The notes under the pieces: model-generated
What the model saw: only the letters and a program-made list of their open reading frames with translations
Databases searched by the model: none
What the model was told of the DNA's origin: nothing
Source: Takakia lepidozioides
Lineage: Eukaryota > Plantae > Bryophyta
Length of the DNA: 64,000 bases
Assembly: GCA_030704615.1 (NCBI GenBank)
Contig: CM060731.1
Location: forward strand, 12,896,001-12,960,000
Direction of reading: 5' to 3'
Position numbers and translations under genes: made by a program
Part shown: positions 1 to 64,000 of the stretch, piece after piece
How the letters are laid out: every line of letters begins with the position of its first letter
How positions within the stretch are numbered: the stretch's first letter is position 1

Positions 1-907
1 CAAGATCAACCACTTTGATGCGCTCCCGAATGGCTTTCGTCGCAGATGCCATATGTCCCGGATACCAGTTTATAGCAGCTTTCCCCGCTCTGCCTGCCAA
101 ACCCACCAGCCCCTTCCCCGCCATGCTATCAAGCACAAAACGGATCTCTGTGGCTCTCTCTTGAATCCTTCATAACCACTCTTCTCCGTCTACACCACGC
201 TTCTTTCCCTCCCTGATACCACCCCTAACTTAAATCTGCTCCCCCAGCATGTTTACTGTCAACGCTTGCCACAGACTCACCTCCCTCTCCACCACATTTC
301 TCTCTGAAACTCAAACTCCCCATCAATCCTCACTCCCACATAATCACTTCACCATCCCATTCGATCAGTACGAGTTCAGCCTTGTGGTGGGTTCTTTGTT
401 CTTTCCTTTGGTTTCTCGTGCAAAGACAAGGAGTTTAGGGTTTAGGGAATTTTTTCCTTTTGAGCTTTAGACTTCATTTCATGTGAATCTTGCGTTTAGA
501 ATTGCTCTAAGTTCTGATTAGGGCATAATCATAAGATTTAGCTGCTATCAATGGTTGAGATCCTTCGGTAATCTGATCGTCATTCTCCAACTGAGTTGAT
601 TTATTGGAGTTTGTTGTAACTTGTAACTGCCTGCATCATCTTCGTGCATTCTCCTTTTGCCTCTACAAATCTAGAGATCCACAGTCAAAATCGAGTAGCC
701 AGTGTGTGGGCATTGGGTTCTACTCTCATTAGAGTGTAGACGTGTGAACCCATATTCTGTAAGTCGATGATGTAGGTTTTTCCTGATGGTTCCATGCATG
801 TCTCGTTACTTACTGTGGAGTCTATTCTGCAAGTTTGTGTCAAGACTTGCATTCGTGTTATAAATGTTGTGGTGCATGTTGTCTGTGACCGCTGCAGTCA
901 GTGGAGG

Positions 908-1583
908 ATGGCAGCTGGCCCGGGGGACCATGGAAACGTTCAAGTGGTGAAGTCTAAGCAGGAATGGGAGGCCAAAGTGGAGGAAGCAGAGAGCCACGGC
1001 AAAATTGTTAGTACTAACACGTTGAGTTCTTTGCATGATAACACCAATGCAATGATACTTCGATCCTTGTAATATTCTGTGATGTTCTAGGCCCAGGTTG
1101 GTAGAGAGATGGTTATATTAATGGAAGAGCAAAGTGGAGGTGCTGACACTCGGAGTTGCCAATGTGGACAGGTTATAGTGGATTTTACAGCATCATGGTG
1201 CGGCCCGTGTAGACTTATGTCGCCAGTCTTCATAGATCTAAGCAAGAAGTATGTGCAGTTGGTGTTCCTAAAGGTTGATGTTGATGAAGTCCAGGTATTA
1301 CATATTCATGCCTCTTCCCTCACCATATTGTTCTTAGCATATTTTGTGCCAAGTTACAATCTATAACTTTGATATATGATCAATTGAAATCACGATTGTT
1401 TCTGCTCAAATTGTTTACAGTTTGGTGTTGGTGGTGTGGCAGGAGGTGACATCAGAATGGGAGATTCGCGCCATGCCTACCTTTTTGTTCATAAAGGATG
1501 GCAAGCAAATTGACAAGATTGTTGGAGCAAACAGGGACGAACTAGATAAAAAATGTCATCATTACGCTACAAATCAATCGTAG
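908..1583 (+). CDS. Thioredoxin h-type, 3 exons (908-1006, 1172-1294, 1443-1583)
   Basis: WCGPC active site in [13 protein letters not shown], plus FLKVDVDE and [21 protein letters not shown]. The GT..AG introns join the exons in frame, ending at TAG 1581-1583. Confidence 0.95.
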
Positions 1584-2859
1584 ATAGTGGGAGATGGGCA
1601 CGATAGTCACAGCGAATACACAGCTTTGAGAACCTCGAGTCGGCTCTTTCATTGCACACATAATCTGAGTCAACCAGCTCGGTTGTATATATGGCTGTTT
1701 CACTTAGCCTGAAAATGAAGCTGCGACATTTGTTGTTGGCACAGTTCTTTCTTTACATTTATAGTCAAGTCCATTTCATAATGATCAGTAAGTTATCTTC
1801 CACATGCTAGCATCTTTCATCAGTACCTCACTTCAAGTTCAGAATTACATGGACCTTCTGCATTGCAGAAAATCCGAGACATATTGTTGTGTTGCTCCTA
1901 TCATTCTCAATACTTTCATATACTTCCTAAGGCCATCCTAAATATTCTACTATGCACAATCCCCAAAAGATGAAGAGATTTGATTCCTTAAAATGGACAA
2001 CGCGCTGTTTTATGTTATTGGGCAAACTACAAAAACATGTCTATTGTCAACTTGTTGAGGATGATATAGCATCCAAAAAAATTAGGTTCTTCTGAGCAAG
2101 CACATAAATGTGATGTAAAGCAATGTGAAGACTGAAGCTGTCAAACTACAAAGGATCTAGAAGTTGTAAAAACCGGTGGTGAGTGGCTGTAGGAAGCCTT
2201 ACGGATGGCGCCTGGTGGTCGTCATGATCACCATCATCAGTTCAAGCTGCCCAGCTCTCTCATCACAGCCCGGGCCAGCCGTTCTGCCCCCGATCCTCCT
2301 CTCGTAGCATTGGGAAGGGGTACAGAAATGGTGCCATCTGCATGTAGAGGACGATGGCCACGTTTTGGACTACCCGTGTCCCCTCCTCCGAAGCCACCTT
2401 CCCTTGAACCCTGTGCCCCTGAGCTAGAGCCTCGAGGACCCTCACTCCCAACACTAGAAACCAAACTCCCGTCCACATCATAACGGATGCCTCTCCAATA
2501 TAATGCATGAAGATTTTTCAGAGCTTTGATTTGCTCTTGCTCCAAAAAGACATCTATATCTCTACCATCTGCATACTCTTCCGTGAGGAAGGCTTGGGAA
2601 TGATGAAACCCTGTAAGACTTTATTTACAACATGCACAATGGGTGAACGTGCATAGGATGAGAAGTTCCAAGAAAAAAGGGGGGGGGGAGGAACAAGAAA
2701 CAAGAGAAGAAAACAAAAAGCTACAGTAAGCTACTCAGCTAGAGAAGAAAACAAAAACTATAGTAAGCTACTCAACCAGCGACGAAAACAGAAGCTATAG
2801 TAAGTTACTCAAGCAGAGCGACCCTCCCAGCCAACAGCCTGGAGGAGATAGGCAAAGTG

Positions 2860-3420
2860 TCATTTGCGACGTCGGGCCGTCGCAGCCAAACCCCGCGGGT
2901 CGCCACCTGGCGCCGGGGCCAGGCGGCGACGCCTGGCAGTCGCACGGGCGGATAAAGGGCAGCAGGCAGCCCTTCCGTGCGACGCCCAAGCATCGCCCCA
3001 GCGAAGGGCAGAAGGCAGGCCTTTCTGGCGACGGCCGGTCGTCGCAAGCCGAAAAAAAAACAGCCATTTCTTGCCCTTTCTTTCATCACAACCCTTTCTT
3101 GCCCTTTCTCTCATCGCAGCCCTTTCTTGCGACGCCCGGCCGTCGCATGGTGGCATGAAGGGCAAAAGGCCCCTGCGACGGCCGGGCGTCGCAAACAGCC
3201 TGGCTGCCCTATTCTTTCAAAACAAAAGAACATGTCACATTTTGCGACAGCTGGCCGTCGCCGATTGCAACCCCCAGCCTCATAAATCCATTCTTTCAAA
3301 ACAAAAAAAAACAGGTCGCAGTTGGCGACGGTTCGCCGTTGCCGTTTGCGACCCCCGGCCTCATAAATCTAAAAAAACGCGTCGCAAGTTGCGACGCGTG
3401 GGGGTCGCAGGCAACGATTG
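2860..3420. repeat. Subterminal-type array of TGCGACG/CGTCGCA motifs, probably from a CACTA (En/Spm) element
   Basis: Many copies of GCGACG(G)CC and GTCGCA in both orientations within a GC-rich block close to a CACTA transposase fragment. Confidence 0.6.
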
Positions 3421-4009
3421 CAGGGCTTTCTAGGTCTAGGTTTAGGGCCTTTGGGGGTTCTTAGTTTTTTTTTTTTTTTCATATGAGACTGGGGTAAGAT
3501 GTTTGTTTTTCTTTATGGTTTAGCTTGTTGTTGTGGACCTTCTTGTAGATTGTGACATTCATTTTGATAATTCTCTTGATACCACATCTGTATGTGTTGC
3601 TCCAACATATTCATTTTCTCTGCCTTCTTTCTTGAAAGACTACCAGCCACAGCCATATTTGATCAATCATAGAAATATGCATGTACATGTACAATCAATC
3701 GAATGGATGGGTCCAGTTCGGACCAAGAATTGTTATGTAGCTTTGATTATGTGTCTAATCAACTTGAACATCATCATCCGGAGCTTTTTCATCCTCATCA
3801 AGCTGCAAGTCTTCTTGGTCATCGGAGTCATCGTCATAAATGGCCCGGCCCTCAAAAGGCACCTCCGAATCATGCTCCACCTCGTTGTCAATGGCCGTGT
3901 CTCCGTCTCCTTCTCCAACATCCGTATCTTCTGGAGCTTCATCATATAGGGTCCAGGATGCATTGTCCGGGGCGTCATCATTTGGGTCATCCCTCCGTAC
4001 GAAGTTCAG

Positions 4010-4362
4010 CGAAGAAGATGGGGTCCATGGTTTGAAGTCTCATGACTACCACAATCTATTGCAAGACATCTTGCCCATTGCAGTATGTGAGACATTGACT
4101 CCCGAGGTTCGTGAGACAATCTATAGATTGAGAGGCTTGTTCTGGTGGATTTGCTCCAAAGAGTTGGAAGAAGCGGATTTTCCAAGCATGAAGAAGGAGG
4201 CGGCGGAGATAATGTGTATGTTGGAGATATACCTTCCTCCCTCCTTCTTTGACATCCAAGTGCACTTGGTAGTGCACTTAGTGGAAGAGGCTTCGATTAC
4301 CGACCCAGTTCATTTTTGGTGGATGTACTTCCTTGAGCGTTATATGAAGACTTTGAAAAGGT
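4010..4362 (+). mobile_element. CACTA/En-Spm transposase fragment (DUF4218-like region)
   Basis: HGLKSHDYHNLLQDILPIAV...LEIYLPPSFFDIQVHLVVHLVEEA...WMYFLERYMKTLK matches the conserved C-terminal part of plant CACTA transposases. Confidence 0.9.
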
Positions 4363-4999
4363 CGCGCCAACAATACCTCTACCCCCAATCCCTGCAATAT
4401 ATCAACAAAACACTATCCCCAAGTACCCACTGGCCAATTCACATTACACTGACGGATCCCTCACCAAACCTAACGCAGGGTATGGAATCTATCACGCCGG
4501 CACCAGTGAAGGCATTGCCCTCAGGCTCCCTGGCCTTGCCACCATCCTCCGGGCTGAACTCATGGCCATTTATAACGCCCTCTCTCTACTCGACACCTCC
4601 CCCCCCCCCCACACTACATCTTCACCGACAGCCTTACCTCACTATTCCTCATTCGCAACCACATCTCCCCCTCTACCCATCATCATCACCATGACCGCAA
4701 CCTCATTGCCGAGGGGCTTCTTCATCCACACTTGCCATGTACTCCGTGCAATAGAACATAGCTTCTTGCAACGTATACCCCTCCGCCATGCTACCCTCCG
4801 GGTGCGCCATTTGTCTTGTTCCAAGCTTTGTTGGTTTTGATCTAGGACAATGTGGTGGGTGTATGGGTGTGGGAGAGGATGGTTGGATAATGGATGGTGG
4901 CCTTTATTTTATGAGTGATGGTGAGCAATTGTTCGAGCTGAGAAAAGAAAGATGGCGGTATGGCTGTATGCCGGGGGTTTTGGATGTGTAGAATCAGGG

Positions 5000-5830
5000 T
5001 TAGGGTGGGTTCCTTCCATTTGAGATATTTGGGAAGAGGAGGGGTGTGAATATACTTAAGCTGGTTTGGGTCAATTGTGGCGAGTAGATTGACCCCTTCT
5101 GGGAGTTGTAGAAGAGGGTGAGAGATATTAGGAGTGTTTTGTTGTGTGAGGATGAGGATTGTGGATGCAGCTTACCTTCACATATAGAATTAATTTGGGT
5201 TTTCCAGATATCCTCTACAAATACCTTCACACAAGCATCAATTTGTTGTGTGCGAGTTGCCCAAAAACTAGGCCTCAGAAGGACCTGGGCTTTTGGCTCA
5301 GCCTCGACTTTTTCAAAGTTAGTAAATAGAGGTACATGCACAATTCCCTTGATAGATTTGAAGAGAGCATCTCTTTGGTGAGAGAACCCCGAACAGTGTA
5401 TCAGGAAATGAGTATTGTCTTCAGATTGCCCACACAACGGGCAATTGCACTCTCCCTTTCCTCTCTGCTTCTGTTTGCTGTTCAAAGGTAGGCTTCCCGC
5501 CCTGAGTTTAAATTCAGTCTAGTGCCGAGAGTGGGTAGACCCTTGAGGTCATCCAAGTTGTCCTCCCCCATGTCACTGACTGGAAACAAGTTCAGGGAAG
5601 TTTTCTGCCTAACTTCATTTTCATCAGACAATCTCATGGCAACAAACATGGTTGGACACTACAGCCTCTAAGTCAGATTTATCCAGCAAGATGAAGACTT
5701 GCGGTTCCAGGTCCAGGTCCTTGAGAATCTCTTCTACTGTCTTCTACCAGGACTTAGTCTGTTTGACAGGTCGGTGGGCGGTCATGTTTCCAAGATATAG
5801 AGTCGATTAACTTAGGATATCTTGTGTTGG
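5000..5830 (-). mobile_element. Non-LTR retrotransposon (LINE) ORF2 C-terminal remnant
   Basis: CPLCGQSEDNTHFLIHC is a CCHC zinc motif typical of LINE ORF2 ends; the surrounding frame is degenerate. Confidence 0.7.
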
Positions 5831-6109
5831 ACATATGCTGCAGCTGACCCCACCATCTGACCTTAAACTCATCTCATTGGGAGCTTAAAAGAGAGAGACA
5901 GAGAGGGACAGAGAGAGGGAGTGAGATGGAGAGATCGGGAAACCAAAAAAAATAAAAAATAAAAATAAAAATGGAGTGACTGAGCAGCTGCAGCTGCTCG
6001 GTCAACCCCCCCCCCCCCCCCCCCAAGATTTTCTTTTTTTTTGTTGCCCCCCTCTCTCCCTCTGTCTCCCTCTCTACTGGGAATTGGCAGTTTGTTATCA
6101 GTGTTGACT

Positions 6110-7490
6110 TCTTGTTTTTCATCCTCTATCGGCTTTTTCATCCATACCGTATGAGCCACCAGGATGGACATTAAATTATCTCTAGGATGGTTCTTTTGGT
6201 TTTTTCATTCCTCCTTTCACTACAACAAATCGCGGTAGTTATGACTGCCAAACCGTGGTAGTCATGGTTTTCTTGACTTTGACCATGACTGCACCATGTT
6301 TTTATATGAAATTGACCTCCTGTAGTCGTTCATACGACTGTAGTCATATGAACGACTATCTAAGTAGTCGTCTATATGACTACATGGCTCCGGAATGGGC
6401 GGAAGGCTGGTCAACGGTAATTGACCAGATTTAGTTCGCCCTTCATAGTCATTTCCATGACTACAGTGTACATGGATGAGGTTACATAGTCATGATGACT
6501 ACTAGGGATTTTGTAATTTGGTGTGTATAATACAATTAAAACACCATATGATCACATGAATGATTAATAGTGTATTGGTTAGCAGGTAGTGAACTATAAT
6601 TCTTACAGTAAAGAGGTTGCAAGTTCAAACTCCTCTAAGTACAATCAAATGGATAAGATGACCATAGGGTTAGTAGGCGAGCTAGGGATAGCACGTGGTA
6701 CCCTAGATGGGCTGCCACGTGGTTTTTTCATTATTATAAAATGCATTATGCCACGTGGCACAATGCGGTACGACGCGGCGTCTGATATATATTTTTAATT
6801 TTATTTATTTATTTTAATCACTTGCGCCTCGCCACGTGGCGCGGCAACGGCAACTGCAGTATGGTATATATGACTGCAGTGAGAGATATCACTTGGTTCA
6901 TTTGACTGTAGTCATCCGGACCATACCATCTTGTACTCATTGTATTCACTTGGTTTACACGACTTACAGTCATAGAAGTCATATGTACCGTTTATGACTG
7001 CAGAATAGTCATATATACAGTCATAAATACTGCGATCTGTTGTAGTGTTTATTGACTCTCATCCATTTCGGATGAATCACTATGGAAGAAAAAAAATTAC
7101 CTCTATGGAGGTTGCCAACAACATCCTGTTTTTCATCCATACCGGTTGAAAAACTACCAGGATAATAATTTTTTTCATTCCTCTTTTATTGACTCTTTTT
7201 ATCCATACCGGATGGTCTGGTGAGGAATGATAAAATTACCTAGATGGAGGTAAGACGCTGCCACAGATGATATTCCCTACTTTTTCATCCTGACATAAGT
7301 GATCTGTTTATGGATGACGTGATTATGGCCTGGAATTGATCTTTACTTCCCCTAATTATGATTAATTACGGTGGAAACCTAACTCCTACCCCAAAACCTA
7401 TTTTTAACCTTGTTGTGGATGAAATCCGTCAGGGTATAAAGATGCGTTCTATTGTTTTTCATCCACGGATGAATAATCAGGGGACAAAAA
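6110..7490. repeat. Older repeat with recurrent TTTTTCATCC/GGATGA motifs, interrupted by the CACTA insertion
   Basis: The motif recurs on both sides of 6218-7047. The rebuilt empty site TTTTTCATTCCTCCTTTATTGACTC matches an uninterrupted copy near 7171. Confidence 0.6.
6218..7047. mobile_element. Complete non-autonomous CACTA element (830 bp)
   Basis: Starts CACTACAACAAATCGCGGTAGTTATGACTG; the reverse complement of the end is CACTACAACAGATCGCAGTATTTATGACTG. 3-bp TSD TTT at 6215-6217 and 7048-7050. Internal ATGACT/AGTCAT subterminal repeats. Confidence 0.95.
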
Positions 7491-9565
7491 ACCCTATGTC
7501 GTCTCTCCCGCTGTCAGAAGCACGCGATGTGCTTCTGAGCTCGCGGGGAGAGTGTTATGGCGGACGTGCTTCGGTGGCTGTCCCGTTTGTGGTGTCGTAC
7601 CCATGCTGGACGAGCGCCTGGGGAGGCGCGAAGGCAGCGCCTTATCTCTCTTGCAGCGGGAAACGCCGCTATGAATGCAGTGGCATCTTCCCTCCTCTGG
7701 CTTTTTATGTTTAGCAAGGGCACTTATGATGGGAAGTATCTCTCCCTCTTTTCTAGTGCCTTGCGATTGTGCCTGCTTTGCTGCATTGCTTATGTGCTTT
7801 GTGGAGGCGGCTTGCTGCGGGTGGTGATGGCGCATAACCCTCTTCCCCAATTGCTTAAGGTGCCTTTGGAGTTTAGGGATTCTCATGTTCTTATCTTCTT
7901 CTCTTGCTTTTGAGTCTCTTAGTTGACATCGATGACAAGTGTGAGGGTCTGTGATTCACCTAGGGTTCCACAATCCTCACTAATCTGTTGATTTTGTGGG
8001 GGCTTGTGATGGGACCAGGTGAGGATCCTCACCTACTTTGAAGTTTCTTGAGCATGCAGATTGGGATATGGGCTGAGGAGACCTGTGGGTTTTTGCGCTG
8101 TGAGGTGGTTGCTGCCTGCAGCCCCGATTTCAACCCGACCGCCCCTGGTTTGGCATGCTATAGCCTGTGTTTTTGGCCTTTGTCGTTCTGCCGTCGATGC
8201 GCAGCTCGGCCTGACTGGCCTGTTTCCTGAGGCTTGCATACAAACCATACCCTACCTTTTGAACTTTGACAGCAGGGCCTGTGGATTATTGAGCTAGGTT
8301 GTAAGTTCTTTAGGCCAAAGAGGATCTGGTTTCTGGTGGTATGTTTTTGGCAGTTTTGGGTCTCTATGGTCATGGTGGCCTTGAAGGTTACGACGGCAGC
8401 CTGATAAGACACCGACCTGCTCCTTTTCGGGCCTGTTGGTCATTATCAATTAAAGACATAAAGAGCCCATGACAGGGCACCATCTAGCACTTCCAGTCTT
8501 GTTATAGCATACCAAGTGACGACACCCATTCAGTCATGATAAAACAGGGTGGGAGGGCGGGGTACATTCATAATCAGATTCCTGTCATGTACCCAAGTGA
8601 CCCTCTTGCACAATATAAGTCAGATTGCAGCCTCAGATTATATCATCCATAGTTATCCATAAGATATGCATCAAGCAAGATATCATGGGCATATAAGAAC
8701 TTCTTGCCACATTGCAGATCCAAGATATGTATACACATGTACCTTGAAGTGATCCAAGACAAGCATTATATGCAAGGTAGGTAAGAACAACCTGCCCTAC
8801 AACAAATTCAGGGAATGTACACACAGGCAACTAGAAGGACCAGCCTGCAATTAATTACACTTCGGGCATGCAACCAAGTAGACTTCTTGGGCATGGCAAA
8901 CCATATTGCATCTTCACATTTGGCCAAATGCAAGTACCCCAAGACATGCATCGTGCAAGGCCTTCTGGGTAGGTAAGAACAGCCTGTCATTGTACAAATT
9001 CAAGACCTATGTACACAGGAATCTTGCTGGACCAACCTGCAATTAATCAGACTCCAAACATGCAACCAAGTCACCACTTTGGGCATTACAAGACTGACTG
9101 CGACTTCATTCTACACCATGTACAGTTGCCCCAAGATATGCATCATGTAAGACATTTTGGTATGGAAGAAATGTCTGCCTTGTCACAGCATCCAGATATG
9201 GACACACATCCATTTTTAGTGCCCAAGATCAAGCCCACTTGGCCAAAATGTTCCTCTGGTACTCTTCGTCGTTCAAAGGGGCCAGCATCTCCGCATGGTT
9301 GTTCATATACTTCATATGCTGCTCTTGAAATGTCGTGTGCTCTGGAGGGCAGTCGAGGTACCATCCACAGTCCTTGAAGTGGGCAGGACTCCAGTCCCTC
9401 AAGATACCAGCTGTGTACATGGTGGGATCGTTGGCAGGGTCGGACCACATGTCCAGGTAATCTGGGATTCCACTCAGGTGTTTTCCTTCCATCAACACAT
9501 ATTTAGTGTACCTGCGGAGGCTCAAACAAACACCATCCCCCAAAACAAGATATCAAAAAGCAGCA

Positions 9566-9825
9566 GAAAGTGATGATCGATGGCGATCATCACTTTCACA
9601 TGAGAGAGAATGCAACATAGGTTGGCAAATCCTTATGATTATTTAGACTTCACAACTGGGAAATGTGATGGTCGGCACCGACCATCACTTCATTCATCAT
9701 AAACAAAATACCTATGACAACAGAGGAAGGATTAAGAATGGAAACATGGACATGATCTGCAGTATCCATTTGTTTGACTGGAGAATATGAGAGCAGTGGA
9801 AGTGATGATCAGTATCGACCATCAC
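9566..9825. repeat. Cluster 1 of 24-bp palindromes (3 copies)
   Basis: GAAAGTGATGATCG-ATGG-CGATCATCACTTTC at 9566, GTGATGGTCGG-CA-CCGACCATCAC at 9665, degenerate copy at 9802. Confidence 0.9.
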
Positions 9826-11652
9826 CAAACTGTTGTGTAGCAGAAAAGAAATGTTAAGCTTTTCTCAATGAGACATGACAAAATTTCAAAGAATGTGATG
9901 GATAGGCTTGAGGTACTGCACCTGTACACAACACGCATCATCGCCCACTCCCCTCCAACTTGACTGTCGAAATCGTTTGACCTCAATATGTTGCCATCCT
10001 TGGAAACTCGCGGAAGAAACAGTACCGCCACGTGAGACCTTTCCACTTTCTAATGTACGCCTCCAAGGTCATCTGTGGTGGTGAGACCATCGAAATATTC
10101 CAAGTCCTTCAAATTCTGCTCCAGGACAAGAATGGCGCATTTCTCCAGCTGCAATGGGAACATGTATCAGAATTGCACATGACAAAGCTATAGGATAATT
10201 CATATACAACAGGCGCTTGAATCCACAAATACCTGACTCCAAAATGTGGCCTTGTGAAGCCACTGATAAAAAACAATGTCACTTATTCCCTCGACTTTTG
10301 TGCCAGGCTGGATTGTGCTTTTTGGGAACTGATTCAGATCCTTCACCGTCTGATCCGAGTTCCAAATCTCAAGCTATCTAACTTTTTTCTGGGGGTCGAC
10401 CATAGAGAGAGCCAACCTGTGCAATTTCTCATGTTGCATCTCTGGATGTACATGCTTGTCGTAGTGGGATTTGATTTGGAGAAGGAACTCCTCCCCAAGT
10501 CCGGGATCCACTATTCTCAATTGCTTCAGGAAGGCTGACATCAGCTTCGTCCTCCTTATCTCGTACTCCTTCTTTATGGCTGCTCCAACACCTTTGGCAG
10601 TCCTCAGCTCTTCTGCTGTAGTGCGGTAGTACTCAGATTTCCCCCTCTCGGCGGCCTCTGCCAGTTCTTGCTACATGTAACAATGATTGGATTAGAACAC
10701 ATACGATTGCAAATCCGTATTGAAGAAGATAGGAAGAAGTGGGTTGGGCCATACCGCATACATGTACTCCAGAAATGCATCTCGGGTCAACGAGTACCAG
10801 GTCCCTGCAGCTCTTCCTGTTTCGCACTTCTTGATTACATCAGGATGTAGCACTGTGCGGAACTCATCAAGGTTCATCAAACCAATTCTCTGAATATGGA
10901 ATAGTGTGTGGACCAAGCTCGTAGTAACATGCGATTTCTCTGCCGATCTGCAAACAAGGAATACACATTGCATAGGTAAGAAATATTTAACGATTGGACT
11001 TCAATTGCGCACAACATGCAATTTGAAAGGCAATGGGGTTTTTAGGATGTCCTGTTTGTTCACGTCATGCATAGTTGTCAAAAGTCTCGCGATGTCGTTC
11101 GCAAGATCCAGAACCATTGCCACCACAGCACAATGCTTGTCATTGTCTTTTGAATGGTGTTTCACAATGTACCCCATCCAAGCTAGCAGGCGATGGTTCC
11201 CGTCTCAGACATAGAACATGTGGTTGCAGAACTGTTGGGTGTTATGTCCAAGTAGCAGAGAGTCCTCGAACTCGTCATTCACATCCTTCCAGCAATCATC
11301 CCAGTTGTCCGTAATCTTTGGGCTCACTTTTGTGTTGTGACCATTTGTATCCTTCAGTGAGACGTAAAAAACTTGTGCACCCATTCTAGACGTCCTCCAG
11401 AGACGATCATGTCCCTAATAACCTCCTGGGAATTTACCTTTTGATATGACATAAGTTCTTTCACCTTGTCAAGGTAGTGCAATTCAGGCTCGTCTGTGTC
11501 TTCGCTGTTCTCAGAACTCTTCGTGGAGTCGTCCCCTTCTCCAGAGCCCTTTGCATCTGTTTCTGCCTGCTTAGACTTTACATTTTTCTGCATACCCAAA
11601 ACCCACAAGAACAACATTCAACTGGTGTTTTGGAAACAGACATTTTAAAACA

Positions 11653-12431
11653 GTGACGATCAGTACCGACCATCACTTTGTCTTCTAACAAATGAATGGA
11701 AATTCTAGTTGGTTTCCCAATGCACCTTGACTCAGTTCTCACTAGACTGCGATGATCCGTGCCGACCATCAGGATGATGCAAGCGATGATCGGTACCAAA
11801 CATCACCACAAGACAACACTGGGATGCACACAACCACGAGGTATGAATGTGATGGTCGGCACCGATCATCACTATTAGTCAGAATCCTTTCTTTCACTCA
11901 CTGAACTTGGTCTCCTCTTTTGGATTCTGGTGCATTGTCAATCCGTTCAAAAAGTGATGATCGGTACCGATCATCACAATCAGACTGGCTTGGGAAGCAC
12001 AACCCATGAGGTCTGAATGTGATGGTCGGCACCGATCATCACTTTCTAGCAAAATTTGGCCTTTCATTATATGAGATTTAGAGGAAAGAAATGGACTTGG
12101 AGGCGATGATCGCCACCGACCATCGCTTCTATGTTACTGCAATTCCAGATCTAAAGTGGGATGGACAGGGAATGGATCAGAAGGGAATGGACCGTAACGA
12201 TCATCGCTACTACGTCAGTGCAAGATGCGTCTGTAGGTCCCTGGCACTCTTGCATCACAATGAAATAGGCATTCTATGCTTAAATAAAGCAATGGCGAAG
12301 GTGATGGTCGGCACCGATCATCACTTTCGCCTTGAAACGTATACTTTCCTGCCTGCCTGCCTTCCTGAATCTGCTGAACTACAACACCAACTACATTCTT
12401 CTGTAAAGCGATGATCGCCACCGATCATTGC
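11653..12431. repeat. Cluster 2 of 24-bp palindromes, consensus GYGATGRTCGGYACCGAYCATCRC (10 copies)
   Basis: Copies at about 11653, 11749, 11783, 11849, 11954, 12019, 12103, 12184 (degenerate), 12301 and 12408. Confidence 0.9.
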
Positions 12432-13369
12432 TTTTCTCACATCTGGGGACCATCAGTAAGGAGGGAGAAGTGCATTTGAGACAACTTACGGATCCCTTCG
12501 CCTTCTTCGGCTTCGTGGCTGCATCGCTCGGATCGCCCTCTTCAGCTTTCCTCTTCCCTTTTTCATCGGTTTGAACACAACATAAACCACGTTATTGAAT
12601 TCAGCTTGGAAGGGAGAACACCAAGACTAATGAAAACAGTACTATGCGGATATGGAGTGCTGACCATTTCTGTCTGATGTAGGGTTTGCAGACTTCCTCC
12701 CTGTATGGCGTCCATTGCTCCTCCCCCTGTTCTCTTGTCTTCGGGCATGAACTCGGCTGGCACTGTCTGGTTACCTACGCTCACTGCTCCAGCCATCGCT
12801 ACGACTGCGACAACCTCACTCTCACTTCCTACATGCTCTTCTGGTTGACCTATCTCCAAGTTCAAATGCTGCCTAAGCGCTGCAGGGATGCTATTCTGTG
12901 AGCAGATCCCGCGAGCAGAAAAATCTGTGAGCAGACATCTGCTCACGCTTCAGGATCTGCCCACCTATAACCGCGGGCACCTACTCGACTTAGAAGACCT
13001 ATTACTGTGCATAGTGGCCAGTATTACAAGCTCGGTTATGGATGCTGCTGGGATGAATGAGGGATAAATGGCGGATGAATGAGACATGGATGAATGAAAT
13101 AAATGAAATAATACAAAGTTGTTTTGTAGTAGTAGCTCCCAAATCCCCCGAGCTTCGAAATCCCTTAAACCATGCTAGTCTTGCTTGCAAATCAATTGTG
13201 AAAGTGCACTGTATATTGCCAACAATGAATCCACATTGCTTTGTGCATTGAGGAGGGGTTACTTGTCATTTTTCCAGGTATCCAAGGTTGAGAGAAATGC
13301 TCACACCCAAATCTAAATAAAGCAGAGAGGTGAACTCGTGCTTTATAAATAAACATTTCAAAACACGTA

Positions 13370-13965
13370 CTGGGAATTAAGATGTCATTGACGACACCTT
13401 AATCCTCAGCACCTGCACACGCACCGCCTTACCGCCAAGGCTTGTTCGCCATCAGATTTTTTTGGGTGAATTTTTTTGGGGTTTTTGATTTTTCCATGAA
13501 TTGTCATATGCCAACTGGTACAGGGAACTAAGATGTCGTTGATGACACCTTAATCCCCAGCACCTGCACAAACACCGCCTTACCGCCAAGGCTTGTTCGC
13601 CATCAGATTTTTGTGGGTTGAAATTTTTTGGGTGAATTGTTTTGGGATTTTTGGTTTTTCCATGAATTGTACTTGGGAATTAAGATGTCATTGACGACAC
13701 CTTAATCCCCAGCACTTGCACACACACCGCCTTACCGCCAAGGCTGTTCGCCATCAGATTTTCTTGGGTTGAAATTTTTTGGGTGATTTTTTTTGGGGTT
13801 TTTGGTTTTTCCATGAATTGTCATGTACTAACTCGTACTGGGAATTAAGATGTCGTTGACGACACCTTAATCTGGCACATTCGGGGATTTGTTTTTTTTT
13901 TTTTTTTTTTTGAAAACTTGCTGGGAATTAAGATGGCGTTGACGACACCTTAATCTGGCACATTG
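13370..13965. repeat. Tandem ~150-165 bp repeat, each unit carrying a hairpin ATTAAGATGTCGT-TG-ACGACACCTTAAT (5 hairpin copies)
   Basis: Hairpins near 13376, 13527, 13679, 13844 and 13927. The first units share the downstream CACCGCCTTACCGCCAAGGC sequence. Confidence 0.9.
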
Positions 13966-14974
13966 GGATGTTGAAGGAATTCTAGATTTCGACGAATATG
14001 GGTTTTATAGATTGGCTTGTCATGAATAGAATGTTTCAATATTTTCACTGTGATGCTATTATACTGAAATGTTTTCACAGTTGTCCTCATCACTTCACAT
14101 CCCTAGCCCCGAATGGGAGGACATCTCTCAAACGTTAGCAACAAAATGTCTATAAACTGATCGATATTCCAGTATATTTTCCTGATGGCAAGCACACACT
14201 TGGCTAAGTTGCATTTCCGTCGTCGCCTATGTGTGCGGTCCCCAACCCAATGTTGTTTCTTATGGTGTTTGAACTATGTTTTGTTCCCACTTGGTTCCCA
14301 ACATATGTGTCTAGGATGTCGGAACGCAACAATAGTGTCACCCCAATCCGGATCACACAAGTTTGACAACCCATCTATGATTCTCAAAATCAACTCCACG
14401 TACAACATGGCTGGAAAGCTGTAGGAAATTGGATTCCTATACCGTTTTTTCTCCCCATAATGTCCAATGCATCTCTTCCGCCGTATGCCTGAAATGTTAG
14501 TTGCTTGCAAGTTAACGCGTCCCCACAATAGTTCCTCCATTGCACCCCATGCCTCTCCTAGGCCACAAACGGTTCATGTGAACAACTTTCTCACAATGTT
14601 CGAAAGACATGTGATTACATGAACATAAACAAGAGTACAAAATCGTTAGGGGTTCGAATTGCAGCCAACTAATGACAACTGCTTTATTTACTTGCAAAAG
14701 CAAGCAAACAGTACAATTGTCATCGCAAAACGTTATCTCAATCAATTCTACATCATATTGTTGCGGCTGCGTCAATGGAGGGAGCATGAAATGAAGCACT
14801 ATCTAGCTAAGTGTGTGTCGTTTCTCCAAAGTGTCAACTGTTAGAGAGCATAACATAAACACATACCCGTAGACTGATCCTATAACAAGTTGACATCCAA
14901 ATTATTATGTCGATTGGTTTTTGCAGCTGTCATGCCAACTTCCCGCGTTCACAGTGAACAACTACTTGACGTCC

Positions 14975-15511
14975 TCATATTCCTTTAGACTCCCCCGCTT
15001 CCGAAATATCTCGCGGTTGTCCTTGCGAGTCCCCCAACATTGACCCCTCGCCATCAGATGGCCTTCCTGTCTTCCAGGGACGTCGGGTTCTCCTTCTTGC
15101 ATAGGCCTTTGCCATGTCAACCCACCAATCGACAAGCACAAACAATTCCTCCCAACTAGGGACCGGGCGCCCGACGGTTGTCTTCTTCACAACTGTATCC
15201 ATTAGTTGCCTCAAATTCCAAGTGCCATCCAGTGCCCGACCCTGCACCCAGCGATCAAACTTGCACTTCATCCTGTCCTCCCTCCACTCATTACCCGCTA
15301 AAGCCTCCCTCATTCTCCCCTCCAGCTTGCGTTTGAAATTGAGAAAACCATCAAGCCCATACTGCACATACATGCTTCGCAAGCTCAACATGTCATTGTC
15401 GATGAAATAATCTCGAACCACTTCATTCACGATATTTAATGCCTCTTTTCCAAGATAGTCAGCTTTGTTGGCAAGGGCGGAATTCTTGCGCGTGAGCCTG
15501 GCTAGGCTCAC
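14975..15511 (-). CDS. Uninterrupted 178-aa ORF of unknown function, possibly TE-derived
   Basis: Open frame with protein-like composition and no recognisable motif; start codon is GTG. Confidence 0.3.
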   Translation of the reverse strand: MSLARLTRKNSALANKADYLGKEALNIVNEVVRDYFIDNDMLSLRSMYVQYGLDGFLNFKRKLEGRMREALAGNEWREDRMKCKFDRWVQGRALDGTWNLRQLMDTVVKKTTVGRPVPSWEELFVLVDWWVDMAKAYARRRTRRPWKTGRPSDGEGSMLGDSQGQPRDISEAGESKGI

Positions 15512-15601
15512 GCCATGTCAGCAATCATCCACGTGTGCAGGTCCTAATTCCGTGCCCCCCCCCCCCCCCTATTACCGCGGATCGGTTGTCGCCTATGTCC
15601 C

Positions 15602-16299
15602 TGTTGTGCGCATACATATCGCTACACAACTACATCGATGTCCAAAACCACACAACACATGTGCACACCACACACTAGTATACAACTAGTCCACCACTAG
15701 TCCAACCACTAGTCCAACCACTAGGCTACAACTAGTCAGTCACTAGGCTGCCACTATGCTGCCCACTATGGCAGTCACTAGTCCACACAATGATAAAGAA
15801 GAAGAATACAAGCACGAGCTCACAAATCTGAAGCATAAACTCATGCATATATAACCTCATCACTCAAATACAAGTCAAGCCAAGTGCACCCCACGCCATG
15901 GGGAATCCACACTACGGCGCCATAGCTAGGCGCGGTGAGGCTCAACTCGAGAAAGATGAGCCTCCCGCGCTTGCCGTGAAGATAACCACTCCAGGGCCTA
16001 AATCTGCCTTGACCCCTGGATTGACACTTGGGCCAATCCCAAATGTCAATATGTAAAAGCTAGCTATTTCCTGGCTAGTTTCACACTAGTGGTAAAATAA
16101 CTTGACAGCTATCGTGCGCATACATATCGCTACACAACTACATCGCTGTCCAAAACCACACAACACATGTGCACACCACACACTAGTATACAACTAGTCC
16201 ACCACTAGTCCAACCACTAGTCCAACCACTAGGCTACAACTAGTCAGTCACTAGGCTGCCACTATGCTACCCACTATGGCAATCACTAGTCCACACAAT
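15602..16299 (-). repeat. 3' terminal repeat region: two 190-bp direct repeats (15602-15791, 16110-16299) around a unique segment; candidate LTR 15602-16107
   Basis: The copies differ at about 5 positions, and 15602-16107 runs TGT...ACA. Confidence 0.75.
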
Positions 16300-16557
16300 C
16301 GCACCCCTAGCTGGTGCTTAGGTCCCTCTAAGTCCAGGTAGCCACAAGATGTGATAGTGACCATAGCCTCACTAAGTCCTCCACCACTATCCCTACTACA
16401 CTCAAACTCGATAGATCAAGAGGCCGGGTGCAAGAGTTGCCCCATCGTTAGTCGCCGTCTTGCAACCTGTGAACTTGAGCTTGGGATATCATGTATTGAT
16501 TCCTATGAGCTTGGCCTCCCATGTCTTGTTAGCTGCCTCCAGTCATGTCCACTGCCA

Positions 16558-18063
16558 CTATCCCAAGCAGTGTGGACACAACCAATCTCCATCAGGAACC
16601 TTCTCAAGAGGTGGTGTCAAGCATCCCATATGCCAACCCCTTGAGCATCTGTCACACACCAGCATGGTGGCTGCCCTTTTGGCAGACCCACAGAGCATGC
16701 ACCTCAAACCTGCAGGTACCACTGCCAAGTTTGGGTCAACTCTGCCATCAACATTGGGAAGGTGACATGGCGCACAATTACGCACATGGTCCTTCCAAGT
16801 CATGCCATCCCGACCCTTTAAGATCAGGACCCCTGAGGGCAACACCTCTCGAACCCTCAGAATAACACGCCCTGCAGTAACATCTAGAGTCGTAGGAGCA
16901 GTCTGCTGCAAATTAACATAGTCACCAGGGCTAAACCTCCAAACCCCAGGACGATATCCTCCACCACGTATAGTGGCATACCTCAACGTATCACAGTGCT
17001 GTGCAATGGCAAGGTTCTCAAAAGCCATGGGCATGACTTTCTTGAACAACTCTGCACGCTGATCACATGCACGTACCCACACGTCCGGATCGTCAAGGTT
17101 AAGGACTTGAGCAGTGTTCCTACGAATGGTTGCAAGCAAATCCGGCTCTCGGCCAAAGAGAAGGAAATATGGTGAGAAAGAGGCAAGTGATGCTTGTTTG
17201 CTGAACCTGTAGCCCATGGCTAACCAAAGAACCTGAAGATCCCAATCTCCTAGGTGTCCCTTCTGCAAGCCATACTTGCGCAAACCCCTCTTCACCGTCT
17301 GAACAACTCTCTCTGCTAAGCAATCGGCCTCAGGACGATCCCGAGAAGTGGTGTGGTGGTCTATCAAGGCTTTATCACACAAAGCCTGAAACTCCCCCAA
17401 GAACTCTCTCCCTTGGTCCGTGAGTACCTCAGCTGGAGCATCAAATCGGCTAAGCACACGATCCAAGAATGCATACGGAGCCTCCTTACTAGCCTTGTCA
17501 AGCAATGGAACCAACTCAATCCACTTGGAGAAGTGCTCCACCATCACCAATACATATCTGTGGTGGCGCATAGTCAGTGGCAACGGTCCTGCGAAGTCAA
17601 GACTCCACCTGTAGCTTAATCCCATGATTGGTAAATGATGCAATTGTGGTGTAGGGGTGTTGAATGAAGCACGCACCCTGTCACACACCATGCACCTAGC
17701 CACGAACTATTGCACCTCTGTATGCATACCACGCCACCAATACTGCCCTTGCAGTAAACTGTGAGTGCGTCTCACTCCAAAATGCCCCAACTCCTCATGG
17801 GCATGCCGCACTAACCGTGCACGCTGTGTGGGGTGAGGCACAATCCTCACCCGACCATCCTCCCACACTCGAAGTAGGTGTATCCCCTCCCACTTGAACC
17901 TCTTGGCTCGTTGCAGGATCCGATCCCTCTCCTTGGCAGTCACAGTGGCTGCCCTGTCTCCCGTGCAGAGGTAGTCCAACACAGCCGAATCCTCATGTAT
18001 ATCTCTGGCACCACTTGGCTCATCACTAGCCTCAGGGTCCTTAGACACTCCGTCTACAGTCAT
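16558..18063 (-). pseudogene. Gypsy integrase with C-terminal PHD finger (one internal TAG at 17707)
   Basis: HAHEELGH...CMVC, SLDFAGPLP, LTDQGREF, AERVVQTVK, and C-terminal CMLC..CDRC..WHMGC..WLCPHC (C4HC3). Confidence 0.93.
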
Positions 18064-18081
18064 CCCTGTTGTAGGTCCAAC

Positions 18082-19743
18082 CTAACCTCTCGATGCCAAA
18101 ATACACAAAAATGCAGATGCGTGCCATCCCGGCACCATCTCCGCGTCCGTCTCACCATGCCACCGAGCTCCAGTGTCATCCTGATGGCTCATGCATGGAT
18201 TGCGACTCAATCCATCCGCATCCCGATTGACCAAACCTGGTCGATGCACAACCTGAAACTCATACTCCTGGAGTATGAGTGCCCACCGTGCAAGCTTCCC
18301 CGTAAGCTTGTCTGACTCCATCAACCACTTGAGTGGCTGGTGATCCGTGACAAGGGTGAAAAGATTGCCGTATAGATAGCACCTGAAGTGTGCCACGGCC
18401 CATACTGCAGCTAAGCACTCTCCCTCATATGAGCTGTACTTAGCCTCTGCAGCGTTGTTCGAGCGGCTAGCATAAGCCACTACGAATTCTCTTCCCTCAT
18501 CATCCACCTGTGTGAGCACCGCTCCAAGCCCCAGCATGCTCCAATCCGTATGCAGCTGAAAGGGACGCCCCCTGATAGGTCGTCTCAGGATAGGCGCCGA
18601 GGTCAACCTCGCCTTGAGCTCTTGAAAAGCTCGTTCCTGCTCATCTTCCCACTGCCACTCCTGGTCCAACTTGGTCAGCTTGGTTAGAGCCTTTGCAATG
18701 GTACTAAATCCCTTGACAAACCGTCTATAATAGTTTGCCAACCCCATGAAATCTCGAACTCGGCTCACATCCGTGGGGCGTGGAATTTGTGCAATGGCAT
18801 CTACCTTAGTTTGCTATACCCCCAATCCTCCAGGATATATCATGTGACCCAGATACTCAATCTGGTTGTGGAAAAACTTGCACTTCCCCGGATGCAACTT
18901 CAATCCGTGCGCTCTCAAGCGCTCCAATACCACCTGAAGGTGTCTCTCATGCTCCTCCATCGTAACACTAAAGATGATGATGTCATCTATGTAGCACCGA
19001 GCAAAGTCCACCCCTGCTAGAATCCTATCCATGACTCTCTGAAACTCTGCAGGAGCATTCTTAAGCCCAAATGGTAAGAACCGCCACTAATATAGGCAAT
19101 CCTTGCCGTGCTCATTGATCCCCCAGAATGCCATCTTCTGCTTGTCCGCCTCCTTGATTGGCAACTGGTGATATCCGGATCGTAAATCCAAAGTGCTAAA
19201 GGCCTTAGCATGCCCGATAGCATCAAAGATCTCCTCTGGTGTTGGCATGGTATACTTATCGGACCTGGTCTGACGATTTACAGGCCGGTAATCACCGCAC
19301 ATACGTCTCTCCGTCCAATTGCCATAGACATCTTTCTTGGCTGGCATCACTGTGGCTGAAGCATACTCTCCACCAGAGAGCTCCACCAAACCTGCTTCCC
19401 AGAGATCTTGAGTCCTCATCTGAATCAAAGTCCTCTCCATGTCACTGTATCTATAGGGTCTCCGAAAGATTGGCGTGTCAGTGGCCAACTCAATACGGAT
19501 CTCTTGACCTTTCAGTGCTCCCAAGTCCTTCAAACTGAAGGCAAAGCAATTCCTGTAAGCCCTCAGGAACCGCTGTATACGTCGTCTCTCTCCTACGGTG
19601 ACAATGGGTCCAATGTCAGGCTCCCAATTGTCCTCCGTAACTGCAACCTTAAGTCTAGTGGGCTTAGAGGTAGAGGACGCGTCTTGTGGTTGCTTTGTTG
19701 CAACCTCTTGAGCAGTACTCCCTGCCTGCTCAGTCAATGACAA
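18082..19743 (-). pseudogene. Gypsy reverse transcriptase and RNase H (in-frame TAG stops at 19087 and 18814)
   Basis: RMCGDYRPVN, LDLRSGYHQ, LPFGLKNAPAEFQ, CYIDDIII, FMGLANYYRRFV, LHTDWS, YSSYEGECLA, LVTDHQPL. Confidence 0.95.
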
Positions 19744-19752
19744 GGCCTCATC

Positions 19753-21558
19753 CTACCCCATCATCTCATCCTTGAGGATCTCCTCAATCCAAGAAGAATC
19801 CCCAACCTCATCCATCACAGCCGCCTTGGCTGCCAACTCCCTCTGAACCTCGAGCACCTCCCACGTGTGCCATTGATGCATGCACCACGTGGTCCTCATA
19901 TGCTCGCCCCCACTCACTGCCTGTACCGTCTCGGTAGGCAGAGAGACCATCGAGGGAATTGTACTCCGCACTCTGCGTTGCTCAGCCAGAGCCAAGCTGA
20001 TAATCCAGGTCAAGCAATTGAGATCCATTGCTTGCCCCAACACTTGACGACGGGATGCCTCAGAAAGAGACGACACCGTCGTGGTACTAGTGGTAAAATC
20101 CATTGCCCGCTCACGCTTGTCAGCATTAGGCTCCATTAACTGCTGCAACTGAGCATCCCACAGGAGGCCAGGTCCACTATCCCGGAAAGCATGCGATCCT
20201 GGGAAGCTGAGCTGTGTAGGTAATGCTGCTCGTGGTTGACCCACCTTGTTGACCACTGCCAAAGGCGAACGGTCATCGTGTCTCACACGCTGAGACTGCC
20301 TTCCTGTGTCCAGAATGCTATCCACTGTGAGATGTGCTGGCCGCTGCACCCCATCAAATGCACGCTTGAGAAGTGCGGGTGACATCAAGTTAGTCCACCA
20401 TAGCCGTGGACGATGAGTCCGTGACCCCACTGTAGCTGCATCTAGCAACACTGCTGACCCAAGCCATGACCGGACTTGATGCACACTGGCCATCACCCTG
20501 GCCCGAGAATCGCCCATTAGTGGCACATTCTCTAAGATGTATGCTGGAGATACAGCTTGATGAAGCTGCAAGTGGCACAAAACCCGCACCATCTCCCAAA
20601 ACAGACCCGACCTCAAGTCTCGCAATCCATTGCCATGCCCGGCTGAAGAATACCCTTGGCAGGGCCAACCTGCCACTACCAGATCAATGGAGCCAACCCG
20701 CTCCAAATCCTGCGCCCCCAGCAACGAAATGTCTACTGACAAGGTCTGCTGATATCCACGAATTGCAGACACCGACAACAACTCAGGGTACCGCTGCACC
20801 AACTGAGCAACATGACGAAGTGAAACGCGTCGTACAGTCTCATCCCTCTCCACATACAAGTAACGCCGAACTCGTACACCTGCCTGTAACACAACAGCCA
20901 ATCCGGTACTGATCCCGCCAAACAAGTCCAGAAGACAAATGCCTTCATCCGGATACTGCCACACAATAGGTGTGGTATCCAATGGAGACAACTGAGGTGG
21001 TCCTGGTGCAATCCCCGCACTCTCCTCCTCTCCTGATGGTACAAAAGCCTCCACCCAGACTTGTTGCACCCTTCGATCAGCAACCCGCTGCAAATCCTTG
21101 CTCGTGCCCCACAATGGAGTCTGAGCAACCATGACAGACAACTCCGCCATACTATACATGTCGTCATGCTCTCCCGGAGATGGCACATCCTCTGAATGAG
21201 CGTTGCCCTCAAGCAACTCTCCAGGCCAACTCACTGCCGCTGTGAATGCTGCTAGTGTCGGTATCTTGCCTCGCTGGGCAACCGCAATTCCTCCTATGAA
21301 TGTCAGAGGGAGCTGCACACGCCGGCCCTCCCCTGACTGCCATCCTGGCCTATAAGAAGCTGACTCCTCCCAAAAATCCAGGGTGAAGCCCATGGGGTAC
21401 AATACTGCCCCACCAACCAGGACATCGTATGAGACCACGTCTGTCACAATGGCCTTGGCTCGCATCACTGAGCCATCTGTAGGGTGATCCGGCCGTAGTT
21501 TGATAGCCAACTCATGCCATGTCATGCCCCGAGCCTGCTCCGATCCTCCCAGAGACAT
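19753..21558 (-). CDS. 601-aa pol segment containing a DNMT3-like DNA (cytosine-5) methyltransferase domain (~20000-20940)
   Basis: Motif I LDLFGGI, II YLYVERD, IV AGWPCQG, VI ILENVP, VIII HRPRLWWTN and X RRQVLGQAM, in non-permuted order. Confidence 0.92.
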   Translation of the reverse strand: MSLGGSEQARGMTWHELAIKLRPDHPTDGSVMRAKAIVTDVVSYDVLVGGAVLYPMGFTLDFWEESASYRPGWQSGEGRRVQLPLTFIGGIAVAQRGKIPTLAAFTAAVSWPGELLEGNAHSEDVPSPGEHDDMYSMAELSVMVAQTPLWGTSKDLQRVADRRVQQVWVEAFVPSGEEESAGIAPGPPQLSPLDTTPIVWQYPDEGICLLDLFGGISTGLAVVLQAGVRVRRYLYVERDETVRRVSLRHVAQLVQRYPELLSVSAIRGYQQTLSVDISLLGAQDLERVGSIDLVVAGWPCQGYSSAGHGNGLRDLRSGLFWEMVRVLCHLQLHQAVSPAYILENVPLMGDSRARVMASVHQVRSWLGSAVLLDAATVGSRTHRPRLWWTNLMSPALLKRAFDGVQRPAHLTVDSILDTGRQSQRVRHDDRSPLAVVNKVGQPRAALPTQLSFPGSHAFRDSGPGLLWDAQLQQLMEPNADKRERAMDFTTSTTTVSSLSEASRRQVLGQAMDLNCLTWIISLALAEQRRVRSTIPSMVSLPTETVQAVSGGEHMRTTWCMHQWHTWEVLEVQRELAAKAAVMDEVGDSSWIEEILKDEMMG

Positions 21559-21564
21559 CTGTAT

Positions 21565-21675
21565 CTAGAAAGGACAAGGCTCCATATCCGCCTTCGTGAG
21601 GCCCAAGCCTGCAATAGCAGCTCTGCCCAACATCAATGGTTGAGCTCCCGAGTCCAACAAGACCCGCAGTGGCCG
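21565..21675 (-). pseudogene. Retroviral-type aspartic protease active-site region
   Basis: The frame upstream of the 601-aa ORF reads PLRVLLDSGAQPLMLGRAAIAGLGLTKADMEPCPF*IQM. Confidence 0.85.
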
Positions 21676-22029
21676 GTACCTTGCTTGCCGGACCACTCAA
21701 ACAGAAAATGCCATCCTGGTTGTCTAACATGACAACTCCAGGTGTCACCATGGCGCGCTCAATGGCTGGCCTAGCTAGCAGCTTCATTAACCTAGCAGTT
21801 GCAGCTTGCCATGGTGCCGCCGTGGCACTCTTGATCCTCAAATCCGAGGATCCCTCCGGCACTATACCTCCCACTATCTCCGCAGAAGATGAAGTAACCA
21901 ACCCACTCGCATAGAGTGTAGCTGCCAGCCTGAACACCTCAGCTGGTCTTATCCCCGGCGTCGCAATCATGGTAGCCGAGAACAATGGAGCCTGGCACAC
22001 AGATGTGGCCACTCCCAGCAGCACACTAG

Positions 22030-24194
22030 CTGCCGTAGTCTGGCAACATTAGGTAGTGGTGCTACCCGTGTAGCTCTCCCCAATGGCATAGTAACCTCCG
22101 CCTCGGTAACAGTCGGGCGAGAACTAGGTGCCATGGATGGTGTCGACATTGTCTCCGCCAATGTGAATGACTAAGGAAGCCTAGCCTGACGACTTGCCTC
22201 CCCACGCTGTGGATCCAACTCCACCTCTGCTCCTCGTGGCTCAGGAACTCGTGCTGCTCCTCGAGTCACGGCTGCAGCAGACTCCACCTGCACTAGTGGT
22301 ATTGCTGCTCCGCACATGAATCCTATGCCTCCCATATCTCCTCCTTCAGGAGCAGGAGGTGGACCATTCGGCCTTGGAGCCGGTACCACCTGAGCTGTAG
22401 CCATGGCAGCGAGCCTCTGCTATAGTTGCTGAAGCCGGTTGGCCATGCCTTGGTCAACACCCTGACCTCCGCGTCCTTGGCAATGTTGAGCTTGCCCTTG
22501 GCCTGCACCTCGTGCCTGGCCACCTCGTCCTCTCTGGGCTGCTCCACCTCGCCCCCGGCCACCATTGTTCCCTTGGAACTGGCCTGGGCGCAACTCAGGA
22601 TGCAAACCATAACACTGGGCCTCTCCATGCCCGTGCTTGCCACAATGCCCACACTGCAACTGTGCATGTGCCGGCCCTCTGCCTTCCTCTGGGCAATCCT
22701 TCTTGACATGGGATCCTCCACATGTCCAGCACACCACATCCGCTCGTTGTTGGCCAACAAATGAAGGGAGAGACCCCTGCATTTGAAGGGAGAGACCCCT
22801 GCATCTGAGGTCCTCTCTACCCTTCCCTGAGCTTCACCTGAGCCCCCTTGTTGCCTTGAGCACGTTGAGGTAGTGGTTGGCTAGGAGCACCACTACCCCG
22901 TGGTGTCTCCTTAGCAAATCCCAGCATGACCACTCGTTCCTCCACCATGTTGAGCTCTATCCGCTCTGCCAGCAAAAACACATTTGCTAAGGTGGGTTGG
23001 GCCGCTCGTATGAGAGTTACATCCCGCACCCTTCTCCTCAGCTCCTTATCCAATATCCTATACTAGAATTGGACTGCCTGAGCTTTCGTAACCCCTTGGG
23101 TTACATTTATCAAGCGCCTCATGCGAGTGAAAACCTCCCTCAAGCTCTCAGTAGGCTTCCGTTGGAACTCTTGCAAGCTCTGCAACTTCTCTGTCTTCAC
23201 CCCTCGGTAGTTCTCTCTTAACTCTTTGAAGAACTCCACAACAGGGTTGAAGGCAGGCACCGCCACTGGTGCTGGTGCAGTAGTAGCTTGGGTGGACTCG
23301 TAGCTACGGTATCACCAGTCCCACTAGTCCCACTGCTGCTTGCTGAAGTTGCCGGTGTAGTGGCAGGTGTAGCCACTGCCCTCGTGGCTCTAGTGCCCCT
23401 CATATGGCAGATGTTCATCCTATTGTATAGAATATTTGTTTAGATTCATGATGCAGTGGCATTTTGTGGAGATGACCTTATAGTGGATAGGGCACAAGGT
23501 TGCCTTACAAGTGGTTTTGGATTTTGGTCTATGTTTGTTGTCACCTATTATGACCAACTCATCTATAAAAATAGGTGAACTGGCTGTTAATATGTGGGTA
23601 CCTTTAAGGACTAATTTCAAGTTATTGGGGTAGGTTCGGGTTACAACCATAGAAGGTGTTCACGGTGAAAGACAGTAGCCATTTCGGGTGAAATGACGTC
23701 ATAAATTTTGTTTGTTTTTGCAATACGTTTATTTCTTAGTCGGGTGACCAGTACATCCTCCACTCCTCGATCTCAACCTCATGCCCCCGCCTGAACTCAT
23801 GGTAATCATCCACAGGCGGCCCCTCAAGGTGCTGAAACAGCCCCTTCCATGCCATGAAAGGCGTAAATAGTTGTGGATTGCGCATTTGCTGCAAATCACA
23901 CCAACTATCAAACTCTTGGATAAAATCATCCAACTCGATGGTGTCCACCGCCCAAGAGTACCTTCGTGGCCCCTTGGTAGCTCCATACATCTCATCCATT
24001 GTGTCCCACAACAATGGCAAGGAAACAACTTGCACCGCCGGTATGAGTCCTCCTGATTCACAATCCAAATCAGAACCTTCCGTAGAAGACACAGGAGGTG
24101 AAGGTGGTCTAAACCGCACACCTCGTCTCGTGTACCCACTAGTATCGCTAGTGCTCGAACCGGCACTGTCCCCAACAACTAGTGGCACCTCCGT
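22030..24194 (-). pseudogene. Gypsy gag, interrupted by stops, a 22-bp duplication and an insertion
   Basis: LQEFQRKPTESLREVFTRMRRLI capsid-like region, zinc knuckles CWTCGGSHVKKDC and CGHCGKHGHGEAQC, and an RGG-rich linker. Confidence 0.8.
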
Positions 24195-24929
24195 GTTGAC
24201 AAACTGTCACTCAACCGGTCATGAACATGTCCCTAACCCCCTTTCCACAAGGTAACCGGGTAGAAAACCTGTTGCGGCTTATGGTTTGGAATACTAGGTT
24301 CCTAACATAGCCTAAACCTATACCTGCATCCACCGCAAACACTTCTATGGTTGGCTGGTCATCACCTCCAACCTCACCATAAGAGAAACAATGATGGTCT
24401 GACTGGTCATCATCCTAGCCTCACCATCGACAACATGCTCTAGGACTGGCCGGTGATCAAATCCGGACCAATCACCTATAAAAACAAGCGCCCACACAAA
24501 ACTAACATGGCGCACAGTCAAGCATGCAGGTATGGAGGGGATCCAAACACAAGAAATCAGAACGACAACTCCCCCATACCAAAAACAACTCCACGGTGTT
24601 GCTCCTGCAAGGACACCCCAGCCCAAACCCGGACTTAATCTTGCCTCCACCTACGGAAAGGTCTTGGCCTAATGAGAGGGTGGAAACTACGAGGAAGAGA
24701 AGCTAAAGCAATGCCTAACCCCAGCATGCCCTCATCCGAACACTCTTCCTCCCCTCTCTTCCCTCACTTGCATGACCATAGGAATATCACGAAGATACTC
24801 CTCAAACCGCCCTCCACGAGTTTCAAAATTCGGCCTTCAAGACCACATACCAGTCTTTAGGCAGTCCACCAATGCCTCCACGAGTCAGCACAGGCCGTCC
24901 ACAGGTCAACACGGGCCATCACAAACCAG

Positions 24930-25490
24930 CACACAGATCACTGGTCACAGCCGTCACAGCCCCGCACAGGCCACAGCCTAACACAGCCCTACACAGGTCA
25001 CATGATCACAGCCCCATAGGCCGTAGCCTGTCACAGCCCCCACGGCCACAGGTCACAGCCTGCTACAGCCTATCACAACCCCAAAGGCCACAGGCACAGC
25101 CTGTCACAGCCCTACAAAGGTCACAGCCCCAAATGCCACAGCCTATCACAGCCCCTCACAGCCCCATAGGCCACAGGGCACATCCTCTCACAGCCCCTCA
25201 CAGCCCCACAGGCCACAGGGCACAGCCCGCCACAGCCCGTCACAGCCTGTCACAGCCCCACAGCCCACATGGCACAGCCTGTCACAGCCCTACACAGGTC
25301 ACAGGGGTCACAGCCTCAAAGGCCACAGCCTGTCACAGCCCGTCACAGCCCTACAAGCCACAGGGCACAGCCTGTCACAGCCCCTCACAGCCCCACAGGC
25401 CACTGGGCACAGCCCGCCACAGCCTGTCACAGCCCCTCACAGCCCATCACAGCCCGTCACAGCCCGTCACAGCCCGTCACAGCCCCACTC
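24930..25490. repeat. CACAGCC-based minisatellite (~10-bp unit)
   Basis: Dozens of GTCACAGCCC/CACAGCCT variants in tandem. Confidence 0.9.
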
Positions 25491-25984
25491 ATGACAGTTT
25501 AGCCATTTCTCCAAGAGGTTTAGCCATGCCAAGCTAGGGTTTGTGTCTCTTGGACTCTAGGCTTCTTTGCACTGAGCTATGGCGACTGTGAAGAAATCAG
25601 AAAGGTATTCTTGCTCTTTCGGCTCCCACACACCACCAATAAGTAGTCCTAAGCCACGAGGAAGATGGTTGCTACAAACCAAGTCTTCTTTCTCACTTAG
25701 ACTCCCCAAACACGCCACTAAACTCAATAGCAAACAACCAAGCCTTGCTGGTTTCCAATCCTTGTGAGCACTCATTCATGCGTTTTCCTTGGCCATAACA
25801 TCTGTCTTAGAGCCTATTCCAGCCCCCTACACCTGCCACTTCAAGACCCATGCTCTATCTAGGCTTGAGGTTGAAACCCCACCTCACATATGCCCTACAA
25901 GTGCTTTTCTTTCACCCAAGTGGGAACCAGCCCTAGCCCTTCCATTCTAGCTCTCTAAAGCTTAAACAAAAGCCCAATGGACTG

Positions 25985-26310
25985 AAGAGATGCTCCACAC
26001 ATGCCCCACTCTCACCACAAGAGAATCAGCCCCTTTGCTTCATTTCTTGCACCCACCAACCTGAAAATACATGCTTCAGCGGGCTGGAAGCATGCTCCAC
26101 ACATGCCCTACAGGGAAACCAACCCCTTCATTTCTGTCTTGCACTCCCAAACCTGAAAGTACAAGCCTTCAACAGGCTGAAAGCATGCTCCACACATGCA
26201 TTGCTCTCACATAAGGGAAGTCAGCCCTTCCCTCTTCCTTGCTTGCCCTCCAACTTGAAGATGAAAGCTTCAATGAGCTGAATACATGCTCCACACATGC
26301 AACCTCTTCA
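25985..26310. repeat. About 4 degenerate ~100-bp tandem units containing ATGCTCCACACATGC
   Basis: Motif at ~25990, 26091, 26184 and 26286. Confidence 0.75.
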
Positions 26311-26923
26311 CACAAGAGATATCAGGCCCCTATCTTGGCTCCTTGGGGTATTCGAAGTGTGGTGCAACATGAGAAACTGAAGGGTTCTTACTTTGGACTA
26401 ATTCAAAGAAGTTCACACTTCTTTTTATTTTTAATATTTAATTTGATATAATATGGTTGTGTGAAAGATCAGAAATTTGTGTCTGGTAAAATGCATTTTT
26501 CTCAAAGTTGTCTATCATAGTGAAAGTCGAAAAACAAAAAATTAACCAATACTCTCAATATAATTTGATGAGGATGTCCAACTCCAAAACTAGAATTTCG
26601 GAAGATAATTTTGAACAAATATGGAGACATCTCTCATTCTACAGGCTACTAATCATGACTACATGTACACCTTATGACAATGTTGTTGAGCTTTGCATGC
26701 TCTTAACCTTATGGCCTCTAAAAACAAGCAAAATAAGCAAAATTGGGTGTTTGCGCATAACCAAGATGATCTTAGGCTCAGTGCTTCAACAGTCAATTAG
26801 CTCTTCCAGCAGTGCATAGGGCTCTCTAAATTATTTCAACGTTGATCTAACTGTAATTAACTTTTTTTATCTTATAGTTACTTTTATTGGATATTACTGA
26901 CTATTGTCAAGGAAAAATGACTC

Positions 26924-29900
26924 TTATTTACGCTGCCTTCGGCTAGTCTTATCTCTCCTCTGACTGTTTGCAGCTCTCCCATGCAGATTTCTATGACTGC
27001 TATGGTCTGTACAGGCCTCCCTCACCAAAATGTCAGACTTGCTTGCTGGTGGCAGCATGCCTCCAAAACATTTTGAACTGGGCGGTAGCCCACTTAAATC
27101 ACATTGGAAAACACCTGTGGCCACAAAACAACATCTTGTGAAAGGATCCTTCATGTTTAATTGATTCTCATCAGTTCTTATCAAAAGAAGCATTACAGCT
27201 TTTCGAACTGAGTACTCTCTCAACAGCCCTGCTACTGGCTGACCCTCCCTAAATTGCTATTTGGCCCATGATGATTTGAGGGTTGAGAAACTATGTGAAA
27301 TTACCTGCACCGTAAACACCTGGCCTTCGCTTTGCGTTGGTTGTCCCTGGTGTGAGGCGAGTCCTGTTGGAGCACAAGCATCTTGTTTAAAGTTTCTTGC
27401 TCCCGAATAGAAATTGTGTTCTTCATGGTTTGCGTGGCATGTGGATCCTTGGCAAGCACATTCATCACCTGCAATGAGATCAACTTTGCAATTATTTACC
27501 TTAAATCATTGTTCTGACCTATCACACCGTTCAGAGACTATTGTGGGAGTGCTGCAGGCTCGAAGTTTGGAAAGACGGGTTGACACCCATTTCACCACCC
27601 CTAATCTCTTGATCGTCTGTCAGATGACCATAGGATGGAAGTGCACTTCAGGTACTGGCCACTTGTGATCTGAATCCCAGCTGGCTGCAAGGAAGGACTG
27701 TAAGGCCAAACACAAGTTAAACTACAAGTGCCAAGGGGAATATTCAGGATGATTGAGCATGGGTGTTGTGTGTGAGAGAAGAAAATGAGGGACAATATTA
27801 CGTCCATGGGAGGCCCAGCCCCATGGGCAACAGTGAGATGACTCCTGTGCTATTGCATGGACGGGTTGCTAGAACTGGGAGAACCTGTTCTTTGTTGACC
27901 ACCAAGGTGACAACATGGGTCTTAGCTCGAATGGATGCATTTCGGCGAGGCACCTCACCCCATCTTGTATGTAAGAACAGAGCCATCTCTCCTGCAACAT
28001 TTAATGCAGTTAAAAAATGACACACCAATGGAAAGAAGAAAACCCTGAGCTCAAATGTAGGTATGACTGTGTTAAGGTACATAAATCACTTTGGTGAAAA
28101 AGCAATCACCCATATCAGCTTCATTTTATTCCTGATGCACATGTAATGTGTAATCCTTGAATTTTACTGAAGATCAATTCCTCATGTAAATTTTGATACC
28201 AATCTGTGGATAAGCAGCATAGCACAACTGTCATGCCCACTTCCTAGAGGAAAGCTCCATAAACCATGTGAAAGGCAAGCGTGTGAAGGGTACACTGAAG
28301 GAAGTTCAGTATGATCTTACCTACAAACTGGCCTGGCCCTCTTTCAGCAATTGCATACTCCACTTTCTCTCCACTCAGTTCCGCGATCGTGCTGGACTCT
28401 ACCAGCACCTCACATTTTCCACTGTTAATGAAAAACATCTCGTGGCCTTCCTCTCCCTGCTAGTCCTACAAGCCCAGACTTGGTATGAGGCAGTTGACCA
28501 TGACTAAAATTGGTGAGCTTCCAGAGCTGTTGTAAGGAAATAATCATTGTAGAGATGTAGACAGAGAGAGAATGTTGTGCTCATTAGACATTTCACAAGA
28601 TCCATAGGAGACCAGAGAGTCTATGAGACTGAGGAAAGTAGAACTACAAGAGAAAGAAAGAAAGAAAAATCCTTTATATTTGGTGCAACCGAGCCTCTAG
28701 AACAATGATTTTTCTTCCTCATACAAAGCAAAAATTCTGAGGGAGGCTCAAAGGACCCAAGGAAGTAGAAGAACAAGAAAGCACAGAGAGAGAGAGAGAG
28801 AAGAAAGAAAGAAAGAACTTTATAATGTCCATAGTCCATAGACCCCCAAAGTGCTTATGGGACGAGCGTGTGGAACAAGAAGAGACATTTGGCCTGACGG
28901 TGCAATATAAGTAATAGAAACACACTTGAATAAAGAGGGAGATTGGGTGTGAGTGCTGGAGTTTTGTAGTTTGCAACTCGACTGTGCAAGCTTAGATTGG
29001 TGGGAATTGAACTGTCTCCTAGCTGCTTCAAATGCTCTGTATGAAGGTGGATTAAGGACAAAAGCACAGCAAAAGTAACCTGCCGGATGATGTAGTCACC
29101 CCTCTCGTAGTGGCGTTCCTCCACACCCACATTGAACAGCATCTCTAAGCCCAAGCTGTTGCTGGTATAAGCTGCATTCACCTCATCATCTGATACTAAC
29201 ATGGGTACACCTGTCATCAAGGGCCCCATTGTGAAGGGAGCAAGTGGCTCCATTCCACCAGATGAAACCCATGCGTGCTGCATGATGGCCGAGAGCGAGA
29301 TCCGCATGTCAGGATCTTTGGTTAAAATTAGCACCTGCAAGCAGCGTCCATTTCCCTCATCCTTGTTTACCACCAAATCTTCGATGCAGCACAACAGAAT
29401 TGCTAATAAAACAGCAAGTAAAAAATGAACAGTGAAATATCTCCTTTTGTTGTAGGTCTCACTCAGTATACAAAGAAAGAAAGAACGTGTTACCAGTAAT
29501 GCCTTAAGCTCCTTGGATACTTTGTGCTCCATTGGGAAAACAAGCTGCAATTCCCTAGATACACATCCACACCAGGTTATTTCCTCCATTCAAAATACCA
29601 AAGCTACTCTGTCTGTCCCTCTCTCCTTCCTCCTCCCCTGCATTATTCCTCTCCCCCTCTGTGGGTAGAGGAGACTAACTGCCTTGGAAAAACAACAATG
29701 TGAAAAACCTACATGCTTCAAAGCTCAGTTGCTTTCATGGACCCTTCGCGAATAACTGAAAATTTGTGAACAGTAATCAGGTACTGTAAATAGAATTTTG
29801 TGCCAGTATGTGGGCTCTTAGAATAAGTGCCCCTTATCAGACTGTCGTTTCTGTACTGAGAAAGCATGAAGGAGAGGTAATGCGTAAAGCTTAAACACCT

Positions 29901-32830
29901 CCTTGTGTATAATATCATGGTACATCTCTGGGATGCTTTTTGCTGGAAAGGGAATGGCCGCAAACACCAGCACATACAAGCACACCTACAGATCCAGTCA
30001 TTACACCTGTGAGAGAGAGAAGAAAAAAATAACATCCACGAAGAGGCCATGTGATAAAGAGCATCCAGAAAACCCTAGCCTGATGGGGGGAGAGAGAGAG
30101 GGGCAATGGGCAGGGGGCTGGGGAGAGGATGTAAGGGAAAGATAGACAAGAAAGAATGGAGGATGACAGTAGGGGAAAATTTACTTCAGTGCACACATAT
30201 CAAACATATCAAAACAGGGGCAGAGGGAGGGACGCATACTCCAAGTGCCCAGATATCCACAGGGCGGCCCTGGTATGAACCCTCACTGCAGACCTCAGGT
30301 GCAAGAAAGGCAGGAGTGCCAGCGGTGGAGGTTATTGCATCTGACTGGCCCAACCATAGGAAACCGTGGGAATGTCAGGCAGGAGAGAGGGAAGGGGCAG
30401 GAAAGCAAGCCGAGCTCATGTTCCCATGTCATGTAGGTTGTTCCCGTTGTTACAAAGTTGGCAAGGGAAGACAAACAAATGCAAAAAATTGCAAATGATT
30501 GATTTAGAACTGGGCTGTCAGTTGGGAGGATGGGTTTCAGAGATCTTCTTTGCTGAAGTGATTATGATGTTTTGTTCAGTAGAACTAGTGGAAGTGAATT
30601 AAGATCCGCGTCTGAATTTTGGAAATAGCTCGAAAGAACACCCCTTTGACTTAACAGCAGAGGCACCTTCTCAAACATCTGGGAAACACCAAAATCGCTG
30701 ATCTTAATCTTTCCATCTGCTCCCTGCAGCAGGTTCTGGGGCTTGAGGTCTCTGTGCAAAATCTGCCGAATAGATGTCACTTCAGCCATCTGTCAGAGGG
30801 AATTGACATCTTAACAGTTTCAAGATATTTAATAAAAAAGTTGTAGCTTAATGCACAGGATCAAAAAAACGTTGATGGACAGCTCACGGGCAGACTTGAC
30901 CGCAGAGCAGCTTGACGTATGTCATGGAATGCTCATGATGAGGTCAGGGAGATGGACATGGAACATGAAGGAAACAAGGTAGCATGAACTTATTTATTAT
31001 CTGGCTGCCGCCGTGGAATATCCAAATTGTAGACCTTGTGGTAGTGGAGGTAGTCAAGGCCTTGGCAGATATCGCGGAAGTGCTGGCGGGCTGAGTGTTC
31101 AGGGATTGCAATCCATTGATCTGTGTGCCCCATGATAGGTCCTCCCTCAACATACTCCAGCACCAGGTAGAGCTTCTTCTGGTTTTCATCATCTATTACC
31201 TGTATTTCACGTGGTCACCAGACGTACTTAGATCCCAACCACTCTGAGAGCATAATTGCATCAGTTGCAGCTCATTCTCAGTAGATAGATGCACCAGTCC
31301 ATCTTGGGTCAACTCAAAACCAACCCAGAGCTTTTAAAATGGATTCAGTGTATTGAACTTGGGTCAGGGTCTCCATCCATTATCAACTCTGCACTGTGAT
31401 ATTGTCTTACAAATAATAAGCTTCCCATGTACAAATTAAGTGAATCAATGATTGTAGAAAGGGAAACACTTTAGAATCCCAGGAATCATGAGCTATTCCA
31501 GCTTTCTCCCAGATCTGCTTTGTTACATTCCACACATTAAACTTACACATGGCATTTCCAGCAGATTTGTTCCCATTGCACACACCAGTGGAAAATCTTT
31601 CAGCCTTAACTACCCAGGTTGGTTTTTTTGACATGAAGCAAAGCACAAGTTCCCTTCTTATCTCTCAGAGCATCATCAATCCTGCGACTATCTCTTAATT
31701 CTGCACTCAAGCAACCTTCTAACAAGACTATTTGCCATGCTATGGCAATCTTGGGTTCAATTTTAGTTGCCATGCTTACAAGTCATACACATATGCTGTA
31801 ATACGTCACCTCATGCAACGCAACAATGTTTGGGTGGTTTAGCTTCTTCAAGATGGCGATCTCACGCATGCAGTCCTGCCAAGCCCACAGTATGGAGACA
31901 AAAATTAGAGGCAAGCTTAGTTTATGTCAAAAAACCATTTCGAGTTTAACTCTTTCTTCAGTCACACAAGGTTACCTCGAGAAAGTTATTGTTGGTTTCA
32001 CCGGGGATCCAATGGGGCATAAGCCAATGGCGATCTACTATTTTGATTGCATAGAGCTTGCAGTCCTGTGCATTGAGGCACAGCTTGACCTGCAGCACCA
32101 CCCCTCCCCCCCCCCCCCAACACATGCCTTTCTATCATTTCCTCCTCATAATAATTGTCTTAGTTAGCTTCCTGAAATACACATCATGTCTCTACTCTAA
32201 AACATGAGGAGCGAGGAGATTTTCCTGGTCACAGAATGACTACAACAAACAGGCCAAGCACAACGCTCTTGTTCAATAATATCCTAGATCTACCGCTGGT
32301 CTCGGTATCTCTCTCGTTGACTTATGACAGAGGGTATGGAGTCTGACCTTTCCATACGTCCCATGGCCAAGCACCTTGATGACAATGTACTGGTTGACGT
32401 ATCTGCTCCCCACACCCCGCCATGTTCACCGTAAGTGATTGGAGATCCACGAGAGCAATCAGAGTGACGGAACTTCAATTCAGCTGGGCACTCCAAACTT
32501 TCGTGATAGGTCTACTTCTTAAAATTTGCAAACGGGCTCTCAATGTCATAGCTGATCCATGGTATATTCAAGATCTCCATGAACAATGAATTCATACTTA
32601 ATGCCGGCGGAGTCGGTACTCCGAAACAGTCGATGGCTTGTGTGTAGCTTGCGAGGGCTAGTGCCACGGAAGGGATCCGGGACCAGTTCTACCCGAGGGG
32701 TCTCCAGCCCTGCAAAATGCTCTGCCAAAATGGGGTCCTGAGCCATGCGTTCCTCTACTGTCACAGAGACTTTGGGCCTTTGCAGTTTTTGTCCGGTGCC
32801 CATCTGGGCTGCTCGGCTGGGCTCTGCCAT
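26924..32830 (-). CDS. Ser/Thr kinase of CaMKK/GRIK (SnAK) type with a C-terminal cyclic-nucleotide-binding domain, multi-exon
   Basis: Exons give [86 protein letters not shown]. These are followed by [27 protein letters not shown]...GQFVGEMAL...RRNASIRA. Confidence 0.88.
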
Positions 32831-34585
32831 AGCTGTGCTCCAACAACCCAGGTCCTCCTTCGCCGATCAAGATGCAAATGATTGCAGTATATTGGCTGCC
32901 TCTGTGGATCCAGGACACCTATACAATTAGATTCGCAATACTCCCTAAAGAAACTCTTTTTCAATAGTATCTTTGAATGAAACAACATGAGTGTTCGGAA
33001 AACATCGTACCAGTTTACTTGCTTATGAAAAAGCAATGAGCGAGCCATCTTCTACCACAGAATCCAGCAGCCTTTGCTCCTCCAGCGCCAACTCGTCATT
33101 CAAACCGCCATGGCAGCCGTCTAATCAGAACAGCCTTCACGGTCGGTTGGGCAAGGAATGTTTATCACATCCCTCTTTTGCTGGACTTTATAGCAAGGGC
33201 GATGTTCAGACTGACAGACCAATCGAAACCCTAGCTTAGAGTACTACTCCCAAATTGCTCATGCACAAACGAGCTTCTATATCATCTGTTCCAAGTATAC
33301 ACTCTACATACACTACAGTACTTAACTCTCTCGACATGTGAGTCTCAACTGTTTCGAAGGTTTTGGGCTGTGACAATACCATTCCTTGAAGAGATTTCGG
33401 CCTTGAGGAGTAGTCCATCTCTTACAATTTCCCACTGAAAATGCTGCCTAAGAACTCCCGTGAGGACATCAGACATGTGCCAGGAGAAAGAGAAGGAAAG
33501 GGAAGGCAACTGTGTTTCACAACTAACGGTATTGCATGGGTAACGGTCAGGTTTACAGTTCACAGGACCTATTTCATACATCCACCATGTTATGTTCTTC
33601 ATACAATGTAGTGGCTCCCAGGCGTGTGTAGTAAGACGAACCTATAATTCTAGCGACGACTGAAGGTTGGAAGCCAGTTTAGCGTAGAGCAGGAATAGGG
33701 TGCCATCGTCATCTTCGCCATGTCATCATCACCATGTTTCGTCGTCAAATGTTTTATATCTGCCCGGACTGCCCAAAAGTAATTGTCTCGGAAGGGATTG
33801 CCCCGCGTGCTCGAGCGCGGAGGGGTTTCACACGCCGATTGCGGGTGGATACGTTTGCAGATTATGAGTTACACCGGAGGAGCTCTCACAGCTGGAATTT
33901 GCATCATGGTGGGTCAACCGCAATAGCAAGGTGTGGCTTTTTCTTAACACGATGGGGTGAAATGGAAGTCCCTAGGATTGTAGCACCTATGTTATGGAGA
34001 GTAGGCCCATGTCAGCAAAAACAAACCAGCGCTACCACATGAGCGGCAGTGGGGCATGGGAACAATCGCTAGGAAGCAAAAATGAATGAACCGGATGAGG
34101 GCCACGGCGAGAAAGAGCAGATCGCGACAAAGCAGTTCCCTAACATTTCGGATTTTCAGGCAATAGTCCCTGGAAATCCTACTTTCACGGAAAGGCTCCA
34201 CATAAGCACCACGTCATATGGCCTTCTCGTTGTCGTTCCTCCCGTGTGGTAGCTGAGGGTGTCAGAGCCATCAGCCAATCAGCAGGCCTTCAGTAGGTTG
34301 CGGGGACTTCCACTGCCGCTCGTGTGGTAAGGCCCTTAGTCTACGATGTGAAGAAGTCTGTCCATCCTGCAAATGTGGGCTCTTGGCTCCTGTCAGACGT
34401 ACTGTCATTTGGTATTCTTCCTTCCTAATGTTTACAACGTTCTTGGGAGAGTCAGCTTGGTCTTAGCAGGCCGTGTTTCAATCTCTGCCTGCTCAGCTGC
34501 ACCGTGTTGGTTCTCATATATATGTGGCTACATCTTCTGTCGCTAAGGTTTTTTTTCTGAATGGGTACTAAGCTTAGAACTTAAA

Positions 34586-36060
34586 GATGACACAAGACAG
34601 GAGTGACTGCGGCACGGTTTCCTACTGTGGTGGTGGTGGTGGTCACATTGTAGCCCATGGTGTGGTTGTTATCCTTGAGTGCAGGTTGTGGCTTCAGAAA
34701 ATTCGGTGAGTGGCAACAGTTGTTGATAGTGGTGTATAGACTTCATGTATACCCTCCCTGCCATCAGATGCTTTGCAGATGATTTGGTTTAAGGTGGAGG
34801 CATTCGTGCATGAATGAATGAATCATGCTACACTAGCAGAGCTGCACTCTTCTTTTCTGTTCAATGTGACTTTCAGGTCTCCTCAGCCTGGCCAGATGAA
34901 CTACCGGGGAGGGGGAAATGGGTAGGGGGGCATTGATGGTTAAGTCGTGGACAAGTAAGTCCGCCAACTGCGGGGCAGTGGATCTGCCTGATTGGGTGCG
35001 GCTGGTGGCCAATCAAGGGAGGCCTGTGGATTGTTTTGACTCGGCCCTTGTGGGTATTAACAGAGACCAGGACCCTGCAAAGGAATGCATGAGGTGCTCA
35101 CCATCGGACTTTCCTGCATGGTTCCTCAAGCAGCCAGACCGAACATCCAATTTGTGTGTGAGCAGTTTGCTGCTGTCTTGCCTAACTGACCTTTTTACAA
35201 AATTCACATATACATCAAAACGGGAATGTGGAGGCTGGAAAAGTAAAGGACTCTGCACTTGCTCCTCGCCCTTGAATACCTAGGGGTATGCTTCTCCACT
35301 GACCGGAGAGAGCACTGTGCCATTGAAAAGCCAGTGTGGGCCATTGGCCCTATTCACAGAATAATGGATACATGATGACACCACCAAGTTCAGCTGGAAG
35401 GGGCCAGGTTGTCTTTTTCTTGGCTGAACTGAGAAGTATCCAGAGAGCACAAGGTTTTGAGTTGTGGGCTAGTATCTCAAGATTGTGCTCCTCTCCAGGT
35501 GACTTTCGGTTGCAACTCTGCTTGTGGGATGGCATTTGTGGACTTGAGCTGCATCGAAAGAGACATTATACCATGCCATGCTGGAAAGCCTTTCCTCATC
35601 TAAGTCTCTGGCAGCAGCTGCAAGCTCGAGCAATACTCCATTGTACTCACGACATTGTGTGGCCTCGTTGTAAATGTGATGTGTAGCTTGGGAAGGGGAG
35701 CGCACAAGGATTTAGGCTAGGGATAGAGTGTGGGTCCAGATTCATCCGAGAGGGCCGGACTTCAAGCTCCAGATTACCTATGATTCCCTGTGGATCAATA
35801 GCTACAAGAAACCTGCATGGGTAGATGGTCAACTAAAGGCAGCAGCTGTAGCAGCACAGTATGAACTTGATGCTGCCAAGAGTGGTTCAAACGCAGCCAA
35901 TAGGTCGTCTATGGATGTGGCAGGGTTTCCACCGTCGTTACTTGCATTCAGATCCGTGCGCAATAATCCCATATCGTGTATGATGGCAAGGGCTCATCAA
36001 ATAGCGAAAGAAACGAAGGGGCAAGAAGCTCAGAAATGGGAATTGGCTTTGCGGGAGTAG
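34586..36060 (+). pseudogene. Unidentified degenerate coding region
   Basis: Several protein-like ORF pieces (34918-35283, 35336-35686, 35728-36060) in shifting frames after a plausible first intron (~34707-34877); family not recognised. Confidence 0.3.
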
Positions 36061-36767
36061 CAGCTGAAGGTGTTGATGGAAGTGTTTCTGTTTCCAAAGC
36101 ATCAACAAGGTCCATAGAGTTGCATGAGACTCCACCCTGTACCACATTCATAGAACAGATAATGCGACAACAGTCATAGAGTTCATCGCCCCCATAGTAA
36201 CTTTATAAGTCTAATACACACTGGCCACACTGACAAATAATAACACTACTCTATGCTTTTGTTGAATTACAGGATGCGGGACAGGGCCTAATAGAACAGC
36301 TCTTTGTCAATCAATGGAAGCTACCATGGGAAACGCATGATGGATACAGATTGTAGGAAGTTCACATAATATTCGCTACATGGTTAGAGGAACAAAGCAT
36401 TGTCAATGTCAATGTCAATGTCCATGGCCTGGGTGCCCAGAAATCTGGTCCTTTTTTCGAAAGGATGTCTATATCCGCTGGAATAGATGGATTGATTTCT
36501 CCAAAGCACATTGTGGCGTAAGGCTTTCAACTCGGCATCCGGAGTTTCTCTAAGTAGTGTTAATTAAAGGTCTGTACCAGAGGGATGTCGGTCACACACT
36601 CGGATTGATATACAAGCCCTCTCCAATTCAAAATTCTGGTTGGATTCGTACAAGGATTTGATTTAACTGGAAAAATGTCGAACAAAAGGACACCAAGAAT
36701 CCTGACAGAACCACCCTAGTGAACAGCTTAATACAAACACTACCGGCCCAGACCCGAGGTGCTGACC

Positions 36768-37020
36768 TGAATGGGAGATCCTGTGTTGAGAACTCTTTGC
36801 CCACGTACAAGCCCGTCGGTGGTCTCCATAGCAATTGTGCGCACGGTGCTCTCTCCCAAATGCTGGGCTACCTCAAGCACAACTCTGATGTTGTCGTCCT
36901 GGACCTCTGGAGCAGCCAGAATAGGGGGAAGGGAAGACCCTTACCAAATTCAAGTCCACCACTGCTCCAATCACAGTGGAAATCTGTCCAATGCTCCCCA
37001 CGCCCGTGAACTCAGCAGAG
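36768..37020 (-). pseudogene. Mitochondrial ATP synthase beta subunit fragment (frameshifted)
   Basis: EFTGVGSIGQISTVIGAVVD, a frameshift, then [53 protein letters not shown] ending at a GT donor. No downstream exons were seen. Confidence 0.88.
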
Positions 37021-37892
37021 GTGCGCTCAGTTAACAGCCCAGCTGAGGCTCCTCGCAGCGCCCTTCCCTGTTGCCCCGCTAGAATACGTGGCGCCTCTGC
37101 ATTCGGCATCTGATTGAATGAACAGATTTCATCTTGAACAGGGTTCATCTGCAGCATTCGGATTTTTTATCACGAAGAAGAACGATGGGAGGTGTGAAGA
37201 GCAGAGGAAGACGGCACGGAGTTCTGGGTATGGTGGAGTAGCTTGGCACTTGTCTTTTGTGATTCCACGCAAGATGAGCGCCAATCTCACAGCGATTTTC
37301 CGTATCGCGTGATTTGCAAGCAAGTGAGTTAGAGGTTTCTTGAGTCTTTGATGTTTTGTTCGTTTTTGTGAATGATCGGAGTGGTTTATGTGAGTGAGGC
37401 GAACCCCTCGTCGATGGGTCTGTGTCTTTCTATGGACTAGCAGGTGGGTATGCCAAGAAAGGCTGCTTTGATGTTGATTGCGTGCAAACCCAACTCATTT
37501 CGTTCAGCTGACTGGTTGTTTGATTTTGTAGCATTCCACTCCATCACAGCCACGGGGTGACAAGCTATTGAGGTGAATGAGCGCATCCTGCGAGCCATTG
37601 AAGCGAATGGCTCGGGCAATTTGGGATGGAGGAGTGGATGTGCCTTAGGTTGATGTCAGGCCATCAGGTGAAGAGCTATGGGAGATTTGCTACAGCACCG
37701 ATATCCATGACAACGTTTGCGATATAGCACGCACCCGATTGCCTGGAACCAGTGGCTGAATTTGACCATTATGCTGATGCGTTTGTCCTGAATGTATCGG
37801 GAATTGACCTTTTCACAAACACTCTGGATGGAGGTGCATACGAAGAACAGATCCTTGCCATGTTGAGCCTCGGAGATATGTAGAAAAGGAAG

Positions 37893-40800
37893 ATGGTGGC
37901 CACACATCGTTCTGATGTAGTGCGGTCACTAGGCCTTGTCTCCCGGATGGGCCGACGCCTGGTTGCAATCCCACTACCCTGGAAAGCGCTTTGCAGTCAA
38001 GGAGGTGGGAAAGGGCTCGCTATGTTGGCTACCCTGTTAGGAGCAGGGAGTATGGGAGTTCTTTTAGTTCTACGCTGCTCATCAGGGGAGAGGAACCTAG
38101 AAAAACTCTTCTCATCGGACCAACGGAGAAGCCGGGATACTGTGGACCAGCAGGAGCTCACTGTCCCTGGTTTGCAAAACGCCGGCAACAATTGCTTTCT
38201 CAACGTTGTTCTTCAGGTAAATAGGTGGGGCATACCACAAAAAAACTCTGAAGGACTTCAAAGAGAATTGTCAGAAAATACCAGTTCTACTTCCTGGTTT
38301 TGTAATGCCTTGCTCTTGGCTTTGATAGCACTGTTGTGCACTGGCTTTGTATTCTCCCACTAGGTTAAGAGAGAATTTATCAGCAGACAACAACAGTTGA
38401 CTCATGGATGTGTGCTGTTTTTCATGTGACCTTTCAAGAATGTGCTTTGGATCCTCTTATGTTTTGAATGGATGCTTGCAGGCGCTAGCCAGTTCCGACG
38501 TGATGGTGGCCTTCATGGAGGAGTGCACGCATGGAAAAAGAAGCCCTAATCTGCAAGCACAATCGGCGACGATGCCGCTTGCAGTGGCTGTCTCTTCACT
38601 TCTTAAAGGTAGAAGAGAATATTCTTCTCTTTTATGAATGAGTATCCAACTGTCACATACGCAAAACCTCTTCTATGTTGGTCCTGCCAAAACACACATG
38701 CAGTTGATTTTGTGGAGCCTGCATATCCATTCAATTGACTATTAGTGATGGAAGCACGGGGATATGCAGAGTTGGCGCAAGGATGTTGTACACAGCGCAT
38801 TGTAAGCCCACTCCGCGTGATGCGTGCACTTCGTCGTTATGTTCATCATTTTGACCTTGCCGCGCAGCAGGTATTTCACAAGTTGATCCTTCATTGAATG
38901 TATCCTTGCTCCGTACAGGACTAAGATTACCGAAATCCCACTTGAAAACCCTAGTTTGGAGTCTTGGGTCCTCTGGTTGCTCTGTGGTGATAAAGACAAT
39001 TCCCGTTATGCAAAGCTGCAAGAGATTGTATTGTGTGGGCTTGTGTACTCGTGGTGACTGTGTTTTTGGAACGCTTATGGTCAAGTTGATATGGGCTGTT
39101 CTTGGAATACTTAAGATGGAAAAGATAACCTCAGGACCTTACAAGCGGTACAACAGGATGCAGCAGAGGCACTTGCACATCTGGCAGCAGGCTTACAAGA
39201 AGAGAGGAACAATTACTTGCAATTGCACAGACCCATTTTGCAGTCTTTTGCCACTGTACTAGGCGAAAGCTCATTGTCGCCACACCTTCTGCAGTCGTGG
39301 CTCCGTTGGCCCTTGGAGGGCACCTTGGGCAGCTTGATGACCTGCCAGCGCTGTGCATTTCAGGTGAGTGTTGTCTGACGTTAAGTATTTCTGATCCATC
39401 CTTCTTTACTTCTTTTCGGAGTGTGCCATTCAGGCATAAGCTGATAGAGCATTCATCAAAGTGCATTCATAGTCGGGATGTGTGCAGTCAGTTAAGAACT
39501 TGCGCCAGCGTTCACCAATAAAATAAGCTGTGACCAGTTTCCTTGAACTTTGGCTGTAAGCAAATCCAGGGCATATTCCCTGGAGGATATATTGACCCTT
39601 GTAGAGTCACTAGTGGTGTAAACATACCCGCATACGTTCATCTAGTTGAGTGTATGACAAGAGGAGAAAGCATACCTTGTAAAGCTTCATTTGGTGGTCA
39701 CATCACAGCACAGCATCTGCTGCTATGAAGGACCTCAGTAGATACCTCCCGTTATGAAATTGACTCGAAATTGTGTGTAGAAGTATCCCCATCTGTTGCT
39801 TCTATGGCCCTGTTTGAAGATGGAATCATGACCCTGATTTACCTGTGTTAACAAGCTATTAGCTGTAAATGAGGTCTGGATCTCGGGGGGATCTTGAACT
39901 TGTACTAAGTCGTGCATGTCGCGTGACCTGCAGTTTTCTACGCAATTCCAGTTTTTTAACGACATTCCATTATCACTTATGCAGCAGGCTGATGGTCACA
40001 TTGTAAGTTTCTTTGTGCAAGCTTTTGTCAGTCACTATTTTTGTGTTGAATTGGACTTCCTGGATTTTCCGAGTACCATGTTCATTGTGGCCATGTGCAT
40101 GAACAGATTGAAGCATGCACACTGGAGGATTGTCTGGACCAGTTCACAGCGCCTGAATGGGTGACGAGTGTTAAGTGCAGTCGTTGTGCACACATGGCAG
40201 CTGGCCATTCACTTCGCACTAAGATAAGCATCAACAAGGTGCTAGCCACTCAAAGCCTGGCACGTACAAAAGTCATTGAGGTACATCTATTGGAATTGCA
40301 GTTGCTTCCTGTCTGGATTTTGGTCATTGATTACTAGGGGCACTATGCCTAGTAGTTTCTGAGTGAATGGACCCAATCCCCAGAAGCAAGAGTTTAAAGA
40401 GCCTAGGTACTTCATGGTAACATCTTTTCTGAAAAAACGATGACTAGTTGTAACTGAAGGCAAGGACCTCCTCTATTGTCATTTTGCAGGCATGGTTGTA
40501 TGTTGATTGCTCCAAGGCTTATTTACTGTCACTGGATCACCTTAACACAAAAATGACAGTGCCTGTGTTGCCTCATGTTGTGTCTCACAGCTGAACAACT
40601 TTTTGCAGGGAGTGCTGAAGATAATAGACAAGTGTAGCTGTGATGACGACTGTGTCTGTGAAACCTTAACTGTGGAGCAAGGTGGTGTGTGGGCACCTGT
40701 TCACACCAATGCATCCAGGCGCCTTCAGATTGGCCGCTCTCCTGAGGTGCTTAATCTTTGGACTTTGGTCTTGCTATCTTAAAATAGCTAAGTGTGCTCG

Positions 40801-42855
40801 GTGACATTTCATCAGAACTCATTGATGCAAACACCTGACTTGCATGGAGGTCACAAATTTGCGTTTGTTAGGTATTCTCAAAGGTTGTTGTGCCTGGTCA
40901 TGTCAGGTTCTCTGTCTTCAGATCCAGCGGGCGGTGATGAGTGGTGCTGGTGAATTGAAGAAACTTACGGTAGGCACCTGGACCAAATTGGGTTTGCTTT
41001 GGTTTGGAGAATGGTAAAAGACTGCTTCTTTTTGTCTGTTTCTAAGCTCTTTCGACTTTGCAGGGATGTTATAGAGTTTCTTTCTTTCTTTCTGTGTGTT
41101 CAACTACACTACTGGAACTTTCTTCCGTCATGCCTTCTGGTGCTCATGTTGGGGGAAGATTGGCTCCACCCATGTGCAGAACCATTTGTCTTAATGTTAT
41201 TCTTAAACTACAAGAATGTCAATGGGTTTGAAAGTACTAGAGTTCACTGACCTTCAGGTACACTTTCTTTTGCCGGCGTTCATCTCCTTCAGTTAGGTGA
41301 GTAGTTTTAAGCTCTTTCTATCCGCATGATGATTTGTGGATGGCATATGTTGGCTGGACAATGTCAGGGGCATGTGTCAATTCCAGTAGTGCTCAACTTG
41401 TTCCCTTATACAGTCGCTGCTCAGGAAGTGCTTGGGAAAAGTACGGACACTCGAGCTGATAGGCATGATGACCCCTTACTCCAAATGGTTGGACAACGGG
41501 GAACATTGTCTCATATCAGAAAATTGCAACAAACTGGGTATCCAAACCCACTGTTCTGTTCAGACCTGGTCTGTAAGGGAGGTGGACAACTGAGGCAGCA
41601 GGAAGTAGAGAATGTGAAAGCTATTTCTGTTGCATCCAACAAAGCGGCAGGGGGGGCTGAGGAGAGGCAGTCCAGTTTTGTCGGTGGAGAGGAGAGTGGC
41701 CCTCATGATAGAGACGAACTCTGTAGTTTTGAAGAAGGTGCTGTCAGCAGTTCTCTCAATAATGTGGATGGTGACGCAACCATGGAAGATAAGGTGGTGA
41801 GAGCAATTCATCCGCTGTACTAGTCTTGATCAGCTACACTCCACCTAGGGAAGTAGTGGAAAATGTATGGAACATCCTATGTTGAAAAATGTATTGCTTA
41901 CCTTGCTCACACTTGCAGTGTCATACTGTCCTTACAAACAAAGCACCTAAAATCGGGTGTTTCTCCATACAGATCTTTCTTCAGCATGCTAGTCCAGCCG
42001 GACCCTCTATTGCTATAAGTGGAGCTTCGGAACCTACTTGTGCTGCTCTCACAGAGCCAGGTACTTATCAGATGACACCTAAATTCCTGCATCTACTTCT
42101 TGCTAAAAGAAAAACAAGATTTATTGCATGGATTTGTGCAAATTGCAGGAGCTAAATGTCCGACATCTTTGTCTACTGCAGCCGTACACAAGCACTTTGG
42201 TTCTGGAGTCCTTCCATTGCAGGGACCTATGAGCCTAGCTTCCCATGCAACAACTGGAAGTGGATGCACGAATGGGACCAATGTGGTGAGACCACACCAT
42301 GATGCTAGGAAGTTGCTCTATGAGCTACTGTCTGTGGTGGTCCACCACGGGAGCTCCCAGAGTGGACATTACACTGTTTATCGTAAAATGAAGCTCCCGA
42401 AGCCTGGCAGTCAAGGGCTGATGTCAGGATGCTCTATGAGTTTTGCAAATACTTCGTCAAACAAGATACCTATAGGAGATGTGGAAGACGCTTCTTTGAA
42501 GGTGGATCAGCAACATGATGGTTGGGAATTGACAATGGATGGCACCAAAGCACAAGAATACGCAAGCAAGCTTGATTGTAGCTTATATAGTAGAGGCAAC
42601 CACAATGCGAACCTTGGGGGTGACAGTATGCGTGGTATAGCAGCTGGGATAGTGGATATGGAGGGGTGTGCACATGCAGAGGATGTGAATAATGGGCGAG
42701 AAAGGAGTGAGCTTCTCGAGGCAGTAGACACCAAGGAGGATGACACTGAGGTTGTGTGGTTTAAAGTTTCGGACACATTTGTGATGCGAGTGGTGGAGGA
42801 GGAAGTGCAAACTGCAAAGGCCAGTTTAGTCTTCTATGAGCGCTTGAAAGTGTAG
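37893..42855 (+). CDS. UBP27: Ubiquitin-specific protease (peptidase C19), UBP27/USP30-like, multi-exon
   Basis: N-terminal hydrophobic anchor, Cys box VPGLQNAGNNCFLNVVLQ|ALAS, QQDAAEA, His box VVVHHGSSQSGHYTVYR, and WFKVSD...ASLVFYERL. Confidence 0.85.
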
Positions 42856-44189
42856 TTGATTGAGGACTGTCATTTGTCGTACAGCGGTTTCAAGACAAAA
42901 CAATTGGAAGAAAAGGGAGTTGCCACCAATGTAGCACCAAACAAGAGGTACAGATTAGTCATGCTCATCTTCTCTGTAAAATCCTTTCAGATTTTGAGAT
43001 GTCTGTTCTAATATGTTCGAGAGGATGTACTAAACAGTCAGGTTGTACCTGGTGGTCTGATGAGTGCAGTACATTCAAAAGAATCTCCGCTAAATTTTTT
43101 ACAGTTGATTGGGGCCAGTGCCCATTTCTCTTCACAGGTGTGTTAATCACATGTATGGTAATTGCGACTGCTATATGGTTGACTGCAGGTGAATGTTGTG
43201 TGCTTTAGGTTGCTGTGTGTGCGCCTGGGGCGACAGGATTGTGCATGTTGTGGAGTGGGGTGGGGGTGGGGGTCAGGATGCATGATCCTGAAGCTGGACG
43301 ACCACATCAACTTGGCTTTGCAGGGCTGCACTTGTCATGGTCAATTGGATGCACATGGAGTACCACAGTCACTACCTCCCTGTTGAGGATGCTGTTGCTA
43401 TTGTGAACATGACGCGCATCATGGCTGGCTTGCATATCAAGCACACCCGAAGTATTGCGGTTCACTCCTTTAGCTTCTCCACATCAATTTTGGGATTTGA
43501 TCCGGACACCGGTGTCCTATCCCTCAGACTCTTTTTCAGCATGTAAAGCCAATGCAAATGGGGCATGGAAAATACTACAGGAGATATCCAGTGTGAAGCT
43601 GGCCATTCCATACTCTTCTAGATGTTAAGTATATTTCTCAGTCATTTGCAAGCACACCTGACTTTTGTACTTGAGCATTGCTCAATCAGTGTGTATATTA
43701 GGAGTTTGAGCGTGAGAAGGGAGAAGGGTTTCAGTCAGGTCTATGATGCTAGGTCATAGAAATTCAAGTCTTAAAAGCACTCCATGAAAGTTTGTCTGTA
43801 TTGGGCAACATACCATAGTGTGTAGAGTGTAGAGTGGTGGGAAAATATGAAGGTTTCAGTCAGTACCGAAGAGAAACTTCGGTTGTTGGAGGACGGAGAG
43901 GTTGAAGAGATTGTGGCAGGTACGGAGGTTGAGAAGGCTGCTGCAAAAACTGCCTAGATGTGATTTCCCCATGATTCCTAGACCCCTCTTTGCAGGCATG
44001 TTAAGTCCAATTAACCTTCCTTAGTGGGCGGCCGACCAGCTTGCTCAGAAAGTGACGATTCTCCTCCCAAGTGACACAACCAACACAGCATACACCCACC
44101 CCTTTTGAGGGGCAGTCACACATGAGGCTCCACAACAAACCAAAGTTTTCTTGCGCACACCAAGACTCACATACAAACATGGACCCAAT

Positions 44190-44960
44190 CTAATGTGCTA
44201 GACCATAAACTCTCCTACCACTCTGCTTCCCAAAGTAGCCCCAGATGCCCATGTTAGTCGCAGTTCTGTTTCTGATATGCTCAAATACATGGGAAACCAA
44301 TTAAACACATAATCTGGCCAGCCTTTCCCCTCCCCATATTCCGCACTATGCACACCAAACTTGTAACCATAGACACTTGGCCTCAATTACTAAGCCACTG
44401 CACACATCCCATCATAGATGGCTTATGGATTGTTAGAGGCAGTCAAGCACTTTGACAATTAAAACTATTATCCCAACATCACGAAATGAGATGGTCCACA
44501 CTTCACACTTCATACTCATCAATACAGTACCACGGTCCACCGCGGCTGCTATATTATATGACCCACCCTCCCCTACTCCTTCCTGGCACTTATATGCTCA
44601 AACATTCTCCTAGACCCTGGCCTACCCATCTGCAGCACTCTCTTCAATATCCCATCTGAAGTACATTGTTCCTCTATCAGGAATTACCTCCTGCCATGAT
44701 CGCTACCCTAACTAGGACATACTAAAAATAAAAATAAATCGGTCCACTCACTGTTGGGGAGGCTAGCACCTGGGTCCACAATGGCAGCCCATGGGCTTGG
44801 AGGTATCCACGCAAACACCCTCAACTCCCTCCACTCTCATATCTAAATTATGTTTCCATGCTTTAGAGAAATCCATCCCACCATCAGATTCCCGATAGCC
44901 ATCAATACCAATAAATGCAAACTTGAAAATAACCATCCCACCCGAGATGCGCATCCTACC
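44190..44960 (-). mobile_element. Highly degenerate LINE remnant
   Basis: An SVDHL-like piece of the zinc-binding motif near 44490-44520 and W-rich fragments. Confidence 0.4.
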
Positions 44961-44969
44961 GTAGGTGTC

Positions 44970-46670
44970 TTTTTTTTTTTTGGTAGAAAGGGGTAGTAGC
45001 CCTTGAGAACTTTATTATAAGTTATTGTGGGGAAAAAAATTAAAACCCCGGATGAGCCATAAGGCGCACACACTGAAGAACGAACCCTTCCTCTTAGTTC
45101 GAGAGAATGATCAGTGAAGAAGATTTGTCTGCCCTAGGGCTGCAACTTAAGGTGAAGCTATTATGTCTGCAGGATCGCCCGACTATGAGAATTCAATAGC
45201 AAAGTCCTAAGCTATGCGTGGTAACCCAATTTGCATTTTATGAATGCTAGACAAGAACACCTTAGGAACGGGTTGCCCAAAAACTATCATTCAAAACATC
45301 ATAGAAAAGGAAGCAAGTTGGGATCGTATGATCCCCTCCAAATTGGATGCACCCTATGAGAACCGAGAACCTTGTTATACCCTGGAAAGTGAAACAACCC
45401 TATCTGTACTGAAGACTGGAAGCCGACGATGAGGGCTTGAGGTGCTTCTTGTTGATATCTCGATTGAACTCAGGAGGCACTGTGCAAGGTCGAGCAATGG
45501 TCACGCCAGCAAGCGGGTGGAAGGTCATTCCAGACGCAGGTGTCGATCTCTAGGGAGTTGCAGATAAGTCCACGGAGGCCCCAGGTGCTCTGGAAGGTAG
45601 CATGAATTGCTGCCGCATTGCTTGAATTCCGTTCAATATCTGCACATGTTTTGGACCAAGCTTTCCTTGATTCTATCCCCAGATCATAGAAGATATGTGC
45701 AAGCAAGGCAGAAATGGTTAGGGTGTCACTCAAAAAGGTCTTTTTGCAATGGGCTTTCCATAGGTGCCAAAGTGTGGAGCTCCTGAGGGTCTCAAACACA
45801 GGGCAAGATATAGCTCTCTGTTTAGATCCTTGATTGTAATTTAAAAGGATGTCTAGGGGGGATAATACCCTAGGGTTCTAGAATCTGTGGAACACTCTCA
45901 CCAGAGGCCAAACTTTGGTTGGCGCTTGACATTGAAGGAGACAATGCTCGAGGGATTCATGATGTTGTGTGTACAACATTTACATAAAAGAGCTGCCTAG
46001 AATTGTAGCCACTCCCCCACTTTTAGCACCTTATTTGCCACTTGCCAAAGGAAGGCTGCTATTTCTGCTGGTCGACTTTTGATCCAAATAGAGCCCCATA
46101 TGGCTGGCTAGTTTTCGTTCCTGAAGCCGTAGTGGTCCCATTTGGCTTCCCACTTATGTTTTAGGCAGTGAAAATTGGAGAGGACTTTGTAACCTTTCCT
46201 TGTGGTGTAGGAGAAGAAGGGCTCAGGCTCCCTAGCAAAACTTCCATGACCACTCCATTGGGTCAAGCTCCAACTCAGCCAGTGGACGACCTAGAATCCA
46301 AACAAAGGTGTTGTAGTCCAGCCATTGCGGCAGTGGCGTAATGAGATCTGGTTTGGGGTCCAGGGGTTTGCCTGGAATCGACCATCCGCATATTCTGACA
46401 GGGGTAAGTGGCCCTGGAGATATGTTCAATGGGTTTATTGAGAGAATGGTAAGAGTGAGGGATGTAGGGTCTATGCTGAATGGAAATATAGAGTGGTGGG
46501 TGGGAGCGATCTCTGTGACAAAAAGAATGGTAAGGTTATTTTGCAGGATGACCAATGCCCAAGAGGGAGGGAAGAGATGGACCAACTTGAAGAGATGCAA
46601 TCCACGGTTGAGGTAGAGAGCTAATGATGTCTTGATAAACAGTGGCCGCTCTAGCTTGTCCATCAATGGG
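44970..46670 (-). mobile_element. L1-type LINE 3' end with poly(A)
   Basis: FLWQVANKVLKVG...ESLEHCLLQC zinc-binding region, STLWHLWKAHCKKTF, and a T-run at 44970-44981 that is the poly(A) tail on the minus strand. Confidence 0.8.
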
Positions 46671-46705
46671 GGCTATGGTTTGTAGTGACTTAAAGGCATT
46701 ATTTA

Positions 46706-47394
46706 CACCGTAGGTTTATAGCAAATTAGGCACTCCAGTGCCTAATAATTATTAAATTTGGAATATCATTAGGCAGATTCATTTTATTATTCAGGCACTC
46801 ACCTAGGTATTTTCCAAACATTAGGCATGTATTACAGTCAACCCTGGATAAATGTTACCTACTTTTTTGTTATGTCACCCCTATTCAGTTTCAGTGTGAG
46901 GCTATGAGAGCCAATTTTACAGAGCCAATTTTACAAAGCCTTTGTTTACAGCCACAACTCCTCAAGTGGAAGTGGAATGGACTCTTAGTTGCTCAGAGGT
47001 ATCAGATTTCTATCTTGATATTGAGGTGGTGGAGAGCATGAGTGGCTACCTTGGAAATTTGCACATTGAAGACTCAAATGTACCTCACTTGGAGGGGGAC
47101 GAAGACTTCAATGATGAGCATATGCAAGATGTTCGAGACTCATTGGAAGGTCCTTTGGAGGTTGTATCGACCTAGGGAGTTGGCCTATACTTTTTGAACA
47201 TTTACGGAGGCATTTGTTTTTTTTTTCCAATAGAAATTATATAGAGTGGGATTTTTTTAGACAATTTTACTGAATTAGGCACTTTCATATTATTTTTCCA
47301 ACCTTTTAGGCATAAATCTTGAAAAATCACAGACTTGCTTAGGCATTTAAAAATAAATAAAATAATTTGTGCCTAATCTACTATGAACCTAGTG
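46706..47394. mobile_element. Non-autonomous TIR DNA transposon flanked by TA
   Basis: Left end CACCGTAGGTTTATAGCAAATTAGGCAC versus reverse-complemented right end CACTAGGTTCATAGTAGATTAGGCAC. TA on both sides and internal TAGGCA repeats. Confidence 0.75.
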
Positions 47395-48738
47395 TATACC
47401 CCTTCCACTACTCGGTAGGCTACTACAGTGTACCCTATTAAGTAATCGAAATATAGGAATATGTTTTCAAAAATTTCTAATAAATATATTACACTTCCAC
47501 TTAATATAGATATTCCGATATTTATATATTTTTCGATATACAGCCCATCCTCGAAAAGAGGTAGTAGCCTTAAGGCGAAGTGGCTCTTAGTTACGACGGC
47601 TTAGGTTAAAGTCTTCTCTCTCTATCCCTTAACTTGGTAATTTCAGTTTGGGAGGCACGGTGGCATATAATTAAACATGCACCCCTGATAGTTCCGTCAT
47701 ATCAATATTTAGGCTTTGTGAAATATATTGCGTCCCAAACCCCCCCTCTAACATATTAGTGTGGGGGAATGAGTAAGACAATTTATGCAAACGCATGATT
47801 GATTAAGGTTCACATTCCTTTTCTAGACATAGACGTTTCTCATTTGTCTCATACTCAGAACACAAGTGTTCATGATTAGACGCAACTTTATAACACACCG
47901 CTTGTTTACAAGTAAGGAGCTTGCTCTTATAGAAGTTGAAAACTCACAAAGACAAATTGGACCACATGAACAAAGAGATACATGTAACAATGACCTTTGG
48001 GGTTTTGTGGTAGCTTAAACTTTTAGACGTCCGAGTCTGTTGGATGCTTAACTTGCTTTGGAATTTGCTTGCTGGTGATGATGGTTAGGTCTTTTTTTTT
48101 TCCCCATTTGCATTTGCGAATTTGTTTATGGTTTTTTTTTGGTTTTTTTTGGGTGGGGGGTGTGGTTTCGTGATACTTGGTTAATGTATACATTTGTATA
48201 TTTTACATATTATATATTTATATATCCAATGGAGTATTTATATATTTTACAATGTATTCAGTTTTTTTCGTTGTACATAATATTTTTTAGTCATGATATT
48301 GTTTTAATTTCAGAATATCATTACATCATACAACTAACCCTATCAATGGTTCGCTTGGGGCTCATAATTCCGTTTTGAAAACATATTGGACTTACAACCA
48401 CAAATATTGTTGTGCGTTTTTGGTGCTCGCATGATATGGTTGGTGATAACCCACCATATCCATAGTAGAGTAATTGTGTAAGCTGAGGTGACCGTGGGTC
48501 CTGCTGTCTGCCCCGCCACTCGTCATTACATGTGAGGCTAAGTGGCACTGGTAGTGAGGGAGAATGCCACATTCCAAACGCGTTGTAGATAGTGTAGCAG
48601 TGGGACGAAATTTGGTGAGGGTCACCATTATGAAGTGCGAGAATGTGCTGTTAGGGACACGCGATACCGTCCGAAATCGGTGGCCATGCTATTTTAAAGA
48701 TAGAGTGCCAGAAAACCCGCCTGTTGGGCATGCTATAA

Positions 48739-49053
48739 GGGCATGACCAGAAGAGCCTCACGAAACAAGCGCAAAACTATCATCTGAGTAGATTTTTTAA
48801 TGCTAAAGCAATAATGCCAGTTTGGAAAAGATTGCCAGTCCATCGGACAACCTGACCCACCGAATTTGACGATAGCGTGCGACTATCGGGGTCAGCAAAT
48901 GAGCAGTAGATGTCGTAGGAGAGTGGATGCGTTTAAGTGGGACAAGGGCTTAAAGAGCCTCGCGGTGTAGCTGGGGACACGGGAAGGCAGCCGAAAATAG
49001 CGCGTGTCATTTTCAAGTTGGCGCCCTTCTTTTAGACACTGCTGGGCATGCTC
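48739..49053. mobile_element. Tourist-like (PIF/Harbinger) MITE
   Basis: TIRs GGGCATGACCAGAAG and GAGCATGCCCAGCAG (reverse complement); TAA TSD at 48736-48738 and 49054-49056. Confidence 0.8.
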
Positions 49054-52000
49054 TAATTGTTAGAGATGTGGGTGCGAATGATTCCTCCCTTGCCCAAGAA
49101 GCATTGAATTTCACAAAACTTGCACAACATCTGCGCAAAGAGCATCTGCGTACTGAATCTAGAATCCCCCCCACACCTTTCGGCATTCCATTAGTAAATC
49201 ATGCGTAACCCATTGGGTGAAAGCCTATTACACTAGGTCTGCCTGCACACCATTGGTTGCTTGCATCTTCCAGATTTCCTTGACCTTCCTCGTTGTGCTA
49301 ACGAGGAGGTTGGGATGCTATAGAGAGATGCAGTTTGTGAAGGGCTGGAGACATCTGTCTAGCCTTCTAGAAATACTTGTTGCGGCCGCCTCCTCATCCT
49401 ATGGGATCCACTATATGAATTCCACATTGTTAGGTAGTTATGCCGGTTTTGACGGGCTCTCTTCCATATTGTTTGAAAATGCGAGGTGCCTTTGAAGGTA
49501 GAAGAAAGAAAAATGACTCATCCCGAAAAAACGTAGATTATAGTGTGTCTCTTCATCCCCACCCTAGATCACCTAGATTATGCCCATGAGGCAAGGAGAA
49601 ACACACGACTATTAGGCAATCTACCCTAGTGAAGGTATATAACCAATTAACAAACCTCTAGTCCATGGGTTGGGGATGGTTTTGGTCAGTCGGCCTAGTC
49701 ATGTGCAGCACCCGACCCCACAACAAAATTAAATTATACGTGCACCATGATACTATGTACCCCAATTCATTTGGCCAGTTTGGGAAGATCGGGCAACCCG
49801 ACAGTGTGGGAAGAGCCAATCTGTGGGACGCAGGAGGCTTGGAGAGGAGGGAAATGACTTGACAGGATTATGTTACATACAATCCCATTAAGTATTGTGT
49901 ATGTGTGCATGCAAAGCCTGGCCCAATATTAGTCCAAACAAGGAATTTACCAAACAAGATAATGTTTTTCTTATGTGCATCGTTGCTCATCATCTCTCAA
50001 GGAAAATGCACTTACACTACTGAACTTGGGTTTGTTGAAGGCAACACTACGCAAAAGGTTCTCGAACATAACACCCATACTCTCAATTGGCAAACGAATT
50101 AGTTTAAATATTTACAGATAAAATATGCAAATAGGATGTAGTTCATTGGGTGAGTAGACTAGACAAAGGCATGAAGAAAAGGATACCAACTGCAAAAAAT
50201 CGGCATATCCAGGTCATGGAATGTTCCACGAAAGTGCAAACATTGGTTGACATTCCAGAATTTTACAACTACAATCAGGCAGGCCCGGTTTGCATGTCAC
50301 TATTCCATGCATTTGGTTAGCTCCTCTTCTAAAGAAAAGACTCTGCATCAGCATCAAAAATCACTAAGACCATGTTGTGCCTTCCCCAAGTGTCATCTCC
50401 TCTCCTTTGCTAAAACTAATTCCATATCAATAACACCTCCCTCAACTAACATCTCTGTTATTTGAAAAATAAATGGATCAATTCTCAAAAACTTCATTTT
50501 GGATGAAACTAGTTTCCACTACCGTATTCACAAAGAGGAGCCATGCCCGACTAGACTAGCCGCTCATCATAGGTAGATGAAATACGGTAATGTACGTATC
50601 TCAATGAAATATGGATGAATGTGAATATACACGCTCACGGGTGGAACCGGCACCTGGCGGTGGAGAAGATGGCGGATGGTCTGACAAGCGAGCTGGTGCC
50701 GAGCTTTTACTCTTCGCTTCCATTCGATCTGCGAGAGACAGTGTGTTACTTACTTTGATCTCTGCTATGGATTTCACTCTCGGTCTGTGGCTGCACTACC
50801 AATACGTACTTTGTAGGAATCCGTGCAAAAAATCCTGTATTTCTGAAGTCATTTTTAACAGCCTTGGTGGAATCGTGGATGTGCTGTAATGGTATACAGT
50901 AGTGTGTAATCTGTTTGTGATATGTTCTGTGATTTTTGGGGGAGCAGCCTGGAGCTGGTAGCTGCTGCTGGTGGAACCCGCCATGCGGTCACATCCTAAC
51001 AGTTTGACCGCTTGCTTTCCTCTCTGCTTGCTCATGGCTCAATAATCCTTGCGGCATCCTCCATCGCCGTCATCTGTCTTCGTGCAAGCTGCAATCAGGT
51101 TTCACTGTATCTGTAACAGTTTCACTGCCCTCGTGCTTCTCTCTGTCCATGTGGACTAGCTGTGTCAACATCCTCCATTACCGGATTGGCTTCCTAGTTC
51201 CCCCCCTACCTTTGCCGTCTTCCAACCTCCGCATATCGCTTGCCAACACCAGTAAGGTCCTACCGACCTTCAGGCCATCCTCCTTTCGATTATGTTGGTC
51301 GTGTGTCCTCCCTCTCCCGTGGCAGCTGTATCTGTACGAATATACATGTGGTAAGGCTTCAGTTGGTTGTACTTTATCTGCTTCAAGGAAATCTGCAGAA
51401 ATTCCTGAAGGATTGATCACCTTCTAGACCAATCCGTCTGCTTTTCTCGAGAGGGTCCGAAATCGCTGGACAGCGAGGTGAGGGTGTTAGTGTAGAATAG
51501 ACAGAGAAGGACAGGACTGAATCAAAGCGAAGCACTGCGAAGGAGCACAGATTTCTCCTGAAAGGATGACGGATAGCAGAACGTTTGGCGGAGAGTGGAA
51601 GCAGGGCGCGAACCTCATAGCCGGAGATGGTGGACAGTGAGGGAGAAGGGAGCTGGAAGTGCATGAGTTTGATGTCTTAGTGGGAATGCGCCTTTGTCGG
51701 GCAGCAGGTGGAGTTGATACTCCAGCTAGGAATAGTATTCTTCGAGAAGTACTTGCATTAAGATTTGGTGAGAGAGAATACTATGGTTTTAGGAAATGTG
51801 CAGCTTGCTTGGGCAGCTTCAATGCAAGGAGGGCTAAGTGAGGACGGATGTGCGCGCTTTCTGGGGACGGAGGTTCTCCATAGAAGGTACAGGGATGGAA
51901 TATGGAATAATCGGGACCGGACTTTGTAGTTGTCGTGTTTTTTTTATGTGACCCCAGTTGTAGACGGGCAGTGGAAAGAGAGAGGACAGTGGGAAGCAGT

Positions 52001-52167
52001 GGAGGTCTTGTCTGAAGGTCTCATGCGCATGCTGGAGATATTCGGTGCTGAAAGGACTGTGAATCTGAGACAGCATCCATGACTAAGAGAAAGAGTTAGC
52101 AGGCGGAGACAACTCTTGTTACAAAGTTGGAAGTTTATACCCAGAGCATTTTGTAGAGAAAATAACC

Positions 52168-55100
52168 ATGCATAGTGCATCCCCATCCCGAGAACCCCCA
52201 CCGGCAACAGCTTGTGGAGTGGAAAGCCGGAGAGTGGGGGCATCAAACCGGGTTAGAAGGATTACAAAGGTGAAAGTTGTGGACTTGTATTCTTTCGAAT
52301 TAGAAGTATCCAGGGAGGATGCTGTGACAATCCATAAAGTGAAGGAGAGGGTCAAAGAGCAGGGGCGGATATGGTGGGCTATGGAGGCAAGTAGAGGAGC
52401 GGGCTGGTACCTACAACCAGAAATCTCCTCTCTGGCAGAGGGAAACCTCGTGTCATCTCTGTCACTCTCCACCATCACAGGCTCAATGCAGCTGAAGAAG
52501 CTAATAAGAAAGGGCATCCCACCTTCGCTCAGGCCTCGTGTGTGGCGGGCAGTTTCTGGCACCACCAAGAAGCAGTCAACAGTTCCCCAGAGTTATTACC
52601 AGGACTTAACACAGGCGGTGGAGGGGAAGGAGACTCCCGCCACTCGCCAGATTGATCATGTAAGTTTCAATCCCCCCTTGGTACATTGCCCTGCCTTTTA
52701 CGCGTCAGTCATGTTTTTCACGTATAATGTCCCTTGATCAAATACTCACTCCCCTGTTTGGCTGCCATTGCAATCTTGAGACATGCTCGGAAGCAACTCT
52801 CCACAATAGGGACATTCATGCATATTGACCTGTATTGTTCCCATTCCCGCATATAACACTGGTAGGCTTAGCACCTACTTGCATGGGATAGAACCCCACC
52901 ATCAGATCTAGGAGGGTCGATATTTCACAGCATTGTGGCCTTGAAATATGTAGTGGGAAACTCCTTCAATGTCAGTCAATAAAAGAGCTGCCGGAGGTGT
53001 CAGTGGACATTAGCACTGCTCTTGCAGTGCAGTTGACTCGTCCTTTGTTTCTCACATTGTATACACGACAAACCTGTTATCTTCTCCAGTCGGACAAGAT
53101 CACATACAGGTTTTGAGCTTGTAATTGAAAGTGCTCATGGTTTTTTGACTTGTTAATGAGACATGCAAGCTCTTTCCTCTCTGTTGCTTCAGACATATGT
53201 AGGTTTTGTTATAGTGGGTCAAGCATGCTGGGGCCCCCCTCTCATGTCAGTTTTAGTTTCTGATTAATGATGGCTAGGTTGTCTCAGCAGCAAGAGTGAT
53301 GTGTTTTACAGGATTTGGGTCGCACCTTCCCAACACATCCCTGGATAGATTCAGCAGAAGGGCAGGCAGCTCTACGTAGGATTCTTGTGGGCTATGCTTT
53401 CCGGGACTCACGAGTGGGGTACTGCCAAGTAAGTCCTCACTGTGCTATTGTCTATTAACGGTGTTGTGACCTTGGTTGGCTGAAGGGAGATGTGTGGCTG
53501 TATCTAGATTTAGTGATCGAGAGTGCTGGACATAGAATGAATTGACTCATTTATCTCTTTCAGGGTTTTTCTCGCTCCAATATCAGCTGCGAAATGGAAA
53601 CCAATGAGGCTCAAAACAATTTGGAATTTATATCCCCCTTCCACCCAGAATATATAGATGAGTCCCTTTTTCTAGAAAATTGAGAGGACTATGTTAACCT
53701 TTAACCAACCGGGTAAGTCCAGCTACTCTTATGAACATTCTGCCACTGTGGCCCCCATTCTGCTTTTTCTGTTTTCCCTCCCTCTCTTCTACTCCATCCA
53801 AACCCATCGTGGCAAGAAATGTCTTCTGCACTTTCCCTCTCAACTCTCCTCTCCTTTCCTCCCTCTCTGTGTGTGTGTTTGTGTTTGGTTGAGGAGAGGG
53901 ATTCCAGCTACATGCCTTGTTCAAAATGAGTGCTTGTCACTTTCTTTGTGCACCTGCCTCACTCTTAGTCTTCCGTCCTGGTCCCTATGACTGGTGAGGT
54001 TTTCTTTGTTTGACCACTTCCAGCGCGGTGGGTTTTATTCTCTCTTCCTCTCCACCCAGGTGTGTCCTATATATTTCTGACTGTCAAAGCACACTGACAA
54101 GAGAGCACATGGGCTGCGTGCAGGGCATGAACTATGTGGCGGCGTCATTGCTGCTGGTGATGAAGACAGAAGAGGATGCATTTTGGATGCTAGCTGTGCT
54201 GCTGGAAAACATTTTGTTCGATGACTGCTACTCTGAGAATTTGTATGGCTGCCATGTGGAGCAGCGCGTTTTCAAAGACCTGTTCAAGAAGAAGTGCCCA
54301 AGGTCTAATGCTCTTTCCATGAGTGGTTACCCTCTGCCCCCTGGATGTTAGAGAGTTTCTCTTTTTCTTATTTTCAGGCATGGCCAGCTCCCAAAGTGTG
54401 TACAAAGGCCAGGAGTTCTCTCTCTCTTTTCATGGATATTTCTAGTCTGCACTCATGCCCTGTGTGTGAGGGTCCCTACCTGGGGCAGCATGCCTTGGCT
54501 TCCTTCCGATAGATTGTGGCATCTTTTCTTCCTGAATTGCCCTGCATCTGAATTGTTTGTGTTCTGCTAAACAGGCTTGCAACCCATTTAGACGACATTG
54601 AGTTCGATGTATCCCTGGTTACAACAGAATGGTTTCTGTGCCTGTTCGCAAAGAGCCTACCTTCAGAGGTGGGTGGTCTCTCTCTTGTTTCAAGTGTTAA
54701 GATGTCACTGCTGATTTGCTTTTGCGGATGGACTTTCCTGAAAAGACACCATGTGTCCCGGAAGCTTTTTCAACTACATCTTGGCTTTAACCAAGGGATT
54801 TATTGACGGAGGAGAACCTCGACTAACCCATAATTTGACTTGGGATTTGGCACAAGGGAGATTGATGAAACTCTACCATGTCCATGCCATTGTGCAGATG
54901 AATATCGCTTCATTTGCAAGCTTCTATGTTGAGAACACATTTCTTAAAATGAAAGAAGCTGCTGAGGAGAAGAGCATCCCACCTAGAGTTTTAGAACAGG
55001 TTTAATGTATATGAGACAGTGCAGATTTTTGAAGGACTAATGAATTTACTGTGGTGATTTGCTCAGACAACAATGCGAGTTTGGGATGTGCTATTCAACG

Positions 55101-55979
55101 AAGGTGCCAACATTTTGTTCAGAGTTGCCTTGGCTATATTTAAGGTTAGATTCAATGCATGGTGTGGCTTTGAAGTCTGGAGTCAACTTTTTGGATGACG
55201 AGAAATTGTTTGGTTCTGACACACATGCTTCATGATTGAGGAGCCCCTTGACGCTGTAAGTAGACTTGTGTGTGCTGAACTGATCACTACTCACTCCCCT
55301 CTCTGAAGTGTTGTGTGCAGTGCTCCTTTGTCCAAAGAATTTTAAACAAACCATGATACTGTCCCGTGGGTCTTATGCTGTTCCACATGTTTTCCTGGTG
55401 TCTGATCATTATGCAGATGAAAGAGGAAGAATTGTTATTAGCAAGGCATGTGGGGGAGGCCATAAAAGTCCTACAAGAAGCCACCCACCATGCCTATGAT
55501 CCTGATGAGCTTCTTACGGTAATAGTTCTCTCTCTCTCTCTCTCTCCAGAAGTCATTTGTTTTACATCTTAGCGCTCTTCGCAAGCCTCGCACTCACTTT
55601 TCATGCACCTCACTTCTCACTCCAAGAATTTCTTCATAGTGGTGACCCCTGTCATCTGTTATTATTTTCGGGTGTGTGTCCTTGTTGTCTTTTCCATGCT
55701 CAAAAGAGACAGTGAGCGACAATCACTGGCTAATGAGAAGGTAAGATGCAGAAGGTCTTTACTTGTCTGACTGGTCTCTCTTGAACCGATGATGTCTGTG
55801 GCTGAGAGCATTGACATGTTTTGGGGGAGGGCCAGGTTGCCTTTGAGAAAGTGGGATTGATGTCAACGCAGACCATCAGCAAACAGCGCAAAAAGGAACA
55901 GCCTGCAGTTATGGCTGAACTTGAGCGGCAAGTGCAGCGGCTGAATTCTTTCGATGATGAGTGTTCTCCATCAAAATAG
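52168..55979 (+). CDS. TBC-domain Rab GTPase-activating protein (GRTP1-like), 7 coding exons
   Basis: IRKGIPPSLRPRVW, QIDH|DLGRTFP (arginine finger), VGYCQ|GMNY (glutamine finger), EEDAFW, EWFLCLF, RVWD. Exons ~52168-52659, 53312-53428, 54124-54302, 54575-54668, 55067-55144, 55418-55519, 55836-55979. Confidence 0.93.
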
Positions 55980-56987
55980 ATAGTGGGGAGAGGATTTGTT
56001 GGGACCTAGTGTACACGTCAAAGTGGGCTGTGCCTAGGCCTCTTTATCCTGAATGGTTAGGTGTTTGTAGCTTTGTGCATTTTCAACTCATTGCTTAAAT
56101 CTTCATCCTTCACTTCGCTATCTAGCCTCAACCATGGTGCCTTTGAACTGGGTAACCTGTTTGCTTGAGGCCTGTACTTTATGTCTGCAAGTGGAATGGC
56201 CCAAGGTTTGGCCAGATTGTCATGTGGATGTGTAATTTTCTCGAAGGGAAAATGTTGCATTGGCCTCTACAGTCACATGAATACATGAGCTATGTGCCTA
56301 CAGATTCATAGGGCTAGCGAGTGGAGCTTAGCTTTATTGTGCAGGCTGTTCAGTTGAAGAATTCAATTGTTAGACTGGCATGCATGTAATGACAATTCGC
56401 CTCCTCTTGCCCGAGTTCTGATGCTTACTAGTGTCATGATGGTGAGTATCTGAACCATTGTGGTGTTGGCTTGGGTTTGCTATGTCTCTGATGGCCAGAA
56501 AGCACTTGGATTGTTGTATGACAGAGATAGCAATATTTGAAAGTAACCTAAGCATCCTCATATTGAAGGAGGTTGGATTTTTTCCATCCTCCACTACACC
56601 TACAGCTTGAAGCTATGGACCATGAGATGTTCATATCAAACCTATCGTTGTTACGAAAACCTATAGTTGTAATCCTCCAAACAGATCTATGCTTATTAAG
56701 TAAAGGCCTACAGCTTTTTTCACTTCACCCTTGTGTGAAGAGTCTGCCTCTGGCTACCTTTTTATTCATATTGAGTGTAAATCTACAAAACTGGATTGCT
56801 GTATCATTTTCTTAATTACATTAATATGCCTGAGGTACTGGAATCTTGTGATTGTTTTGTGAGCATGAAACGTTTTGCGATCCCTAGTCATTGCAGGTTA
56901 ACCAACATACCCATCAGAAAAAGTGTTTAATTGTATATATGTTTTACCAGCATATTTGTTAGGGCACATGCCTTACTGGGTTTAGAC

Positions 56988-57370
56988 CAGTGTTGTACTG
57001 GTATCAGGTTTAGGACATACCAGTTGGGTATCTATAATGGTGGAAATGTTTTTTTTTATATACCGGTATGAATATGAGTATTATGACCATGGTATATAGT
57101 ATCAATAGGGTATCATTCCAAGTAAATAAACAAAACAATAAAATATATATTATATTATATATTAAATAAATATACATAACGTATAATTACATAGCATATA
57201 TATAATAATTTAATAGAGTATTGATACCAATATAAATGAGGAAGATGGCTGGGTAGTACTAGTATCAGTACTGGTATTGAAAAATCAATTACAGTTGGGT
57301 AGGTTCTGCAATACCAGATTCATACCCAGTATTGAACCCAGGTGAAACCCTCTATAACAGTACAACACTG
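56988..57370. mobile_element. hAT-family MITE (383 bp)
   Basis: Perfect 13-bp TIR CAGTGTTGTACTG/CAGTACAACACTG and 8-bp TSD GTTTAGAC on both sides. Confidence 0.92.
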
Positions 57371-57378
57371 GTTTAGAC

Positions 57379-57875
57379 CAGTGTTGGACTCGTATATAAG
57401 TGGGGGACTGGTGTATATACTGGTATATGCACTGGTATACCAGATCAGTCTGGTATCATTTGGGAGAATACTTGGTCATATACCAGACCAGGCTGGTATC
57501 AGGTTTTTTATACCAGCCACAATACCAGTACTCCCCCACCGTCTTCCTCGTTTACTCTGGTATGTGTACTATATTAATATGTGTACATATGTCTACATAC
57601 TTGTACTCGTGTACATCTTCTTTATGTGTATTATGTTTATTTTCACGTGATACTCGCTAGGTGATAAACTTGTAATTCAAGATGGCTTTGGAATGGTACC
57701 AGCGTTGATATCTCATACCAGCTGGTATTGTGGTCATGATACTCATACTCATACCAGTATCTGGAACAAAAATACATCCCCCATTATATAGACCAGAGTG
57801 GTATGGAAGTTTTGTGATACGTCTAGTACCAGGACGAGGTCGGTATGTTAAAAACTTGATACCAGTCCTAAACTG
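57379..57875. mobile_element. Older related hAT MITE
   Basis: Starts CAGTGTTGGACT and ends CAGTCCTAAACTG; TSD GTTTAGAC/TTTTAGAC. Its right arm is an inverted homolog of 57000-57090. Confidence 0.75.
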
Positions 57876-59399
57876 TTTTAGACTCACAACCAGTGTTGTA
57901 CTGGTATGTGCTAGTCGGCCGGGGTATGTGTAAGGGTATGTCAGAACCTGGTGTGTCATGCAGTCTATACCCTGGGTTTGGCCTTAGGGTTCCAAACATA
58001 CGTACCCAAACTAATACCATACTAGTCACACTAGCTGGCGGAGCAATACTGCGATTGCAAACAGTACTCCGGGGGGAGTGTTTCGAGATGGAAGGGGTAG
58101 CAGTTATGGCGTTAAGGTGCGCCATGTTGTGTTTGCTATGGAAGGGGTTTCATTTTTGCGGCTGGATCTTTGATGTGGGGAGGCGCAAAAGATTGAGCAA
58201 ATCAGCTTTGTGATTGCAATTCTTTTTTTTTACCTTTTGTAATGTTGCCATCAATCTGATTTTTTTTTTCAGCTTTGAATAGAGTATGATGAATGTTGGG
58301 GTATACCATATCATTGTCATTTGAGTTTTTGCCATACCCATGCCTAGGACCAGGTATCTCAAAATTGGAAATACCCATACCCATCCTATCACCTACCTGG
58401 CCACCCTAGTCTACACTGCGCTGCTCACAACCAACCCAATTAACAAATAAAAGGTTGTTGGGTCAACCGGACATCCACTCTAAGGGTATTTGCGAATTCA
58501 GGTTCTTGGAGGATGTTTGGGCAACCGCTTGTCCCGGTTAAGGCAATTTGAGACTCGAGTGTGTCCATCTTCTAAACGGATAGCAATATTTTTTGAGGTA
58601 AAGGGACACCATAAGTTATACTTGCTTTGATATTATCTATCTTTTAATCTTAGTCAATGTGGACTATTCAAGGATTTTTTTTTTTCTCCCAAATAATCAA
58701 TTTCTTTGATGAAATGAAAGGTAGATGACTGTTCGCACTAGGTAAGCCACTACATCCATTATATTGTGCTCAACGTTGTTGTGATCTATCAGGTCTGCAG
58801 TAGCATGATATCTGAAATCAACAAACATATTAGAAGAAATATGTTGGTTGTATTATACAGGCTACTAATAAAGCAAAGCAAAAATATGTAACAGGTCTTT
58901 AATGTTTACCATGTCATTTGAAATAGTTGTTTGTGCGAGGGGCGAACAAGACTTTTGCATCTTATCTCTTTGTTGTTGTTTTAAATAGAAGAGTATGGTC
59001 TCTTACCGCACATAGTCTCCAACAATGAAATCTTCATTGTGCAAATGTGGTGAGGTCTGATTGTAGAGTCTTGTATTTCTGAAACGTAAGGTTGTCATGT
59101 ATTGTGGTATAAGAAGAGAGTTTGACATCAAGACAAAACATGCACACATTGAGAAAATCATGACAAGAGAAGTCATAAATAAACTAAAATAAATAGGATT
59201 CAATGAGCACCTATATGATCTAATGACCTCATAAAAGCGGAAAGCGAATTTCAAATTTTAATGTTGTATGATGTTTGACAATTTTCAAATTTGACATTTG
59301 ATTCAAAATGACCATACATTCTCATGATAACAAGATGGAAGCATTGGCCCTGTAATTTAATGCTCTTGGTGAATCCACAACTCAATCAACACATTTGGT

Positions 59400-59900
59400 C
59401 ACCAAGATCATTTACAATATGTCGAATGTCACCGTCACATCATCCAGCATGGGATGATGCCCCAACCAATAAACGGTAGAAACAAACACGCAAGACTCTC
59501 GAAGAAAGAAATACTAAACAAACTAGAAAGCGATGATGCTAAGGAAGACCAAGCATTTTTCTCCCAAGAGAGAAAGGGCAAGCCAACGAATCTTCTCTAT
59601 GGATGGAAATGGGAAATTGAGAGTCAAGAAGACAACGAAGTTGTATAATAAAGAGTGCATCAAAGAACTCAAGGAAAAAACCAAGTATGTCTATTGTAAA
59701 AAGAAAGGTCATTGGGTCAAAGTACAAAGACAAAAGAAGAGATGAAGATAAATATATCAGACAAATGTAGTTGAAACCTTTGGATGCATTGTGTTTGCAG
59801 CTGATTCTAACAAGCACATCAGTCGAAATATCTGGTATGCTGATGAAGACGCAACAAAGCATATGATCGTAGAGAATGGTTCAGGAGTTTTGAGTCCATT
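59400..59900 (+). mobile_element. Ty1/copia gag-protease remnant
   Basis: YCKKKGHW knuckle remnant and IWYADEDATKHM (degenerate WxxDSGAxxHM). Confidence 0.7.
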
Positions 59901-59951
59901 TCTCACATGAATGTTGGATAAGATATTTCAGACAACACCAACACACTATTT

Positions 59952-62900
59952 TGTTAGGAATCTCTGTCCCATGATAACCATGATCAGCATAACTTAGTCT
60001 ATACACCACACTTGCAGACTATCGGACAGCTCATCGATCACTCATAGCTACAGCCTGTATTTAGGAAGCGGAAGAGACGTCTTCTCTCTCTCAGTTGCTC
60101 AACGGACTACAACCTTGTAAGCTAATTCTTGCTAGGAAACTGTGTTGATTCCTGCATGCATATATGATTCTTTGATTCATGATTTGTGTATAGCTTTGTA
60201 TCCCCAATAGGTTCTGGGCCCACGAAACTAGTTGTATACTCTGAGTGTCTTGAGTATTTTTAATGCGTTTCCAGTACTGTGCTTTATTGGTACTGTTCTT
60301 TATTGGTACTGTTCTTTATGTCCTTGTTTATCATCTAGTTTCTTCATTGCACATTCGAGCACTGTCATGTCAAGTGTTGTCCTACTATTCATAGTTGATC
60401 AATGGAAATACTATAGTTTATATCTTATTTCAATTTTCCTTTAAGTGGCAAGAGAGAGTTGAGCCATGGATACGTCAAAAGAGTTGAGTAACGTTGAGCA
60501 CTTCAATGGTGAGGGTTTCGCCACGTGGAAGTACCAGATGCGAGCTATCTTTAGAGAAAATGAGCTCATGTCTGTTGTCGATGTGTCATAGAGGAAGCCA
60601 GAAAGGTGTTGGGTGTCAATGGAACTCCAAATATCGACCCTGATCCAGTAGCTGTAAGCAATTGGATGAAACAAGACAACCAAGGGATTGGTCTTTTGTG
60701 CTAAGCATTGGACATGAAACAGCTCATGAAAAACATGATGGGTTGTGAGACGTCAGTGGCGTTCTAACAAAAACTAAACATTGTGCATGAACAGCGTGCG
60801 ACAGATAATGTTTTTCGCCTCTATGAGAACTTCTACAAGGCCAAGATGGAGAAGGGAGAAGATATAGCTGACTTTCTTGAAAAGATCAAGCTGATTATCA
60901 ATACTCTGCAAGGTATGGGAGACGTCAGCTTCACCGACAAGGCGATCATTGCAAAGATTCTCTACAACCTGCCTAGCTACTTGAAGCACTTCAGATCATC
61001 TTGGGACAGCGCGCTGGAAAGACCCGAGAAGAACATCGATATGCTCACCTCATGACTGCTCACTGAGGAAGGCAGAGCCAAGATAAACGACGACGAGACC
61101 ACAACCAAGGCGTTCTTGGCAAGCAAAAAGACGCAAGGATAGCCATCAAGCGATGAGAGCTCAAGGCCGAGGCTCACGAGTATGACTAATTTGTCCGGCC
61201 AGGGCGGATCGACATTGTTGTCCATAGTGCTGAAGATCCTTGCAGTGCCCCCCTGGCCGAAGTTGCTACCTTTGTCCTAAGTGGATGCTAACATATTTTC
61301 TCCATTTTCCTACTTCTTTTCTCGCTCTGTATCATCATGTTTCTATTATTCTCTTTCGTATACAATTTGGCACTATTATAGCTCTGTTTTGATTGCGCAC
61401 GAATTGAATGAACGATGTGAACTATAACAACAACTATGCAAGGAGGTCATAGTATTTTAGAGGAGGAAGAAAGTGACAGTGACGATGGTTGTCAGACAAT
61501 ATTAAGAAAAAACCGTTATTTGAAATGATGTCTAAAATTGAGCCAGTCTCTTCACGCAAATTTATGACTGGTGGATTCTGCACCAAGTGTGGCAATATTT
61601 TCATGTCTGTAGGGGCCATATTCTGTAGTTCATGTGGAGCAGAGAGATGTGGGCTGCACGTCCAGGAAAATATCAAGGTGGTTGGGACTCCAAGAGGAAG
61701 TCACCAGAGACCAGCGATCATTGGCACAACGACGTTACTAAAAACAAAGATTAGTTGGAGGCCGAGTCCACAGTCTGTCAGATGACACTCCTCTTCCTCA
61801 AATTCGAACAAAATTTGACAAAGCTTTTGATCATATTTATGAGCGAGTCTTTAAACCAAAGCCCCGCGGCAGTGATGGATTATGGGGAAAAATCTTTTTG
61901 AAACATACCACCATCATGTCCATGAAAAGCTGAATAGTAACGACAGAGATGTCTGGAGCTGGTTTGATAGCAGGAGGCCAAAAAGGTCGATATTGCGAAA
62001 GAGAAAAAAAAAACCACGTGCTTCAAATGCGGCAAGAATAGGCATTTGCAGGAAGCGTGAGTGCCCCAATGAAGGATGGCAATACAAAGGAAGAGAAGCA
62101 GGGAGGTTCATCGTACAAAGCTTGGATGGTGGACCACCTTGCTTCTTGGAGCCTGAAAGACAGAGATGCCTGCTTCACCAATTCCAAAGCCACCACTCTT
62201 CTGACGGATCACCGTGAATGGTTTAAGACCTTCAAAGACATTTGAAGGCATGAGGAGACTGTAGAGGATATTGACGGCATCGAATATCTACTAGCGGACA
62301 TTGGCAACATTGCTATTCGGATCAAGGCTGACAACATATGATATGACAACTTGAGCTTGCAAATGTCTTGTGGTCTTGGGAGGAATCTTTTTTCGAACAA
62401 CCAAGATGAACATCGCCAAGAAACTGTGGTGATTCCTGCATTCATGATTCCTGATTTGTGTGTAACTTTGTATCTCCAATAAAGAAACGGTTTATCCATA
62501 TTGCAGATCATAGTTGAAGTGGAAGAAATCGAAATATTTTTTCAGGTCCAAGGAATATTCAAGCAAGTTCTCTATAACGTTCTAGAATTACACAAGAATT
62601 TATTCTCTTTTGGGCAAGCTACAGACATATGCATTGACACAATCTACAACAGTGGAGATTGTCGAATGCTTAACAATGAAATGGAAATTGTTATGCAAAG
62701 AATTCAAATGGAGAAATTGTTTTAGCTCATAGTTGAGGTAATTCTTAAGCAAACATTACTAGCAGTGGAAATGCGGAGGCTTCAGATAAAACGAGACAAC
62801 CCAATTTAGAGTCGACTACGAAAACAAGAAACGACCTTCAACTTTGAGCTAGCCAACATCAATGTTTATCATTATTAGGGATAGACATGGGAACCCGGAA

Positions 62901-64000
62901 ATGTTTCTGCCAATGTGTTGGTTGTTGAATCTGAATCTTGGGCGAATCTGGGTCCTTAAGAAAGACATGTCATTGTGTCCAGATCAATCTGAGATCACCC
63001 ACATTGCAGTGCAACATGTCATCCACCTATGTCCACTAGAGTCTGATTTGGATAGATATTTGTCGTGAAGCAACATGCATTTGAGGTGGTTGGTTGGTTC
63101 CCTTGGTATGTCAATGGATTACAATAAACATGGGGTAATTGCATATTTTGTGAATCAAATAGAAAAGATATTTGGAAAGAATTGGAGTGAGAAGAGAAGA
63201 ACGTCAAAGATAAAAATGCAGATATCTTTCATGCCAAAGGTTGGACATCATGAATGTAATTACACTATATCTATGAAGTCAATGATGAGTTAACAACGAA
63301 CATGGCTACAAAAATTTCTTTGATGAAGAGAAAGCGGAAACAAGATGGTGATTTGGAATAATATGGATACCCTCCCTAACAAACTCTTAGATTCGCTACA
63401 TCTTTTGCAAGACCTTTATTATGCCTATGTTGAAAACATGGTTGACTGTTCGTGACCATTTTATATCATCACCTAGAAGTATACCAAATCTGTCAATAAT
63501 AAAAAGAAACAACATGAGTTATCTCATCCTTAAAACTCTGTCTATAATCATGTTCTCTCGTTCAAAAGTCCCATCGTCTTATATAATTCACTTCCACATG
63601 AAGAAATTAAGGTTGTTAGTAAGACTAGCTTTGGAGTCCGTCAAATATGTTCATTTATTTATCTTCTAATACATGGCCCAAGGTATTATCACCAGAAACA
63701 CCTAAAGAATTTTTTCACCTAAACGTTTGCAAGTCAATGAGTTCAAATTCCACTAAAGGTGCATACCACGTTTTGTTCAAAGACAATCACAAATAGCTTT
63801 ATGATTGTGTTTTTCGTAAAGACAAGTCTTTGTTTTCAATTGTTTCAAGAATCTTGAAGCCCAAGTGCTCAATGAAAATGGGACTAAGATCAAGGGAATA
63901 AGAATTGATGGAGGTGGAGAACATAAACGTAGAGAATTCTGTGGATATCTCCAAGAGAAGGGAGTTGCGTATGAAACCGCGGCCCCCTACACACTTGAAC
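59952..64000 (+). mobile_element. Nested and degenerate Ty1/copia sequences: LTR 59952-60209, PBS, gag, protease, integrase
   Basis: TGTTAGG...CCCAATA LTR then GGTTCTGGGCCCA PBS. Gag VEHFNGEGFATWKYQMRAIF and KILYNLPSYLKHFRSSW; VLYNVLELHKNLFS; integrase IRIDGGGEH...FCGYLQEKGV...TAAPYT at the window end. Confidence 0.85.

Follow-up and report, generated by a model that had tools for sequence, protein, structure and literature searches.

We found that the window (the whole 64-kb stretch of DNA analysed here) contains a minus-strand Ty3/gypsy element with a C5-methyltransferase (MTase) domain between its protease and reverse transcriptase (RT) and a PHD finger after its integrase. The MTase domain is a trait of an abundant retrotransposon family. 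Within the clade to which the bryophyte elements belong, a conserved stop separates the domain from the RT, and this stop, together with its CAR-YYA context, is new here. The window copy itself is a dead pseudogene, with six internal stops, a frameshift and an insertion. It derives by decay from a high-copy Ty3/gypsy family, likely of a moss. We consider it probable that in its closest relatives the conserved stop is leaky and leads to a DNMT3-like enzyme being made and packaged at the Gag level, where it would likely methylate the element's own cDNA.

Structure and decay of the window copy

The element has the Ty3/gypsy order of gag, protease, RT, RNase H and integrase, and its parts lie on the minus strand. 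The probable 5′ end (24950..25496) starts at 25496 with TGTCATG, a heptamer common to relatives, followed by a CACAGCC-type tandem repeat; the region holds tandem repeat families D1-D3 and D6. From this start, the gag core lies 1497 bases further in, compared with 1433-1493 in five relatives. The gag N-terminal and capsid-like part (23066..24206), which resembles the N-termini of Marchantia P0010, P0014 and P0054, is broken by stops and an insertion, and PF03732 matched it below the cut-off (E = 0.0014, at 23066-23311). The insertion (23401..23736, no strand assigned) comprises 336 AT-rich bases (37% GC) and is missing from most other host copies: contigs mapped on the window joined 23400 to 23737, and the depth dropped there. 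The nucleocapsid (22423..22833) was recognized in the sequence by two zinc-knuckle-like Cys/His clusters and an RGG-rich stretch, laid out as in P0054; no Pfam match was found in this region. The aspartic protease (21370..21660) begins with LLDSGA (21660-21643) and is split by a TAG at 21567-21565, with a frame change just upstream at about 21681. It is about 45-59% identical to the proteases of closer relatives, and the uninterrupted protease of one relative, L048, had a below cut-off match to PF13650.

Downstream of the MTase are the RT (18814..19620; PF00078), with YIDD at 18993-18982 and TAGs inside, the RNase H (18190..18810; PF17917, E = 1.2e-36) and the integrase, with its zinc-binding HHCC part and core (16900..17895; PF17921 and PF00665). 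The earlier note had overlooked both the PHD finger at the integrase C-terminus and the repeats at the 3′ end. The PHD finger, followed by the terminal stop (16558..16701), matched PF00628 (E = 1e-10), and its best PDB matches were CHD4, PHF12, KDM5B/5A, ATXR5, DPF3 and PHF21A. The repeats are arranged B-A-B. The first copy of B (16110..16299) has 186 bases with 98% identity to the second; a GC spacer (16109-16108) and segment A, starting with TGTC, follow (15792..16109), giving the same B-NN-A end-to-start joint as in relatives. The terminal copy of B (15602..15791) ends in ACA, the 3′ end of the element, and the depth drops to the flank level below about 15550.

As previously claimed, the LLDSGA protease, MTase, RT, RNase H and integrase share a single frame; this frame (21660-16561) also takes in the PHD finger and is broken by six stops, all of them TAG (21567, 19755, 19089, 18816, 18084 and 17709). 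The MTase is in an ORF (21564-19756) of 603 codons from stop to stop, or 601 counted from the ATG at 21558, in which the second half of the protease takes up about the first 65 residues. The C5-MTase motifs reported for this stop-free ORF could be read from the sequence: LDLFGG at 20931-20914, GWPCQ at 20670-20656, ENV at 20532-20524, HRPRLWWTN at 20415-20389 and RRQVLG at 20052-20035. The domain (19960..20940) spans motifs I-X, of which I, IV (PC), VI (ENV), VIII, IX and X were located, with the catalytic Cys at 20661-20659. The order is canonical, without the circular permutation that characterizes DRM enzymes. Motif IX is altered in the window copy (ADKRERAMDFT versus A[DN]ERERAMGF[PL] in relatives).

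We rejected the stop-free MTase ORF as a sign of selective preservation in this copy. When six stops were placed randomly in 1700 codons, a gap of at least 603 codons appeared in 49% of 100000 trials (P = 0.49), so the length is at chance level (P about 0.5). At least three of the TAGs are decay, and upstream the frame change, the gag stops and the insertion break the copy further. A genetic code in which TAG encodes an amino acid would explain the TAG-only stops, but is not favoured because the pol frame itself ends in TAG at 16558 and the host exons best match mosses. A TBC exon in the window was 83-84% identical to Sphagnum, 71% to Ceratodon and 56% to Calypogeia, which indicates a moss-like host. 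The contigs of one run, guessed to be RNA although they may be DNA, aligned to the element at about 90-95% identity and so speak neither for nor against its expression.

The termini of relatives are of the TG...CA type (TGTC...GACA). Among five relatives with both ends, a 4-bp target duplication was exact in three, had a mismatch in one and was not found in the other. Split repeats (A-coding-B-A-B) are present in L043, L061 and L064; two full identical LTRs around the coding region were not found, the repeats being split. In the window copy, the 5′ end region did not match the internal A segment, no matching 5′ A repeat was found over the whole 64-kb window, and no 4-bp target duplication was found at its ends. 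The window locus may therefore join halves of two element copies. The same two features, the unlike 5′ terminus and the lack of a target duplication, could also suggest that the MTase is a one-off captured gene or an assembly chimera, which we consider highly improbable. Against both a captured gene and a chimera, the same order was found in dozens of independent loci and in named genomes, a 2173-base contig of another copy runs gap-free through the MTase end, RT and RNase H, and the MTase and RT trees share their main groups. As regards the position of the MTase, both are refuted.

The methyltransferase domain and its relatives

The proposed C5-MTase identity was borne out by PF00145 (E = 6.1e-13; score 49.3 bits, cut-off 22). 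The predicted structure of the domain (pTM 0.80) had the full MTase fold. Its best Foldseek match was DNMT3A/B (E = 8.5e-15; TM 0.63/0.76), all matches listed being DNMT3A, B or C, and its best sequence match in PDB was DNMT3A. With a profile of the family, DNMT3A scored 80.5 bits, DNMT3B 72, DRM 39-44, HhaI 35.5 and DNMT2 25. The domain is thus closer to DNMT3 than to DRM, DNMT2 and the solved bacterial enzymes. Three phage MTases scored 63-76 bits with the same family profile, in alignments over motifs I-VIII only. The DNMT3-like, non-DRM assignment of the earlier note stands as likeness and as unpermuted motif order. DNMT3 ancestry is favoured, although phage C5 methyltransferases come so close in score that it is not settled.

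Host DNMT3A/3B (PDB 6f57, 6brr and 6u8p) share with the element MTase the best sequence and fold match, the motif order and motifs VIII and IX-X. However, the element MTase is only about 21% identical to them and has neither PWWP nor ADD. Its target-recognition region appears longer in the model, at low confidence (model residues 230-267), so the target sequence context is not predictable.

It is very doubtful that the domain is inactive as a DNA methyltransferase and retained instead as a decoy or to bind DNA, RNA or SAM. Among 150 representatives, many of them fragments, the catalytic Cys was retained in 135, EN in 129 and RxRxxW in 133, and the full fold was predicted. Many relatives have Glu in place of Pro before the catalytic Cys (GWECQ in 65 and GWPCQ in 39), which speaks for an inactive domain. 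So does the negative yeast assay described for KnitGypsy-Dnmt3, although human DNMT3B also failed in the same assay (PMC5890265).

Relatives of the element were found in Marchantia, Calypogeia, Sphagnum, Closterium and Scenedesmus. Named relatives made up 18 of the 53 matches in one search (12 Marchantia, three Calypogeia and three Sphagnum) and 10 of 26 in another; with the moss-like host, those from Marchantia, Calypogeia and Sphagnum bear out the suggestion that the system extends to land plants. No vascular-plant relative was found among the named search matches, which dates a possible loss. In metagenome contigs, 299 of 385 candidate stretches encoded relatives, and the 80 that were kept formed 64 distinct groups. 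Summed contig depth (run X1), which is not a copy number, was 0.68-1.14 million over the MTase and 0.92-1.20 million over the RT, RNase H and integrase, compared with 350-3700 in the flank. The MTase tree and the RT tree, a quick version without bootstrap, yielded the same main groups. In Scenedesmus-type relatives, the MTase is placed after RNase H and before integrase; RNase H precedes the MTase in 71 of the 150 representatives.

The MTase domain is under purifying selection in relatives. Its dN/dS was 0.13 in the pair L048/L049, where that of the RT was 0.15, 0.16 in L003/L009, and 0.24-0.29 in a second subfamily (0.29 for L064/L068). The sister copies L009/L025 gave 0.94, as expected of dead copies. 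In four pairs with the window copy, synonymous sites were saturated (pN 0.19-0.35).

The stop between methyltransferase and reverse transcriptase

In the clade holding the bryophyte elements, 27 of the 29 distinct groups covering the site have an in-frame stop between the MTase and RT. Comparatively, there were 330 stops in 30642 cells overall, and the next site had stops in 9/36. The junction reads TAG CAA CCA in L003 and TAG CAG TTA in L048 and L049. UAG followed by exact CAR-YYA, the tobacco-mosaic-type readthrough signal, with the frame kept, is thus present in two further lineages; CAR-YYA is otherwise rare in these frames, where just 0.2-0.35% of ordinary codons precede it. The layout is clearest in L048, where a 1369-codon ORF, one TAG and a 1047-codon ORF share the same frame. 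At the equivalent site of the window copy (19687..19695), the stop itself is absent and a sense codon precedes the retained hexamer CAA CCA, 22-23 codons before the RT (17-24 in relatives). The TAG that closes the 603-codon ORF (19753..19755) is 43 codons before the RT start and has the context GAT GAG, unlike the readthrough-type context of the family; both its context and its distance speak against a programmed stop.

The earlier note regarded the MTase as part of pol. It does lie inside a Ty3/gypsy polyprotein, but in the closest relatives it ends the Gag-protease-MTase frame, with the conserved stop before the RT. The enzyme therefore belongs to the Gag-protease frame and not to Pol proper, and would be made at the Gag level. 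Among 15 Marchantia models with a complete MTase, 10 end 70-72 residues past the MTase; P0098/P0103 end after 74. Parts of the superfamily do without the stop: none is conserved in the second subfamily (L057-L079) or P0202, no site having a stop in more than 6/17 groups, and in L061-L064 and P0202 the MTase is in one ORF with RT and RNase H.

It is rather unlikely that the same element, with the same Gag-level enzyme, expresses its RT and integrase by splicing, reinitiation or an internal start. Ogre elements splice between protease and RT. In four of the 15 Marchantia gene models, the protein continues from the MTase into the RT or RNase H with the linker partly skipped, as by a splice. Sphagnum-type copies have an ATG two codons past the stop in 26/27, which would permit reinitiation, and TAA in 9/27; their context, CAA CCC in 26/27, is one base off CAR-YYA. 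In addition, Candida Tca2 has the look of a readthrough site, yet the yeast tests described in PMC2194720 did not bear this out. Against these observations, exact CAR-YYA occurs in two lineages with unlike linkers, L048 has no in-frame ATG within 105 codons past the stop, and the first ATG in L003 is at codon 48. Moreover, among loci with both MTase and RT, the frame was kept across the stop and linker in 28/48; the other 20 were off by one or two bases at the same linker lengths, which we read as decay. No notable signal of RNA structure (z -0.6 to -1.7) and no pseudoknot signal were found downstream of the stop.

Under the readthrough that we prefer, it is quite likely that ribosomes would make mostly Gag-protease-MTase, and a minority of full Gag-Pol via UAG-CAR-YYA. 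On balance, we expect that the protease would free the MTase inside the particle, where new cDNA would be methylated. The chances seem about even that the PHD finger would steer the integrase to chromatin without H3K4 methylation. If so, the new copy would arrive pre-marked as heterochromatin, and would limit its own expression or hide from host surveillance.

Alternatively, the main substrate of the enzyme, freed or with the integration complex, might be nuclear chromatin, whether at the insertion site, on sibling copies or on host genes, instead of particle cDNA. We consider this somewhat unlikely. It would fit the PHD finger of the chromatin-reader kind on the integrase, a Gag-level enzyme that would be far in excess of one cDNA per particle, and the Scenedesmus-type MTase adjoining the integration machinery. 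However, parts of retroelement Gag polyproteins get packaged, and membership of the Gag polyprotein predicts the same for the MTase. In addition, the methylome of Klebsormidium nitens is described as plant-like despite such elements (PMC5890265).

Returning to the packaged enzyme, a broader scenario is possible and is offered tentatively. An ancient green-lineage clade, surviving in mosses and liverworts, would use a leaky UAG-CAR-YYA to place many MTase copies in each particle, so that every cDNA is methylated before PHD-guided insertion. The transposon would then write its own silencing mark, with writer and reader split by a recoding signal.

Liverworts and mosses contain MTase-bearing elements in abundance. 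This includes Marchantia polymorpha, in which an uninterrupted Gag-protease-MTase frame is present in many gene models. The question why a transposon would carry an enzyme that silences it can now be asked in a land plant that is amenable to genetics. A testable clue comes from the conserved stop, which suggests that the enzyme is wanted in Gag-like amounts and points to action in the particle. Such copies also inflate DNA methyltransferase counts in bryophyte genome annotation.

Comparison with known systems

Literature searches, which covered subscription papers thinly, returned no paper on such bryophyte elements or their readthrough signal. PMC12344493 and bioRxiv 10.64898/2026.05.21.726589 mention streptophytes, and their supplementary trees may include bryophyte copies.

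CAR-YYA is reported as a sufficient readthrough signal (PMC2194720). MuLV gag-pol, soybean SIRE1 and tobacco mosaic virus, as described there, likewise have two frames with one in-frame stop between them and CAR-YYA 3′ of UAG. The stop here, however, comes after the protease and an enzyme domain instead of at a gag/pol or pol/env boundary; there is no pseudoknot signal, and readthrough is predicted only.

The EpiLTRs of Cymbomonas and Euglena are also LTR retrotransposons with a DNMT and a chromatin-reading domain. However, their DNMTs group as sister to DNMT4 and are accompanied by a DAM domain and a chromodomain, and the preprint sets them apart from streptophyte Gypsy-DNMT3 (bioRxiv 10.64898/2026.05.21.726589). 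PHD fingers are described as common in Chlamydomonas transposons (PMC11982613, PMC8557442).

SymbioDIRS-Dnmt3 of Symbiodinium also has a DNMT3-like domain in a retroelement polyprotein and split repeats, and its de novo CG methylation in yeast has been reported (PMC5890265). It is a DIRS element with a tyrosine recombinase, whereas the element here has a DDE integrase, and its relatives have TG...CA ends, with exact 4-bp target duplications in three of five.

The closest known system is KnitGypsy-Dnmt3 of K. nitens, as described in PMC5890265. No K. nitens sequence was found among the 30 named clusters or the named search matches, so the likeness is by description. Shared features are the Ty3/gypsy domains, an intronless, non-permuted DNMT3-like domain in the polyprotein, purifying selection on that domain, and DIRS-like split repeats (A-coding-B-A-B), which are seen here in relatives and, in the window copy, at the 3′ end only, the matching 5′ A being missing. 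When tested in yeast, the K. nitens domain produced no methylation, a result that its authors call inconclusive. According to the peer-review file, its DNMT shares an ORF with RT and RNase H, whereas a conserved stop divides them in the present clade. The word PHD is absent from the main text of that paper, whereas a PHD finger is present here. KnitGypsy-Dnmt3 was reported there from one charophyte only, whereas the present element has a moss-like host and relatives in liverworts and Sphagnum. The window element thus extends this known algal kind, compared by description, into land plants.

The window copy and its surroundings

The earlier note described a 601-aa open reading frame (ORF) with cytosine methyltransferase (MTase) motifs inside a Ty3/gypsy polyprotein. 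We found 601 codons from the ATG at 21558 and 603 from stop to stop (21564-19756, minus strand), with the C5-MTase motifs at the positions claimed, and the ORF scored 49.3 bits with the PF00145 profile, whose cut-off is 22. As had been proposed, the protease (LLDSGA at 21660), reverse transcriptase (RT), RNase H and integrase all shared the MTase frame, and so did a PHD finger. From protease to PHD finger this frame held six internal stops, all of them TAG. Three of them represent decay, because most relatives keep one residue at those positions. The gag region was interrupted by stops and by a 336-base insertion, and its frame changed near 21681. The window copy is dead, and an open run of 603 codons arose by chance in 49% of random-stop trials.

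Relatives of the element started with TGTCATG and finished with CACGACA. Three of them (L043, L061 and L064) had split repeats in the order A-coding-B-A-B, with two spacer bases between segments B and A. This B-NN-A junction would resemble the end-to-start joint of an integrase substrate. Among the five relatives with both ends, the 4-base target duplication was exact in three, mismatched in one and missing in one. In the window copy, B-GC-A-B occupied 16299-15602, and TGTCATG stood at 25496, as far from gag as is usual in the family; the 5′ end of this copy did not match segment A, and no target duplication was found. The mismatched ends may reflect a recombinant or a collapsed assembly.

Intron-containing host genes in the window encoded a thioredoxin (776-1366), a ubiquitin-specific protease (37884-42855) and a Rab-GAP TBC protein (52087-54351). 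For the TBC-domain exon (52231-52659), identity was highest with Sphagnum proteins (83-84%), ahead of Ceratodon (71%), named flowering plants (57-63%) and Calypogeia (56%), which makes a moss the most probable host. A minus-strand exon at 28855-29589, with no Pfam match, resembled the tail of a kinase joined to the start of a cyclic-nucleotide-binding region. The transposase fragment at 3840-4691 (DUF4218, E = 4e-19) we take to be CACTA-type. Fragments like decayed LINE ends lay at 4337-5518 and 45470-46672, with a weak RNase H match at 4337-4837 and no Pfam match elsewhere. A 34-base near-palindrome was scattered in about 11 copies over 9562-12433 (family D4, inverted pairs I2-I6), and five copies of another repeat, with T-rich tracts, were spaced by about 150 bases at 13345-13955 (families D5, D8 and D9). 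A 61-base repeat occurred four times at intervals of about 100 bases immediately beyond the probable 5′ end of the element (25972-26328; family D10). The segment adjoining the 3′ end (14975-15570), with a minus-strand 180-codon ORF lacking a Pfam match and a stretch of roughly 14 G residues, is probably another repeat, because depth was raised there in the host runs.

Identity, spread and selection of the methyltransferase

Against solved structures, the MTase sequence of the window copy by itself matched DNMT3A best (E = 7.7e-10), followed by DNMT3B and then by DRM (1e-3) and bacterial enzymes. A profile from eight family members scored DNMT3A at 80.5 bits, DRM at 39-44 and HhaI at 35.5, and the predicted structure (pTM 0.80, pLDDT 74) matched DNMT3A/B in Foldseek (E = 8.5e-15). 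The same profile gave three phage enzymes 63-76 bits, over N-terminal motifs only. Therefore, the description DNMT3-like is supported, and descent from a host DNMT3 is not proven. These small phage C5 methyltransferases (L081-L083; Roseobacter phage CRP-9, Proteus phage RS51pmB and podovirus Tbat2_2) nearly reached the DNMT3A score, and the one searched against the PDB matched HhaI best.

The MTase was a family trait and not a one-off insertion. Summed contig depth in host DNA runs was about 1 million over the whole element, MTase included, and 350-3700 in the flank (run X1; depth is not copy number), and the contig of a second copy was gap-free from the MTase end through RNase H. That the element is a chimera is extremely improbable. 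The suggested extension to embryophytes also held: an organism was named for 18 of the 53 protein matches (12 Marchantia polymorpha, 3 Calypogeia fissa and 3 Sphagnum), with no vascular plant among those named. The 26 longer matches included nine from Marchantia and one from Sphagnum fallax. The metagenome contigs supplied 385 candidate stretches; relatives were encoded by 299, the best 80 of which were retained as 64 distinct groups; the main group was 95% identical to the S. fallax protein over 110 residues. In the MTase tree, built without an outgroup, the window copy grouped with Calypogeia, Marchantia and the Sphagnum type in a clade of 10 rows (100/99), and a quick RT-RNase H tree gave the same main groups.

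A profile search yielded 520 clusters (50% identity) at E up to 1e-30. Among the best 150, RNase H preceded the MTase in 71, 22 had MTase-integrase only, 10 had protease before or RT after the MTase, and 47 had the MTase alone. The Scenedesmus order was RT-RH-MTase-INT-PHD; Closterium showed PR-MTase and MTase-RT-RH-INT. Two Scenedesmus-type relatives (L071:1-14184, with a 3.5-kb exact duplication, and P0150) carried the same MTase between RNase H and integrase, a domain shuffle inside one superfamily. Three proteins of RH-MTase-INT-PHD order (P0071, P0073 and P0075) had a long extension beyond the PHD finger with a DP(F/W)AG motif. By eye, this part has the look of a second methyltransferase fold that binds SAM, reminiscent of the dual-methylase elements mentioned in a 2026 preprint (bioRxiv 10.64898/2026.05.21.726589).

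The dN/dS of the MTase was 0.13 for L048/L049 (RT 0.15), 0.16 for L003/L009, 0.24-0.29 in a second subfamily (L057-L079) and 0.94 between two dead sister copies; synonymous sites were saturated in four pairs including the window copy. A non-catalytic MTase domain seems very unlikely.

The stop between methyltransferase and RT

In 48 loci, no more than 600 bases separated the end of the MTase from the start of RT; three further loci had insertions. Across this linker the frame was kept in 28 of the 48 and was off by a base or two in 20. When the loci were mapped on one reference, 29 distinct groups covered the linker, and in 27 of these a stop (18 TAG, 9 TAA) fell at the same position, 73 codons beyond the MTase; CAA CCC followed it in 26 of the 27. 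The two groups lacking it were L020 and the window copy. Comparatively, stops occupied 330 of 30642 cells overall, and the next site had 9 of 36. Lineages with unlike linkers repeated the stop, as TAG CAA CCA in L003 and TAG CAG TTA in L048 and L049, and L038 had two TAGs, then CCA. In L048, a 1369-codon protease-MTase ORF, a single TAG and a 1047-codon RT-RH-INT-PHD ORF followed one another in one frame. Among 15 Marchantia gene models with a complete MTase, ten terminated 70-72 residues beyond it, four had a shorter linker and continued into RT or RNase H, and the remaining one stopped at the domain. In the window copy, CAA CCA was present at the corresponding distance from RT, but the codon where relatives have the stop was a sense codon; this copy's own TAG lay 20 codons upstream, and its context lacked a CAR-YYA signal.

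According to PMC2194720, CAR-YYA is by itself sufficient for readthrough in tobacco mosaic virus. After ordinary codons it occurred at only 0.2-0.35% in these frames. From the anatomy, conservation, stop and stop context observed here, we consider it probable that mostly Gag-protease-MTase would be made, with the full polyprotein produced in a minority by readthrough; splicing or reinitiation in place of readthrough is unlikely. The MTase would then, somewhat more probably than otherwise, be packaged and methylate the element's cDNA; its acting on nuclear chromatin is doubtful. Both of these alternatives are compatible with parts of the readthrough and packaging scheme. The PHD finger best matched those of CHD4, PHF12, KDM5A/B, ATXR5, DPF3 and PHF21A, most of which read H3 tails unmethylated at K4. 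The chances are about even that it would direct integration to non-promoter chromatin.

The second subfamily came from the same metagenome assemblies as the Sphagnum type and shared its termini and split repeats; it was more distant (about 38% identity) and had a GWECQ motif. Neither this subfamily nor the protein relative P0202 had the conserved stop.

Comparison with described elements

In our literature search, such elements were undescribed in bryophytes, and so was the stop signal. A review states that such transposons are absent from land plants such as tracheophytes (PMC6338049), and the relevant passages of PMC12344493 and of the 2026 preprint mention them only as earlier reports in streptophytes. 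Among the accounts compared, the closest described element is KnitGypsy-Dnmt3 of Klebsormidium nitens (PMC5890265). The species table there gives Klebsormidium 33 DNA-methylase genes and Physcomitrella 9, with Marchantia and Sphagnum unnamed. The peer-review file of that article reports a single ORF for the K. nitens element, which in this respect resembles the stop-less second subfamily and P0202.
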